This document shows, piece after piece, positions 1 through 64,000 of a DNA stretch of 64,000 bases. The number at the start of each line of letters is the position of its first letter. Within the stretch, counting starts at the first letter, position 1. The DNA comes from an uncultured Acidobacteriota bacterium (lineage in GTDB: Bacteria; Acidobacteriota; UBA6911; RPQK01; JAPXNP01), in contig CAVZRV010000011.1 of NCBI GenBank assembly GCA_963777605.1, positions 352,001 to 416,000 on the forward strand, in the 5' to 3' direction. The notes under the pieces were generated by a model. That model was given only the letters and a program-made list of their open reading frames with translations. It made no database searches and was not told the origin of the DNA. The position numbers were made by a program, and so were the translations under genes.

Positions 1-726
1 CCGGTAGCCCTCTCCCTCGACGTCATTCGTCAGGCACTCGAGGCGGTGAACCAATGCGGCGTTCGCATGATGATCGGATTCAACCGTCGATTCGACGCCA
101 ACTTCCAGAAGGTCCGCAGCCTGGTCGAGAATGGCGACCTCGGAGACCTCCACATCCTGAAAATTACCAGCCGGGACCCGGCTCCACCACCGCCGGAGTA
201 CATTTCGGCTTCCGGAGGAATGTTCCTGGACATGACGATCCACGATTTCGATATGGCCCGGTTTGTCACCGGCAGCGAAGTGGTACAGGTTTCGGCGGAA
301 GCAGGTGTCCTGGTTGACCCGCGAATCGGGGAACAGGGTGACGTCGACACCGCAGTGATCACTCTCCGGTTCGAGAACGGCGCTCTTGGCGTGATCGACA
401 ACAGCCGCCGGGCCTGCTACGGGTACGACCAGCGCCTCGAGCTGTTCGGCTCCAAAGGTATGGTTCGAATCGACAATTGCCGTCACGACACTCACGAATT
501 CTTCGACGCTGCCGGCTCGCAGGGATCTCTTCCACTCGATTTCTTCATGGACCGCTACGCTCAGTCCTACGCGACGGAACTGAAGGCCTTTGTACGGTCC
601 CTGCTCGAAGGTTCCGAATTCCCCGTGTCGGGTGACGACGGACTGCTTTCGGTGGCGATCGGCCTGGCTGCCCGGCGATCAGTAGATGAACACCGTCCGG
701 TCAAGATGAGCGAGATTCTCGGGTAG
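1..726 (+). CDS. iolG: Inositol 2-dehydrogenase-like Gfo/Idh/MocA oxidoreductase (5' end cut by window edge)
   Basis: Frame is open from base 1 (PVALSLD..., just after the EKP motif). Motifs GFNRRFD, ITSRDP, SGGMFLDMTIHDFD and YGYDQRLE. Confidence 0.8.
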   Translation, partial: PVALSLDVIRQALEAVNQCGVRMMIGFNRRFDANFQKVRSLVENGDLGDLHILKITSRDPAPPPPEYISASGGMFLDMTIHDFDMARFVTGSEVVQVSAEAGVLVDPRIGEQGDVDTAVITLRFENGALGVIDNSRRACYGYDQRLELFGSKGMVRIDNCRHDTHEFFDAAGSQGSLPLDFFMDRYAQSYATELKAFVRSLLEGSEFPVSGDDGLLSVAIGLAARRSVDEHRPVKMSEILG

Positions 727-913
727 TCTGCGAAGGCGTCGGAACTCCCGTTCCCCAATACCCTTGGCGCCATTCGCGGTGAAGATCAAGACTTCCGATT
801 GGATTTTAAGGAACGGGACTCGCCGGGCAAGCTGCCGGGTCGACATCCCAGGTAGAGTTGCCTGGATGACTCCTCTCCAGGTGCCAGAAACTAGGAACTC
901 GGGCTGACTGAAG

Positions 914-3034
914 TCACTTCTTGATCGGCTGAATCCACAGGAAATCGAGGCCGATAGCGGCCTGGCTGACGGCCGGACCGTTCCTGAGAAACTCCAATTC
1001 GACCTCCTGGGGCCCTGAGGCGAGAGGTCCCTCGTAAATGGTGAAGTCCCTCGAAAGGGTTCGGAAGGGCCGGTGGAGGTCAATTGGTTCCGGTTCCTTC
1101 ACCGCGTCCTCGCCTGCCACCAGTTTCGCGCGCACGACACCCGACCGGGGACTGAGCCCGGCAACGAGGTGCACGCGATATTTTCCGGAATCGGGCACCG
1201 GGAACTGAAGGTTGACTCGCTCTCCCGTACGGTTCGGGTGCCACAGCAGCAATCGCCCTCCCTCCCAGATTGGAGCCGACTCGAAAGAAGTTGTCACGGC
1301 CGACCTGAGTAACTTTTCGACCGGCAAGAAAGTGGCTCCGGCCGCCCCCATTCTGGCCGCCGGTTCCCAGCCCTCAGGAAGCGAAGGAACATAGAGATCG
1401 GCAGATTTCGGAGCGAGGTGGTCGTCGGTCAGTCCCGGCTTCCCATAGTGATAGAGAATCCGCGAGTAGGAGAGTTCCGGGACCCGCTCGTGACTGTAGA
1501 GTTCCATATAGAAGGAAAGCCGCTCCTGGAACGGGAGCGAATCCAGAATCTGCCACCGCTGATTGGCTACATACCCCCGGTTGCCCGGACCATCATTCCG
1601 GGGTTGCCCGCAGTACGGAAATTCAAAGATGTCGGGGGACGACCACGAGTAGTTGTAGAAGTCTTCCGAACCGGTGCCGAAGGTGCTCGGCAAAACGTCG
1701 TTATCCACGAAGATCTTCTCGTCACCTTCCCCCCACCAATTTCCGTACGAAGTGGGCACCGGGCTCGGGTTGACGACGTAGGATACGGCACCCACCACTA
1801 CTCCCCGCCCGGCGGCGAGCAGGAACGGGAGATCCTGCACGTCCTGGTTGGAGGCGACCAAGTGGTGATCGGACCTCCACTTTGCCCGGAAGTGCATCGA
1901 CCGATCGGCATCCCAATCGTAGGGGATAGTCTCGGCTCGGAGGTGAATGCCAACAGGCTGTTCCCCCTGGTTGGCAAATCGCACCTTCAGATTTTCACGG
2001 TAGGGCATCACGAACCGGCAGACCATGCTCCCGTCCGGCTCGACCGAGAATGGGAGAGAACGATAAGGGTTGATGCCTGGAGCCGCTCCAAAAAAGTCGC
2101 CCACCGGCGATTCGACCTGGGCCGCGGGGAAGTCGTCCGCCACAACTTCGAGAAGGGTCTGGCGCAGCGCCGAATCGATGTCTGCGGCACTGATCCGGAT
2201 TTCGAGACGAGAAAGCGCACCGGGACCTCCCACCAGGGTAAGCACCTCGCGACGATCTCCGGGCGCAACGTTGCCGTCCCACAGGCAATCCGGAACCCCC
2301 TCCTGGATGCTCCTCATCGACTCCGGATCGGCAAGCACCTGCATCGTTCCGGTAATCTCCTTCCGATAATGGAAGAGATCGGAAGGAGAGAAGGTCTTCA
2401 CCCGGGTACCGGCAGGATAGCTGCGCACCTGCACGTGGTAGAAGTGGAGTGTGGCCAGGTTACCGGTCCAAACCAACTTCATCGACTTCTGAAACGGGAT
2501 CGGCGCGTAGGAGGCATCACGCTGGTAAAGGGTACCTTCCATCAGTTCGGAGTCGAGCCCCGAACCCTCGGAAAACACCGAATAGGGTCCCCGAAAAAAG
2601 GTCTCCGCAGGGCCCGCGTACACGGGATCCGAGACGCCGTCGAGATAGAGTCGCAGGCTCCCGGTAATCCCGGCCGTCCAGACTCGCACAATCGCCCCCG
2701 GTCCATCCACAGAGGCCATCAGGTACTCTCCGGAGTCGGTTGAATCGGGCTCCCCGAGAACCTCCAGGAATCCCGGGATTGGTTCCTTGCCGAAACCGTC
2801 GGCATTGGCAAACCAGCCCGGACCCTGCGGGAGGTTGCTCCTCCGGTCATGGGACGAAAACTGGATGGTCTTGAACGGTGGTGACGGGAACCGGGTCAGG
2901 GCTTCCATGTCCACCATCTCGCGGACCAGGGTCCCGGTCGTGACCGGGCCTTCATTAGACTTCGCGAGGACGGGTGTGGGAAGCCCGCTGCCCAATGTAG
3001 CGAAGGCGACAGCGGCGATGATTGATTGTTTCAT
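914..3034 (-). CDS. Secreted DUF2961 / glycoside hydrolase family 172 protein (~706 aa)
   Basis: Signal peptide MKQSIIAAVAFATLGSG. GH172-type motifs WWGEGDEKIFVD and FGTGSEDFYNYSW. Two GPGA-type lobes and a C-terminal beta-sandwich-like region. Confidence 0.75.
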   Translation of the reverse strand: MKQSIIAAVAFATLGSGLPTPVLAKSNEGPVTTGTLVREMVDMEALTRFPSPPFKTIQFSSHDRRSNLPQGPGWFANADGFGKEPIPGFLEVLGEPDSTDSGEYLMASVDGPGAIVRVWTAGITGSLRLYLDGVSDPVYAGPAETFFRGPYSVFSEGSGLDSELMEGTLYQRDASYAPIPFQKSMKLVWTGNLATLHFYHVQVRSYPAGTRVKTFSPSDLFHYRKEITGTMQVLADPESMRSIQEGVPDCLWDGNVAPGDRREVLTLVGGPGALSRLEIRISAADIDSALRQTLLEVVADDFPAAQVESPVGDFFGAAPGINPYRSLPFSVEPDGSMVCRFVMPYRENLKVRFANQGEQPVGIHLRAETIPYDWDADRSMHFRAKWRSDHHLVASNQDVQDLPFLLAAGRGVVVGAVSYVVNPSPVPTSYGNWWGEGDEKIFVDNDVLPSTFGTGSEDFYNYSWSSPDIFEFPYCGQPRNDGPGNRGYVANQRWQILDSLPFQERLSFYMELYSHERVPELSYSRILYHYGKPGLTDDHLAPKSADLYVPSLPEGWEPAARMGAAGATFLPVEKLLRSAVTTSFESAPIWEGGRLLLWHPNRTGERVNLQFPVPDSGKYRVHLVAGLSPRSGVVRAKLVAGEDAVKEPEPIDLHRPFRTLSRDFTIYEGPLASGPQEVELEFLRNGPAVSQAAIGLDFLWIQPIKK

Positions 3035-3067
3035 GGACTTGCAAGCAATCATCGCCCATTGTGCGAA

Positions 3068-4464
3068 CTAATTCACCTTCTTTGTGGATTTGGACGATCC
3101 GCTGGTCTCAAGCGTTGCGACCAGGCCTGCCAGGTCCTGGCACCGAAAGACCTCATCGAGGCGATGCTTCTGCTTGAGGACCCCGTGGAAGCGGTCGAGC
3201 GCGTCATCAAGCGGGCCCTTGATAATCCTCTCCCAAATCTCGCTGGAGTGCCGATTCGAATCATCCGGCTGGTAGTTTCGGAACGGTTCGACGTACTCGT
3301 CGTCCGATGCTGTGTCGAATCTCATAATCACCGAGGACTGCACGCCGTTGACGAAGGCCTCTCGCTGCTCCCACAGGTCGTCTCCATGATCGTCAAGGAA
3401 CGTGGCCATGACCTTGGGTTGCCGCATGTTGACGAGGGTCAGCGCCCAGGCGGTCCCGGCAATCACGTTCTGCCGGGCAACCTCATGGGGAGCTTCCTCT
3501 CGTCCCATCTCCACAGCCCGCCAGACCGGGTTTCGGTAGGGGAGAAAGTTGACGAGGAGGAAGTAGATCGCCCTTCCGGTGCCATGCCAGAACAAACCGG
3601 CCGCGGCCTCATCCTTCTCCATCAAGTACCGATCAATCTCGGGGATCAATTCGGAGTGAAACGTCCTCGCGACCAGGCCGAGTGATTCTATGGCGGCTCC
3701 CTCGTAACCCTTCTTCGAGTTGTCATGACAGAGCCTGAGAAATTCGTCAACGGCTCCCCGCAACTCTTCTTCGGGTGTCTTCGAGTTCATTGGCGCCAGG
3801 AGGCGCTGCGCAAACGAAAGACCGATCCCGGCGTGGAGCATCAAGAGGCTCTTGTCCGGGATATTGGCAATTCGATTGCCACGGAGGAGATCCTTGAGTT
3901 CATCGCCCCGTTCCTGAGCCGAATCGGCGTAGTCGTGGCCGAGGCCTTCCACGGCCCACAGGGCCGCGTACGGACCGAGCGCATATGCCTTTTCGACGTA
4001 TTCGGACAAATCGAAATCACCCTCGCGCGGGATCTTCAGCTTCTTCTGAACGCTGCGAACGAGCTGGTAGACATCGACCTTGTTGAGAATCTCACGCCAG
4101 GCAACGAAGGCACTGCTGTCGGGACGGAAGAAACGAAACGACTCAGCCATGTCCCATACGAACTCAGATCCCAGCTGGATGGCGCTGCTGGGACTGTACA
4201 TTGCTGTTGGGGACTTGCGTAGTGGGCCATCGAGTCCATGAACTCGCGCTGAAATTGATCCCCGGCCTCGAAGGCAGCTTTAAAAAGGTCCTCGAGCCGA
4301 TCTTCGGCGGCGAGACCGGCGGGCGCCTTCTCACATTCCGCCTCGGCCTTGCCACCCGACACGGTTCGATAGGTTTCCTGCAGGCCCAATAGCGAAATAG
4401 CCCACGAGTAACTCAGCGTTGATTTGGTCAACTCAAAGATTCCATAGCTCTTATCAGAAGCCAT
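3068..4464 (-). CDS. Hypothetical helical protein, apparently one ~465-aa gene split by a frameshift near 4205-4215
   Basis: ORF from 4464 (MASDKSYGIFELTKSTLSYSWAISLLG) and ORF 4201..3068 overlap in adjacent frames. Adding one base in the CCCC run joins them. Repeated G-x-G motifs (EGLGHDY, HAGIGLSFA, ESLGLVAR, WHGTGRAIYF). Confidence 0.55.
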
Positions 4465-4752
4465 CCCCGTCCCCTTTCGGAAAGACTCTATTTCGGCAAA
4501 TCCGGGAGCATGTTGCCATGAATAGGAATAAACGTCTCTTACTATACACTGATATCACTCCCGTAACACAAGTCTTTTCATCTCGATTGAGAATTCAGAC
4601 CGGGCTGAGACTTGACGAAGTGGGGCGATTTCAGTTTCCCCCGATCTGCCGTACACTCTCATCTGGAGTAAAACAGTCCGGACAAGAGATTACGGCCTTG
4701 TGGCGAGATCGTCCACTGTCCGGTTGGGTGACCTGGAAGGGCAGCAGGGACT

Positions 4753-6123
4753 ATGGCGGAAGAAAGTTCAACCAGAAGATTATTCGGAACCGACGGGATT
4801 CGGGGGCGGTCCAACTGCTATCCCATTACTCCTGAAGTTGCGTTGCAGTTGGGGAAGGCGATCGCCCACACCTTTGGTCGCACCGGACAGTCCAGGAAGC
4901 TTGCACTGATCGGCAAGGACACCCGCCTGTCCGGATACATGCTCGAAACCGCCCTGACAAGCGGACTCGTTTCGATGGGAATGGATGTCCTTCTCGCCGG
5001 CCCGACTCCAACCCCGAGTGTCGCCCACCTCACGCGATCAATGAACGCGACGGTGGGAATCATGCTGACGGCCTCCCACAATCCTTTCGACGACAATGGA
5101 ATCAAGATCTTCGACGGCAAGGGTTTCAAACTCTCCGACGAAATCGAGGCCGAGATTGAAGGACTCGTGCTCCGCGGAGAACTGACCAGCGAGCACATTC
5201 GAAGCGAACACCTGGGCAAGGCTTTTCGCATCGAGGATGCCCGGGGCCGCTACATCGAATTTGCCAAGAACACCATTCAGAACGCCAGCCTGGAGGGCCT
5301 GAAGATCGTTCTCGACTGTGCCAACGGTGCCTCCTACCTGATCGGACCCTGGATTTTCCGCGAACTGGGCGCGGCAGTCATCAAGACCGGGGTCGAACCC
5401 GATGGATTCAACATCAACGAAGGGTGCGGCGCATTGCACCCCGAGAACATCGGGAATCTGGTGCGCGAGTGCAGTGCCGACGTCGGCGTAGCGTTCGACG
5501 GCGACGCCGACCGGGTCGTGCTGTGTGACGAGAACGGAAGGGTCATCGACGGCGACAAGCTCGTGGCGATGTGCGCCCTCGACTTTCGGCAGCGGGGCAT
5601 CCTGGCCCGAAACAGCGTCGTGGTCACCGTGATGAGCAACCTGGGATTCCTCGAGGCAATGAAATCTGCCGACATTGAAGTACACACGACCCCCGTTGGA
5701 GACCGACACGTCATCGATAAGATGCGAAGACACGGCTTCAACCTGGGCGGTGAGAAATCGGGCCACATCATCTTCATGGATCATGCCACCACGGGAGATG
5801 GAATTATCGGGGCACTCCAGGTCCTCCGGCTCATGCAGGAAAAGGGTGAGCCGCTCTCCAGGCTGGCCCGGGTGATGGAGGAATACCCGCAGACGTTGGT
5901 GAACATCGACGTCACGCGAAAGGTCCCGGTAGATGAACTCTCCTCTCTGGCGGCGGCGATCCGGGATTGTGAAGTCGAAATGGGAAGCGGCGGACGGGTT
6001 CTTGCCCGGTACTCTGGAACGGAGGACCTGCTGAGAATCGTCGTCGAACACCGCGACCAGAGCCTGGTTGATCGTTGGGCAGGAACTCTCGAGGCGGCGG
6101 CCCGGGAGGGACTCGATCAATGA
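4753..6123 (+). CDS. glmM: Phosphoglucosamine mutase
   Basis: LFGTDGIRG, GKDTRLSG, catalytic TASHNP, metal-binding FDGDADR, GGEKSGH and RYSGTE motifs. Confidence 0.95.
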   Translation: MAEESSTRRLFGTDGIRGRSNCYPITPEVALQLGKAIAHTFGRTGQSRKLALIGKDTRLSGYMLETALTSGLVSMGMDVLLAGPTPTPSVAHLTRSMNATVGIMLTASHNPFDDNGIKIFDGKGFKLSDEIEAEIEGLVLRGELTSEHIRSEHLGKAFRIEDARGRYIEFAKNTIQNASLEGLKIVLDCANGASYLIGPWIFRELGAAVIKTGVEPDGFNINEGCGALHPENIGNLVRECSADVGVAFDGDADRVVLCDENGRVIDGDKLVAMCALDFRQRGILARNSVVVTVMSNLGFLEAMKSADIEVHTTPVGDRHVIDKMRRHGFNLGGEKSGHIIFMDHATTGDGIIGALQVLRLMQEKGEPLSRLARVMEEYPQTLVNIDVTRKVPVDELSSLAAAIRDCEVEMGSGGRVLARYSGTEDLLRIVVEHRDQSLVDRWAGTLEAAAREGLDQ

Positions 6124-7049
6124 AGGTGAGGATACTCGATCCCGGGAACCCGGCTTCGCTCGCCCCGCTCACAGCGACCCGCGGCCTGCTGGACTGTTTT
6201 GTTGCCAATCTCACTCTTCACGACCTTCATGAGCAGCGCCTGGAGAAGGCAGGTTTTCGGCTGGCGGGCCGCGATGAAGAGGCCGACCTGGTGATTCGAG
6301 GCGATGCCTGGCTGTCTGAAGAATCGGTTCGCTCCCTGGCAGAGAGCGCCAGGCCCATGGTTCTCGAGACCCCGGCCGGCATCGCCCTGGCCTGGAGCGG
6401 GGGCGAGGCCAGTCCCGGAGGACACTTCGGTCGTCTGGAGGCTCAGCCGGACGATTTTCTGATGATTTACCCGTGGGACCTGCTCCGAGCCAACGAACTG
6501 GTGATTGCCTCCATTGACCGAAACCGGATCGAAGGCACAATCTCGGCCGGAGCCAATTTCGATGGATTCCTCTACCTCGGCCAGGGCAGTATCCTCCTGC
6601 CGGGCACCTACATTGAGGGAAACGTAGTGATCGGTCGGAACTGCCGGATCGGGCCGAACTGCTACCTGCGCGGCAATACCAGCATCGGCGACGGTTGCCG
6701 GATCGGGCACTCGGTAGAAATCAAGAACTCTATGATCTTTCCCGGATCGGCGATCGGCCATCTGTCGTACTGCGGAGATTCGGTGATCGGAAGCCAGGTT
6801 AATTTCGGCGCCGGGACAATTGTGGCGAACTTCCGGCACGACGGCGGCAATCATCGTTCCGAGTCCTCCGGAAAGCTGATCGACACCGGCCGTCGGAAAT
6901 TCGGAACCGTCATGGGAGACGGAGTACACACCGGGATCAATACCAGCATCTATCCCGGCCGAAAGCTCTGGCCCGGTGCTTCAACCCGACCGGGAGACAT
7001 CGTCCGCAAGGACATCCGTTCCGAGGCCGGACCACAGAACGCGAACTGA
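6120..7049 (+). CDS. GlmU-like hexapeptide-repeat acetyltransferase with a short, degenerate nucleotidyltransferase-like N-terminus
   Basis: ATGA overlap with glmM stop. LAPLTATR and YPWDLL motifs. Left-handed beta-helix (IGRNCRIGPNCYLRG, EIKNS, HLSYCGDSVIG, NFGAGT, GRRKFGTVMGD). Confidence 0.8.
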   Translation: MKVRILDPGNPASLAPLTATRGLLDCFVANLTLHDLHEQRLEKAGFRLAGRDEEADLVIRGDAWLSEESVRSLAESARPMVLETPAGIALAWSGGEASPGGHFGRLEAQPDDFLMIYPWDLLRANELVIASIDRNRIEGTISAGANFDGFLYLGQGSILLPGTYIEGNVVIGRNCRIGPNCYLRGNTSIGDGCRIGHSVEIKNSMIFPGSAIGHLSYCGDSVIGSQVNFGAGTIVANFRHDGGNHRSESSGKLIDTGRRKFGTVMGDGVHTGINTSIYPGRKLWPGASTRPGDIVRKDIRSEAGPQNAN

Positions 7050-7170
7050 GACTCCCTGCCACCGAGCCAAAGTTCCCCGATACTTCATGGCCATCAGATC
7101 GGCGAGTCTGTCTTTCCAAAATGCTGGACATGCGTGGCCGATTGCGCAAAGCTCATTCAGAAGTACAAAG

Positions 7171-9525
7171 ATGAGCAAACTGATCTCGATCGCCCTCACC
7201 GCATCGGTTTGCCTGGCCGTGACTGCAGCCGGCGCCCAGGTTCCCTCCAACCAGGATCCGACATTTCTGGTCAAACCCAGGCTTTCCTTCGCGGCGTATC
7301 CATTTCCGCTCGAACAGGTCCGACTCCTGGACAGTCCCTTTCTCACCGCCGTCAAAGCGAACGCCGAATACCTCCTGAGGCTCGAACCGGACCGCCTCCT
7401 GCACAATTTCCGTGCCTTCTCCGGTCTCATGCCCAAAGGAGAAGTCTACGGTGGGTGGGAAAAGGACACCATTGCGGGCCACACCCTGGGACACTACCTG
7501 ACTGCCTGCTCGCTCATGTATGCCCAGACCGGGGATGCGCGCTTCCGTAAACGAGCAGGTTACATCGTGAGCGAGTTGATGGCATGTCAAAACGCCGGCG
7601 GCGACGGGTTTGTGGCAGGTTTTCCCCGGGGAAGAGAGGCCTTCGCAGAGATCAGGCGGGGAGAGATCCGATCCAAGGGATTCGACCTGAATGGGATCTG
7701 GGTTCCTCTTTACAACTGGCACAAGCTCCTCTCGGGACTCATGGACGCGGACCGGCTGTGCGAGAACCGCCAGGCTTTGGTCGTCGCCACAAAACTGGCC
7801 GATTTCATCGATGGCGTCTTCAACGACCTGAATGACGAGCAGGTACAGAAAGTCCTGGCCTGCGAGCACGGCGGGATCAACGAGTCGTTCGCCAACCTTT
7901 ACGCAATTACCGGCAAGACCCGCTACCTCGAACTCGCCGAACGGATCTACCACAAGGCGATCCTCGAACCGTTAGCTGCCCAACGGGACGAACTGGCCGG
8001 AAACCACGCGAACACCCAGATCCCCAAGGTGATCGGCGCTGCGCGCATTTACGAACTGACCCTCAGCGAACGATTTGGATCCATTCCCCGCTTCTTCTGG
8101 GACACCGTGACCCAGCATCACTCCTACGTGATCGGCGGCAATTCCGACCGGGAGTACTTTCAACCCCCCGACGTGATCAGCACGCACATCACCGAGCAGA
8201 CCTGCGAGAGCTGCAATACGTACAATATGTTGAAACTCACTCGCCACCTGTTCGCCTGGAGCGGTGATTCCCGTTACGCCGACTACTACGAACGGGCCCT
8301 CTACAATCACATCCTGGCCCACCAGAACCCCGAGACCGGAATGATGTGCTATATGGTCCCCCTGCGGACCGGAAGCGCCCGGGAATACAGTACGCCTTTC
8401 GACTCTTTCTGGTGCTGTGTGGGTTCGGGAATCGAGAATCACTCAAAGTACGGCGACAGCATCTACTTCAACGACGGCAGCAACGGCCTCTTCCTGAATC
8501 TCTTCATCCCCTCGGTCCTGAGCTGGCCTGAGAAAGGCGTGACGATTCGCCAGGAGACTCGATTCCCATTCAAAGGGCGGGTCCGTCTCAGGATAACCGC
8601 TTCCGAACCGGTGCCGCTGAGCATCCTGGTCCGCCACCCGGCCTGGGCCCGTGGCGACTGGTCTTTCCAGGTCAACGGTGAACCTGCGGCTCCGGATTCG
8701 AGCGATACCGGCTATTTCACAATCCAACGCGTTTGGCAAGATGGCGACAGCCTGGAATTCACAGTCCCGCTGACGCTCCACCTGGAGGCAGCTCCCGACA
8801 ACCAGGACAAAGTGGCTATTCTGTACGGGCCGATCGTCATGGCCGGTGATCTCGGTTCGGATCAGAAGGAATTCGATGGCGTCTTCCCTGCCCTGGTCTC
8901 GGAGAACCCCCTGAGTCAACTGGAACTGGTGGACCGGGACCAGCTGGAGTTCTCCACCAGAGACCTGGTCAGGCCTCGAGATTTGACCCTGCGCCCGTTC
9001 TTCGCCCTTTACGGCCGCCGCTACGCGGTCTACTGGGACAGGTTCACCCCAGACCAGTGGGAGCTTCACGAACAGGAGTATGCCGCCCACCAGAGCCGGC
9101 AGAGGGAAATCGACGCCCGCTCGGTGGACGTCATCCACCTGGGTGAAATGCAACCCGAACGGGACCACAATCTCCAGGCGGAGATCTCGTGGCCTTCCGC
9201 CTACCAGGGGGAGAAGGGCCGGGAAGCACGAAGTGGCGGTTTCTTCTCATTTGAAGCCCGAGTCCTGCCGGACCAGCCGATGGATCTGGTCGCCCGGTAT
9301 TGGGGGGAGGAACGCAACCGGTCGTTCGAGATCCTGGTCGATGGAACAGTGATTGCGGAAGAGTTCCTCGAAGGCGAACATCCCGGACAGTTCTTCGAGG
9401 TGACCTACCCCATTCCACAAGAACTGTCCCGCGGCAAGAACAGCGTGACGATCCGTTTCCAGCCGAGACAGGACAAGACCGCCGGACCCATCTTCGGTTG
9501 CCGAGTCATTCGGCGCGCCGAATGA
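7171..9525 (+). CDS. Secreted GH127/GH146-type (DUF1680) beta-L-arabinofuranosidase-like glycoside hydrolase
   Basis: Signal peptide. Motifs YGGWE, GHTLGHYL, EHGGINE, HANTQIPK, ESCNTYNMLKL, YYERALYNHIL and FWCCVGSGIE (Zn/Cys motif). Confidence 0.88.
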   Translation: MSKLISIALTASVCLAVTAAGAQVPSNQDPTFLVKPRLSFAAYPFPLEQVRLLDSPFLTAVKANAEYLLRLEPDRLLHNFRAFSGLMPKGEVYGGWEKDTIAGHTLGHYLTACSLMYAQTGDARFRKRAGYIVSELMACQNAGGDGFVAGFPRGREAFAEIRRGEIRSKGFDLNGIWVPLYNWHKLLSGLMDADRLCENRQALVVATKLADFIDGVFNDLNDEQVQKVLACEHGGINESFANLYAITGKTRYLELAERIYHKAILEPLAAQRDELAGNHANTQIPKVIGAARIYELTLSERFGSIPRFFWDTVTQHHSYVIGGNSDREYFQPPDVISTHITEQTCESCNTYNMLKLTRHLFAWSGDSRYADYYERALYNHILAHQNPETGMMCYMVPLRTGSAREYSTPFDSFWCCVGSGIENHSKYGDSIYFNDGSNGLFLNLFIPSVLSWPEKGVTIRQETRFPFKGRVRLRITASEPVPLSILVRHPAWARGDWSFQVNGEPAAPDSSDTGYFTIQRVWQDGDSLEFTVPLTLHLEAAPDNQDKVAILYGPIVMAGDLGSDQKEFDGVFPALVSENPLSQLELVDRDQLEFSTRDLVRPRDLTLRPFFALYGRRYAVYWDRFTPDQWELHEQEYAAHQSRQREIDARSVDVIHLGEMQPERDHNLQAEISWPSAYQGEKGREARSGGFFSFEARVLPDQPMDLVARYWGEERNRSFEILVDGTVIAEEFLEGEHPGQFFEVTYPIPQELSRGKNSVTIRFQPRQDKTAGPIFGCRVIRRAE

Positions 9526-9777
9526 CCTCAATTCAGCTGGAGCCCGGCGTGAGGCCCGACATCCTGCCGCACCGTGCCGCGGCACCCGGCGCAAGGAATC
9601 CGGGCACCGGGACGACCCGTTTCCCGGCCTGAAGCGCCTCCAGCACCCCGAGCGACAGTCACGGTGACAACTCGAGCCCCTCCTCGATCGACTGGACCGA
9701 AAGATGCGTTTCACGCATCGCCGGGTGTTCAAAATGGACACCCAAAATCGAACCAAAGAAGAACGAGGAGGTAGACC

Positions 9778-10416
9778 GTGGGACGATGGCACCTGATGAT
9801 CTTGCCGATGATTGTTGCTACCGGATTTTGTCTCGCCGGCGAAAGCGAGCCTCAAACGCCGCCGGAACATCGACCGGAATCCTGGGAGTACCGGGGTGAG
9901 GTGTTCGGAACGCTCGGATGGGGTAAGTTCTGGCACGGCGACGACGATCGGGGTTCAGGGACCTCGGTCGGCGGAGGTCTGGGATGGTGGCCGTTCAGAT
10001 CGCGACTCAGGGGATTGGGGATGGAGGTCGAACTCCGCCGACTCGGTTTCCGGACGCCGAAGGGACCCTACTCGACCGACGGCAACACCGTTTTGGCGAT
10101 GGCCAATGTCGTCTACCACTTCTGCAATCAGAGGGTCCAGCCATTCCTCAAAGGCGGAGCCGGTGTCGTCCGGTCGGACTACACGTCCCACTGGATCTCG
10201 GACTGGTTTGACGACCAGGGGATTCACCACATCGGCCCCGCGTTCGAACAGGTCCGAGCGTCCAAATTTGGGATCGACCTGGGGGCCGGCATAAATGCGG
10301 CTATCGGGCACAATTTCTCAATCCGGGGCGAAGTCCTGATCGTCGACACCACCCCGGGTGAGGGCTACAACTGGGGAGTCCTCCTCTTGAATACCGGGAT
10401 CGGCTACCACTGGTGA
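9778..10416 (+). CDS. Small outer-membrane beta-barrel (OmpA-like transmembrane domain)
   Basis: GAGGAGG RBS, signal peptide, alternating beta-strands (QPFLKGGAGVV, FGIDLGAGIN) and C-terminal GIGYHW beta-signal. Confidence 0.7.
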   Translation: MGRWHLMILPMIVATGFCLAGESEPQTPPEHRPESWEYRGEVFGTLGWGKFWHGDDDRGSGTSVGGGLGWWPFRSRLRGLGMEVELRRLGFRTPKGPYSTDGNTVLAMANVVYHFCNQRVQPFLKGGAGVVRSDYTSHWISDWFDDQGIHHIGPAFEQVRASKFGIDLGAGINAAIGHNFSIRGEVLIVDTTPGEGYNWGVLLLNTGIGYHW

Positions 10417-10514
10417 TGAGACAAGAACGTTTGCCTCGACAGAAACTCAACTGAAAAATGACCGGGATTCCGTCCGGTTGTGATACTTTCGGCAAATACC
10501 GTACGGGGGCAACC

Positions 10515-11408
10515 ATGATTCGAGTATCCAGAAGAAACTTCCTCAAGAGTTCAGTCGGCGCGGGACTGGTGGCCGGCAGTGCTACAGGAGCAATCAGTGC
10601 GTCGAGTAGCCGGAAGACAGCGACCGACTGGGTGGAACTGGGTCAGTCAGGAGTGCAGGTGACCCGCCTTGCATTTGGAACCGGTACATTTTCCGGCAAG
10701 ATTCAGCGTGAACTGGGCCAGGACGGTTTCACCCGGCTGGTTCGTCATGCCTACGACCGAGGAATCCGTTTCTTCGAATCTGCTGACGGCTACGACCAAA
10801 TGCACGAAATGCTCGCGGCGGCACTCAAGGGAATCCCCCGGGATTCCTATCGTCTGATGACCAAAATCCGCTGGCAGAGTGACGAACGGCCCCAGGACGC
10901 GATCGATCGATTCAGGCGTGAGCTCAACACGGAATACTTCGACATCCTCCTCATGCATTGCCTTCGTCGTTCGGGATGGTCCGAAGATCTCCAACCCCTC
11001 CGCGATGAACTCTCCAGGGCCAAGGAGAAGAAGATCATTCTCTCCCACGGAGCATCGTGCCACGGGCTTCAGCCCCTGCGCGAATTCCCGGGAAACCGCT
11101 GGCTCGATGTGGCCCTGCTTCGGGTCAATCACAATGGGACTATCATGGATTCGCTGCGGGGTGATGGGAGCGAGAAGGGAGACGTTGACGAAGTCGTCGG
11201 ACACGTCTCCGAGTTGCACAGCCAGGGTACCGGCGTCATCGGAATGAAGATCATGGGTGAGGGACGATTCCAGGGCCCGGCCGATCGTGACGCGTCGGTC
11301 AAGTTCGTTTTCGGCCTGGGGACCGTCAACGCAGTGACCATCGGGTACAAGTCGCCCGCCGAAATCGACGAGGCAATCGAGTTGATCAATCGCCATCTGA
11401 AGGCCTGA
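10515..11408 (+). CDS. Aldo/keto reductase family protein with twin-arginine signal
   Basis: SRRNFLK Tat motif. AKR motifs LGQSGVQVTRLAFGTG, GIRFFESADGY, LMTK, YFDILLMH and VIGMKIMGEG. Confidence 0.85.
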   Translation: MIRVSRRNFLKSSVGAGLVAGSATGAISASSSRKTATDWVELGQSGVQVTRLAFGTGTFSGKIQRELGQDGFTRLVRHAYDRGIRFFESADGYDQMHEMLAAALKGIPRDSYRLMTKIRWQSDERPQDAIDRFRRELNTEYFDILLMHCLRRSGWSEDLQPLRDELSRAKEKKIILSHGASCHGLQPLREFPGNRWLDVALLRVNHNGTIMDSLRGDGSEKGDVDEVVGHVSELHSQGTGVIGMKIMGEGRFQGPADRDASVKFVFGLGTVNAVTIGYKSPAEIDEAIELINRHLKA

Positions 11409-11440
11409 GCCAGCCCGGCAAAGTTCGCTCTTCAGTGTGG

Positions 11441-12109
11441 CTAGTTTTGACCGGGATCGTCAGGCCGCAGATGGGCGAACCGGGACACGAACTGCTTGTG
11501 AGCCAGCATCTGATCAAGGATTCCCACGAGTGCTTCGGCTCGAATCCGCACGTCATCGACCTCCAGGAGAACCTGCTTCTCACGGGGTGCGATTTCCAGC
11601 GATGAGCAGAGTGCGTTGACCAGGGTAACGAGGTCCGCCCGCAACAGGATTTCCAGTTCCGCCTGCGGAATGGTCTTCGCTCCAGCCAGCGCCCGGTAAC
11701 GACTGACTACGCGGGTGAGGAGCTTCCGGTCCTTCGGCAACTCGCTGTAGAGGTCATCAAGCAACTCAACCCGGGCTTTTCGATAGGGCTTTTCGGCAAG
11801 AAACTCCAGTATCCGAAACCGACTCAGCCCGTTGAGGACGATGTCGAAATCCCCGCTTTCCAGGCGCTGGAATTCGCTGATTCGGCCCAGGCCACCGACC
11901 AGGCAAACATCTCCCTCGACCGCGTTCACGCGCTCCCAACCGGAGCGCGCCAGGACCATGCCGATCCGCCCATTCCCCTCCATGACTTCCGAAACCATCT
12001 TCCGGTAGCGGGGTTCGAAGATGTGAAGCGGCAGGAGGGTCCGGGGAAAGAATACGACATCGGACAGTGGGAAGATCGGGATCTCGAGTTCGGTGCCCGC
12101 TTGATTCAT
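11441..12109 (-). CDS. Stand-alone Lon protease N-terminal (substrate-binding) domain protein
   Basis: IPIFPLSDVVFFPRTLLPLHIFEPRYRKMV and GLSRFRI. No ATPase or protease domain. Confidence 0.88.
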   Translation of the reverse strand: MNQAGTELEIPIFPLSDVVFFPRTLLPLHIFEPRYRKMVSEVMEGNGRIGMVLARSGWERVNAVEGDVCLVGGLGRISEFQRLESGDFDIVLNGLSRFRILEFLAEKPYRKARVELLDDLYSELPKDRKLLTRVVSRYRALAGAKTIPQAELEILLRADLVTLVNALCSSLEIAPREKQVLLEVDDVRIRAEALVGILDQMLAHKQFVSRFAHLRPDDPGQN

Positions 12110-12155
12110 CTTCAGAAAACCACTCCTTTTCAGGCCTCGCCCGATTCAGAGGCCT

Positions 12156-13520
12156 CTACACGAGCGGAAACAGCGTGGACAGAAGCCAGGTCCACAGGAA
12201 GCCCGTAACCGCAACCACCGTCAGGAGCACCGTCCAAGTCTTCAACGTTTCGGACTCGCTCATCCCCGACATCTTCCCGACGATCCAGAACCCACTGTCA
12301 TTCATCCACGAAGTAGTCGTCGCCCCAAATCCGATCACGGCCACCAGGTAGACGGGGTGGAATCCAAGGTTTCCCGCCGCAACGGCAGGAGCGATGATCC
12401 CGGCGGAGGTAATCATGGCCACCGTGGCCGATCCCTGCGCAATCCGGATCAGCGCCGCGCACGCAAAAGCCAGGAACAAGAGGGAAAATCCCCAGTTTCT
12501 GGCTGCTGCCGCGATCACTTCTCCGAGTCCGGACTGGGTGAGCACTTGCCCGAATGCCCCCCCGGCACAGGTGATGAACGCAATGCTCGTCCCTGAAACT
12601 ACCGCCGGTTCCAGTGATTCGGCTATCTTCCAGAGCGGTTGCCGGGTTGCCGAGGTCACCAGAAAGATCGAGAGGAGCGCGCCGACGAGAAAGGCGACGT
12701 CCTTGTCGCCCAGAATTTGAACCCAGTTCACCAGCTGTCCCTTTGGATCCAGGAAGACCGGCAGGATCGAACCTCCGGCGATCAGGAATACCGGCACCAG
12801 GACCGGAGCCAGCGACGCACCCAAGGAAGGTAGTTCGGTGATCGGACGATGGGCCAGCCGTTCCATCTCCTCCATCGAGACACCGTAGACTTCACGCGGC
12901 TCAATGATCAGTCTTCGATTGATGAAGTGGGCGTAACCAATCCCCCCAACCAGTGCCGGGACGATAGCCAGAACGGTTCCCATCAGAAAGGTGATCCCGA
13001 TCGGGACTCCCAGAGTCTCCGATACCAACAGCGGGCCCGGGGTCGGCGGCACCAGGGCATGGGTGATCGCCCCGCCGGCAGCAGCCGCGCAGATCATCAG
13101 CGCATAGTCTCGCTTGCGGCGCGCGTAGGCTGCCCTCACCAGGGGAGCCAGGAGGTAGAAGACCGTGTCGAAGAAGACCGGCATGGAGAGAACGAACCCG
13201 CTGAACAGAAACGAGAAGTGTTCCTTCCCCTCCCCGAAAAGACGGGTGAAGGCCCGAATAATCCGGTCGGCGGCGCCACTGTCGACAAGACACTTGCCCA
13301 CGACCGACGCCAGAACGAGGAGAATCCCGATCTTCCCCATGATCCCAGCGAAGCCGCTACTCACCGTGGAGACCGCGTCACCAGCCGGAATTTGGTCGGA
13401 CGCAAACGCACACAACAGGGAGGAAAAGAGAAGGACCAGAAAAGGGTGGAAGCGGAAGTAGATCAGCAGGACGATGATCGTCCCCACGCCCAGGATCAGA
13501 CACCAGACGGGACCTAGCAA
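12156..13520 (-). CDS. GntP family gluconate:H+ symporter-like permease
   Basis: Multi-pass hydrophobic protein with SGAADRI, PVFFD, HALVPPTPGP, RIAQGSATVAMIT and SWMNDSGFW. TTG start. Confidence 0.88.
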   Translation of the reverse strand: MLGPVWCLILGVGTIIVLLIYFRFHPFLVLLFSSLLCAFASDQIPAGDAVSTVSSGFAGIMGKIGILLVLASVVGKCLVDSGAADRIIRAFTRLFGEGKEHFSFLFSGFVLSMPVFFDTVFYLLAPLVRAAYARRKRDYALMICAAAAGGAITHALVPPTPGPLLVSETLGVPIGITFLMGTVLAIVPALVGGIGYAHFINRRLIIEPREVYGVSMEEMERLAHRPITELPSLGASLAPVLVPVFLIAGGSILPVFLDPKGQLVNWVQILGDKDVAFLVGALLSIFLVTSATRQPLWKIAESLEPAVVSGTSIAFITCAGGAFGQVLTQSGLGEVIAAAARNWGFSLLFLAFACAALIRIAQGSATVAMITSAGIIAPAVAAGNLGFHPVYLVAVIGFGATTTSWMNDSGFWIVGKMSGMSESETLKTWTVLLTVVAVTGFLWTWLLSTLFPLV

Positions 13521-13589
13521 CGGCTTGCCAACTCCTCTCCCCCACTGTCCGGTACTCCCGAACCGGACGTCACTTGGTTAGTGCCGACA

Positions 13590-13615
13590 GGCCGGGCCGA
13601 TTCTCCGGCCCGGCC
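13590..13615 (-). terminator. GC-rich hairpin just after acnA stop (possible terminator or stabiliser)
   Basis: GGCCGGGCCG-ATTCTC-CGGCCCGGCC, perfect 10-bp stem. No clear U-tract. Confidence 0.4.
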
Positions 13616-13635
13616 CACCCGAGATATTCAAGTCT

Positions 13636-16360
13636 CTAGTTCTTGAGTAGAGATCGCAATACGTAGTGCAAAATTCCCCCGTTGCGGTAATAGTGGACTT
13701 CGTTCGGAGTGTCAACCCTGGCGATGGCGGTGAACTCCTTGCTTTCACCATTCGGGGAGACGGCACGGACCTGCAGGCGGGAACCGGGCTTCAGCCCATC
13801 CGTGAGGCCGGCCAAATCGAAGGTCTCCTCTCCGGTCAAGCCAAGGCTTTCGGCGCTTTCGCCGGCCTCGAACTGGAGCGGCAGAACTCCCATTCCAATC
13901 AGGTTGCTGCGGTGAATCCGCTCATAGCTTTCGGCCAGCACAGCCTGGACACCTAGCAACCGGGTGCCCTTGGCAGCCCAGTCACGTGAAGATCCCGAAC
14001 CGTACTCTTTTCCAGCCAGGATCAGCAGAGGAGTTCCCTCCTCCTCGTACTTGACGGCCGCATCGTAGATCGAAAGAGGCTCAGCGGACGAAGGGTGCTT
14101 CGAGTAGCCACCCTCCACGCCGGGAACGAGCTTGTTCCGAAGCCGAATGTTGGCAAAGGTGCCGCGCATCATCACCTCATGATTTCCCCGCCGGGAACCG
14201 TAGGAATTGAAGTCGCGGGGCTCCACCCCGTTCTCCACCAGATAGCGTCCGGCCGGGCTGTCCACCGCGATCGAGCCGGCGGGTGAGATGTGGTCGGTCG
14301 TCACCGAGTCCCCGAGATAGGCTAGTACGCGCATGCCGTTGATTGGCTGCAAGCTGTCCGGCTGCGGCGACATGTCGTCGAAGAAGGTCGGTCGCCGGAT
14401 GTAGGTCGAAGCGGGCTCCCAGCCATATCGGTCACCTTCGGGCACCGGCAACGCCCGCCACTGTTCGTCACCTGAGAAGACGTCAGCGTACTTCTCGGCG
14501 AACATCTCCCGCTTGACCGAGGATTGCACAGTCGAGCGGATCTCCTCCAGGCTCGGCCAGAGGTCCTTCAGAAAGACGTCGCCTCCCGACGGATCCTGCC
14601 CGATCGGTTCGTTGTAGAGATCGATGTCCATTCGCCCCGCCAGCGCATAGGCAACGACGAGGGGCGGTGACGCCAGGTAGTTGGCGCGCACGTCGGGGTT
14701 GATTCTGCCTTCGAAGTTCCGGTTCCCGGATAGCACCGAGCAGGCCACCAGGTTGTTCTCCTTGATCGCCTTCGAGATCTCAGTCGGAAGGGGCCCGCTG
14801 TTCCCGATACAGGTCGTACAGCCGTACCCAACCAGGTTGAATCCCAGTTCATCGAGATACCGATCCAGCCCCGACTCGGACAGGTATCGAGTGACTACCT
14901 GGGATCCCGGGGCCAGGCTGGTCTTCACCCACGGCTTCCGGCGCAAGCCTCGTTTGACTGCATTGCGGGCGAGTAGTCCCGCGGAAAGCAACACGGTGGG
15001 GTTGGATGTGTTGGTACAGCTGGTGATCGCCGCGATGACGACGGCGCCGTCGAAGAGAGTGAACTTCTCGGTCTCGCCGGACTCCTCGTCGCTCAAGGTG
15101 ACTTCCGGTCGAGGCAGAGCCTTCGGGTCCCGTTTCAATGTTTCCAGCATGCTGCCCGAGGGTGGACTCGAACGACGGTCGGGATTCCTTGAGCAGGATG
15201 CGATCCTGGGGACGCTTGGGACCCGCGATGCAGGGTTCGACGTCCGCAAGGTCGAGTTCAAGCGTGTCGGTGAAGATGGGCTCCGGGCTGTCCGCAGTAT
15301 GAAAGAGGGCCTGGGCCTGGGCATAGGCCTCGACCAATTCCACGGTCTCTTCCTTCCGAGCCGTGAAACGGAGGTAGTCCAGGGTTTCCTGGTCGATGGG
15401 GAAAATGGCACAGGTTGCTCCGTACTCGGGAGACATGTTTCCGAGCGTTGCCCGGTCGGCCAGGGTAAGGTTGGAAATTCCGGGACCGAAAAACTCGACG
15501 AACTTGCCTACAACGCCTTTCTTCCTCAGCATCTCGGTGATCGTCAGGACCAGGTCGGTCGCCGTTGCACCCTCGGGCAGTGTGCCGTTGAGCTTGAACC
15601 CGACAACATCGGGAATCAGGAGGCTGATCGGCTGGCCCAACATGGCCGCTTCCGCTTCGATTCCTCCGACTCCCCAGCCGAGAACGCCGAGTCCGTTAAT
15701 CATGGTCGTGTGGCTGTCGGTCCCCACCAGGGTATCGGGATAGGCCACCGCGACGCCGTCGTGCTCCCTGGTGTAGACAACGCTGGCCAGGTACTCCAGG
15801 TTAACCTGGTGGACGATTCCCGTTGCGGGCGGGACCACGCGGAAATTGTCGAACGCCGACTGCCCCCAGCGGAGAAACTCGTACCGCTCGCGATTCCGCT
15901 CGAATTCCCTCCCCACATTGAAGAGGAAGGACGATCTCCGGCCGAATGAATCAACCTGCACCGAGTGATCGATGACCAGGTCAGCCTGGACCAGGGGATT
16001 AATCTTTGACGGGGCGCCGCCCAGTTCGGACATCGCGTCCCGCATGACCGCGAGGTCAACAATGGCGGGCACTCCGGTGAAGTCCTGAAGGACTACCCGG
16101 GCAGGACTGAAGGCAATTTCCTGGTCCGACTTCTTGGAAGGATCCCAGTTCGCCAGTGCAACGATGTCCTCTTTCGACACTGCGCTGCCGTCCTCATTCC
16201 GAAGGAGATTCTCCAGGAGAACCTTGAGCGAGAAGGGCAATCGATTCACCCCGGGATACCCCTTCTCGGCCAACTTGCCCAGATTGTAGTAGACATAATC
16301 CCGTCCGCCGACGGTCAAGCTGCTGCGGACACCAAAACTGTCCACGCTGTCGTGTGCCAT
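13636..16360 (-). CDS. acnA: Aconitate hydratase AcnA (~907 aa), apparent +1 frameshift at ~15155-15157
   Basis: N-half has [24 protein letters not shown] and GTDSHT. C-half has [19 protein letters not shown] and [12 protein letters not shown]. Removing one G in CTCGGGCAGC gives continuous ...[13 protein letters not shown]... Confidence 0.93.
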
Positions 16361-16431
16361 CGTTCCTGCTCCGATCCTTGTATTAGTTGCTGTCAACGTC
16401 CGGACTCTGCGCCGGACCGGTTTCAATCTTC

Positions 16432-17838
16432 CTACTTGCGGAATATGTGGGTGGCGTGCCCGAGAAAGACCTCGGCGGCCTCTCCCACCGTTTCCGAGAG
16501 GGTGGGATGAGTGTGGATAGTCAGGGCGAGATCTTCCGCCACCGCTGCCATTTCGATAGCCAGTGTCCCCTCGGCGATCAACTCGCCGGCATTGGGCCCA
16601 ACGATCCCAACGCCAAGGATTCGGCCCGATTTCGGTTCCAATATCATCTTTGTCAGACCTTCGGTTCGCCCGAGAGTGAGGGCCCGGCCCGATGCCGCCC
16701 ACGGGAACCGGACGACTTTCACGTCGAGTTCCTTCTCTTTGGCCTCAGTTTCCGTCAGACCCGCCCAGGCCACCTCGGGATTGGTGAAAACAACGGCCGG
16801 AATCGCCCGGTTGTCGAAGATCGACTTCTGCCCTGCGAGGACTTCGGCAGCCACCTTTCCCTCTCGCATCCCCTTGTGGGCCAACATCGGCTGACCGGCG
16901 ACATCCCCGATTGCGAAGATGTGCTCCTCCGCCGTCCGGCACTGTCGATCGATCTCGATAAAGCCGCCCTTCCCGACTTTGACACCGGTGTTTTCGAGAC
17001 CGATATTCTCGGAATTCGGCTTGCGCCCAACCGATACGAGGACCCGATCGAAAACCTGGGTTCCTTCGTATGCCCCGGCGAAGTCAACCGAAAGCCCTTT
17101 CTTGCTCTCCTTGATGCCGGTGACCCGGGTTTTCAGGTGAATCGCCTCGAAAAGTCCCGCGACTCGCTTCGCGAGCGGGCGGACCAGGTCGCGATCGGCG
17201 CCGGGCAGGAGACCGTCGAGCAACTCCACCACCGTCACCTTGGAACCCAGGGTCGCGTAAACGGTGCCGAGCTCCAGCCCGATGTACCCGCCTCCTACGA
17301 CCAACAATGACTTGGGAATCTCGGCCAGTGCGAGCGCACCGGTCGAATCCATCAGGCGCTCGCTCTCCAATTCGATGCCCGGCACCCCGCTCGGTCTCGA
17401 TCCGGTCGCGATGATGGCTCGCTTGAAACCGACCGACTCGACGTCACCCCCCTCGATCTTGAGGCTGTGCGAGTCGACGAACGAGGCCCTTCCCTGGATA
17501 AAAGTCACCCCTCGGGCCTTGGCGAGTTGAGCCAGTCCCCCGGTCAGTTGGGCGACCACCTTGTCTTTCCAGCTTCTCAGCTTGTCGAGATCGATTTTCG
17601 GCTGGCTGAACGAAATGCCGAATTCGCCAACTGCCTCGGCTTCATCAATGACCTGGGCTGCGTGCAGGAGTGCCTTGGAGGGAATACACCCAATGTTCAG
17701 GCAGACTCCGCCCGGTTTGTCACGGGTGTCGATCATGGTGACCTCCAGGCCGAGGTCGGCAGCGTGAAAAGCCGCCGCGTAACCCCCGGGGCCCCCGCCA
17801 ATCACCACAACATCAGTCTTATGTCTGGAACCAGCCAT
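16432..17838 (-). CDS. lpdA: Dihydrolipoyl dehydrogenase
   Basis: [22 protein letters not shown] redox pair, GGGYIGLE and [18 protein letters not shown] before ATG 17838. Confidence 0.95.
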
Positions 17839-18273
17839 GCTCAAAATCTCCCTCTTTACACAACTCGGGTTGGTGAGCGAATGCACGCGGAACCACAAGT
17901 GTATTACATCAACGGAATCGTTGCCACGACCCGGACGGACTTGGGGTCCAGGGGTTTCGAGGTTCGGATAACAGGCCGGGACGGAGGCATCGAAACGCGA
18001 ATCGAGAAGCATGAATCGGGAAGCATCAGGGATAGATCGGAACTGGCGATCTCAAGACGCCGGATCAGTCTCGTGGAATTCGTTCGGATTTCCACGGAGT
18101 GCAACGAACCAGGTTCTCACTTTGGCTACAGAACCGCCGGGTGGGCACTGGTTTGCGCTGCAGCCGAAAAGCAGGCTTCGGGCCTGGTGTTTTCGTAAAG
18201 GATCTTGAATCCAGTCTATCCTCAAAAGCCGTTCTCGAACCGTCACGGGCCTGTGGTCTAATGAAGTGCAATC

Positions 18274-19068
18274 ATGCAGCCTTACCTTGAACTTCTTGAG
18301 ACGGTTTTGTCCAAAGGCTCCCGTAAGGCTGACCGGACCGGGACTGGAACCTTGAGCGTCTTCGGGGAGCAGACCCGTTACGATCTCGCCGACGGGTTTC
18401 CGCTTCTGACTACCAAGAAGCTGCACACGCGCTCGATCATTTACGAGCTTCTCTGGTTTCTCGCCGGACAGACCAATATCTGCTACCTCAACGAGAACGG
18501 GGTTTCCATATGGGACGAATGGGCCGATGACGAGGGGGAATTGGGCCCGATCTACGGCCGCCAGTGGAGAGCCTGGCCCGGGCCCGAAGGGCGAACCTAC
18601 GATCAGATTAGTGACGTCATCGAAGAGATCCGTCGGAACCCGGATTCCCGTCGGCTGATCGTTTCGGCCTGGAATGTGGCCGAGGTGCCAAGAATGGCCC
18701 TGGCTCCCTGCCACACGCTTTTTCAGTTCTATGTGGCCGATGGAAGACTCTCGTGCCAACTTTACCAGCGCAGCGCGGACCTCTTCCTGGGAGTCCCTTT
18801 CAACATTGCCTCCTATGCCCTGCTGACGCTCATGGTGGCCCAGGTCTGCCGACTTCAGCCGGGGACCTTCGTCCACACTTTTGGCGACGTCCACCTGTAC
18901 CTGAATCATCTCGAGCAGGCCCGGCTTCAACTGACCCGTCAACCCCGGCCACTCCCCCGCATGGTACTCAACCCGGGGGTCCGGTCCATTTTCGATTTCA
19001 GGTACGAAGATTTCACCCTCGAGGGGTACGACCCGCACCCTCACATCAAGGCACCCATCGCCGTATGA
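18274..19068 (+). CDS. thyA: Thymidylate synthase
   Basis: [22 protein letters not shown] and [18 protein letters not shown]. Ends in IAV. Confidence 0.97.
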
Positions 19069-19583
19069 CGATTTCGATGATCGCCGCCATGGGACAAAAC
19101 AGAGTGATCGGCCGGGACGGCAACCTCCCCTGGCACCTTCCGGAAGATTTCAAATTCTTCAAGAGGAAAACCCAGGGACATCCGGTCATTATGGGGAGAA
19201 AGACCTTCGACAGCATGGGCAAGCCCCTGCCCGGAAGACACAACATCGTCATTACCCGCAACCGGAATCTAAAGATAACGGGAGCGGACGTTGTTGACTC
19301 CCTGGAAGAAGCATTGAAGCTGGTGGAGCCTTCGGCGGGGGAGACTTTCATCATCGGGGGATCGGAAATCTACCGGCAAGGATTGACCGTAGCGGATCGG
19401 ATATACCTGACCCTGGTTCACGAGAAATTCGATGGCGACGCCTTTTTTCCCGAGTTCGACGAAAGCAACTGGAAGGTCGTTCACCGCGAAGAACACGAGG
19501 CGGATGACCGAAACCCTCATCCATTCACTTTTGTTACCTACGAGCGGCGGCATCCGCTGGACGGCCAGGGCGGATCGAACTGA
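19065..19583 (+). CDS. folA: Dihydrofolate reductase
   Basis: ATGA overlap with thy[34 protein letters not shown] and GDAFFP. Confidence 0.95.
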
Positions 19584-19685
19584 GCTCGGAAAGAGCCAGA
19601 TTGGGCAAATGAGTCGGCGCTCTGTTGACTGCCCTGGAAAGTCGGCGAGACGAGAAGGCCAGGAGTGTTGGAGTCACGACGGACG

Positions 19686-20138
19686 ATGAAAGTATCTGAA
19701 TTACCCCTCCCGCTGCAGCAGATTCTCGACCCCGACAGCGAGCATGACCTGGCGGTGATTGTGAGCACGATCGACGAAACAGGCTATCCGCATTTTTCGC
19801 TCTTGAGCACGTTCGAGGTCTTCCGGGTCGGCGAGAGTCTTTACGGCAGCCTTTACGGAAACAGCCGCGCCGCCACGAATCTCTCGAGAAGAGAACAGGG
19901 GGCCCTCGCGTTTCTGCAGCCATCCGGGATCTGCTACCTGAAGTTCCTGGCCTCCCCTGTTCTCGACCGGGAACGAAGCCGTACCTTTCGTCTCGACCTC
20001 GTCTCGTTCAAGATCGATCACCCGGCTGATGAAGAAAGCGGGGCAGGGTTGGTGTCCGCGCTCCAATTCAGGGAGACTCCCTCCTCGCGAGAGCGTCGCC
20101 GGGCCCGCCGCGAGGCCTGTCTCGCAAGCCTGCGTTGA
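19686..20138 (+). CDS. Pyridoxamine 5'-phosphate oxidase-like FMN-binding split-barrel protein
   Basis: VSTIDETGYPHFSLLS and NSRAATNL pattern, 150 aa. Confidence 0.55.
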   Translation: MKVSELPLPLQQILDPDSEHDLAVIVSTIDETGYPHFSLLSTFEVFRVGESLYGSLYGNSRAATNLSRREQGALAFLQPSGICYLKFLASPVLDRERSRTFRLDLVSFKIDHPADEESGAGLVSALQFRETPSSRERRRARREACLASLR

Positions 20139-20150
20139 GCTGCCATTTAA

Positions 20151-20179
20151 GCGAACCTTTCCCGGTCCGGCTGCGTTAA
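20151..20179 (+). promoter_or_regulatory. ECF-sigma promoter, probably autoregulatory and leaderless
   Basis: GCGAACCTTT-N11-TGCGTTAA (GAAC-N17-CGTT). ATG of the sigma gene follows 5 nt after the -10 element. A copy with identical elements and spacing lies at 21759-21787. Confidence 0.75.
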
Positions 20180-20184
20180 GGTCG

Positions 20185-20772
20185 ATGAAACGAGCGCAAT
20201 CGCCCATGGAACTGCAGGAACTTCTCAGACGATGCCGTAGTGGAGACAGCCTGGCATGGGAGAATCTCGTTCGCCAGTACCAGGGACGCGTGTTCGGTCT
20301 CTCCGTTCATTACGTGATCAACCCGGACGACGCGCGCGACATTGCCCAGGAGGTGTTCGTCAAGATCTACCGGAACCTCAAACGGTGTCCCAATGCAGAG
20401 CATTTTGTCCCCTGGCTTCTCACCGTGACTCGCAATGCCGCCCTCGACCACCTGCGACGGCGCAAGGCGAGGCCCGAGACCACCGACCTGGCCGACTATC
20501 GATCTCTCAGTGCCGACGCAGTCGACCCGGAGCAGCGATTGGTCATGAAATCGAAACGCGGAATCTTCTACCGGGCCCTGGCCAGGCTCTCCCAACTCAG
20601 TCGGGAGATGATCCTCCTCAAGGAAATTCAGGGCCTGAGCCTGGAGGAGGTTTCGGCGATGCTCAACGTCCCGCTTGGGACAGTGAAGTCACGTTCCCAC
20701 CGGGCACGGCTCGAACTGGCCGAAAGTTACCTCTCCGTCAGCAAAGCATCCCCAACAGGAGAAGGCAGATGA
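20185..20772 (+). CDS. ECF RNA polymerase sigma-70 factor
   Basis: AWENLVRQY, DARDIAQEVF, WLLTVTRN and GLSLEEVSAMLNVPLGTVKSRSHRAR (regions 2 and 4). Alternative start at 20206. Confidence 0.93.
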   Translation: MKRAQSPMELQELLRRCRSGDSLAWENLVRQYQGRVFGLSVHYVINPDDARDIAQEVFVKIYRNLKRCPNAEHFVPWLLTVTRNAALDHLRRRKARPETTDLADYRSLSADAVDPEQRLVMKSKRGIFYRALARLSQLSREMILLKEIQGLSLEEVSAMLNVPLGTVKSRSHRARLELAESYLSVSKASPTGEGR

Positions 20773-21636
20773 CGATCGACCGAACGGCGCTTTGCGCGGA
20801 ATTCGAGGAACGGCTCGCCGAGTTCGCGGCCGGACGGCTTTCCGATGATGTCCGGACGAGACTCGAAAGTCACGTGACCGAATGTCCGCGATGTACCGCG
20901 CTCCGCTCGATCGTGTTCGACTCGAGCGCGGCTCCGGGGGACGCGTCGCTCGTCGACGAAGTCCTTCGTCGAACTTCGGGTCCTTCCTGCGGAGAACTGG
21001 ACGAGCGTCTTTACGGATACCTCAGGGGAACCCTCGAGCCGGACGAACACCAACTGGTCGCAGGCCACGTGGCGAACTGCCGGGACTGCTCCGCAATCGC
21101 CGAGGTACTCGGAGAAGTATCCGGCCTCCTTCCCCGAAGGGCCGAGCTTGACCCGGGCCCGGATTTCGTCGATCAGGTACTCAGAGGCTACCTCGATGGC
21201 ATCAGGCCAGGAAAGCATTCTCGATCGTGTGACAGAGCAACTGACCCATGCCTTCCGCAGTCCCCGCTTTTCCTGGGAAGCGGCCTACTTCGGCAGTCTC
21301 GTCCTCTTCGGAATGTTTGCCCTGGCGGGTCGATTCCTCGACCGTCCCCCTGAAAACTTCATCCCGGCGCGGTCCGCCGTCTCCGCATCGGTAGAAAGTC
21401 GACTGGATCCTCTCATCCAGGCGGGAGGTGCCGGAATGGATGAAGCAGAACGGCTCGTCGTTTCTTCTGCCCGATCCGCTGCGGAGACCGGCAAGGCTTT
21501 GTGGTCTGCCGCCGAGGTTCGGGGCCGTCAGTTCGCCGGCGATGCTTCTCGGTATTTGTCTGCGCTCCAACGACAACTGGGAGAATCGGCTGCGGATTTC
21601 GCCACCTGGATCGAGGCCTTATGGGCCCAAGAGTAG
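20769..21636 (+). CDS. Membrane-anchored anti-sigma factor with two tandem zf-HC2 (ZAS) fingers, apparent +1 frameshift at ~21186
   Basis: ATGA-coupled to the sigma gene. HVTECPRC and HVANCRDC motifs. Removing one base joins ...DQVLR to ATSMASG...EAAYFGSLVLFGMF (TM helix). Confidence 0.8.
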
Positions 21637-21758
21637 GATGAGCTTCCAGTTCGTCTCGTGACCGAAGCCTCCGGTCGGCGCATACGTTAAACCCCGATCC
21701 GAGACCATGCAACTCCCCGCCCGGCGGCAGACACCCTCGGGGACGGTCGTCCTACACT

Positions 21759-21787
21759 GCGAACCTTTTCGAAGGCCGGTGCGTTAA
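21759..21787 (+). promoter_or_regulatory. ECF-sigma promoter upstream of membrane protein gene
   Basis: GCGAACCTTT-N11-TGCGTTAA, same -35/-10 and spacing as 20151-20179. A degenerate copy GAAG-N17-CGTTAA lies at 21664-21690. Confidence 0.75.
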
Positions 21788-21875
21788 TCCGTTGAACGTT
21801 CTCAAACACCGACTTGCCGGTCGAGTTCAGGTCAGGTCGGCATCGAGAGAGCTCAAACCAGGAGGATTCAGGAAC

Positions 21876-22435
21876 ATGGAAACCGCAACCAATATGCCAC
21901 CGAATAGTGGACCCGAGTCGGCGCCGTCCAAGTACCAGTCGTACCCGTACAGCCAGCTCAGGTCACTCAGGACAGTCGTCGCAAGTCGCCAATTCTCGCC
22001 GGTCTGTTGTCCCTTCTGCCCGGACTTGGCCAGGTGTACGTGGGCTTTTACCAGCAGGGGTTCATCAACCTCCTGGTCATTGGAGCGACCGTGTCGCTGC
22101 TTGCCTCCGGGCTCGGGCCCCTGACACCACTGGGCGGCTTTTTTGTAGCTTTCTACTGGCTTTTTAACATCATCGACGCCTCGCGGAGGGCCCTCTTCTA
22201 CAACGAGGCCCTGATCGGCCTTGACCAGGTCGAACTGCCAGAGGAAATGAAACTGCCCAGTGGGCAAGGGACGCTCCTGGGAGGGATCCTGCTGGTTTGC
22301 CTGGGTGGGATAGCCCTTTCTCAAACGGTCTTCGGATACAGTCTCGACTGGCTCGAAGACTGGTGGCCGGCCGGCCTCATCATCGTCGGACTGGTGCTGA
22401 TCGGTCAATCGGCTTACCAGAAGTACTACCAGTAG
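21876..22435 (+). CDS. Multi-pass membrane protein (TM2-like N-terminal part plus LiaI/LiaF/DUF5668-like C-terminal part), apparent -1 frameshift at ~21925
   Basis: GGAGG RBS before ATG 21876. Second frame reads DSRRKSPILAGLLSLLPGLGQVYVG ... GGILLVCLG ... WWPAGLIIVG and has no good start of its own. Confidence 0.7.
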
Positions 22436-22462
22436 CTTCCCGGAATTCGGTTACCACGTGAC

Positions 22463-22493
22463 AAGCAGGGGCCGGCCAAGCCCGCCCCTGCTT
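22463..22493 (+). terminator. Hairpin after the ECF-target membrane gene
   Basis: AAGCAGGGGC...GCCCCTGCTT inverted repeat 27 nt after the stop codon. Confidence 0.5.
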
Positions 22494-22696
22494 CCGATCC
22501 CACCGCCCCGATCTCCTGGCTCAAACTTGACCAGCCACCAACCCGCAGCTTCCCCTCTCTCGCTTCCGCCGAGAAATGAACCTTTATCCCCGGATCGTAT
22601 CTATTGCTCTGAAAGGTAATGGACGATCATTGTTTTGACGCAACATTATCGATCCATTCTCGGGGGTTTTCCGTTAGAATTGGGGTCCATCCAGGC

Positions 22697-25600
22697 ATGG
22701 CAGAATCAAAACACGAGCGGTCTTCGAGTTTCCATTCCTTCCAACGGCACTCCTCCCGCAACCTGATCGTGCTCCTTCTGATCACGATTTTCGCGATGGC
22801 TCAGGCTCTTCCGGGGCAGAGCTCTGTGGTTTCGGGCAGCGAGGATGTCTACCTCATCCAGCTCAGGGAACCCCCGACGGCCGAGTTGCTGACCGAGGCA
22901 TCCTATGACTTCCGTCGCCTGTCAGGCCGTGCCTCGGAAGATCCCCAAGTCCAGGGTTTTCGCCAGAGAGTGCGCGAGAGCCAGCGCCGATTCCTGGAAC
23001 GAGTCGCAGGTGCCTCGTTTCGGGAGGTGCTCGACAGTTGCACGTTCCTGATCAATGGCGTCTTTGTCCGCGCAACCGCTCAGGGAATCGGGAACCTGCG
23101 CGACGATCCCGACGTTCGAAGGATCTATCGCAGTGCCCCCCGCTACCCGCTCCTGGATGCCGCCGCCGAGATGATCGGGGCCCCGGACGCCTGGGCACGG
23201 CTGGGTGGGATCGAAAAGGCCGGGGAAGGCGTTCGGATCGGGATCATCGACTCCGGCATCAACCAGGAGCACGCCATGTTTCGCCCTGACGGCATGGTCA
23301 TGCCGAGGGGTTACCCGCCAAAGGGACACCTGGAAGATATCGAAACTTACACGACCAATAAGGTCATCGTCGCGCGCAGTTTCTGGAAATACTTCACCCA
23401 GCCGCCGACAAAGCCGGAGGACAAGACCCCGGAGGATCAACTGGGACACGGCAGCCGGGTCGCCAGCATCGCCGCCGGCCGGGTGACGGTCGCCCCGCTG
23501 GCGACCATCCAGGGGATTGCCCCCATGGCCTACCTCGGCAATTACAAGGTTTTCGGAGCCGGGGTCAACTCCACCACAACGTCGAATGCCATCGTGAAAG
23601 CGATCGACCAGGCGGCAGCTGACGGAATGCAGGTGATCAATCTCAGCCTCGGAGGCCCCCGTATCGATCCCGAGGGAGACCCTGAGCAGGAGGCCATCGC
23701 CAATGCCGTGAAACTGGGGATCGTAGTGGTCGTGGCGGCCGGCAACGAAGGCCCCGATCCCGAATCCCTGACCTCGCCGGGGACGAGTCCCGACGCGGTT
23801 ACGGTTGGAGCAGTCTCCAACGACAGAATCTTTGCCCCGGGAATCACGGTTTCCGGATCCGGTCCGGTTCAGGTCCCTGATTCCCTGAAGTCGATTCCCT
23901 ATACTGTGGGCGAGGGGATCACTATCCCGAGTGGTCTCGGACCTTACCCGGTTACGACTCTGGCGGGGCTGGACCCACAGGATGAAGCCTGCACCGCGCT
24001 TCCTTCCGCTTCGCTGAACGGGAAGATCGCCCTCGTGAAGCGTGGCAACTGCTACTTCCAGGTCAAGGCCGACAACGTCTTTGCGGCCGGTGCGGTGGCC
24101 TTGATTGTTTACAACAACGAAGGTTCCGGCACAATTACGATGGCCTTCGACAACACTCCGCCCCGTCCGGCTGTCATGATCGAAATGAGCTCAGGTGAAG
24201 CCCTGCACGATCTCGTCGGTACTTCGCCAGCCCAGTCGGTTCAGGCCACGATCCGGAACGCCGGTAATCTGCTTGCGTTCCCTGCAACCGGGGATGAATT
24301 GGCCTCCTTCAGTGGCCGGGGCCCGGGCTTCAACGAGGCCATCAAACCTGACCTGGTGGCCATTGGGACTCGCCTCTACACGGCATCCAACGTCACCGGG
24401 CAGTTCGCGACCGATGCCAGTGGCACCAGCTTTTCTTCTCCCATGGTTGCGGGCGCGGCCGCCCTGCTGCGCCAGCTGCACCCGAACTGGTCTTCGGAGG
24501 CGATCAAGTCGGCCCTGGTCAACACGGCGGTCAAGACCCCTACGGTTGACGGCAATACTCCAAACGCCATGCAGATCGGCAACGGGCGTCTGGACCTGGG
24601 CCTCGCCTCCCAGACGACTTCGGTACTCGACCCGGTCAGCCTCAGCTTCGGGAGTTCCAGTCCTGACTCCCGGCTCCACGCAAATGTCGATCACTCTCAG
24701 CAACCTCTGGTCCGGTGAGCACCAGTACACGCTGGGTTACAGACCCATGAGCGAGAACCCCTCGGTTCACATTTCGGTCTCGCCTTCGACTGTCACCGTT
24801 CCGGGCGGGCAGTCGGCCCAGATCCAGGTGACCGCGACCTTTACCACTCCTCTTGTGGGCGGAGGTTTCGAAGGTTACCTGACGGTCAACGACAAACTGG
24901 CATCCCCGGAGGTCACTGCACCGATCTGGGGAGCGGTTCTTCTCGAGAACCCTGAAATCACGCTGCTGGTTTCGCAACAAACGTCAGGGGCCTACCAGAG
25001 CCTCGAGGAGGCGCTTCAGGCAGCCGCCCCCGGGAACGTGATCGAATTTGACGACAGTTCCGTCTACCCGGTTCAGCTGACGTTGAGCACCAACTCTCAG
25101 GGACTTCCCCTCAATGGCGTGACGATTCGGGCCCGCGAAGGGGCTCATCCCGTGCTCGATGCGACAGGCCTCGATTCCAGTCTGCCGGTCTTGTGGATTC
25201 GGGATGTCGAGCGGTTCACGCTCCAGGGACTGGAACTTCGCGGAGGACATGTCGGTGTCTCCTTCGAGAACGCCTCCGGAGCCGTGAAGGACTGCACCAT
25301 CGAAACGACGGCCGACTCGACTGACGCCTGGGGTGTAGATCTGTGGGAAGGCAGTCGGGTCCACGTCTTTGGAAACACGATCCGGAACACGGCCGGAGCA
25401 GGAGTCTCGGTCGAATCCAGCCAGGCCCTGATCCAGCAGAACCGGATCGGAAACTCCGATTCCAACCTCGCAATCAAGGGACTGGGCATCGATGTCTGGG
25501 CGGCAGAGGAGGTCGGAATCTTCGACAACCTGATCATCGGCGGGGACACCTCGCAGGAACAGCAGGGAATCCGGTTGTACGCCTCCTCTGGAATCGCCAA

Positions 25601-27614
25601 GGGGAACGAAGTGCTCGACTTCGCCGGAACCCAGGGGGACGGGATTCAAGTCACCGGGAACGGCTCTCACCTGGACGCCTTCAATAACCGATTGGCCGGA
25701 AATGAACGGGCGGGGTTGATGCTGGACAGTTCGGCATCCTCCACGACCGTGGGCAACCGGGTTTCAGAGAACGGTTACGCCGGCCTCCTGGTGCTGGACG
25801 GATCGTCTCTCAGCGCCGCGAAAGAAACCGTCACCGACAACGAAAACGGCGTGATCGTGACTAATTCCACCCTGCAACTGTCCGACAGTCTGGTCACTGC
25901 TTCGACCGGAAACGGCGTCAGGGGACTCACTTCGAACATGACCCTCCGCAACAACACGGTCTTTGGGAATGGAGGTCTCGGAGTTTCGTCGGTTTCGCCC
26001 AAATCCAACCTGTTGGTGAACTCAATCGTCGCTTCGAACGCGGGCGGAGATCTGGGCGGCATCTCCTCCTCGGCAACCTCCTACAGCCTCATCGGCGACA
26101 ACGAATTCGCCGGTTCCAACGGGAACAAGGGGGGAAACCCGGGACTCACAAATCCTGCTGCAGGCAATTTCACGCCCCAGGCCGGTTCGGGCGGAGTCGA
26201 TGCCGGCAACAATCAGGAAACCGACGGGTCACAGACCGACCTGCTCGGTCACCTTCGAATCACCGATGGCAACGCCGACGGATCGGGCATGGTGGACATG
26301 GGTGCTATCGAAGCGGACTCTCCCTACGCCCCGCCGTTGGCGGTGCCCCTGCCCGCTCCGTCGAATGACGAATTCGTCGGAGTGGCACTGACGAGCGCAC
26401 GAACTCTGTTCAGTGACAATGACGGCTCTTTCACCCAGGTACAAGTCAACGCTCATCAAGGTTCGAACGGCGTGATGTACGGTTCCCAGATCCTGGATGT
26501 CGATCCCCTCGGTCAGAAGGCGCGACTGGTTTCCGAATTGGTCACCGATCCGCGCCAGGGCTGGCTCGAAGTCCTCTCCGACCAACCCGACCTGGTCGGA
26601 TTCACCCTGACAGGTGACTTCAACCTGACCCGGCTGGACGGAATCGCACTGGCGGACACGCCGTCAAGCAAAATGATTCTCACCGAGGTTCGCGCAAGCG
26701 GCAATGCTCACACCGACCTGTACCTCGTTAATCCCAACAGCGCAGCCGTCAGCGCGACAGTGCGGTGGGTCCGGGCCGGAGGCTCTACCGAGAGTCAGAA
26801 TGCCTCGATCGCCGCCAGGGGGAGCTTTACGGCGAGCATACAGGACCTCTTCGGGTACGGAGAGGGGGGGTACCTGGTCGTCGAAACCCCGGCCGGATTG
26901 CCCATCTACGCGTTCGAACTGTTCGGCACGCCCAACGCCCTCGGAGCCCTCTCGGGCCAGCCCGTTACCGGAGCTGCCAGGACCCTGTTCGGAGCCCAAC
27001 TCGTGGCCAGCCCGGCAATCGCGACGCTGATCAATGTCGTGAACGTTTCCGACACGGAAACGACGGTGAATTTCGATGTCTACCGGGAGAGCGGCGAGAA
27101 GGTGGCAAGCGCCTCCAGGAGTGTGTCGGTCAAGGCCGGGGAGCAACTGAGGCAGGATGCCGGCTCGTTGCTCGGCATCAGCGACCTGGTTGGTTGGCTC
27201 AGAGTCAGTACGGTTTCCTCGGGACTGATCGGCAGTGTTTCCTTTCAAGACCCGGATGGACGCATCCTGGCCGGACTTCCGCTCCAGGCCTCCGGCGTTC
27301 GTGAATCGGTGCTCGGCCACGTTGCCCAGGCCGACCAGGTCTTCACCGGAATCACGGTTCTCAACCCGTCGCTCAGCCCGGCGCTGGTGTCTATTGAAGT
27401 TTTCGACGCTGCGGGGGAACTGGTCGCAACGGCGCTGAAGGAACTGGGAGCCATGGAAAAGAGTGCCCGAATTCTTCCCGAGTGGATTCCCGGGCTCACC
27501 TACCAGGTCGAAGGGTTTATCCGGATCCGGTCAAACCGGCCCGTAGTCGCGTTCGAACTCTTCGGGTCTACGGAATATCTGGCGGCCGTTCCGCAACAGA
27601 CTCTGATTCGTTGA
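22697..27614 (+). CDS. Large secreted S8 (Vpr-like) serine protease, ~1638 aa: I9 prodomain, S8+PA, Fn3-like, right-handed beta-helix and C-terminal beta-sandwich repeats; apparent +1 frameshift at 24650-24652
   Basis: Catalytic GIIDSG, GHGSRVASIAAG, AAGNEG and SGTSFSSP. PA insert LVKRGNC. Removing one G in TTCGGGAGTT joins ...SLSFG to VPVLTPG... Start codon uncertain (22697 or 22796). Confidence 0.85.
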
Positions 27615-27643
27615 ACGGACTCGCGCGCCGCGGTGGAAGAGTC

Positions 27644-27958
27644 TCATCCCAGGGAGTCGAGCAGTGCCTCGATCTCCGATTCGGCCTTGGAGTCACCCTC
27701 TTTCCGGGTGAGATCGAGTCCGCTTCGGAGGACGGTTGACGCCTCCTCTTCCCTTCCCAGGTCGACGAGAAACTGCCCAAACTGGAAATAGGCGGGAACG
27801 TAATCGGGATGCTCTTTGAGGAGCCTCTCAAAATAAACCTCGGCGTCGACGTCCAGCGACTCCTTCCGGTATTCGAGCGCCAGTGCATAAAAAAGGAAGG
27901 GATCGTTCGGTTTTTGGCTGGCAAGTCGCTGCAACTTCTCGATTCTCTGACTGCTCAT
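27644..27958 (-). CDS. Small TPR protein
   Basis: PNDPFLFYALALEY and HPDYVPAYFQFGQ TPR pattern, 104 aa. Confidence 0.75.
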   Translation of the reverse strand: MSSQRIEKLQRLASQKPNDPFLFYALALEYRKESLDVDAEVYFERLLKEHPDYVPAYFQFGQFLVDLGREEEASTVLRSGLDLTRKEGDSKAESEIEALLDSLG

Positions 27959-27967
27959 CGCATTAAC

Positions 27968-28873
27968 CTAACGCTTGGCCCACTTCAGTTTCTCCCTGAG
28001 CACGTCGAAGAAGCACTTGTCGGAGGGGCGCACGAGTTGGACCTTGTCGTCCGATTGAGTGCAGATCACCTCGTCACCCTCTTCGAATTCGACTCCGACC
28101 TGGCCGTCGATTGTCAACATCACGTCGCGCCCTGACCGGAGCAGAAAGCGGACCTCCTCGTTGGGAGGGATAATCAGCGGCCGATTGGTCAGCGTGTGGG
28201 GACAAATCGGAGTGATCAGGATCGACTCGAGAGCCGGGTGAACGATTGGACCACCCGCGGAGAGATTGTATGCCGTGGATCCAGTCGGGGTAGACACAAT
28301 GATGCCGTCGGCCACGAAACTTGCGATGAACTGCTCACCGAAGAATGCGTCCACCGTGATGACCCGGGCAAGAGCCGCCTTGTTGATCACCATGTCGTTG
28401 AGCGCGTGGAACAAGTCACCGTTCGCTGCACCCTTCTTTTTAAGCTCAGCCTGAAGCATGGAACGTTCTTCGAGGCGGAAGTCGCCGTCGATCAACGAGC
28501 GCAAGTCACTGTAGAGACGATCAAGCGTCACTTCCGTCAGGAAACCAAGGCTGCCGAGGTTGACTCCGAGAATCGGGCAGCTATGGCCACGGGTCAGGCG
28601 TGCCACTGACAACAGGGTTCCGTCTCCACCAAAGACGACCACCGCATCTGCCAACTCCGGGATCCGAGTCCGCTCGACACCTTCCAGTTCACTGAGTCCG
28701 AACTTGTCGATCACCGCCTGGTCCACGATGGGACGGCAATCGTTCTGTTCCAGCCAGTTCACAATGTCACGCAGCTCGTCTGCGAAATCCAGCCGGTGGA
28801 GTTTTGCAAACAGTCCAAGCGTTAGTGGCTGGAGGGTGTTCCAGTGCCGACTAACCGCGACATCAGAAGCCAT
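27968..28873 (-). CDS. nadK: NAD(+) kinase
   Basis: FGGDGTLL, GVNLGSLGFL, ALND and DGIIVSTPTGSTAYNLSAGGP. Confidence 0.95.
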   Translation of the reverse strand: MASDVAVSRHWNTLQPLTLGLFAKLHRLDFADELRDIVNWLEQNDCRPIVDQAVIDKFGLSELEGVERTRIPELADAVVVFGGDGTLLSVARLTRGHSCPILGVNLGSLGFLTEVTLDRLYSDLRSLIDGDFRLEERSMLQAELKKKGAANGDLFHALNDMVINKAALARVITVDAFFGEQFIASFVADGIIVSTPTGSTAYNLSAGGPIVHPALESILITPICPHTLTNRPLIIPPNEEVRFLLRSGRDVMLTIDGQVGVEFEEGDEVICTQSDDKVQLVRPSDKCFFDVLREKLKWAKR

Positions 28874-29164
28874 TTACTCACCTTTGAGTCGTGCGAGGTA
28901 TTGATCCCGGCAACGATCCGAACAGAAATAGAGCGTCCCAGCTTCCGATTGTGCCGGGACCGCCAGGTCCTTGTCCACATACATACCGCATTGGGGGTCC
29001 TTGATGGCATTGTGACCAATCGTTCTGATCTCCGGTGGACGCTTCGGCTGATCGGAAGTCCGGTTGGAGCGGGCTGCACCGTGGCCGAAAAACTTCGAGA
29101 TGAACGACCGGACCAGATAGAACAGGGCGAAGAAAATAAGGAACCGGAGAAACCAGAGGATCAT
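28874..29164 (-). CDS. Small membrane-anchored YHS/TRASH domain protein
   Basis: N-terminal TM helix. KDPQCGMYV...LYFCSDRC metal-binding motif. Confidence 0.8.
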   Translation of the reverse strand: MILWFLRFLIFFALFYLVRSFISKFFGHGAARSNRTSDQPKRPPEIRTIGHNAIKDPQCGMYVDKDLAVPAQSEAGTLYFCSDRCRDQYLARLKGE

Positions 29165-29739
29165 TTACTGGTGGCCTGGTTGAGATGCATGCGAGCTGTC
29201 TCGATCTGCTGCCGGACGTCCGCGATATTGGGGTAGTCCGGGTGAACCTCTACCAGGCGCTCCCAAATTTCGATACCTTTTTGATATTCCCCGATGGAAA
29301 AGTAGGCGATGCCCATGTTCTGGAGTGTCTGGCCGTGATCCGGCTCGATTACCAAGGACTTCTGGTACTGTTCGAGAGCGTTGTCGACCTGGCCGGTATA
29401 GAGATACGCGGTCGCGAGGTCTGTGGACACCAGGACATCCGAGGGATCCATCTTCAGTGCGGCCTCGTACACAGGAATCGCGGAGTCGAACTTCCCGATG
29501 TCGTAGAGGGCATTGGCCAACCGGACTTTCGCATCCCGGTTCTCGGGCTCCTGCTGCACCAATTCCGTGAGCTTCTCCACCTGAGCCATCATCTCAGGGC
29601 TCGGATGATTTTCAGGCAACGCACCCTCGACCGCCGGAGGGGCCATGTGAGGCGACTGAAATGCCTGATTGGTAAAGAATCCCAGGATGAAACCGACGAC
29701 GATACCAACTGTCCCTATGACTACTTGTCTACGATTCAC
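29161..29739 (-). CDS. Membrane-anchored TPR protein (LPxxHP motif as in CycH/CcmI-like proteins)
   Basis: Probable GTG start (VNRRQVVIG), TM helix, LPENHP and three to four TPRs. TATGAT -10-like hexamer just upstream. Confidence 0.7.
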   Translation of the reverse strand: MNRRQVVIGTVGIVVGFILGFFTNQAFQSPHMAPPAVEGALPENHPSPEMMAQVEKLTELVQQEPENRDAKVRLANALYDIGKFDSAIPVYEAALKMDPSDVLVSTDLATAYLYTGQVDNALEQYQKSLVIEPDHGQTLQNMGIAYFSIGEYQKGIEIWERLVEVHPDYPNIADVRQQIETARMHLNQATSK

Positions 29740-29838
29740 GGTGGTCGGTATGTTATCATAACGCCCGGTTTCACTGAGCGTTCGGGCTTGGCCCGGAGGA
29801 GTTGAATCGATCGTTGTCACCGGCACTGTTTCCCCCTT

Positions 29839-30600
29839 TTGAGGAAAACGCGGCGACGGGGGCCCGGCGTTGAATTGGTGCTTATGTTTCTTTATCGAGG
29901 CAAGAATATCGGAGGGCGCGGGAAGCTCAGTGACACCTGCCTGCAGATCATTTCTGAAGGTGACGCGGAACTGATCTACGAAATCCTCCCTCACATCAGA
30001 GTCGTCCGGGCGAAAGAGTTTTTCGATCCCCTCGTTCGTCTTCTGAACGATGGCACCTATGCTCAGCGCGCCGCGGCGGCAGCCGCCCTGGGCAGCCTCG
30101 GGTTACCCGACTGCATCGAACCCCTCCGAGAAGCGTTCGGTTCGATTGACCTCTCGAAGAAGCGGGGCGCCCATACTCTTCAGGCCTCAATCGTGACGGC
30201 TCTTGGTGAGATCCCGGTGCCCGTCTCGGTGAAGGTACTCGACGAAATCTCGGGAATTGAGATCGTTGAGGATTCCTTTGCGCTGCGTCGCCCGGCCCTG
30301 ATCGTGGGAGCCCTTGGCCAACTCTCTCAGCAGGAAGTATCCCAGGCCGAAGCCAGCCTGATCCGATTTCTCGCGGATGCCGACCCGGCCATCCGCAGTC
30401 TTGCGGTCACCGAGGTCGCACTGGCTTACTGGCATCGTCCGAACCTGATTTCGGGCACCCTGCTCCAGCAGATTCTGGATCTCACCGGAGACCCGTCGGA
30501 TGAGGTGGCCATCGCCGCCCTGGCAGCACTGAACAGCCTGGCACAACTCGGCTGCCACAAGGCTGAGGTTCTAATCGAGCAAGTTTACGCGGAAGAGTAG
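29839..30600 (+). CDS. HEAT-repeat protein
   Basis: RAAAAAALGSLG, IVTALGEI, DADPAIRSLA and DPSDEVAIAALAAL repeats. Start uncertain. Confidence 0.7.
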   Translation: MRKTRRRGPGVELVLMFLYRGKNIGGRGKLSDTCLQIISEGDAELIYEILPHIRVVRAKEFFDPLVRLLNDGTYAQRAAAAAALGSLGLPDCIEPLREAFGSIDLSKKRGAHTLQASIVTALGEIPVPVSVKVLDEISGIEIVEDSFALRRPALIVGALGQLSQQEVSQAEASLIRFLADADPAIRSLAVTEVALAYWHRPNLISGTLLQQILDLTGDPSDEVAIAALAALNSLAQLGCHKAEVLIEQVYAEE

Positions 30601-30700
30601 ACAGATTCGAGGAGATCTCTTTAAAGAGATCGAGGTGAGAGGCCAGGGCAGGACACCCCTTCTCGAGGCGTCCCACCCTTCGTTACCCGTTGGTCCGTCG

Positions 30701-31730
30701 CTATTTGCCGCCGCCCATCTGTTCGACTAGCGCCTTGGCAACTTCCGCGTTCGGTGAATCAGGTGCCAGTTTCAGGTAGGTATTGAACTCAGCGATCGCT
30801 TCATCGACCTGGCCCATTCCGATCATGCGTAATCCCCAGCTGGTAGTGCGATTCAGCGTGGTTCGGATCCAGTTCAATGGCCTTCTTCAGCGCATCTGCA
30901 GCCTCCTGGTTCTGTCCCGCGTTGATGTAGGTGACGCCCATGTTGTAGTAGTTGATCGCAGCATCGGTCGGGTTCAGTGAAGCCGATAGCGAGGCGGCCT
31001 TGGCATAGAGTTCCCGGGCCTTGTCAGCCTGCCCCATGTTGGCGAGAATCGATGCCTTGTTCTGGTAATAGCCGGCGTTCTCGGGATCGATTGCAATCGC
31101 CTTGTCGTAGGCATCTGCCGCCTTCTGATTCTCGTTCAGCTTGGCATACGCAGCGGCCAGGTTGGCCCAGACGACAGCCTGTGTCTGATCCGTCTGCAGG
31201 ACCTTCTCGAACGCCGAGACAGCCTGCTCGTACTGGCCTCCGTTGAACAGCGCCACGCCCTGGTCGAAGTCGCCCTTGATGGCCTCCAGCTTTTCATTCT
31301 GCTTGATGGCCTCCTCGCGCTGCTGCTTCAATGCCTCGCGCTGTTCATCAGTCATCTCGAAATCGAGCGTCCCAGCATTCCCCTTGGCCATCTGGAAATC
31401 GACCATTCCTCGCTCGTCCGAAGTGCTTGCACCGGGCTTGATGCCCTCCCTGTAGGTGGACTGGTAGCCCTTCTTCTCGGCGATCACCCGATAGCGGCCC
31501 TGGATCGCAACACCCGCGTGGATGTAGTGGCCCTTTTTATCGGTCTTCAGTTTGTACTTTCGAGGGTTGTCCATGCCCTCAATTCGAATTATCACATCCT
31601 TGATGGGCTCCCCCTGCTGATCGACCACGGTGCCAGACACAACCCCCATCTGAGCAAAGGCCGACGTGGAGGGCCAAACGAGGGTGAGGACAACTACAAC
31701 AAAAAGAGCGCTAGAAATTCTCATTCTCAT
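30701..31730 (-). CDS. Secreted carboxypeptidase-regulatory-like domain + TPR protein, apparent +1 frameshift at ~30827
   Basis: AAGGAG RBS, signal peptide, SGTVVDQQGEPI...KTDKKGHY and TPRs. Removing one base restores the final TPR (GITMIGMGQVDEAIAEFNTYLKLAPDSPNA...GGGK*). Confidence 0.8.
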
Positions 31731-31877
31731 ACGGCTAACTCCTTGAATCGGTGCCATGGAGAAAAATTGGTGGGGAAGTAACAGTAGACATCCCGGATAA
31801 ACCGAATCGACATCGCGCCAGACCCCTCAGCAATCATCGTCTCATCTTGCCGCATCCTCCGACATTCTCCCGAAGGA

Positions 31878-33836
31878 CTACCGTCCCCCTGTTAGGTTAG
31901 ATACGATTCGGCTGTAGAAGTTTTCAAGGTTCTCAATGTTATCGGCGACCGGGCAATTTGGCAAGCTATTCAGAAACAGGTTCCCATATCTCTTGGACCA
32001 GATTCTGCTGTCCATGATCGCAAGAATTCCACGATCCCTGCGGGAGCGTATCAACCGCCCGATTCCCTGCCGCAGGGTGATGATTGCAGTCGGAATTGTG
32101 TAATTCAAAAAGGGGTCTCGGCCCTCCTGGCGAAGTCGGTGCAAGCGCGCTGCCACCAGCGGCTCGGTTGGCACCTGGAACGGGAGCTTGTCGATCACCA
32201 CGGCCCTGAGTGCCTCCCCCTGGACGTCAACCCCCTGCCAGAAGCTGGAGGTAGCACAGAGGACCGCCCGGGGCGTTGCTTTGAACTCTTCAAGGAGAAC
32301 GCTTCTGGGGCGCTGCCCCTGGCACAAAACGGGGTAGTCGCCTCTCACCGCGAACGACTCGTAAACGGCCCGCATCTGGCGGATGCTGGTGAAAAGCAGG
32401 AAAGCATGGCCGTCGGTCAGCCTCAGGATGTTATTCACGTCGCGCAAGAACCGGTCCGGGTATTCCGGCGATCGAGGTTCGGGAAACCGGGAAGGGACGT
32501 AGAGGACGGCCTGCCGCTGGTAGTCGAATTCGCCCGGTACTGCAAGCTCCACCGGGTCCGGCACACCAGTCCGTTCCTTGATGTAGGCGAACCCGCTATC
32601 CGTCGTCAACGTTGCCGACGTCAGAACCGAACTGTCGGTCCGATCGAAGAGGCGGTCACGCAGGAGGCCGGCGATGTTGATCGGAGTGATATGCAGAAAG
32701 ATCGCCCGGGCACCCCGCTCGAACCAGTAAACCGAATTCTCGTCCTCCAGGTTGAAGATCTGCTCCAGGATGTCGAAATAACTATCTACTCTCCTGAGGG
32801 CCGCATCCGATTCGTCTCCCGCGGAGCGGTTTACTTCGAGGTCATGAAAGAGTGCTTCGAGCGCCTCGAGAATGCCCCGGCACTCCTTGGCCAACGTGGC
32901 CCGGAGATCCAACACCTGGCCGGTGTCCGGACACGAGTAGAAGTTCAGCGAATGCCTTCCCTCGACGACCGGGAACCGGGAAAAAAAGCGGTGGCAGGAC
33001 CGTTCCAGCCGATCGACCAGGGCAAGCGAGGCCGGCCTCCCCGACATCGAGGATCGGCGCAGCGTTCGCCCGAGGTCTTCGAACTGGAAACTGCTCAGCC
33101 GTCTTCCGAAGTGAACGGCTGCAACGTCTTCGATCTCGTGGGCCTCGTCCAGAATCGCAACAGAAAAATCAGGCAGAATTTTGCCGATTTCGTCTGACTC
33201 CAGTGCCAGGTTTGCAAAAAAGAGGGCATGATTGACGACGATGATGTCGGATTCGATTGCGCGACGGCGCATTCGAGTGACAAAACAGTCGTCATAATGC
33301 GGACACTTTTGCCCCGCACATGTGTCGCTCCGCGCGTCGATGTCGTTCCACCACTCCATGCTGTCGTCGAGCCAGACCAGCTCCGCCCGGTCCCCGGTCT
33401 CGGTTTCGCCCAACCACTCGGCCAGCATTCTGACCAGCTCATCGGCCCCGGGGAGCATTCGCTGGCGGCTGAACTCCTCGTACCTGCGCAGGCACAGGTA
33501 ATTCTGCCGGCCTTTCATGTAGGTGGCCTTCAAGCCTGGCATCAGGGTTGTCCGGATGAAGGGGATATCCTTGGAGAAGATCTGCTCCTGCAAGTTCTTG
33601 GTTGCGGTCGAGACGATGACCCGCTTCTTTGAGAAGAGCGCAGGAATAAGGTAGGAAAGCGTCTTGCCAGTACCCGTTCCGGCCTCCACGCAGAGGTGTC
33701 CCCGCTCTCGAATCACCTCCAACACCGCGCCGGCCATCTTCAACTGGGAAGGCCGGAACTCGTAGTGCTCCAGGTGAGCATCGAGAAGCCCACCGGGTTC
33801 AAAAATCTGCTCCAGGGACGACGGAATCGAACTCAA
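31878..33836 (-). CDS. DinG/YoaA family Fe-S ATP-dependent DNA helicase
   Basis: EAGTGTGKT Walker A, KGRQNYLC, C-x4-C-x5-C cluster, DEAH, SATL, FWQGVDV and QGIGRLIR. Start approximate (TTG). Confidence 0.92.
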   Translation of the reverse strand: MSSIPSSLEQIFEPGGLLDAHLEHYEFRPSQLKMAGAVLEVIRERGHLCVEAGTGTGKTLSYLIPALFSKKRVIVSTATKNLQEQIFSKDIPFIRTTLMPGLKATYMKGRQNYLCLRRYEEFSRQRMLPGADELVRMLAEWLGETETGDRAELVWLDDSMEWWNDIDARSDTCAGQKCPHYDDCFVTRMRRRAIESDIIVVNHALFFANLALESDEIGKILPDFSVAILDEAHEIEDVAAVHFGRRLSSFQFEDLGRTLRRSSMSGRPASLALVDRLERSCHRFFSRFPVVEGRHSLNFYSCPDTGQVLDLRATLAKECRGILEALEALFHDLEVNRSAGDESDAALRRVDSYFDILEQIFNLEDENSVYWFERGARAIFLHITPINIAGLLRDRLFDRTDSSVLTSATLTTDSGFAYIKERTGVPDPVELAVPGEFDYQRQAVLYVPSRFPEPRSPEYPDRFLRDVNNILRLTDGHAFLLFTSIRQMRAVYESFAVRGDYPVLCQGQRPRSVLLEEFKATPRAVLCATSSFWQGVDVQGEALRAVVIDKLPFQVPTEPLVAARLHRLRQEGRDPFLNYTIPTAIITLRQGIGRLIRSRRDRGILAIMDSRIWSKRYGNLFLNSLPNCPVADNIENLENFYSRIVSNLTGGR

Positions 33837-33918
33837 CTGAACTCTCTCACGGGACACACACCAACCGGGACAGACAACCAACCACCATCAGTCCGAAACC
33901 CGCAAGCCGCCTGTCGTC

Positions 33919-35175
33919 CTAAGCCTCCGCAAGTCGATCTGCGTAGAGGGGAAACCGGGCGCACAGCCGGTGAACTTCGGCGCGTACAGCTTCTTTGACC
34001 GTGCCATTCTCAGGGCTTTCCAGAACGCGTGCGATCCACTGGCCGATCTGCTCCATCTCCGCCTCCTTCATCCCGCGGGTGGTCAGGGCGGGAGTGCCGA
34101 TGCGGATGCCACTAGTCACCAAAGGAGGGTGCTGATCGAAGGGAATCGTGTTCTTGTTGACCGTGATACCGGCTTCTTCGAGGGCCGCTTCAGCGACCTT
34201 GCCGGTTAAACCTCTGGAAAACACGTCAACAAGGAAGAGGTGGTTGTCGGTTCCACCCGAGACGATCCTGAAGCCCTCCGTGGCGATCGTGCCGGCCAGG
34301 ACTTTGGAATTGGCCACAATTTGATGCTGGTAGGCACGGAACTCTTCGGTCGCGGCCTCCTTGAAGCAGACGGCCTTAGCGGCAATCACGTGTACCAGTG
34401 GACCTCCCTGATGTCCCGGAAAAACGTTCCGGTTGACGGCCTTGGCGAGTTCAGCTCTGCAGAGAATGATTCCACTTCGGGGCCCACGCAACGTCTTGTG
34501 AGTCGTGCTGGTCACGATGTCGGCATATGGAACCGGGCTGGGGTGCACTCCTGCGGCGACCAGTCCGGCAATGTGTGCGATATCGACCATCAGATAAGCT
34601 TCCACCGACTTGGCGATGGCCGAAAGCCGCTCGAAGTCGATGATCCGGCTGTAGGCACTGGCTCCCGCGACAATCAGCTTGGGCTGTTCCGTCGTTGCCA
34701 GTGTCTCCAGGGCGTCATAGTCAATTCGCTCAGTTTCCTCGTCTACTCCGTAAGGGACCACGGCAAAAAAGCGTCCTGAGAAATTGAGTGGATGTCCGTG
34801 GGTCAGGTGTCCCCCGTGAGACAGATTCATGCCGAGGATCTTGTCACCCGGTTCGAGGACCGACAGATAGGCCGCGATGTTCGCCTGCGTCCCCGAATGC
34901 GGCTGCACATTGGCATGTTCCGCTCCAAAGAGGGCCTTGGCCCGATCGATCGCAAGCGACTCGACCACGTCAACGAACTCGCACCCACCGTAGTAGCGCC
35001 TCCCGGGATACCCCTCCGCGTACTTGTTGGTGAAAACCGAACCAACCGCCTCCAGAATGGCTTCACTCACGAAGTTCTCGGACGCGATCAATTCCAGCGT
35101 CTCAGCCTGTCGGCGGGTCTCATTGCGAATTGCGGCAGCGACCTCCGGGTCGACTCTCTGGAGCGATTTCTTCAT
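33919..35175 (-). CDS. glyA: Serine hydroxymethyltransferase
   Basis: [32 protein letters not shown] (PLP lysine) and SGIRIGTPA. Confidence 0.97.
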
Positions 35176-35261
35176 ATCGTTAAAGGTCCCTTCCTGGCTT
35201 GCTGGGTAATGAAGCCCATATTTTAGCCTAAAGGGCTGCGGCAGGAGGGCCCGCGGTCCGC

Positions 35262-35290
35262 TTGACTTGAATTTTCCGAACGATTACAAA
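35262..35290 (+). promoter_or_regulatory. Possible sigma70 promoter for proS
   Basis: TTGACT-N17-TACAAA. Its position would favour ATG 35301 (MRWS) as the real start. Confidence 0.35.
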
Positions 35291-35291
35291 G

Positions 35292-37007
35292 ATGAGTCTT
35301 ATGCGCTGGTCTAACTTCTTTGTTCCGACCCTTCGAGACGTGCCCGCCGACGCGGAAGTCGCATCCCACCGCCTTCTGCTGCGAGCCGGTTATATTCGAC
35401 AACTTGGTGCAGGAATTTATTCTCTGCTTCCGCTCGCCCGACGTTCCCTGCTCAGAATCGAACAGATCATCCGCGAGGAAATGGAGCGCATCGGGGCCCA
35501 GGAATTCTACCTTCCAGCTTTGAATCCGGACGACGTCTGGAAGGAATCGGGCCGGTGGGAAGGCATGGGCGACAACATGTTCCGAATTCGTGACCGCAAC
35601 GGTCGGGACCTCTGTCTCGGGATGACTCACGAGGAGGTATTCACTGCGATCGCGCGGGACGAACTCCGCTCCTATCGGGACCTTCCCCAGATCTGGTACC
35701 AGATCCAGGTAAAATTCCGGGACGAACCGCGGCCCAAGTCTGGCCTGCTGCGCGTGCGCCAATTCACGATGAAGGATTCCTACAGTTTTGATATCGATCG
35801 GGCCGGGCTCGACAAGAGCTACGACCTCCACGCCGGCGCCTACCGGCGCATCTTCGATCGCTGCGGCCTGAAATACCTTTCAGTGCGGGCCAGTTCGGGT
35901 GCCATGGGTGGAAGTGAATCCGAAGAGTTTGTGGTTTACAGCGACGCGGGCGAGGACTGGGTGGTCAGCTGCCCCGAGTGCGAATATGCCGCCAACCTGG
36001 AGCGCGCTGTCGCCGCTCCTGACGAGACCGATGACGCAGCGGAGGCACTCGAACCGGAAGAGGTACACACGCCAGGTCAAAAGAGCATTGAGGAAGTCAG
36101 CCGGTTCCTCAGTCTGCCTCAGCGCAATCACATCAAGTCACTGGTCTACATGGTGGAGAGCCGTCCTCACCTCATCCTGATGCGGGGAGACCATCATCTG
36201 AACGAGGTAAAACTCGCGGGCGCGATCGGAACCGAGACTTTTCGGCAGGCCACGAGCGAGGAAATCCGGGAGGCGCTCGGGGCCGATCCGGGAAGCCTCG
36301 GGCCGGTGGGCGTGCGTGACATGACGGTCATTGCCGACTCAGCCCTGGAAGGGCGGCGAAACATGGTCTGCGGCGCCAATCGCGATGATTATCACCTGAT
36401 CAACGTGACTCCGGGGAAGGACTTCACCGCAGAATTCTGCGATTTGCGCGAAGTCCAGAAGGGAGACTCCTGCCCTGAGTGCGGCACGCCGCTGCAGGTT
36501 GCCAAAGCCATTGAAATTGGCCACATCTTCAAACTCGGGCTTCGTTACAGCAAGGCGATGGGAGCCACCGTCCTGAACAACGAGGGTCAGGAGGTTCCGA
36601 TTGTCATGGGTAGTTACGGGATCGGCGTGGAGCGAATCCTGGCGTCGGCCGTCGAACTCTACAATGACGAACTCGGAATGATCCTGCCCCGGACGATCGC
36701 TCCGTTCGAGGTGGTCATCACAACGTTACGTCCCGATGACCCCGATCAGATCAAAGCCGTTGACGACTTCGCCCGGGAATTTCAGAAGCGCGGCATCGAC
36801 TTCCTGATTGACGATCGTGACGAACGCCCCGGGGTGAAATTCAAGGACGCCGAACTGATCGGCATCCCGATTCGCATTACCGTAGGGAAGAAGCTGCAAC
36901 AGGGCGAAGTGGAAATCTTCTCCCGGAGTGACCGGCAGTCGCTGACGGTTCCGGTGACTGAGGCAGCCGAGCGGGTCGCCGCCCTGTTGGAGAACTACAC
37001 AGTCTGA
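35292..37007 (+). CDS. proS: Proline--tRNA ligase (bacterial type with INS editing domain)
   Basis: SHRLLLRAGYI, THEE, KFRDEPRP, FTMKDSYSF, GAMGG, EIGHIFKLG and MGSYGIG. Confidence 0.97.
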   Translation: MSLMRWSNFFVPTLRDVPADAEVASHRLLLRAGYIRQLGAGIYSLLPLARRSLLRIEQIIREEMERIGAQEFYLPALNPDDVWKESGRWEGMGDNMFRIRDRNGRDLCLGMTHEEVFTAIARDELRSYRDLPQIWYQIQVKFRDEPRPKSGLLRVRQFTMKDSYSFDIDRAGLDKSYDLHAGAYRRIFDRCGLKYLSVRASSGAMGGSESEEFVVYSDAGEDWVVSCPECEYAANLERAVAAPDETDDAAEALEPEEVHTPGQKSIEEVSRFLSLPQRNHIKSLVYMVESRPHLILMRGDHHLNEVKLAGAIGTETFRQATSEEIREALGADPGSLGPVGVRDMTVIADSALEGRRNMVCGANRDDYHLINVTPGKDFTAEFCDLREVQKGDSCPECGTPLQVAKAIEIGHIFKLGLRYSKAMGATVLNNEGQEVPIVMGSYGIGVERILASAVELYNDELGMILPRTIAPFEVVITTLRPDDPDQIKAVDDFAREFQKRGIDFLIDDRDERPGVKFKDAELIGIPIRITVGKKLQQGEVEIFSRSDRQSLTVPVTEAAERVAALLENYTV

Positions 37008-37016
37008 GGCGATGGG

Positions 37017-37043
37017 GACTGACTCGTCCGACACGTCAGACTC
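37017..37043. repeat. Short 9-bp tandem repeat (GTCnGACnn-like) at a convergent gene junction
   Basis: GACTGACTC GTCCGACAC GTCAGACTC. Confidence 0.45.
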
Positions 37044-37046
37044 AGT

Positions 37047-37538
37047 TCATCCAACTTCCGTGAACTCGACCTGTCGCGTGGCGGTGTCATACCAGGCAAA
37101 CGTGCTGGGGCCCTTCATGCCCATCAATTCGCCCGGGTTCAACAGGCGGCAGTCACCGACCAGGCTGGAGTGGGCCGTGTGGTCGTGTCCATAACAGACC
37201 AGGTCGAAGCTCCCGCTCTGGGCCAGGGGACGGGCAATCTCCGGGTAGTGATTCACTCCAATCCGCACGTGATCCAGTTCGAGGTGGGCGAACTGTCCGT
37301 GAAGGTGGATGCAGGGGAAGCCCGCGGCGACCTGGGAAATCATCCGCGGATCGCCTTCGTTGTTACCCCAAACAATGTGAACCGGCCGGTCTCCGGCACC
37401 ATTAGCCAGATGCGTGATCATGAACGGACTGCAGAGATCGCCGCAGTGGATGATCGCCTTCGCATCGTCCATCAGCCCGAATGCGCGATCCAGCTTCCAG
37501 ATATTGTCGTGGGTATCGGACACGACTGCAATCTTCAT
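37047..37538 (-). CDS. YfcE/MJ0936-family metallophosphoesterase
   Basis: SDTHDN, HCGD, GNNE, GHDH and NPGE. Confidence 0.9.
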   Translation of the reverse strand: MKIAVVSDTHDNIWKLDRAFGLMDDAKAIIHCGDLCSPFMITHLANGAGDRPVHIVWGNNEGDPRMISQVAAGFPCIHLHGQFAHLELDHVRIGVNHYPEIARPLAQSGSFDLVCYGHDHTAHSSLVGDCRLLNPGELMGMKGPSTFAWYDTATRQVEFTEVG

Positions 37539-37582
37539 CGTCGGGACTTCCTTTCAGTCAGCCGGCCAGACCTTGCCCCGAT

Positions 37583-38530
37583 CTAGTTAATAAAGGCCTG
37601 GTAGGCCTCGTCGAGGTCTTTTTTGGGGATAGTTCCCGAGTAGAGCAGGATCCGGTATTTGAAGTGGAAGCTCTCGCCGGCTCGAATCGACAGGTTCATC
37701 GGTTCGGACCCCTTAACAAAGTCTTTCTTGCCGAACGGATTCACGGCGAACAGGCCATAGGCGCGGGCGTGCCAATAAGACGGGTAGTTCACCGTGGACG
37801 GGTGATCGAAAATCGCCACCGTGACAGGCTCCCCTTCGAGTATGCCCCGGAGAGCGACCCAGGGAGCGCGCTTGCCCCAGACACCCTGTTCCGTCTCCCA
37901 GCCAAAGGCATTCTCATAGCGGCCCGTACCTTTGTCTTCCCGGAGCTCGTCCGCGAGCCGGAAAGCGAAGATACCTTCCTTCGTGTCGGCGAACTCGAGT
38001 CTCTTGTTGAGCGCTTCGAGCCGGATGTCGTGGTCCATCCAGCGCAGGTTTCCTTCCCCTCCGAAGGTAACCCGGCGGTACTCTCGGACCAGGGCTTCAC
38101 CTTCGGGCGTCAACCAGTCGAGGACGATCGCCAGGCTGCCCTCGGGTCCCCCCTGCGTGTTCACGATGGCCCGGTGAACAATTCTCTCGCCGTGGCCGGT
38201 ACTCCAGAAATCGTAGCCGTTGACGTCCCCGTAACCGAAGTAGACCGACTGGTGGTGGGGGTGATCATCGATCTTGAAGCCTTTATTAATGAAAGGGAGA
38301 TCGCGGTTGACCATCTTACCTGAAGGAGTCAGCACCGGATAAAAGACGGGTTTCTGTTTGTAATCCGGTCCAAACTGGTAGGAAGTGAAGAGCTTTCCAT
38401 CGATCCGGATATCGACCCGGTGGTCGGCATCCATCACCTTTACCTCGACCTGACCCGTCTGCATCGCAAAAAGAACCGTCGCCAAACCTGCAATCAGGCT
38501 CAACCCAACAGGAAGTAAAACCCGCTTCAT
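37583..38530 (-). CDS. Secreted 'PmoA family' (DUF6807-like) beta-sandwich protein of unknown function
   Basis: Signal peptide. KPVFYPV, DHPHH, DTKEG and WHARAYGLFAVNPFG. Soluble, so not a methane monooxygenase subunit. Confidence 0.7.
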   Translation of the reverse strand: MKRVLLPVGLSLIAGLATVLFAMQTGQVEVKVMDADHRVDIRIDGKLFTSYQFGPDYKQKPVFYPVLTPSGKMVNRDLPFINKGFKIDDHPHHQSVYFGYGDVNGYDFWSTGHGERIVHRAIVNTQGGPEGSLAIVLDWLTPEGEALVREYRRVTFGGEGNLRWMDHDIRLEALNKRLEFADTKEGIFAFRLADELREDKGTGRYENAFGWETEQGVWGKRAPWVALRGILEGEPVTVAIFDHPSTVNYPSYWHARAYGLFAVNPFGKKDFVKGSEPMNLSIRAGESFHFKYRILLYSGTIPKKDLDEAYQAFIN

Positions 38531-38641
38531 TTCGTATCCACCTTTCTGTGATTCAACCCCATGCCGACTAAAGATATTGGATTTGGAGACAATCTTCCAG
38601 AACGGTCGGACCCGGCCCCTTAGCCGACATTCAGATTTCCC

Positions 38642-38710
38642 TTGACAGATCCACCTCCAATATGGAGTAATTTGGACCAGATTGGATCAAATAGGTTCAA
38701 GTTGGGGGAA
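38642..38710 (+). promoter_or_regulatory. dcw promoter with five MraZ-box-like repeats
   Basis: TTGACA at 38642-38647. Five 10-nt phased units TATGGAGTAA TTTGGACCAG ATTGGATCAA ATAGGTTCAA GTTGGGGGAA at 38661-38710. Confidence 0.7.
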
Positions 38711-38739
38711 CATTCTCAAAAAGACAGGGTGACACGGTC

Positions 38740-39183
38740 ATGGTAATGCGGGGGAACTCCCCAGCAAGGATAGACGGGCAGGGGAGAATCAAGATTCCTA
38801 CCCTCCACCGCAAACTGCTCGAAGAGCAGTGGGGTCCTGAAGTCTTCGTCACCAGTGTCACCGGGGAAAACGTCCTCATCTATCCGATTGAAGAGTGGGA
38901 AAAAATCGAGACCAAGTTGATGGAGCCGCCCAAGATGCGTCCGGAGAAGCTCAAGTTTTTGCGGAATACCAGCTACTACGGATATGTGACGACGATGGAC
39001 AAGCAGGGTCGAATCATGATTCCCCAACACCTGAGGGAACGGGCGTCGATTGACGGAGAGGTCGCCGTCATGGGGGCGTTGCACTATCTCGAGGTATGGA
39101 ACCATCAGAAATTCCTTGAGCAACTCGACAAAGATCCGTACACCAACCAGGACGCGATCGCCCTCTCGGACCTCGGTATCTAA
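38740..39183 (+). CDS. mraZ: Division/cell wall cluster transcriptional repressor MraZ
   Basis: Two D-x-x-GR-I-x-IP motifs (IDGQGRIKIP, MDKQGRIMIP). First gene of the dcw cluster. Confidence 0.93.
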   Translation: MVMRGNSPARIDGQGRIKIPTLHRKLLEEQWGPEVFVTSVTGENVLIYPIEEWEKIETKLMEPPKMRPEKLKFLRNTSYYGYVTTMDKQGRIMIPQHLRERASIDGEVAVMGALHYLEVWNHQKFLEQLDKDPYTNQDAIALSDLGI

Positions 39184-39186
39184 ACA

Positions 39187-40140
39187 ATGATCGCAGTGAT
39201 GGCAAAACACAAGGCCGTATTGCTTGAACAGTCGCTGGAGTTCCTCAAAGTGGAGCCCGGGGGAATCTACGTCGACTGCACGGCCGGACTGGGCGGTCAC
39301 TCCCGGGAGATCGCCGAAAAGCTGGCGGGACGGGGAAAGCTTCTCGCGATCGACCGCGACCGGGAATCGCTCGGAATGGCCAGTGAAGCCCTTCAGGAAT
39401 TCTCCGGATTGGTTTCATTCTACCGCGAGAATTTTAAGAATCTGCCCCTGATCCTTCGCAACCTGGGCATCGATCTGATCGACGGCTGCCTGGTCGATCT
39501 CGGTGTTTCCCGCTACCAGCTGACCGAGGCCGAGCGGGGCTTCAGCATTCGCGAGGACGGTCCCCTCGACATGCGGATGGACCGGGAGCAGCGAACCAGC
39601 GCCGCTCAACTGGTCGGCCAAATGAGTGTGGAGGACCTGGTCCGTATCTTCCGTGAATACGGCGAAGAGCCGGAAGCACCACGGGTCGCTCGAGCAATCG
39701 TGGAAGCGCGCCGAACGGCGCCGATCCGAACGACATTCCAGCTTGCCGAGATCGTGGCCCGCTCCAAAAGGCAGCGATCCCGACTTCACCCTGCAACGCT
39801 GGTCTTTCAGGCCTTGCGGATTGCCGTCAACCAGGAACTCGAGGACCTGGACAAGTTCCTGGAGAACGTCATTCAGTCGCTACGTATCGGCGGTCGCCTG
39901 GTCGCGATCAGCTTTCACAGCCTCGAAGACCGGATCGTGAAGAAAACGTTTCAACTCCAGGCTGGCCGGTGCACCTGCTTTCAACCGGGTGAGATGTGCC
40001 GCTGCCCGAGAATCAAGCATGTCGAGATTCTCACCCGAAGACCGGTTACCGCTTCGGACACCGAGGTCCAGGAAAATGTCAGCGCCCGGAGTGCCAAGCT
40101 TCGAGCCGTGGAACGAGTGGAGTCCACTTCTACAAGGTAG
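39187..40140 (+). CDS. rsmH: 16S rRNA m4C1402 methyltransferase
   Basis: DCTAGLGGHS, DLGVS, PLDMRMD, FQALRIAVN, FHSLEDR and RSAKLR. Start may be 39199. Confidence 0.96.
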   Translation: MIAVMAKHKAVLLEQSLEFLKVEPGGIYVDCTAGLGGHSREIAEKLAGRGKLLAIDRDRESLGMASEALQEFSGLVSFYRENFKNLPLILRNLGIDLIDGCLVDLGVSRYQLTEAERGFSIREDGPLDMRMDREQRTSAAQLVGQMSVEDLVRIFREYGEEPEAPRVARAIVEARRTAPIRTTFQLAEIVARSKRQRSRLHPATLVFQALRIAVNQELEDLDKFLENVIQSLRIGGRLVAISFHSLEDRIVKKTFQLQAGRCTCFQPGEMCRCPRIKHVEILTRRPVTASDTEVQENVSARSAKLRAVERVESTSTR

Positions 40141-40146
40141 GGAATC

Positions 40147-40539
40147 ATGGTCGATTTGAGCAACCAGATCATCATCAATCGTGCCTATAACGGCAATGAA
40201 GGGGCCACCGTCTTCGCGATCGCGAAGTGGGTAACGGTAATCGGCTGCGTGGTTGCACTGATCCTGACATCGGCCGCAATCCGAAACCAGATTCTCAGCG
40301 TTCAGTACGAGGTACAGCAACTGGCGCTGGAGAACAAACAACTGGTCGAGCAGAACGACCTGTTTCGAGTTGAACTCCAGTCCCTGACTTCACCGACCCG
40401 AGTCGAAGCGACCGCTCGGGACCTGGGCCTGATCAAGGCAAATGACGATCGTGTTCTGATCCTGGAAGGTGAGGGCTTCGCCGCGTCTCAAACGGCCATC
40501 GCCCGGGCGGGCGAGAATCCCAAGACTTTGCATGAATGA
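40147..40539 (+). CDS. ftsL: Cell division protein FtsL
   Basis: Single TM plus coiled coil, SLTSPTRVEATARDLGL. Lies between rsmH and ftsI. Confidence 0.8.
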   Translation: MVDLSNQIIINRAYNGNEGATVFAIAKWVTVIGCVVALILTSAAIRNQILSVQYEVQQLALENKQLVEQNDLFRVELQSLTSPTRVEATARDLGLIKANDDRVLILEGEGFAASQTAIARAGENPKTLHE

Positions 40540-42692
40540 AGAACCTTGCAGAAAACCGGCAACTCAGGTCAGCAATGCTCGGACGACTCCTGGTCGTCCT
40601 GGGGCTCTTTCTGGCCTGGGGTATCCTGATCCTGCTGCGACTGGTTGACCTGCAGGGATTTCGCGGCGATTCCTTCAAGCTTCAGGCTGATCTCCAACAA
40701 CAGGGCTTTATTGAACTCGCTCCCAGGCGGGGCGATATTCTCGACCGGAACCTCAAGGAGCTGGCGGTCAGCGTCCGGGGCGACCTGGTCTTTGCCCAAC
40801 CTCCTCAGATCACGGATCCGCTCACAGCTTCCCAGCAACTCGCTCCCCTGCTCGGCGAACCGGCAGACTCCATTTACGGCCAGCTCAAGAGCGACTCAAA
40901 ATTCATCTTCCTGAAGCGAAAGGTCTCGCTCGATGTAGCCCAGCAGGTGCGCGATCTCGGAATCCGCGGGATCGGAACCCAGGAAGCCATGCATCGCATC
41001 TACCCCTCCGGTTCAGTGGCATCCCACATCCTGGGAATCGTGGGAATAGACAACGAAGGGCTGGAAGGGATCGAGTACTTCTACAACCGGGAGTTGAGCG
41101 GAAAGAGAACCCGGGTGGACCTCCGAGTCGACGCCCGGCGCAACACGTTTCTCAGTGACGCTCCGGAAGTCCCGATCCAGGGAAACAGCATTGTCCTGAC
41201 CATCGACAGTACGATCCAGCACCTCACCGAAAAGGTCCTCCGCGATGCAGTGGAATCGAAGGGCGCCCGAAACGGCTCCGCCATCGTGATGAACCCGAAT
41301 ACCGGTGAGATTCTCGCGATGGCATCCTGCCCCGATTTCGACCCCAACTCGTACCGCGATTACTCCGCCGACGCCCGACGGAATCGAACCATTCTGGACC
41401 TCTACGAACCCGGCAGTGTCTTCAAGGTGATCACGCTCTCTTCCCTGCTCAACGAGCATCTGGTAACCCCGGACGAAGTCATCGACTGCCGGATCGGGGC
41501 AGCCCGCCTTGCCGGGAAGGTCTACCGGGAGGCGCATTCGAGCTACGATCAACTGACCGTCACCCAGATCATTGCCAAGTCGAGCAATGTGGGAACAGTG
41601 CAACTGGCGGTCAGGCTGGGAGAAGATCGCTTCTACTCCTATATTTCGCGCCTCGGTTTCGGGAAGCGCACGGGCATCGACCTGCCCGGTGAAGAAGAAG
41701 GTTTGCTGCGGTCCACTTCACAGTGGTCAAAGCTCTCCATCGGCGCCCTCGCGATCGGGCAGGAGATCGGGGTTACGCCACTGCAGATGATTCGAGCTGC
41801 AAGCGCGATCGCCAACGGGGGTTACCTCGTCAAGCCGTTCGTGGTTCGAAGAATCCTCTCCCCGGAAGGCGAGACGCTGTTCGAGGCCAAAGCCGAACGG
41901 CACCGGGTCCTCGACGCAGCAGCGACGGCGACTGCCCGTTCAATCATGGGAACCGTTGTCGAAGAAGGTACCGGGAAAAATGCCGCTTTGAAAGGATACT
42001 CATCGGGGGGCAAGACGGGAACCGCCCAGAAGATCGTCAACGGGCGCTACTCTCATACCAAGTACGTGGGCTCATACCTGGGCTTCGCTCCGCGGGAAAA
42101 TCCCGCCTTGATTGCCATCGTGGTGATCAATGAGCCCAAAGGGATTCCCTATGGAGGAGTCGTGGCCGCTCCCGCATTCAAGGAAATCATGGAGCGCGCA
42201 CTGATCCAGGCCCGGGTCAAACAAGATCATCCAGTTGAAGTGGACGTTGAAAATCCCCCTCTCGAATTCGTCGACGCGCGTTCACCGGCGTCTTCCCCCG
42301 AGCCGGCCCTCGGTCATGAACTCGAAGAGACGGATGAGGAATCGACCGTCTCGGGGCTCCCTGGCAGCGTGCTCTCGGTCCTTGACGCGGCAGCGGTTGA
42401 ATCACCGGATACCGGGGAAATTTCGGTTGAAACCGAGGGCACGACGCTTCCTGATTTCACCGGAAAGAGCCTTCGGGAAGTCGCCCGGATCTGCGCCCGA
42501 ATCGGCATTCGTCTTCGAATCGCAGGTTCAGGTTCGGCAGTCTCTCAGCGTCCGGCACCCGGGGGAAGGGTCTCCCGGGACATGGTCTGCGAAGTCTTCT
42601 TCGCGGGCAAGGATAAATCTTCAGATGAAACTTCGGGAATTGCTCTCCGGACTGCCGCAGGACTGGATAATCGAAACAGCCTGCGAAACTGA
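40536..42692 (+). CDS. ftsI: Class B penicillin-binding protein (FtsI/PBP3) with C-terminal PASTA domain
   Basis: RRGDILDR, EPGSVFK (SxxK), SSN and KTGTAQK. PASTA-like LPDFTGKSLRE. Confidence 0.92.
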   Translation: MKNLAENRQLRSAMLGRLLVVLGLFLAWGILILLRLVDLQGFRGDSFKLQADLQQQGFIELAPRRGDILDRNLKELAVSVRGDLVFAQPPQITDPLTASQQLAPLLGEPADSIYGQLKSDSKFIFLKRKVSLDVAQQVRDLGIRGIGTQEAMHRIYPSGSVASHILGIVGIDNEGLEGIEYFYNRELSGKRTRVDLRVDARRNTFLSDAPEVPIQGNSIVLTIDSTIQHLTEKVLRDAVESKGARNGSAIVMNPNTGEILAMASCPDFDPNSYRDYSADARRNRTILDLYEPGSVFKVITLSSLLNEHLVTPDEVIDCRIGAARLAGKVYREAHSSYDQLTVTQIIAKSSNVGTVQLAVRLGEDRFYSYISRLGFGKRTGIDLPGEEEGLLRSTSQWSKLSIGALAIGQEIGVTPLQMIRAASAIANGGYLVKPFVVRRILSPEGETLFEAKAERHRVLDAAATATARSIMGTVVEEGTGKNAALKGYSSGGKTGTAQKIVNGRYSHTKYVGSYLGFAPRENPALIAIVVINEPKGIPYGGVVAAPAFKEIMERALIQARVKQDHPVEVDVENPPLEFVDARSPASSPEPALGHELEETDEESTVSGLPGSVLSVLDAAAVESPDTGEISVETEGTTLPDFTGKSLREVARICARIGIRLRIAGSGSAVSQRPAPGGRVSRDMVCEVFFAGKDKSSDETSGIALRTAAGLDNRNSLRN

Positions 42693-44088
42693 TCCGGAGA
42701 TTTCAGACCTGGCTTACGACTCCCGAAAGGTGACGGAGGGCAGCCTCTTCTTCGCCATCCGGGGTAACGTCACCGACGGTCATCGGTTCCTGGCCGATGC
42801 TGCCGGGAGAGGTGCGGCTGGCGTCGTCTCGGAACTCCCTCATCAAGGCGACCAAGCTCTCTGCTGGGTCAGGGTCGGATCGGCTCGTCGCTCCATGGCC
42901 CTGCTTGCCGACCGCTTCAATGCTTCTCCGTCGCAGGAGATGAAACTCGTTGGAGTGACCGGAACCAACGGGAAGACGACGACCGCCTACCTGGTTCACA
43001 GCATTCTCAACACCCACTCGAATGCTGTCATGATGGGCACAGTGGAGACCGTGATCGGAAACTCGGGGAGCGAATCGAAGCTCACCACGCCCGAGTCGGT
43101 TGACATTCAGCGTTGGCTTCGCCTGGGGCTGGACGCTGGCTGCGATTCGGGTGTTCTCGAAGTTTCGTCCCACGCTCTTTTCCTCGACAGGGCTTTCGGA
43201 TGCCGGTTCCAGGCGGCTGTCTTTACCAACCTGACCCAGGATCACCTCGACTTTCATACCACTCTGGAAGACTACTTCGGGGCCAAGCGGCGCCTTTTCG
43301 ACCCATCCTATAACCCGGGCCTTGAGCACTCGATCATCAACGGAGACGACTCTTTCGGAAGACGTCTGCTGGAAATCGCCCCAGGAGCTATTTCCTACGG
43401 TCTCGGAGCCGGCCACAACGTCACGGTTGCCTCGTATCGGACCTCGGTTGCTGGGACCGAACTGCAGGTGGAGGCGTTCGGCCGGCGGCTTGAGCTGAAG
43501 AGTTCCCTGGCGGGGCGCCACAATGTTTACAACATCCTGGGAGCCACAGCCGCCTGCTCGGCCATCGGAATCGAGGATTCCCAAATCAGGAACGGGATCG
43601 AGCGGCTCCGCTGTGTGCCGGGCCGCTTCGAGAAGATTGACCTGGAGCGGCCCTTTGCGGTCGTCATCGACTACGCCCACACACCCGATGCACTCGAAAA
43701 CGTGCTGCGCCTTGCCCGCGAACTGAACCCCCTGCGTCTGATCTGCGTCTTCGGCTGCGGCGGCGACCGGGATCGGAGCAAGCGACCCAAGATGGGATCG
43801 ATCGGGACAGGTGGATCCGACATTGCGATCGTCACTTCGGACAATCCCAGAACGGAGGACCCGGATCGAATCATCGACGACATCTTCCAAGGAATCGAGA
43901 GGCCGACTGCCCGAGTGGAGCGGATCACCCTGCGCAGGGAGGCCATCCGGAGAGCCCTTGAACTTGCCCGGGAGGGAGACCTCGTATTACTCGCAGGCAA
44001 GGGACACGAAACCTACCAGGACATCGGCGGGTGCCGGATTGATTTCGACGAGCGGGAGATCGTGAGGGAGGAACTGTGCTCGATTTGA
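42625..44088 (+). CDS. murE: UDP-MurNAc-L-Ala-D-Glu--meso-DAP ligase
   Basis: GTNGKTT, LTTPE, EVSSH, DHLDFH, DYAHTPD, DNPR (meso-DAP specificity) and AGKGHE. Confidence 0.95.
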   Translation: MKLRELLSGLPQDWIIETACETDPEISDLAYDSRKVTEGSLFFAIRGNVTDGHRFLADAAGRGAAGVVSELPHQGDQALCWVRVGSARRSMALLADRFNASPSQEMKLVGVTGTNGKTTTAYLVHSILNTHSNAVMMGTVETVIGNSGSESKLTTPESVDIQRWLRLGLDAGCDSGVLEVSSHALFLDRAFGCRFQAAVFTNLTQDHLDFHTTLEDYFGAKRRLFDPSYNPGLEHSIINGDDSFGRRLLEIAPGAISYGLGAGHNVTVASYRTSVAGTELQVEAFGRRLELKSSLAGRHNVYNILGATAACSAIGIEDSQIRNGIERLRCVPGRFEKIDLERPFAVVIDYAHTPDALENVLRLARELNPLRLICVFGCGGDRDRSKRPKMGSIGTGGSDIAIVTSDNPRTEDPDRIIDDIFQGIERPTARVERITLRREAIRRALELAREGDLVLLAGKGHETYQDIGGCRIDFDEREIVREELCSI

Positions 44089-45470
44089 CTGTTCGGGAAG
44101 CAGCGACGGCGATGCGTGCGACGGTACGCGGTCTGGCACCGGACAGCCCGGCGTTGTCTGCACCCATGCCCGGAGTTTCGATCGACACCCGGACTCTCCA
44201 ACCTGGACAGGCGTTCTGCGCCATTCCGGGAAACCGCTTCGACGGCCACCAGTTTACCGGGAAAGCGGCGCAAGCAGGCGCCTCGGTACTGGTGGTCGAT
44301 CACCCCGTGACGGTTCCCGCCGAAGTCCCGCAACTGGTCGTTCAGGACACCACGGCGGCCATCCAACAGCTCGCCCGCTCCGTCCGGCGCAAGTGGGGCA
44401 AGGAACTGATTGCCGTAACAGGGAGCATGGGCAAGACGACAACCCGGGAGTTCACCACCGCCCTCCTCCAGAGCCGCTATTCAGTTCTGCAGTCTCAAGG
44501 GAACCTCAATAACCACCTCGGACTGCCCTTGACTCTCCTGAATCTCCGCAGTGACCACGAGATTGCGGTTGTCGAACTGGGCATGAACCATCCGGGGGAG
44601 ATCGATCTCCTCGGGTCGATCTGCCTTCCCAACTCGGTCTTGCTGACCAATGTCGCCCCCGTTCACCTCGAGTTCTTCGAATCAGTTGATGCGATCGCCC
44701 GGGCCAAAGGCGAAATTCTGAATCATCTCCCGGCGACCGGCCGGCTCTTCTTCAACGGGGACGACGCCCGGCTGGCCCAACTGGCCCGGCGCCATCCCGG
44801 CGAAACCCGCAGATTCGGATTCGCGGCTCCAAACGACTACCGGGTCACCGAATGGAGCATCGAAGAACTCAATTCTATGCCGCTCACCATCGCCGGCCCC
44901 GACCTGGTTTTGCACAGCAGTTTGCACTGTGTCGGCAAACACTTCTTGTACAACCTGATCGGGGCGGTTGCAGCGGCCCACTCCTGTGGCCTCGACAAGG
45001 AGGATTTGAAAGCGTCCATCCCGCGTCTGGGAGCCCTCCGAGGCCGGGGACAGATTCTCCGGGTCGGCGGGTTGTGCCTCTGGGACGACTCCTACAACTC
45101 GAATCCAGCCGCCGTCGCCAGCCTGCTTCAGACCCTGCAGTCAATCTCCGGGGTCAACCGTATCGTGCTCGTTCTTGGAACGATGCTCGAACTCGGATCG
45201 GGGTCAGCTCGATACCACCATGAAATCGGCGACATGATTCCCGCGTCAATCAGCAGGCTTGTCACCGTCGGAGACTCGGCGGAGGAGATCGGCCGCGGGG
45301 CTGTCGAAGCGGGCTTTCCAATGACAGGGCACCTGCACTGCGCGACTGCCGAGGAAGCGGCGAACGTGATCGGCCAAATCGTTGAAAACGGCGACCTCGT
45401 GGTCGTCAAAGGTTCGCGCGGGGTTGGGCTCGACCGGGTCGTCACCTCGCTCCAGGGAGGTCCAGCGTGA
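44076..45470 (+). CDS. murF: UDP-MurNAc-tripeptide--D-Ala-D-Ala ligase
   Basis: [35 protein letters not shown] and KGSRG. Confidence 0.94.
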
Positions 45471-46579
45471 TCTATCACCTCCTCTACTCGCTTCACGAGC
45501 AGATATCGGTCCTGAATGTCGTCCGCTACATCACCTTCCGGACGGCCTATGCTTCCCTCACTGCGCTCCTGATCAGCATGTGGATGGGACCCTGGATGAT
45601 CGCCAAGCTTCGGGAATTCAAAATCGGACAGTTTATCCGCGAGGAGGGCCCCGAAAATCACCAGGCAAAAGCCGGGACTCCAACGATGGGCGGAATCCTG
45701 ATTATTTTCAGCGTCGTGATACCAACTCTGCTCTGGGCCGACCTGACCAACCTCTATGTCTGGATCGCACTCACTTCCCTGCTCTTCTTCGGCGCGGTGG
45801 GATTCGCCGACGACTACCTCAAGATCAGTCGAAAGCGGTCCCTGGGGCTGAGGGGCTGGGAGAAGATCGCCATGCAGGTCCTCTTCTCACTCGCCATCGC
45901 TGCACTGCTGATCTACCTAAACCGGATCAACCTCTATTCCGTGGAGTTGAGTGTCCCCTTCTTCAAACGGTTTACACCGGAACTCGACCTCGTCATTCTG
46001 GGAGTTTCCACCTTTATTCCTCTGATCCTCTTCGTGGCCCTGGTTATCATCGGAAGCAGCAACGCGGTCAACATAACTGATGGGCTCGACGGGCTGGCCG
46101 GCGGCCTCGTCGTGATTGCAGCCTCGTCGCTGACGATCCTCACCTACATCACGGGTCATGCCACCTTTGCCACTTATCTCGGCCTGATCAAGAACACCTA
46201 TGCCAGTGAGTTGACCATCTTCTGCGGGGCGATGGTCGGAGCGACGATGGGGTTCCTCTGGTACAACTGCTATCCCGCCGAGGTCTTCATGGGCGACGTG
46301 GGAGCGATGGGACTGGGAGGAGCGATCGGTACGGTCGCGATCCTGATCAAACAGGAACTTCTCCTCTTCTCCATCGGAGGGATCTTCGTCATTGAGGCAC
46401 TTTCGGTGATCGTGCAGGTCGCGTCATTCAAACTCCGGGGGAAGCGGGTACTGCTCATGGCTCCCCTGCACCACCATTTCGAGAAGCTCGGCTGGGCCGA
46501 GCCGAAAGTCGTGATCCGGTTCTGGATCATAGGGCTGATATTTGCACTGTTTAGTTTGACGACCTTGAAGATTCGATGA
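45467..46579 (+). CDS. mraY: Phospho-N-acetylmuramoyl-pentapeptide transferase
   Basis: [32 protein letters not shown] and MAPLHHHFE. Confidence 0.96.
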
Positions 46580-46629
46580 TTTGTGCACTATCGAAAGCCG
46601 GCGACGTCCGGCTCACAAAAGACAGCTTG

Positions 46630-48006
46630 ATGGAACTGAGAGATCGTAAAGTCTTGATCGTCGGCCTGGCGCGCAGTGGCGTCGCCGCCGCCGAGTTTCT
46701 GGTTCGCGAAGGGGCCTTGGTCTCGCTTACCGACCGGAAGGAGCGTTCCCAGCTCGCGCCGATGCTCCAACGGCTGCCCGCGCCGGTCAAGTTGTGTCTT
46801 GGGGGACACTCCGTCGAGGATTTCGTGAACGCAGAGCTGGTTGTGGCCAGCCCCGGGGTCCCCCCTGATCTCCCCGAACTGGTTCAGGCACGAAACCATG
46901 GAATCCCGGTTATCGGGGAAGTCGAACTCGCCTACCGGTTTCTGCAGGGGCACTTCATCGGCGTCACGGGTTCGAACGGGAAAACCACGACGACCACCCT
47001 GATCGGCGAAATCTGTCGCAGCGCCGGCCAAGCCCGATTCGTGGCGGGCAACATCGGCCGACCGCTCACCGAAGCCCTGCTCCAGGAATCTCCCCCTCGC
47101 CAATTCGTGGTCGAACTGTCATCCTTCCAGCTCGAGAGTATCGAGGAATTTCACTGCAACGTGGCTGTCTTTCTCAATCTCACTCCCGACCACCTGGACC
47201 GGCATGGAGACGCCGGCGCCTACCTGGCCGCCAAGGAACGGATTTTCCTCAACCAGGCGGCCGATGACTGGGCGGTCGTCAATCTCGATGACCCCGCCCT
47301 GGGCCAAATACGAACGGCGGCTCGCCGGTTCCCGTTCAGTGTCGAGCGCCGCCTCGCCGAAGGAGCCTACTGCGACCGCGAATCGCTGCGGCTTCGCCTG
47401 GATGGACGGGAGCACCACCTTCTTGAACGATCGGAGATTCCGTTGCGGGGCCTTCACAACCTCTCCAATATCCTGGCAGCCTCCGCCGCCGCCTTTCTGG
47501 GAGGCGTCGAAGCGGATCAGATCGCCAAGACAGTCCGTGGTTTTGGCGGGGTGGAACACCGCCTGGAATTCGTCCGCGAGATGGACGGGGTCGAGTGGTT
47601 CAACGATTCCAAGGCAACCAACGTCGACTCCGCGATGAAAGCCCTGGAGTCATTCGGCAGCCCCATCGTTCTGATCATGGGAGGGCTGGACAAGGCAGGG
47701 GACTTCCGATTGCTCCGCGCCCTGGTTCAAGAAAAGGTACGGCATTTGATCGTCCTGGGTTCGGCTGCAGAAAAGATTGCAGCCCAGCTCTCCGATACGG
47801 CGCCGATCCTGAAAGCCGGGTCCCTCGAGGAGGCGGTTGCCCGGGCGGCCCGGATCGCCCGATCCGGGGACGTCGTCCTTTTGGCGCCGGGATGCGCCAG
47901 TTTTGACATGTTTGAGAATTACGAACACCGGGGAAGGGTTTTCAAGGAGCTCGCCCACAGCCTTGCAGCCCACGCCCGGTCCGGAGAAGAAGAGGACAAC
48001 CGATGA
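46630..48006 (+). CDS. murD: UDP-MurNAc-L-Ala--D-glutamate ligase
   Basis: GLARSG, TGSNGKTTT, ELSSFQL, DHLDRH, NDSKATN and PGCASFD. Confidence 0.95.
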   Translation: MELRDRKVLIVGLARSGVAAAEFLVREGALVSLTDRKERSQLAPMLQRLPAPVKLCLGGHSVEDFVNAELVVASPGVPPDLPELVQARNHGIPVIGEVELAYRFLQGHFIGVTGSNGKTTTTTLIGEICRSAGQARFVAGNIGRPLTEALLQESPPRQFVVELSSFQLESIEEFHCNVAVFLNLTPDHLDRHGDAGAYLAAKERIFLNQAADDWAVVNLDDPALGQIRTAARRFPFSVERRLAEGAYCDRESLRLRLDGREHHLLERSEIPLRGLHNLSNILAASAAAFLGGVEADQIAKTVRGFGGVEHRLEFVREMDGVEWFNDSKATNVDSAMKALESFGSPIVLIMGGLDKAGDFRLLRALVQEKVRHLIVLGSAAEKIAAQLSDTAPILKAGSLEEAVARAARIARSGDVVLLAPGCASFDMFENYEHRGRVFKELAHSLAAHARSGEEEDNR

Positions 48007-49157
48007 TCAGGCGAATGCCCTACGATCGCATCCTGATTCTCAGCGTGCTGACCTTGTCCGCGATCGGACTGGTTATCCTGTTCAGCGCCTCATCGGTGAT
48101 CTCCCGCGAGCTCTACGGCTCTTCGACAGCGATCTTCACCAAGCAGCTGTACGCGGTTCTTCTCGGGCTCGGCCTGATGTTCCTGGCCATGCGGCTCGAT
48201 TACAGAACTTACCAGAATCGATACATCCTGGCCGCACTGCTGGCGGTCGCAATCGCCCTGCTCGGCTGGGCTCTGGCCAGTCCGGACGTAAACGGAGTCC
48301 ATCGCTGGGTCCGAATCGGACCCATGCGCTTTCAGCCCTCCGAGATTGCCAAGCTCGGAGTTATCTTGGTCACCTCCTATTACCTGGTGGCAGCGGGCGG
48401 CCAAATTCGGGATTTCGAGAAACGGATGCTCTGGTATTTCGCGCCCCTCGGCGTAATGATGCTGCTGGTCCTGATGGAGCCTGATTTCGGCACCACGACG
48501 AGCCTGGCTTTCACCCTCGCCCTGCTCTTTTTCATAGCCGGCCTGCCCTGGCGGTATTACTTTGGAGCGCTGCTCCTGGCAGCCCCCGGGTTCTACTTCC
48601 TGATCTACCGGGTTCCCTACCGGTGGAATCGCCTGCTCGCGTTCTGGGACCCGGAAGCCGATCCGCACGGGTCGGGGTACCAGATCCTCCAGAGCCTGAT
48701 CGCCGTCGGATCAGGCGGGCTCGGCGGGAAAGGCCTCGCCCAAAGCACCCAGAAACTCTTCTTCCTTCCCGAGGCTCAGACCGATTTCATTTTTGCGGTA
48801 CTTGCGGAAGAGCTCGGAATTTGGGGATCCACGATCGTTCTCCTGCTCTTCCTGGTCGTGCTTTGGCGCGGTATCCGAATCAGCCTGCGGGCGAACACGC
48901 TATTCGGGACCTACGTGGGGCTGGGAATCGTCTGCATGATCGTCTTCCAGGCCCTCTTCAACATCAGCGTGGTATTGAGCATTTGCCCAACCAAGGGAAT
49001 CCCCCTCCCCTTCATCTCCGCCGGCGGTTCATCGGTACTCGTCATGTTGATTTCAGTCGGGATCCTGCTGAATATTTCGCGGAATTCAGCGGTGCAGTTC
49101 CCCGGAACGATCAACCAACCCTCGGCTGCGGGGAACGACGGAGAACGCATCGGATGA
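48003..49157 (+). CDS. ftsW: SEDS peptidoglycan polymerase FtsW
   Basis: RW...FQPSEIAK, EPDFGT, GYQ, LPEAQTDFIF and KGIPLPFISAGGSS. Confidence 0.95.
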   Translation: MIRRMPYDRILILSVLTLSAIGLVILFSASSVISRELYGSSTAIFTKQLYAVLLGLGLMFLAMRLDYRTYQNRYILAALLAVAIALLGWALASPDVNGVHRWVRIGPMRFQPSEIAKLGVILVTSYYLVAAGGQIRDFEKRMLWYFAPLGVMMLLVLMEPDFGTTTSLAFTLALLFFIAGLPWRYYFGALLLAAPGFYFLIYRVPYRWNRLLAFWDPEADPHGSGYQILQSLIAVGSGGLGGKGLAQSTQKLFFLPEAQTDFIFAVLAEELGIWGSTIVLLLFLVVLWRGIRISLRANTLFGTYVGLGIVCMIVFQALFNISVVLSICPTKGIPLPFISAGGSSVLVMLISVGILLNISRNSAVQFPGTINQPSAAGNDGERIG

Positions 49158-50245
49158 ACGGAACGGCACAATCAAGACTGGAGAGAGTTCTCTTTGCCGG
49201 CGGCGGCACCGGAGGACACCTCTACATGGCCATCGCGGTCGCCCGAACGCTCCAGGCCGCCAACCCTGCGACCCAGTTTCTCTTCGTGGGGACTCCCGAA
49301 GGACTGGAGGCCCGAATCGTGCCTCAGCAGGGATTCCTGCTCGAGACCATTCACGTTGGGGGACTCAAGAACGTGGGGATTCGCCGGCTGGTTCGGACCG
49401 CCGTCCAGTTGCCGCTCAGTCTCGTCCATTCGCTGCGCATCGTTTCCCGTTTCCGACCCGATGCGGTTCTCGGAGTGGGTGGTTATGCTTCGGGCCCGGT
49501 CGTCCTGGCGGCATTTCTTCGCCGCATTCCCAGCGTAATTATTGAACCCAACGTGGAACCAGGACTGGCAAACCGACTCCTGCGCCCGCTTGTCGATCGG
49601 ATTGCAGTGGCATTCAAAGAGACCGCGGCCCGTTTTGGAGTCAAGGCCCGGATCACCGGGGTACCGATTCGGGAGGAATTCTTCAGGGTTCGCGAGCACG
49701 CCTTCGACGCCGATCGGCTGACAGTCCTGATTTTCGGGGGAAGCCGGGGAAGCCGGCCGCTCAACCAGCTCGTTTCAGCATCGCTTCCCCAACTTGCGGG
49801 GCACCCGGTTCACCTGATTCACCAGACCGGTCCGGACGACTACGAGACCGTCCGGGAAACCTATCGGGAAGTCGATATCTCCGCCGAGATCCTCCCCTAC
49901 ATTGACGATATGCCGGCCTGTTTCAACCGTGCCGACCTGATTGTTTCACGCTCGGGAGCATCGACGGTAGCCGAGATTACCGCAGCCGGACGACCGGCCC
50001 TGCTGGTTCCCTTCCCGCACGCCGCGGACGACCACCAGACCAAGAATGCCCGAGCCCTGGAAAGCAGGGGCGCCGCTATCGTGATGGTTCAGAAGGAAAC
50101 GACTGGGGAAACTCTGGCCGCAAAAGTCTCGGAACTGGTCCGCGACCGGGCTCAGCTGGGCCGAATGGCGGCCGCTGCCCGAGAAGCCAATCGCCCGGGT
50201 GCCGCCGGCGCCGTAATACGACTGCTCGAGGAGGCAGCTGCTTGA
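49154..50245 (+). CDS. murG: Lipid I GlcNAc transferase MurG
   Basis: GGGTGGH, GGYASGP, FGGSRGS, SRSGAST and HQTKNA. Confidence 0.95.
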   Translation: MNGTAQSRLERVLFAGGGTGGHLYMAIAVARTLQAANPATQFLFVGTPEGLEARIVPQQGFLLETIHVGGLKNVGIRRLVRTAVQLPLSLVHSLRIVSRFRPDAVLGVGGYASGPVVLAAFLRRIPSVIIEPNVEPGLANRLLRPLVDRIAVAFKETAARFGVKARITGVPIREEFFRVREHAFDADRLTVLIFGGSRGSRPLNQLVSASLPQLAGHPVHLIHQTGPDDYETVRETYREVDISAEILPYIDDMPACFNRADLIVSRSGASTVAEITAAGRPALLVPFPHAADDHQTKNARALESRGAAIVMVQKETTGETLAAKVSELVRDRAQLGRMAAAAREANRPGAAGAVIRLLEEAAA

Positions 50246-50247
50246 TG

Positions 50248-50368
50248 AGAGGTTCGATGAGGTCACGTTTCGAACACTGCAAGGTTTTAGGCTCCCGGCC
50301 ACGCCAAGCCGACCCTACCCAAAAGCACCCTTGCCGCTGGATCGATCAGGTGACCTCATCCAACCTCT
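50248..50368. repeat. 121-bp fold-back (MITE/REPIN-like or structured RNA) element between murG and murC
   Basis: Terminal inverted repeats AGAGGTTCGATGAGGTCAC and GTGACCTCATCCAACCTCT (18/19). Nested internal pairings GCAAGG/CCTTGC, TAGG/CCTA and CGGC/GCCG. Confidence 0.65.
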
Positions 50369-50407
50369 TTCTGCAGCATCGTGGAATCGACTGGTGAGCG
50401 CATGAGA

Positions 50408-51775
50408 ATGCTGAACGAACTTGGAAACTGCAGGCACTTCCACTTCGTCGGAATCGGCGGCGGGGGGATGAGTGCACTTGCCCGGCTCCTGCTTCAGCAA
50501 GGGCACGTGGTGAGCGGCTCCGACCTGCATCCGGGCTCGACGTCCAAGGCCCTCGAAACCTTGGGAGCAAACGTTTTCCAGGGGCATGACGCCGGGAACC
50601 TGAGGGACTCCGAAGTGCTCGTCTACTCGTCGGCGATCCGCGAGGGGAACCCGGAGTTGGTCGAGGCGAAACGGCTCGGTCTCCCCGTCATCCATCGCTC
50701 CGAGCTCCTCGTCGAGCTGATGCGCTATCGAAAGGGCATCGCAGTCGCGGGATGCCATGGAAAGTCAACGACGGCCGCAATGATCGGCTACGTGTTGCGC
50801 CGTGCCGGTCTTGATCCCACGATCGCGCTCGGCGCACGCCCTCTCTACCTCGAAGCCAATTCCGAGTTCGGCTCCGGGGACTGTTTCGTTGCCGAGGCGG
50901 ACGAAAGTGATCGCAGTTTCCTCAGGTTCCGACCGGAGTACCCTGTCGTGACCAACATCGACCTGGATCACACCGACACCTATCGCAGCCTCGCCGAGGT
51001 GCAGGACGCCTTCTCCCAGTTCCTCTCGAAGACTCCTTTCTACGGGCAAGCGGTTGCCTGCTGGGACAGCATTCCGCTCCGGGAAGTCCTGCGAAATGTT
51101 CACCGCCGGGTGGTAACGTACGGCTTGAGTGAAGGGGCGGATCATCGGATTTCGGAGATCCGGGAGACGTCGTCCGGCTCGTGTTTCGCGCTGGGTTTTG
51201 GAGGGGAACCCCCGGTACGGATCAGCCTTCGGTTGGGCGGCATTCACAACGTGCTCAATGCAGCCGCAACCGCCTGTCTGGCCGGAATCCTGCGGGTACA
51301 GCCTTCCGTCATCCAGAGCGCGCTGGCCGAGTTTTCCGGGGTAGAACGACGCATGGAGTTCAAGGGTGAAAGCCGGGGGGTGTTGGTCATGGACGATTAC
51401 GCTCACCACCCTGCTGAGATCAGGGCAACAATCGAGGCCTGCCAAGTTCACGATCGGAGGCTCGTAGTCGTTTTTCAGCCCCATCGCTTCTCGCGGACAG
51501 CCAGCCTGATGGACGACTTCGCCCGCAGTTTCGATCGTGCCGGCCAACTCTTTTTGATGAATGTGTACCCGGCCGGAGAAGAACCGATTCCGGGAGTGTC
51601 TTCACAGCGCCTCGCTCGCCTGATTCCTGCTCACCTGTCGGCTGAGTGGATCTCGTCCGGCGCCAAGATGGTTGACCGACTGGAGGCGGAGTGCCGGCCC
51701 GGCGACCTGCTGCTGACGATGGGCGCAGGTGATGTCTGGAAGATTGGAGAAGAGTTCCTTGAAAGAAGCCACTAA
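50408..51775 (+). CDS. murC: UDP-MurNAc--L-alanine ligase
   Basis: HFVGIGGGGMS, GCHGKSTT, EADESD, NIDLDH, DDYAHHP and FQPHR. Start 50402 or 50408. Confidence 0.95.
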   Translation: MLNELGNCRHFHFVGIGGGGMSALARLLLQQGHVVSGSDLHPGSTSKALETLGANVFQGHDAGNLRDSEVLVYSSAIREGNPELVEAKRLGLPVIHRSELLVELMRYRKGIAVAGCHGKSTTAAMIGYVLRRAGLDPTIALGARPLYLEANSEFGSGDCFVAEADESDRSFLRFRPEYPVVTNIDLDHTDTYRSLAEVQDAFSQFLSKTPFYGQAVACWDSIPLREVLRNVHRRVVTYGLSEGADHRISEIRETSSGSCFALGFGGEPPVRISLRLGGIHNVLNAAATACLAGILRVQPSVIQSALAEFSGVERRMEFKGESRGVLVMDDYAHHPAEIRATIEACQVHDRRLVVVFQPHRFSRTASLMDDFARSFDRAGQLFLMNVYPAGEEPIPGVSSQRLARLIPAHLSAEWISSGAKMVDRLEAECRPGDLLLTMGAGDVWKIGEEFLERSH

Positions 51776-52568
51776 GCGGGACAAGCGCCGATTGTCGACC
51801 TGGCTTGGCCGGGCAGCCAAGGCCCTGCTTGGTTTAGGCGCAGTCGTGGTCGCCGTCTGTCTCCTCTATTACGGAAACAGCTACGTGCGTTCCGACAACC
51901 ACTTCCAACTGCAGGCCATCGAATATCAGGGTGCCAACCGTTTCGACGCCGAAGCCTTTAACCGGCTCCTGCTGCGCACGTTCGGGCGCAATCTCCTGGT
52001 CATGGACCTGGAGAAAGTGCGTTCTTTGCTCGAGAGTGGAACCTGGGTCAAGGAAGCGACGGTTCGACGACGACTCCCCGACCGGCTGTATCTCTACATC
52101 ACGGAACGGGAACCCGTGGCGGTCGCCGCCATCGACAATGACCTTTACGTTGTCGATGAGGAAGGGGTCATCCTGGCACCATTCGGACCCGACTACTCCT
52201 ATCTCGACCGGCCCATCATCAAGGGACTCAAGAACACGGCCCGGGAGAACGCGCTCTCAGAAAACCAGCGTGGCGTCCGAGCCTACCTTAAACTTCTGCA
52301 GGATTTCGAGGCAGATGGGGCGGACTATTCGAGCCGGATCTCCGAGGTTGACGTGAGTGACCCCGAGCGGGTTGCCGTCATTTCGCTGGATGATTCCGTG
52401 CCCATCTTTTTGGGGAAGAACGGTTTTGCGCGCCGCTTCGAACGGTTCCTTTCACAACGGGCGCTGTACGAAAAGCTCAAACAGAAATACGGGCTCATCG
52501 AGTACGTTGACGTCACGTACGAAAACAAGATTATTTTTCACACGCCGCAACAGGGGGGCGCCGGTTAA
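51759..52568 (+). CDS. ftsQ: Cell division protein FtsQ/DivIB
   Basis: TM, POTRA (WVKEATVRRRLPD...EREP) and C-terminal YVDVTY. Directly before ftsA. Confidence 0.88.
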   Translation: MKEATKRDKRRLSTWLGRAAKALLGLGAVVVAVCLLYYGNSYVRSDNHFQLQAIEYQGANRFDAEAFNRLLLRTFGRNLLVMDLEKVRSLLESGTWVKEATVRRRLPDRLYLYITEREPVAVAAIDNDLYVVDEEGVILAPFGPDYSYLDRPIIKGLKNTARENALSENQRGVRAYLKLLQDFEADGADYSSRISEVDVSDPERVAVISLDDSVPIFLGKNGFARRFERFLSQRALYEKLKQKYGLIEYVDVTYENKIIFHTPQQGGAG

Positions 52569-52633
52569 CTCGGGGGAAGTTCCGCCGGCCTGAACTAGCA
52601 GGAAGGGCTAGCGACGGAAGTCAAATTGTAGAT

Positions 52634-53872
52634 ATGGCAAAGAAACGAATAGTTGCCGGGATCGATGTCGGCACAACGAAAATATGTTCCTGCATCGCAG
52701 AAATCTCCGACTCGCAGGTCGAGATCACCGGCGTGGGATGGTCCCCGTCGAAAGGATTAAAAAAGGGTATCGTCGTCAACCTCTCGGAAACCATCCGGAG
52801 CGTCCGGGAATCGCTCGTGGCCGCGGAAGAAGAAGCCGGGACGGTGGTCGAGTCGGCCTTTGTGAGTGCCGGCGGAAGGTTTCTGCGCAGCGCCAACACG
52901 GCAGCCCAGACCGACGTTCGGGGCAAGAACGGAAGGGTGGCAGCGGACGACATCAGCCGAGCCGTGCTTGCGGCCCAGGATGTTGAACTGCCTTCCGACT
53001 ACCAGGTCATTCACGTCCTGACCCAGGGCTTTTCCCTGGATGAGCAGGAGGGAATCTTCGATCCCCTCGGGATGAGCGGAAATCGGCTGGCCGTCAGGCT
53101 GCACCTGGTTTTCAATGCCACCGCCGTGGTTCAGAACATCGTCAACGCCATCAACAAGGCGGACGTGGTCGTGAAAGGCGTCGTGATGCAACAACTGGCG
53201 TCGGCCGAGGCGGTACTGACCGATGACGAGAAGGAACTGGGAACGGTGGTCATCGACATCGGGGGGGGCACAACCGACATTTCGGTTTACAGCAACGGCT
53301 GCATCTGGCACTCCGAGGTCCTGCCCATGGGTGGCAGCCTCATTACGAAGGATATCGCCATCGGACTGCGTTCTCCCCTGCAGGAGGCGGAACGCCTCAA
53401 GATCGAACTTGGCACGGTCTACCCGGACACGGTCCCCGAAGAGGAACGGATCGAGTTCAGCGAAATGGGAAGCGGGAAGTCTCAGAGCTACTCCCGGCGG
53501 CTACTCTGTCAGATCGTCGAGGCAAGATGCGTAGAGATCCTGGAGGCGACGCAAGAGGTTCTCGGGCGGGCCGGGGTTCAAATGGACCTGATCAGTGGAG
53601 TTGTTCTGACGGGAGGCGGGGCCATGATGCACGGATTCGTGGAGCGGGCGCAGGAACTTTTCCAGGCCCCTGTCCGTCTCGGCATACCGGTTTCTTTTGA
53701 GAGCCGGAACGAGGCGGTCTTTCATCCCGCCTACTCTACGGCTCTAGGTCTCCTCCGATACGCGCAAACCGTGCGCGACACCGACATGGCAAAAGTTGCC
53801 CGGGCCATGGGCCCCAGTCGCCCCAAAGCAGCGACGGAGAGGCTGAAGAACTGGATTTTTGAAAGAATCTGA
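52634..53872 (+). CDS. ftsA: Cell division protein FtsA
   Basis: GIDVGTTK, DIGGGTT, AERLK, VLTGGGA and C-terminal amphipathic LKNWIF. Confidence 0.96.
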   Translation: MAKKRIVAGIDVGTTKICSCIAEISDSQVEITGVGWSPSKGLKKGIVVNLSETIRSVRESLVAAEEEAGTVVESAFVSAGGRFLRSANTAAQTDVRGKNGRVAADDISRAVLAAQDVELPSDYQVIHVLTQGFSLDEQEGIFDPLGMSGNRLAVRLHLVFNATAVVQNIVNAINKADVVVKGVVMQQLASAEAVLTDDEKELGTVVIDIGGGTTDISVYSNGCIWHSEVLPMGGSLITKDIAIGLRSPLQEAERLKIELGTVYPDTVPEEERIEFSEMGSGKSQSYSRRLLCQIVEARCVEILEATQEVLGRAGVQMDLISGVVLTGGGAMMHGFVERAQELFQAPVRLGIPVSFESRNEAVFHPAYSTALGLLRYAQTVRDTDMAKVARAMGPSRPKAATERLKNWIFERI

Positions 53873-53947
53873 TACGGATTGACATCGGCACGCCCCGGTC
53901 CGGCACGCGGAATCCGGGACCGGGCCAGTGACCGCATGGAGGTTGAT

Positions 53948-55102
53948 ATGGGTGGAAACAATCACGATGATCGAATTATTAAACTCTCCTTCGAGGAAAA
54001 ACCGATCACCGGCGCAGCGATCAAGGTTATCGGCGTCGGTGGCGGCGGCTGCAATGCCGTCAACCGGATGATCGAGGCCGGTATCGAGGGGGTGGAATTC
54101 ATCACAGCCAACACCGATGTTCAGGCGTTGAGGCAGTCACACGCTCCGCGAAAGCTGCAGATCGGCGAGAAGTTGACCAAGGGGCTCGGGGTCGGCTCCG
54201 ATCCGGAGCTGGGCCGGCAGGCTGCTCTGGAGGACACCGAAAAAATCATCGAACTTCTCGATGGGGCGGACATGGTGTTTGTCACCGCCGGACTCGGGGG
54301 AGGCACCGGGACCGGCGCATCTCCCATCGTGGCGAGCCTGGCCACCGAACTCGGCGCCCTCACCGTAGCCGTCGTCACCACCCCGTTCCACTTCGAGGGA
54401 AAACGCCGGCGCAATCAGGCCGTTCGAGGGCTCGATGAACTTCGGGAGAGTTCCGACACGGTGATCACGATCCCCAACGAGCGCCTGCTCAACACGGTCC
54501 CTGCGGGAACTTCTCTTTTCGAGGCGTTCAAGTTCGCCGACGACGTTCTCCGGCAGGCCGTCCAGGGCATAAGCGACCTGATCACGGTCCCGGGCGTCAT
54601 TAACCTCGACTTCGCGGATGTGAAGACGATCATGTCGGGTATGGGACTCGCCCTGATGGGCACCGGCATCGCCGACGGCGACGATCGTGCTGTCAACGCC
54701 GCCCGGCGCGCGATCTCCAGCCCGTTGCTGGAGGACACGAGGATCCAGGGGGCGAAAGGTGTCCTGATCAACATTACCGGAAGTTCCCGCATGACGCTGC
54801 ACGAAGTCAGCGAAGCCAGCCGGATCGTCCAGGAGGCCGCCCATCAGGATGCCCACATCATCTTCGGGTCGGTCTGCGACGAAGAGATTGGAGACCAGAT
54901 AAAGATTACCGTCATCGCAACCGGCTTCGAGGATGACGAACCGGAACAGGTCGCTGAAGAAGTCGTTGCCCCGGGAATCGTGCGCCCCGAGAAGATGGAC
55001 TTCCGGCCCAACCTGTCGGAGGAAACGTTCGGCAACGGGAAACGCACCCCCGAACCCGACGTACTCGAAATCCCAACGTTTCTCCGTCGACAACTCGACT
55101 AA
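53948..55102 (+). CDS. ftsZ: Cell division protein FtsZ
   Basis: [22 protein letters not shown] and C-terminal [17 protein letters not shown]. Confidence 0.98.
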
Positions 55103-55175
55103 AGGGCCCAGGAGGACCGCCGGGTCTCGCATTCCTTCTCCCGACCACCCATAATGTCGGGGGGAGACTGACGAC

Positions 55176-56177
55176 ATGATTCTTGCTGGTGATGTAGGTG
55201 GTACCAAGTGTATTCTCTCGGTATTCGAGAGAAAGGACGGAAAGCTTCACGGGATCTGCGACGAGTCCCTTCCCAGCCGGGAGTTCCGTTCCCTCGAAGC
55301 GGTAGTTGAACGCTTCCTGGAACTTCCCTCGGCACGCCAATTCAAGGACCGCATCACGTCCTCCTGTTTCGGGATCGCAGGCCCGGTATTCCAGGGTCGG
55401 GTGGCAACCACCAACCTGCCCTGGGAGATCACCGTCGAGAACCTTGAGAAGGCCAGCGGAATCCCCTGGGTGCACCTCATCAACGACCTTGAGGCAGCGG
55501 GCTACGGGATCGCCGAACTGGGAGCCGCTGACCAGGTTCGCCTCAACAGCGCCGAGAGTGTCGCCAATGCGCCGCGGGTCCTGATCGCGGCCGGGACCGG
55601 ACTGGGCGAAGGACTCCTCGTCTGTCACGAAGACGGACGTTATCACCCGATCTCCTCCGAAGGCGGCCACTGCGATTTTGCTCCCCGCAATACCCTGGAG
55701 ATCGGACTGCTCGAGTACCTGCACGAGTCATGGTCTCATGTCAGCTATGAACGCGTGCTCTCCGGGCCAGGGCTCTACAACATCTACCGCTACCTCCGTC
55801 ACATCGGCCGCCCTGAGTCATCCGAGATTTCGAGCCGGATCGAATCGGCCGAGGATCCCAGCGCCCAGGTTTCCGAACTGGCGCTGTCGTCCCGCTCCGA
55901 GACCTGCCGCGAGGCACTGCGCCTTTTCGTGTCTGTTTACGGTGCCGAAGCCGGGAACCTGGCGTTGAAGGCCAAGGCCCTGGGTGGAGTTTTCGTGGGC
56001 GGAGGTATCGCCCCCAAGATCAGGCCGATGATCGAAGAGGGCGGATTCATGGACGCGTTCCTGGACAAAGGGCGGATGCGGCCGCTGCTCGAGTCGATAC
56101 CCGTCACGCTCGTACTGAACAGCAGGATGGCCCTGATTGGAGCGGCCTCCTGTGCCGCCATGCATGAGGAGAGTTAG
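55176..56177 (+). CDS. glk: Glucokinase (E. coli Glk type)
   Basis: GDVGGTK, GIAGPV, INDLEA, GTGLGE, SEGGH, ERVLSGPG and GGGIAPK. Confidence 0.92.
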   Translation: MILAGDVGGTKCILSVFERKDGKLHGICDESLPSREFRSLEAVVERFLELPSARQFKDRITSSCFGIAGPVFQGRVATTNLPWEITVENLEKASGIPWVHLINDLEAAGYGIAELGAADQVRLNSAESVANAPRVLIAAGTGLGEGLLVCHEDGRYHPISSEGGHCDFAPRNTLEIGLLEYLHESWSHVSYERVLSGPGLYNIYRYLRHIGRPESSEISSRIESAEDPSAQVSELALSSRSETCREALRLFVSVYGAEAGNLALKAKALGGVFVGGGIAPKIRPMIEEGGFMDAFLDKGRMRPLLESIPVTLVLNSRMALIGAASCAAMHEES

Positions 56178-56204
56178 CCCGCCTTCCTCGCCAAGGTCCG
56201 AAGC

Positions 56205-56326
56205 GGGGCGGTGGAGAGGCAGATGGATGCGAGGAGTGCGACAAAGGCCCCCGCAGGCGTACTTGACGGTACGTCGAGTGGGACAAGGCGCGGCAACGCC
56301 GCGGACGCCTGTCTATCCGCCGCCGC
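56205..56326 (+). repeat. ~120-nt structured intergenic repeat or RNA-like element
   Basis: Imperfect terminal inverted arms (14/18, two of the mismatches being G-U compatible). Core hairpin GGCGTAC-TTGACG-GTACGTC, flanked by GCGAGGAG...GCAACGCCGC. Confidence 0.5.
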
Positions 56327-56481
56327 AGGAGCCTCGTGAGAAATGCGAGTTGGGTCCCGTCGCCTACACCGGTCGCTGCCTCGAGCCGGTGACTGAAAGG
56401 TGGACGCTATGGGGCGTTGTCGTGCTAAGATTTTGCAAAATTTCCGGATCACGAGGCTGTCTCCAACGAATGCGAGCGCGT

Positions 56482-59400
56482 ATGTCCAAGAAATTCATCT
56501 GCGCTTTCCTGCTGTCTCTGCAACTGCTGACCATTCCCTGCTGGGCGCAGGATCCCGCCGGGCGATTGATCGCCGTTCGGGGCCGGGTTGAAATCGGGCC
56601 GAACTGGGCCGCCGCGGTTCTCAACCAGGACCTGTTCGAAGGCAGCGAGATCCGGACTTTCCAGCAGAGTCGCGCAGTTCTGCTCCTGGCCGATGAGACT
56701 CAGCTGAAGCTGAACGCCAACACTTCACTGGTGCTCCAGTCGGCCAACCGCTCGAGCAGCCTCATCAGCCGGATTTCGGCAGCCGGCGCCCGCTCCGAGC
56801 AAAGCATCATGAATCTCCGCTCGGGGCAACTCTACGTCCGCTCGAAGAAAACCCCGGCCAGTGTCCGGGTGGACACCCCGGCTGTGACGGCCGCCATCCG
56901 CGGGACCGAATTCGACGTTCAGGTAGCACCGGACGGCGAGACGCGCACGACGGTGCTGGAAGGCTCGATCGACTATCACAACGACTACGGCGCCATCCAG
57001 GTCAATTCGGGTGAACAGGGCATTGCGAGGATCGGTGAAGCCCCGACAAAAATCGTCATCGTGAACCCGCAAGACGCCGTCCAGTGGACCTTCTTCTACA
57101 CAGCGGCAGTCAGCCCCAGGGACTACCCCTTCATTCAGCGTTCACCGGCCGCTGCCCGGACCGACCTCCAGGGAACGATCGCCGACCCTGTCCGCCGAGC
57201 CATGCTGCTGCACGACGCTGGACAACCGGACGAAGCTCTTCAGGCGCTGGAAGGAGTCTCTAGCCCTGAGGCTCACGTGGTTCGGGGCTGGCTTCTGCTC
57301 GAGAAGCACCAGTTGATGGAGGCCGAGAAAGAGTTCGATGCGGCCCCGTCCGACCTGGAACGCACCCGGCTTGGCAAGTCGCTGATTTTCCTTCGCTCCG
57401 ACCAATATGAAAATGCCTTGAAGGCGGTCGAACCGACCGGCGACGATTCAGGACTCCTGTTTCAGAAAGCCCTCGTGTTGACCGTAACGGGAGGCATCAC
57501 CGAGGCCATGCCGATCCTGGACGACCTCGCCCACCGGGACGGCTGGGCGGCGCTCGCCCAGAGCCTCAAGGCGACAATCCTGGTCGGCCGGAATTCCAAG
57601 GAGGAGGCCCTGGCAGCGGCCCGTGCGGCCCTGCAGTCCGATCCCAGCTCTCCCTCGGCACGCGTCGGGCTGAGTCGGGTCCTGCAGGCCTTCTTCGAGC
57701 TTCCCCAGGCCCGGAGCGAGGCCTCGCAGGCCCTGGAACTCGACCCGAACTTCATCGACGCCCAGGCCCAGTACGCGAAACTTCTGTTCGGGTTCGGGTT
57801 GACCGGGGAAGCCGAGAAAATCATCCAGCGTTCGCTCCAGGAGAACCCCGACGACGCCCAGATGAATTCGCTGCTGGGTTTCATCCTGCTTGCCCGTGCC
57901 GACACCTCCGAGGCGATCACGCGCTTCCAGCATGCTGTCGCTCTCGACAGCACGCTCGCTGATCCTCATCTCGGGCTCGGCCTTGCACTGATGCGCCGGA
58001 ACCGCCCCGACGACGCGGCCGCGGAGTTCCTCTCCGCCGCCACACTCGAACCGCGACTGTCTATCTACTACAGCTACCTGGCCAAGGCCTTTTACGAACT
58101 TCGCCAGTTCGAGCAGGCATTCACGTCCCTCCAGACCGCCGAGGAACTGGATCCCCGGGATCCAACACCGCACTTGTATTCGGGCATCTTCCTCGACGAT
58201 CTGAACCGGCCCGGAGCTGCGGTCTCGGCCTACCAGGATTCCATCCGACTGAATGACAACCGGGCCGTCTACCGCAGCCGGCTGATTCTCGATCAGGACC
58301 TGGCCTCCCGGAATATCAGCCTGGCCCGTGCCTACAACCGCCTCGGCCTGACCGAATGGGGAAACAGCGAGGCCGTCCTTTCCGTCCTCAACGATCCGAC
58401 CAACAGTTCGGCGCACCTTTTTCTCGGCAATACGTTCCTGGCCCTGCCGGGTCGGACGCTGGCCGGCGGCTCCGAATCGCTGCTGAATCGCCTGCTCCTC
58501 CCGGTTAACGCGAATGCGTTCAACGCCTTCAACGACTACACGACGCTCTTTGAACTTCCGCGGGCATACTGGACGGCTGAGGGGCGATACGGGAGCTTCG
58601 ACGCGTTCGGCGGCACCTTCACGGCCAGCGGTGGAACCAGCCGGTTGGCTTACCGGTCGACGACCACCTACGACCGCACCGCGGGTTTCCGTCCGGTCAA
58701 CGATGACGCCAAGGACTGGACCAGCTACAACTACCTCAAGATGGCGCTCACCCAGGGCACGGACCTGCTGCTCAGCTATTCCTATGGTCAGGACAAGAGC
58801 GGTGACCAGGGCAGCCCGGTTCTGGTCAACGAATTCAACGACCCTAACCTGCGCAACTACAGCCGCAGCCACCGCGGAGAAATTGGGGTTCACCACCGGT
58901 TTCGTCCGGGCTCAGACCTGGTCGCCATCTTCTCGGCGCGGTCGTTCGACCAGGTCAGCGACGATCCCGACAAGATTCAGCGTCCCTACATCACTTATGG
59001 ACTTCGCACATCCACCAAAGTTCCCGACGTGGATTTCCAGATCAGCCACCTGCTCAACGTTGGACGCTTCAGCTTCCGGTACGGCGCGGACGTATACGAG
59101 GGTCGCTCGCGAACTCTCGCCACCGTCTTTTACTTCTTCCCGGGCGACGACCAGCTCTACACCCAGGAGTACGACTTCAACCGGTACAAGGTGAGGACCA
59201 AGACCCTCTTCGCGAACACCGATTACCGGCTGCGTCCGGACCTGATTCTCTCGGCAGGGATCAACTACGCCTGGCTGAACGACAACAACCGCCTGGACAA
59301 CGTTCAGAAGCCCGACTCCTATTGGAATCCCCAGGCCGGAGTGCTCTACTCGCCGTTCGAAACCACCAAGCTCAGGTTCGCCTTTTTCCAGAACCTGCAA

Positions 59401-60009
59401 ACCCAGCGAGCGGAAAGCCTGGTCCCGGCCCAGTTGATGGGCTTTCCGATCCTTCAGAATGAGTCCTCGGGCTCTCGGGGAACCGCCTACAACCTCGGAT
59501 GGGATCAGAACATTGGGCGTAATGCGTTCTTTCGGAACCAGATCTACTGGAAAGACCGAAAGCTGCAGCCTTTCGACTTCGCCACCGGGTCCACGGTGGT
59601 ATTCGACGGGAAGCTCTATGGGGGCCGATCAACGATCGAGTACCTGATGTTCGAAACGCTCTCTCTCGTCGGCGATTACGGGATCACCCACAGCCTCGAC
59701 CTTTCTTCGCTGCGTCACGATCATGAGGTGAACGCTTCCCTCACCTGGGTTCAGCCCTGGGGACTCTACGTCACCCTGAACGAGAATTACCTTCGCCAGA
59801 CCGGGGAACTGGGCGACCTGAGAACCAAGGTCAAGGTCTTCACAACGGCGGTCAGCGCATCGTGGGAAATGCCCCGCAAGGTCGGGCTCGTCCAACTGAT
59901 CGCCTCGAACATTTTCGACCGCCGCTACGAGTTTCTGGCCGATCCGGAAGCCCTTGAGACCCGGATTCCCGCTCGCAACGTCCGGCTGCGACTTCGGTTC
60001 AACTTCTAG
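56482..60009 (+). CDS. FecR-domain + TPR + C-terminal outer-membrane beta-barrel receptor-like protein (NsrA-like architecture), 1175 aa
   Basis: Signal peptide MSKKFICAFLL...CWAQD. FecR motifs (IRT...RAVLLLAD, VDTPAVTAAIRGTEF), a long TPR array and AVYRSRLILDQDLA. Aromatic beta-strands ending RLRFNF. Confidence 0.8.
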   Translation: MSKKFICAFLLSLQLLTIPCWAQDPAGRLIAVRGRVEIGPNWAAAVLNQDLFEGSEIRTFQQSRAVLLLADETQLKLNANTSLVLQSANRSSSLISRISAAGARSEQSIMNLRSGQLYVRSKKTPASVRVDTPAVTAAIRGTEFDVQVAPDGETRTTVLEGSIDYHNDYGAIQVNSGEQGIARIGEAPTKIVIVNPQDAVQWTFFYTAAVSPRDYPFIQRSPAAARTDLQGTIADPVRRAMLLHDAGQPDEALQALEGVSSPEAHVVRGWLLLEKHQLMEAEKEFDAAPSDLERTRLGKSLIFLRSDQYENALKAVEPTGDDSGLLFQKALVLTVTGGITEAMPILDDLAHRDGWAALAQSLKATILVGRNSKEEALAAARAALQSDPSSPSARVGLSRVLQAFFELPQARSEASQALELDPNFIDAQAQYAKLLFGFGLTGEAEKIIQRSLQENPDDAQMNSLLGFILLARADTSEAITRFQHAVALDSTLADPHLGLGLALMRRNRPDDAAAEFLSAATLEPRLSIYYSYLAKAFYELRQFEQAFTSLQTAEELDPRDPTPHLYSGIFLDDLNRPGAAVSAYQDSIRLNDNRAVYRSRLILDQDLASRNISLARAYNRLGLTEWGNSEAVLSVLNDPTNSSAHLFLGNTFLALPGRTLAGGSESLLNRLLLPVNANAFNAFNDYTTLFELPRAYWTAEGRYGSFDAFGGTFTASGGTSRLAYRSTTTYDRTAGFRPVNDDAKDWTSYNYLKMALTQGTDLLLSYSYGQDKSGDQGSPVLVNEFNDPNLRNYSRSHRGEIGVHHRFRPGSDLVAIFSARSFDQVSDDPDKIQRPYITYGLRTSTKVPDVDFQISHLLNVGRFSFRYGADVYEGRSRTLATVFYFFPGDDQLYTQEYDFNRYKVRTKTLFANTDYRLRPDLILSAGINYAWLNDNNRLDNVQKPDSYWNPQAGVLYSPFETTKLRFAFFQNLQTQRAESLVPAQLMGFPILQNESSGSRGTAYNLGWDQNIGRNAFFRNQIYWKDRKLQPFDFATGSTVVFDGKLYGGRSTIEYLMFETLSLVGDYGITHSLDLSSLRHDHEVNASLTWVQPWGLYVTLNENYLRQTGELGDLRTKVKVFTTAVSASWEMPRKVGLVQLIASNIFDRRYEFLADPEALETRIPARNVRLRLRFNF

Positions 60010-60079
60010 GAGCGCTGATGATGATCGATGGCCACATTCCGGCCCGCTTCCCCTTGTCACGACGCGAGAGGGGGCAACG

Positions 60080-62107
60080 GTGAGCAAGAATGTCAAAGAG
60101 GTCCTGGCCTCAGCGGTCATCCTGGTTTTCTCACTGGCGGCAGTCGCGCTCCTGTCCAAGTACACCCCGTATCTGGAAAGCCTGGAACTGCGCAACTACG
60201 ACTTTCTGATGGCGGTCATCCGGGGGCCCCTGACTCCTCCCGACAACATTGTCGTCGTCGCCGTCGATGAGGCCTCGGATACTGAGTTCGACGACTCGCT
60301 GGGTTTCCACTGGCCCTATCCTCGAGGCGTCCACGGCGAACTCGTGGACGCGCTGAACGCGGCCGGAGTCAAGATCGTCATTTTCGACGTTGCGTTCATC
60401 GGCGAAAGCGGAGACAAGAACGAGGACCAGATGTTCGCGGGGGCCCTCCAGCGATCCAAAGTTCCTGTTGTGATTGCGGCCTCGATCGACGTCGTGGAGG
60501 ACCCTCGATTTTCGATGGTCCAGGAGGTTCTCCCGTACGCGCTATTCACCGATGCAGGAGCCAGGATTGGGTTTGCGACACTGAATCCCGACAGCGACGG
60601 TGTCATCCGTCACGCACGCCTTACGGTGGGGCTCCAGGCCACGCTCACGACCGAGGCGCTGGCGTTGATGGGTACCCCGGTTGACCCGGCCACGCTTCCG
60701 ATCGCCGAGTACGAAGGGGACGATCCCGAAATCCTGGTGAACTACGTGGGTGGAAGCAGAACCGTCCCGACCGTCAGCTACTACCAGGCACTGGATCCCG
60801 ACCAGTACCTTCCTCCGGACTTCCTCAAAGACAAGATCGTCTATATCGGGCGCTCGCTCGCGGTGGCTGACCTTTCGTCCGGAGGGCAAGACCACTACCC
60901 GTCTCCGTTCGACACCTTGTCTGGGCTGACCACCATGCCGGGCGTCGAGATCCACGCCAACCTGATGAACACGCTACTGACCCACGACTACATCCACCAG
61001 GTGGCCACCAGCATCCAGTGGGTCATCATCATTTCGCTCGGCCTGCTGGTTTGCCTGGCAGTGCTGATCACGGACAAGTTCTCGCTCAAGATCATTTTCT
61101 CCCTGATTGCGATATTCGGGTACATGGCGATCGTGGCGGTCCTCTTCGTCTTCGCCGGAATCTGGCTCTACGCGGTGCAACCGGTCACCCTGATGGTCAC
61201 CGTCTTCGGTTTGAACACCCTCTACCAGTACCGGCTCCACGAGAAGGAGCGAGCACACATCCGCAAAGCGCTCTCGGGGTACGTCTCAAAGCAGGTCATG
61301 GGCGAAATCCTCAAGAACCCCGACCAGTTGGAACTTGGAGGAGTGCAGGTCGAGGCGACGGTTCTCTTTTCCGACATCGCCGGTTTCTCCAAGATCTCCG
61401 AGAAGATCACTCCGCGGGAACTCGCCACTCTGCTCAATGACTACTTCACCAAGATGGGCGACATCATCATGTCCCGGGACGGCATGATCAACAAGTACAT
61501 CGGCGATGCCGTGATGGCGATCTGGAATGCCCCGCTTCCCAATGCAGACCATGCCCGGCTGGCCTGCCAGGCCGCCCTGGAGATGAGACGTGCCGTCGCC
61601 GACATGTACCCCCTGCGGATGCGGATCGGGATCAATACGGGCCAGATGGTCGCCGGCAACCTGGGTCACCGGGAAAGGATGGAGTACACCGTGATCGGCG
61701 ATGCCGTCAACCTGGCCTCACGTCTCGAAGGTGCCAACAAGCCTTTCGGGACGGTGGTCCTCATCAGTGACACCACAGAAGCGCTGGTCAGAGACAGCTT
61801 CCTGCTGCGACGGGTGGACCGGATTCGGGTAATCGGCAAACAGCACCCTGTCGAGATCTTCGAGGTATTGGCGGAACGGCACAAGCTCGTCCCCGACGAG
61901 ACTCTGTCGATGCTCGAATCGTTCAATCGAATCATCAAGACCTATGATTCACGGGACTGGCCTGAAGCCTGCCGGCTCTGCCAGGCTCACTCGAACGAGT
62001 TTCCGGGTGACCTGGTCGCAGAGGCCTACCTGAAGCGGTGCCGGAAGTTCGCCGACCAACCCCCGGAAGCCGACTGGGACGGGGTCTACGCACTCGAGTC
62101 AAAGTAG
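60080..62107 (+). CDS. CHASE2-domain class III adenylate cyclase with C-terminal TPR-like tail
   Basis: TM, CHASE2 (VVVAVDE, WPYPR, DSDGVIR, MPGVEIHAN) and 3 TM. Cyclase motifs FSDIAGFS, NKYIGD and YTVIGDAVNLASRLEG. Tail ends WDGVYALESK. Confidence 0.92.
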   Translation: MSKNVKEVLASAVILVFSLAAVALLSKYTPYLESLELRNYDFLMAVIRGPLTPPDNIVVVAVDEASDTEFDDSLGFHWPYPRGVHGELVDALNAAGVKIVIFDVAFIGESGDKNEDQMFAGALQRSKVPVVIAASIDVVEDPRFSMVQEVLPYALFTDAGARIGFATLNPDSDGVIRHARLTVGLQATLTTEALALMGTPVDPATLPIAEYEGDDPEILVNYVGGSRTVPTVSYYQALDPDQYLPPDFLKDKIVYIGRSLAVADLSSGGQDHYPSPFDTLSGLTTMPGVEIHANLMNTLLTHDYIHQVATSIQWVIIISLGLLVCLAVLITDKFSLKIIFSLIAIFGYMAIVAVLFVFAGIWLYAVQPVTLMVTVFGLNTLYQYRLHEKERAHIRKALSGYVSKQVMGEILKNPDQLELGGVQVEATVLFSDIAGFSKISEKITPRELATLLNDYFTKMGDIIMSRDGMINKYIGDAVMAIWNAPLPNADHARLACQAALEMRRAVADMYPLRMRIGINTGQMVAGNLGHRERMEYTVIGDAVNLASRLEGANKPFGTVVLISDTTEALVRDSFLLRRVDRIRVIGKQHPVEIFEVLAERHKLVPDETLSMLESFNRIIKTYDSRDWPEACRLCQAHSNEFPGDLVAEAYLKRCRKFADQPPEADWDGVYALESK

Positions 62108-62120
62108 AGGGGGCCAACCA

Positions 62121-62156
62121 GTCCGGCAGGTCGGACAAGTCAGACCAGTCTGACTA
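62121..62156. repeat. 9-bp tandem GTCnGACnn repeat forming two small hairpins between the convergent cyclases
   Basis: GTCCGGCAG GTCGGACAA GTCAGACCA GTCTGACTA. AGTCAGAC/GTCTGACT is a perfect inverted pair. Confidence 0.55.
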
Positions 62157-62159
62157 CCC

Positions 62160-64000
62160 TCAGAGCTTCCCGTCGATCCGGACTCCAACGATCTTCACGG
62201 GCTTGGTCTTCCCTTTGACCAGGACATCACCGAGTTCCTCGAAGTCATAGCTGCCCTGCAGTCGGCTGCGGGTGAATTCGCTGATGATCATCCGACACTT
62301 GTATTCCTTGCAGAGCGACTCCAGGCGCGACCCCAGGTTGACGTTGTCGCCGATTACGGTGTAGCTGCGAATCGACTCGGCACCAACATTCCCGGCAATC
62401 ATCTCTCCCGTGTTGATCCCGACGCCGGAAGCCAGTGGCGGCAACCCCCGCTCAGCCCAGCCCACGTTCAATTCGGCGAGGCGCTTCTGCATCGCGATTC
62501 CACACTGCACCGCGTGGTCGGCGTGCATTGGATCGGAAAGCGGCGCGTTGAACAGGGCCATGATCATGTCCCCGACAAACTTGTCCACCGTTCCCTGGTG
62601 AGCGAAGACGATATCGACCATCGCCGAGAAGTACTCGTTGAGAAGAGTGACAATTTCTTCAGGAGACCGGCTCTCGGACAGGGTAGTAAACCCCCTGATA
62701 TCGGAGAACAGAACCGTAACCGTCATCCGCTGCCCGCCCAGGCGGGCGGCCTCCGGGTCGTTCATGAGCTGGTCAAACACGTCCCGCGAAACATAGCGGG
62801 AGAAAATCCCCTTTACCTGCCGCTTCTCGGCGCCTTCGACCCAGTACTGGTAGGCCAGGCCGGAGCCGAGAGCCAGACTCCAGCACAGGATCGCCGCCGC
62901 AACTGGCAACCGGTAATGGTGGGCTTCGAACAGGTACTGGGCCAGCCAGAGATAGCCCCCCAGAAGAACCATACTCACGGGACCGGCGAAAGCCAGCCTC
63001 AGGTAGAAAACAAATACCACGACCAGCAACGTCACCAGCAGCCCGAGAAACCAGTTCAGCCAGCCGGGCGGGTCTACCAGGTACCGGTCGTGGAGCAGAT
63101 CGTCGAGAACGTTGGCGTGGACCTCGACACCCGGCATTTTGCCAAGCTGGCCCCCTTCTCCCCCTTCGTTTGACTCCTCGGCCGACCCGGAGTAGGGAGT
63201 CGTGAACATGTCGTAAAGCCCCGTGGCATTCACACCGACAAAGACAATCTTGTCCTTGAACTCAGCCGGGTCGAGGCCCGGCGACTCACCTGCGTCAATC
63301 TGCAACTGCGAATAGACGACGTGGCTGTAGCTGAAAGAGGGGTAGGTACCGGGTCCGCCGTTGAACCAGATCGGAAGGCGCCAGTCGGAATTCAGCGGAA
63401 TCCGGCTGGACGCGGCCGTCACGCTCTGATCGGCGATCCGGAAATCGGTCGGTTCCTTCGACTGGAGAGCCAGGTAGCCTGCCAGCGCCAGCGACGGGAA
63501 CACGCGACCGTTGGCCCATCCGACAACCAGGTAGTGCCGGAAGGGACCGTCTGAGTCGAGCGCGTTCGCCGCGTGCCCGATCGCCTTGGCAGCCTCGGCG
63601 AGCGCCGGGTAGGGGAGGTCGATCTGGATGAAGGGAAGGCCGGGTGCCTCACCGGGTTGCGAAAACCGGTCCAGCACAGCTGAATCCTCGGGATTCTCGA
63701 CTGCGGTGTTGTCCTGATCTCCGAGAAACACGGCATGCACCACCCGTCCACATTCTGCGGTTTCCGTTGCGAAATAGGCATCGCCGTCGGGGTCGCTCAG
63801 GTTCTCTTCTGTGAAAAGCACGTCGTAAATGACGAGCCGGGCACCCGCTTCCTTCATGAACTTCAGGAAGAGGCCGTGCACCTCCCGACTCCACGGCCAG
63901 CGCCCGAAAGCCGGTTCAAGATGTTTGATACTATTGTCATCAATTTCGGCAAGCACGATGTCGGGGGAGGCGGAATCCTGTTTCCCCAGAATCCGGAATC
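62160..64000 (-). CDS. Second CHASE2-domain class III adenylate cyclase (5' end outside window)
   Basis: Frame is open to the window edge. GRWPWSR, DSDGPFR, MPGVEVHAN and 3 TM. FSDIRGFT, DKFVGD and YTVIGDNVNLGSRLES. Confidence 0.92.
   Translation of the reverse strand, partial: FRILGKQDSASPDIVLAEIDDNSIKHLEPAFGRWPWSREVHGLFLKFMKEAGARLVIYDVLFTEENLSDPDGDAYFATETAECGRVVHAVFLGDQDNTAVENPEDSAVLDRFSQPGEAPGLPFIQIDLPYPALAEAAKAIGHAANALDSDGPFRHYLVVGWANGRVFPSLALAGYLALQSKEPTDFRIADQSVTAASSRIPLNSDWRLPIWFNGGPGTYPSFSYSHVVYSQLQIDAGESPGLDPAEFKDKIVFVGVNATGLYDMFTTPYSGSAEESNEGGEGGQLGKMPGVEVHANVLDDLLHDRYLVDPPGWLNWFLGLLVTLLVVVFVFYLRLAFAGPVSMVLLGGYLWLAQYLFEAHHYRLPVAAAILCWSLALGSGLAYQYWVEGAEKRQVKGIFSRYVSRDVFDQLMNDPEAARLGGQRMTVTVLFSDIRGFTTLSESRSPEEIVTLLNEYFSAMVDIVFAHQGTVDKFVGDMIMALFNAPLSDPMHADHAVQCGIAMQKRLAELNVGWAERGLPPLASGVGINTGEMIAGNVGAESIRSYTVIGDNVNLGSRLESLCKEYKCRMIISEFTRSRLQGSYDFEELGDVLVKGKTKPVKIVGVRIDGKL

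Follow-up and report, generated by a model that had tools for sequence, protein, structure and literature searches.

The distal end of the analysed stretch of DNA (64,000 nucleotides in total, referred to as the window) raises the question of whether a large exported protein and two neighbouring CHASE2 cyclases form an undescribed cAMP signalling system, as a preliminary description had proposed, or belong to a known one. The properties ascribed there to the first protein, namely a length of 1175 aa, export, a FecR–TPR–barrel architecture and a terminal Phe, were all recovered in the ORF, Pfam, AF2 and hydropathy analyses (Table 1). A signal-like hydrophobic segment at the N-terminus is the sole hydropathy peak, and the C-terminal residues are ...LRLRFNF. 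Pfam assigned residues 56–163 to FecR (PF04773, E 2.2e-15) and matched many TPR families between residues ~237 and 620; for residues 620–1175, no Pfam family was found. The AF2 model (pLDDT 89.5, pTM 0.85) consists of a FecR beta-sandwich (27–192), 27 helices (222–672) and 22 beta-strands (694–1174). In the presumed leader of the gene, neither a sigma-70-like site on the plus strand nor an Rfam match was found.

Table 1. Features of the locus (window positions; residue numbers refer to the respective protein).
Feature	Positions	Strand	Evidence
Presumed promoter/leader, 304-bp gap between glucokinase and NsrA-like gene	56178..56481	+	position only
NsrA-like gene, 1175 aa	56482..60009	+	signal peptide, FecR, TPR, barrel (ORF, Pfam, AF2, homology to S. 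meliloti NsrA)
FecR-type beta-sandwich, residues 24–205	56551..57096	+	Pfam PF04773, AF2
TPR solenoid, residues 222–672	57145..58497	+	Pfam TPR families, AF2 helices
Conserved TPR–barrel coil, residues 673–693, PVNANAFNAFNDYTTLFELPR	58498..58560	+	conservation, AF2 coil
Predicted 22-strand beta-barrel of the TonB-dependent-transporter type without plug, residues 694–1175	58561..60006	+	AF2, profile, Foldseek, VIA, Pfam
cyc1, CyaK-like CHASE2 class III adenylate cyclase, 675 aa	60080..62107	+	Pfam, CyaK homology, RBS, GTG
CHASE2 extracytoplasmic sensor domain of cyc1	60143..61048	+	PF05226 E 3.8e-45, flanking hydrophobic segments
Class III catalytic domain of cyc1	61352..61846	+	PF00211 E 8.1e-28
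cyc2, second CHASE2 + Guanylate_cyc class III cyclase, gene cut by window end	62160..64000	-	Pfam

The strands at 694–1174 were mostly modelled with a pLDDT >90. The family profile matches residues 166–668 of YncD, which is the barrel part only (E 1.1e-15), and TonB-dependent transporters are the top Foldseek matches of the model (E ~1e-16). VIA comparison with solved structures of TonB-dependent transporters yielded Z values of 20–22.5 for 390–487 aligned residues. The barrel sequence of the window protein alone, compared to PF00593, reached only E 0.67. A match to Plug (PF07715) or STN was absent from the protein in Pfam searches up to E 0.01, and the stretch between FecR and barrel is made up of the TPR helices and a 21-residue coil ahead of strand 1. 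Given the family profile and the predicted structure, the C-terminus is predicted to fold as a plug-less, 22-strand outer-membrane barrel of the TonB-dependent-transporter type, which agrees with the barrel initially postulated; this predicted barrel type is new here for the NsrA family. The loops predicted at its surface are short, with 112 residues in total, and net acidic (19 D/E versus 8 K/R).

The degree of conservation differs between the segments. Among 75 homologues, the share of columns conserved to at least 90% is highest at the TPR–barrel junction (10 of 21 columns, 48%). The best-conserved TPRs are the C-terminal repeats 546–672 (40 of 127, 31%); the corresponding values are 21% for the FecR domain (38 of 182) and 7% for the barrel. 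Judged by these alignments, the parts of the family assigned to the periplasm are conserved most and the barrel far less.

A CHASE2 class III cyclase 70 bp downstream on the same strand and a second one converging on it had also been described, and both were confirmed by Pfam and by the genome sequence beyond the window. The first one, cyc1, starts with a GTG at 60080 with GAGAGGGGG (RBS) just ahead. Its CHASE2 domain comprises residues 22–323 and its Guanylate_cyc domain residues 425–589; hydrophobic segments were detected at the N-terminus (8–26) and in a block at ~312–356 and further. Conservation across 30 homologues was seen for residues D432, K472, D476, D541, N544 and R548, which are candidate catalytic residues for metal binding and ATP specificity.

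The likeness to NsrA–CyaK of Sinorhizobium meliloti, which had been noted as an analogy, turned out to be closer. BLASTP aligned the protein with NsrA over residues 10–562 (E 3e-36), followed by a weak colinear match in the C-terminal part. By means of hhalign, a profile of 75 sequences was matched to NsrA with a probability of 100 (E 5.3e-57, 1082 columns), spanning residues 30–1170 of the NsrA-like protein and 30–1183 of the 1200 residues of NsrA. Sinorhizobium/Ensifer nsrA loci were the best plasmid matches of the window protein. In the reverse search of the source genome with NsrA, this gene ranked first (E 4.6e-31), and the next matches were TPR-only (1e-7). Furthermore, the full-length alignment of cyc1 with CyaK shows 34% identity (E 2e-91). 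On this sequence evidence, the NsrA-like gene is genuinely homologous to nsrA and cyc1 to cyaK, with the gene order kept, and the locus is a distant member of the known NsrA–CyaK pair. The designation as an undescribed system has to be given up, because NsrA–CyaK has been described genetically and FecR/CHASE2 clustering is in print for Campylobacterota and Burkholderia. In S. meliloti, CyaK-dependent signal perception requires NsrA, according to the available text of PMC7529298 and PMC13001267.

The NsrA-like family is widespread, which is new here: it comprises at least 596 genome loci and at least 920 cluster representatives, and the loci closest to that of the window are all from Acidobacteriota, which supports an acidobacterial origin of the window. 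Linkage was counted in those 46 related loci whose flanks measured 2.5 kb or more on both sides. A CHASE2 gene lies within 2.5 kb in 37 of them and encodes a cyclase domain in 35 of these 37; in 29 of the linked loci, it is co-oriented and no more than 500 bp away. In the other nine, a CHASE2 gene adjoining the NsrA-like gene was not found by Pfam among the nearest 29 of 60 flanking ORFs. All five tested genomes with a lone NsrA-like gene contain 2–5 CHASE2 proteins elsewhere (control: 3 of 14 well-known genomes). The linkage of NsrA-like genes and CHASE2 cyclases is thus conserved across phyla. Since the C-terminus is predicted to be a barrel and the homologues are linked to CHASE2 cyclases, the preliminary proposal of a barrel protein coupled to such a cyclase stands on both computational points. 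When 48 CHASE2 loci sampled from this phylum were examined instead, a FecR-domain gene could be detected up to 8 kb away in only 18; CHASE2 is therefore not generally dependent on a FecR neighbour. The FecR–CHASE2 pairing also recurs with other architectures. For example, elsewhere in the source genome a 701-aa FecR and barrel protein is encoded in the operon of a CHASE2 histidine kinase.

The second cyclase had been counted among the components of the receptor system, an assignment which was not supported. Full-length cyc2 has 656 aa, starts 130 nt past the window (window-equivalent 64130) and is 31% identical to cyc1. Two genes beyond the window are divergent from it: one encodes a BepA-like M48 peptidase, the other an MscS-type channel carrying a cNMP-binding domain. 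In one genome of the same family, this cyclase/M48/MscS module sits away from the NsrA-like gene. Judging by gene content, cyc2 seems to belong to a separate conserved module of cyclase, M48 peptidase and cNMP-gated MscS-like channel. Beyond position 64000, where the preliminary description had advised looking for Crp/FecR genes, this channel is the nearest cNMP-binding protein and, 2 kb off, the top-scoring one of 13 in the source genome; a Clr-type regulator was not found next door. A gene for an MBL-fold protein, 5 kb off, matches a cyclic-nucleotide phosphodiesterase model weakly but over the full length. Within 16 kb upstream, which contain the dcw cluster and glucokinase, and 14 kb downstream, no TonB, ExbB/D or ECF sigma genes were found, as had been stated for the immediate vicinity.

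We consider it probable that the locus encodes an envelope-spanning cAMP signalling pair of the NsrA/CyaK type. Domain architecture, barrel fold, end-to-end homology to NsrA/CyaK and gene linkage were computed here; localisation, FecR–CHASE2 contact, direction of regulation, ligand and output we infer as follows. The exported protein would be placed in the outer membrane by its C-terminal barrel, from which the TPR solenoid of ~13 repeats would reach into the periplasm with the FecR-type beta-sandwich at its tip. The cyclase cyc1 would reside in the inner membrane with its CHASE2 domain on the periplasmic side. An event at the cell surface, by analogy to NsrA presumably a cationic protein or peptide on the short, net acidic loops, would act on the barrel and be passed by the TPR arm to the FecR domain, which would then act on CHASE2 and raise cAMP synthesis. 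The cAMP may be received by the cNMP-binding proteins of the cell, with the MscS-type channel as the best-scoring candidate, and may be degraded by the phosphodiesterase-like MBL-fold protein. The known ligand of NsrA is plant or E. coli uL2, a free ribosomal protein that is present in extracts of many organisms. For a free-living acidobacterium, uL2 has no obvious meaning. As an acidobacterium has no plant host, the pair must have another ligand and output there, or more general ones.

The same components can be read in other ways. The plug-less barrel might be a regulated channel through which a peptide or small protein enters the periplasm, where CHASE2 would bind the signal directly and the FecR/TPR arm would gate or cap the barrel without touching the cyclase. 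A transporter-type barrel without its usual closing plug would suit this role, CHASE2 itself is a family of ligand-sensing domains (Pfam description; available part of PMC5192318), and 30 of the 48 sampled CHASE2 loci are without a FecR neighbour. The S. meliloti genetics, as given in the available text, are compatible with a gate and a receptor alike. We nevertheless regard a gate as rather unlikely: conservation peaks in the FecR domain and the last TPRs and not in the barrel, and small periplasmic barrel-less FecR proteins adjoin CHASE2 genes at 12 loci, to which the LysM-FecR proteins in the accessible portion of PMC5192318 can be added. These barrel-less proteins point to FecR itself working with CHASE2. 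It is likewise improbable that the protein lacks a specific external ligand and serves as a tether between outer membrane and cyclase, reporting perturbation or the width of the periplasm (polycation damage, osmotic change) as cAMP. The short, net acidic loops would be compatible with such a sensor of envelope state, and so would the envelope and osmotic functions of the M48 peptidase and the MscS-type channel next to cyc2; that module is, however, separable from the NsrA-like gene in the related genome. Similarly, plant, yeast and bacterial extracts all contained Signal 1 activity for NsrA, which was carried by a highly basic protein, whereas not every basic protein acts as a signal, so that specificity is reported in the same source (Sorroche et al. 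2020, PMC7529298, available part).

Export of a polymer or protein, with a merely co-regulated cyclase, would be suggested by the layout of N-terminal TPRs and C-terminal barrel, as in PgaA, BcsC and AlgK/AlgE. The NCBIfam models of PgaA and BcsC do match the TPR part, and only this part (E 3.5e-5 and 7e-5), but with 22 bits compared to a cut-off of 367 and 21 bits compared to 858, respectively. PgaA and BcsC have barrels of the 16-strand type and not of the predicted 22-strand transporter type, and the FecR domain has no counterpart in them. No synthase or glycosyltransferase operon is adjacent, the neighbours being dcw genes, glucokinase and cyclases, and the conserved partner is a CHASE2 cyclase. 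A secretion porin is therefore very unlikely. Least credible of all is classical TonB-dependent cell-surface signalling of the FecA–FecR–FecI type with partners encoded elsewhere. Although a FecR domain and a transporter-type barrel both belong to that pathway, only helices separate FecR from the barrel in place of plug and STN domains, FecR is fused to the barrel and not to an inner-membrane anti-sigma factor, and the ECF sigma, TonB and ExbBD genes are missing from the 16 kb upstream and 14 kb downstream.

Under the favoured reading of an NsrA/CyaK-type pair, NsrA–CyaK ceases to be the rhizobial curiosity, tied to legume symbiosis, that it has been hitherto. With its linkage conserved, the two-gene unit also appears to occur in Acidobacteriota, Desulfobacterota, nitrifiers and methanotrophs, among others; the "plant signal receptor" would therefore be one case of a widespread surface-to-cAMP route. 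The predicted plug-less barrel with its TPR-FecR arm offers a testable model for crossing the periplasm without TonB. To our knowledge, no ligands of CHASE2 domains are known, and our results suggest a FecR-domain partner as what these domains may listen to. More tentatively, FecR-domain outer-membrane barrels might form a general class that transmits signals from the outer membrane to the inner one independently of TonB, with CHASE2 sensors as cognate receivers whatever their output (cyclase, histidine kinase). The NsrA type would then be a transporter barrel minus the plug, plus a periplasm-spanning TPR-FecR arm, and would invert classical cell-surface signalling. As NsrA is stimulated by a free ribosomal protein that extracts of many organisms contain, free-living soil bacteria might in this way sense cationic proteins of lysed neighbours and respond with cAMP.

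Compared to known systems, the locus shares with FecA–FecR–FecI a FecR-family periplasmic domain, a 22-strand transporter-type barrel and the flow of information from the outer to the inner membrane. In classical cell-surface signalling, FecR resides in the inner membrane; here, TPRs fuse it to a barrel that has neither plug nor STN, TonB coupling and an ECF sigma were not detected within the stated flanks, and the output is a CHASE2 cyclase. With PgaA/BcsC, the fusion of a periplasmic TPR array to a C-terminal outer-membrane barrel is shared; the barrel class differs, the FecR domain occurs here only, and a synthase operon was not found at this locus.

In Campylobacterota, the gene cluster of a CHASE2 cyclase also includes genes for a cAMP phosphodiesterase, a TPR protein and an outer-membrane protein with a FecR domain, and a single pathway has been proposed (PMC9239204, available part). 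Judged from that description, the phosphodiesterase may have a counterpart in the MBL-fold gene near our locus, but the FecR and TPR proteins are separate there and form one polypeptide with the barrel here. The "BiofilmReg" operon of Burkholderia, in which a periplasmic LysM-FecR protein is encoded beside a CHASE2 histidine kinase (accessible text of PMC5192318), resembles the source genome's own histidine kinase operon; its output is two-component, and its FecR protein carries LysM instead of TPRs and a barrel.

The closest relative is the NsrA–CyaK pair (Garnerone et al. 2018, J Bacteriol; Sorroche et al. 2020, PMC7529298). The receptors have only ~26% identity and stem from different phyla (here probably Acidobacteriota); the acidobacterial site is chromosomal, behind the dcw cluster, whereas the S. 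meliloti pair is reportedly located on pSymB. The acidobacterial locus has no adjoining Clr-type regulator. Both receptors belong to the same length class (1175 and 1200 aa) and combine Pfam FecR and TPR matches with an unassigned C-terminal half. In both cases, a CHASE2 class III cyclase follows immediately 3' of the receptor gene on the same strand, and a single NsrA-like gene faces several CHASE2 proteins per genome, which in S. meliloti are CyaK and CyaD1/D2 according to the available text of PMC7529298.

The three genes at the end of the window are arranged as stated in the preliminary description: a gene for an exported FecR-TPR protein, hereafter NsrA-like, is followed 70 bp further on by a CHASE2 cyclase gene (cyc1), and a second one (cyc2) converges on it. 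This layout was confirmed by ORF analysis, Pfam and hydropathy. Pfam assigned FecR (residues 56-163, E 2.2e-15) and many TPR families to the NsrA-like protein, but no family across its last 550 residues; CHASE2 and Guanylate_cyc were detected in both cyclases. The NsrA-like protein has one hydrophobic segment only, which is N-terminal. Both cyclases possess a single N-terminal segment and a hydrophobic block C-terminal to CHASE2. The start codon of cyc1 is a GTG located six bases 3' of GAGAGGGGG. Among the flanking genes inspected on either side of the NsrA-like gene, none codes for TonB, ExbBD or an ECF sigma factor, which bears out the absence noted earlier. Rfam gave no match in 55000-64000 at E up to 0.1, and a promoter and terminator scan of 56000-64000 yielded counts not above those in shuffled sequences. 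On the 5' side lie a complete dcw cluster (ftsI, murE, murF, mraY, murD, ftsW, murG, murC, ftsQ, ftsA, ftsZ) and then glucokinase (window 40536-56177). The NsrA-like gene stands directly behind them, and this placement is the same in the closest relative, locus L017.

Coordinates of the genes at the locus and of the segments of the predicted NsrA-like protein
Feature	Position	Strand	Description
NsrA-like gene	56482-60009	+	1175 aa, C-terminus ...RFNF (ORF list, translation)
cyc1	60080-62107	+	675 aa (ORF list, translation)
cyc2	62160 to beyond window end	-	full gene 656 aa, start 130 nt past window end
cyc2 module	L014:161-5630 (fetched locus) = contig C11 414160-419629		begins in window at 62160, continues past window end
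Beta-sandwich	residues 27-192		AF2 model of NsrA-like protein
27 helices, about 13 TPR-like hairpins	residues 222-672		AF2 model of NsrA-like protein
21-residue coil			between TPR helices and barrel, AF2 model of NsrA-like protein
22 strands	residues 694-1174		AF2 model of NsrA-like protein

A tblastn search of plasmids with the NsrA-like protein yielded 106 records, the majority of them Sinorhizobium/Ensifer megaplasmids. One match carries the annotation nsrA, followed by cyaK; in Sinorhizobium meliloti these genes code for an outer-membrane receptor and its CHASE2 adenylate cyclase. In BLASTP, this plasmid NsrA (1200 aa) matched residues 10-562 with an E-value of 3e-36, and a weak colinear match extended into the C-terminal part. 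A profile of 75 family sequences aligned with NsrA over 1082 columns (30-1170 against 30-1183; probability 100, E 5.3e-57), and the two proteins have a common Pfam architecture. In the reciprocal search that had been proposed, the window gene was the best match of NsrA in its genome (E 4.6e-31); the other hits were TPR-only, starting at 1e-7, and no second full-length copy was found in that genome. Furthermore, cyc1 and CyaK are 34% identical over their full length (E 2e-91). Given the profile and BLAST homology, the best match in both directions and the cyc1-CyaK identity, the NsrA-like gene and cyc1 are, at the level of sequence, a distant counterpart of nsrA-cyaK with the same gene order.

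The alignment of 75 sequences was also used as input for AF2, which gave a model of the NsrA-like protein with a pLDDT of 89.5 and a pTM of 0.85. As had been supposed, the C-terminus folds in this model as a barrel; it has 22 strands and lacks a plug. Its predicted turns are 2-5 residues long on one face, and the loops on the opposite face reach a length of 26 residues. Matches of the family profile fall on the barrels of YncD (chain residues 166-668, E 1.1e-15), PqqU and PiuA. With the model as query, Foldseek placed only TonB-dependent transporters at the top (E about 1e-16; TM-score 0.5-0.6, normalised to the target), and VIA-align superimposed 390-487 residues on such transporters with Z-scores of 20-22.5. 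Plug and STN domains had no Pfam match in the NsrA-like protein, and the model has no space that could accommodate a plug. The link to TonB-dependent transporters is based on the family profile and the model, because the barrel sequence by itself was not recognised: Pfam gave PF00593 at E 0.67 only, and a PDB sequence search gave 0 matches at E up to 1.

A word-indexed search with the barrel-bearing region found 119 proteins; according to the results table, 108 contain FecR and 32 have a precomputed PF00593 match. Among 1.84 billion sequences, the region matched 920 cluster representatives at E up to 1e-3 (352 at 1e-10, 67 at 1e-30), most of them 1000-1260 aa long and matched at the C-terminal end. 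A species-level genome collection contained at least 596 stretches coding for a relative. The best 80 of these stem from Acidobacteriota, Desulfobacterota, Nitrosomonas/Nitrosospira, Methylococcales, other Gamma- and Betaproteobacteria, Rhodospirillales, a spirochaete and others. A small HMM built from five CHASE2 regions was run over the six-frame ORFs of this set; in 53 of the 80, a CHASE2 gene lies at most 2.5 kb from the NsrA-like gene. When only those loci are counted that have 2.5 kb or more of flanking sequence to either side, the proportion is 37 of 46, so that most homologues proved to be coupled to CHASE2 in the neighbourhood survey suggested beforehand. A cyclase domain is present in 35 of the 37 linked loci; the CHASE2 gene is located downstream in 23 and upstream in 14, and in 29 it shares the strand of the NsrA-like gene at a distance of no more than 500 bp. 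In the nine unlinked loci, Pfam detected no CHASE2 among the 29 nearest of 60 flanking ORFs. All five of the corresponding genomes that were searched code for 2-5 CHASE2 proteins elsewhere, compared to 3 of 14 well-known genomes serving as control.

Two NsrA-like genes have other neighbours. In Methylomagnum (L093:11403-14867), a gene without a CHASE2 neighbour precedes a 284-aa ORF that matches no family and a HAMP-PAS-GGDEF-EAL protein; the latter is a possible alternative receiver. In Nitrosospira multiformis (L060:12090-14453), a 788-aa protein with TIR and TPR domains adjoins a stand-alone NsrA-like gene.

CHASE2 is present in 37 of 101 genomes sampled from the phylum of the window. A survey of 49 CHASE2 genes and the 8 kb to their left and right (48 loci; the window's genome and the unpublished genome G054 excluded) with an HMM of the family's FecR part identified a FecR-domain ORF in 18 loci, namely six full NsrA-like proteins and twelve smaller ones (230-730 aa). 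In the other 30 loci, Pfam at E up to 1e-5 found no FecR in 109 of 193 flanking ORFs (the two nearest per side). Thus, CHASE2 genes often have a FecR partner, but such a neighbour is not obligatory. Recurrent in these 30 loci are M48 peptidases, MscS channels with a cNMP-binding domain, Crp-like regulators and FlgT_N/CsgG-like proteins. In five loci of one family (f24: L151, L152, L157, L159, L162), CHASE2 cyclases are flanked by genes for FlgT_N and CsgG/FlgT_C-like lipoproteins and a Crp-family regulator; the FlgT_N and CsgG/FlgT_C-like proteins may represent an alternative periplasmic/outer-membrane partner set for CHASE2.

The window's genome contains four CHASE2 genes and four FecR-domain genes. 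A locus on contig C10 (L015:8084-15247) is a second FecR/CHASE2 system, in which the gene for a CHASE2 histidine kinase precedes those for a sigma-54 response regulator, a DUF5666 protein and a FecR protein of 701 aa. An AF2 model of the 701-aa protein (23 sequences, pLDDT 76.9) consists of a FecR sandwich and a C-terminal all-beta, barrel-like domain with a terminal Phe. The C-terminal 420 residues are predicted to form an outer-membrane-type beta-barrel (pLDDT about 90 in the barrel) without TPRs; the best structural matches, with modest scores, are the barrels of FadL, TodX, CymA and BcsC. The fourth CHASE2 cyclase (L016:6793-10688, end of contig C29) lies beside a 305-aa ORF of no family with a weak TPR_14 match (E 0.0085), and a response-regulator protein is also located 5' of it. 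No FecR gene was seen up to the contig end.

The second cyclase of the window, cyc2, is 31% identical to cyc1. Divergent from it, past the window end, are genes for a BepA-like M48 peptidase, a 490-aa MscS-type channel whose cNMP-binding domain is the top-scoring among 13 cNMP-binding genes of the genome, and a putative phosphodiesterase of the MBL fold. The sole full-length NCBIfam match of the latter is a model for cyclic-nucleotide-degrading phosphodiesterases (61 bits versus a cut-off of 400). In L017 (62% identity; closest among the best 80 of at least 596 loci), the layout from ftsZ to the channel is identical, and in L133, from another genome, the NsrA-like gene and the two cyclases stand next to one another, as in the window. 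A genome from the family to which the window's genome belongs has the channel-M48-cyclase module (L131), without an NsrA-like gene, on a different contig from the NsrA-like/cyclase pair (L138). Hence, we interpret cyc2 as belonging to a separate module that lies next to the NsrA-like/cyc1 pair. Three further acidobacterial loci have an MBL homologue in the vicinity of the NsrA-like gene, and cNMP-binding ORFs occur 17 times in the best 80 of at least 596 loci. In three more loci (L132, L135, L156), CHASE2 cyclases have M48 peptidases as neighbours.

The best-supported reading of the pair is the NsrA model carried over, with a presumed ligand and output. The barrel would reside in the outer membrane, the TPR-FecR arm in the periplasm, and the CHASE2 cyclase would be the receiver, probably by contact with the arm. 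Three lines of evidence argue for this: passages of two papers report that CyaK-dependent perception in S. meliloti genetically requires NsrA (PMC7529298, PMC13001267), the linkage of NsrA-like and CHASE2 genes is conserved, and sequence constraint is concentrated in the periplasmic arm. In 75 homologues, columns with at least 90% conservation make up 48% of the junction coil, 31% of the last TPRs and 21% of the FecR domain, which are the highest values; the barrel has the lowest, 7%. A complex prediction for the FecR part (residues 24-212) and the periplasmic CHASE2 domain of cyc1 (27-311), run without controls, scored 0.01 against a mark of 0.32 and counts neither way on binding.

There are two main rivals. 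The barrel could be a gate that admits the signal to the periplasm, where CHASE2 would bind it, or the protein could sense the state of the envelope without a specific external ligand. With 19 D/E versus 8 K/R among 112 residues in total, the predicted surface loops have a net acidic composition; the external loops of NsrA are likewise described as acidic in a passage of PMC7529298. Function as an export porin and classical TonB-dependent signalling were also considered; both are unlikely and were rejected.

The preliminary description had proposed an undescribed system, but the genetics of NsrA/CyaK and the uL2 signal are published, as parts of PMC7529298 and PMC13001267 document. Related arrangements are mentioned in portions of two further papers: CHASE2 cyclases clustered with FecR outer-membrane and TPR proteins in Campylobacterota (PMC9239204), and an operon of a LysM-FecR protein and a CHASE2 kinase in Burkholderia (PMC5192318). 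In the literature searched, we found neither a description of a plug-less transporter-type barrel for NsrA nor a cross-phylum count of the NsrA-like/CHASE2 linkage; Garnerone et al. 2018 may cover part of this. The pair in the window thus adds structural and comparative detail to the already known NsrA-CyaK kind of system.
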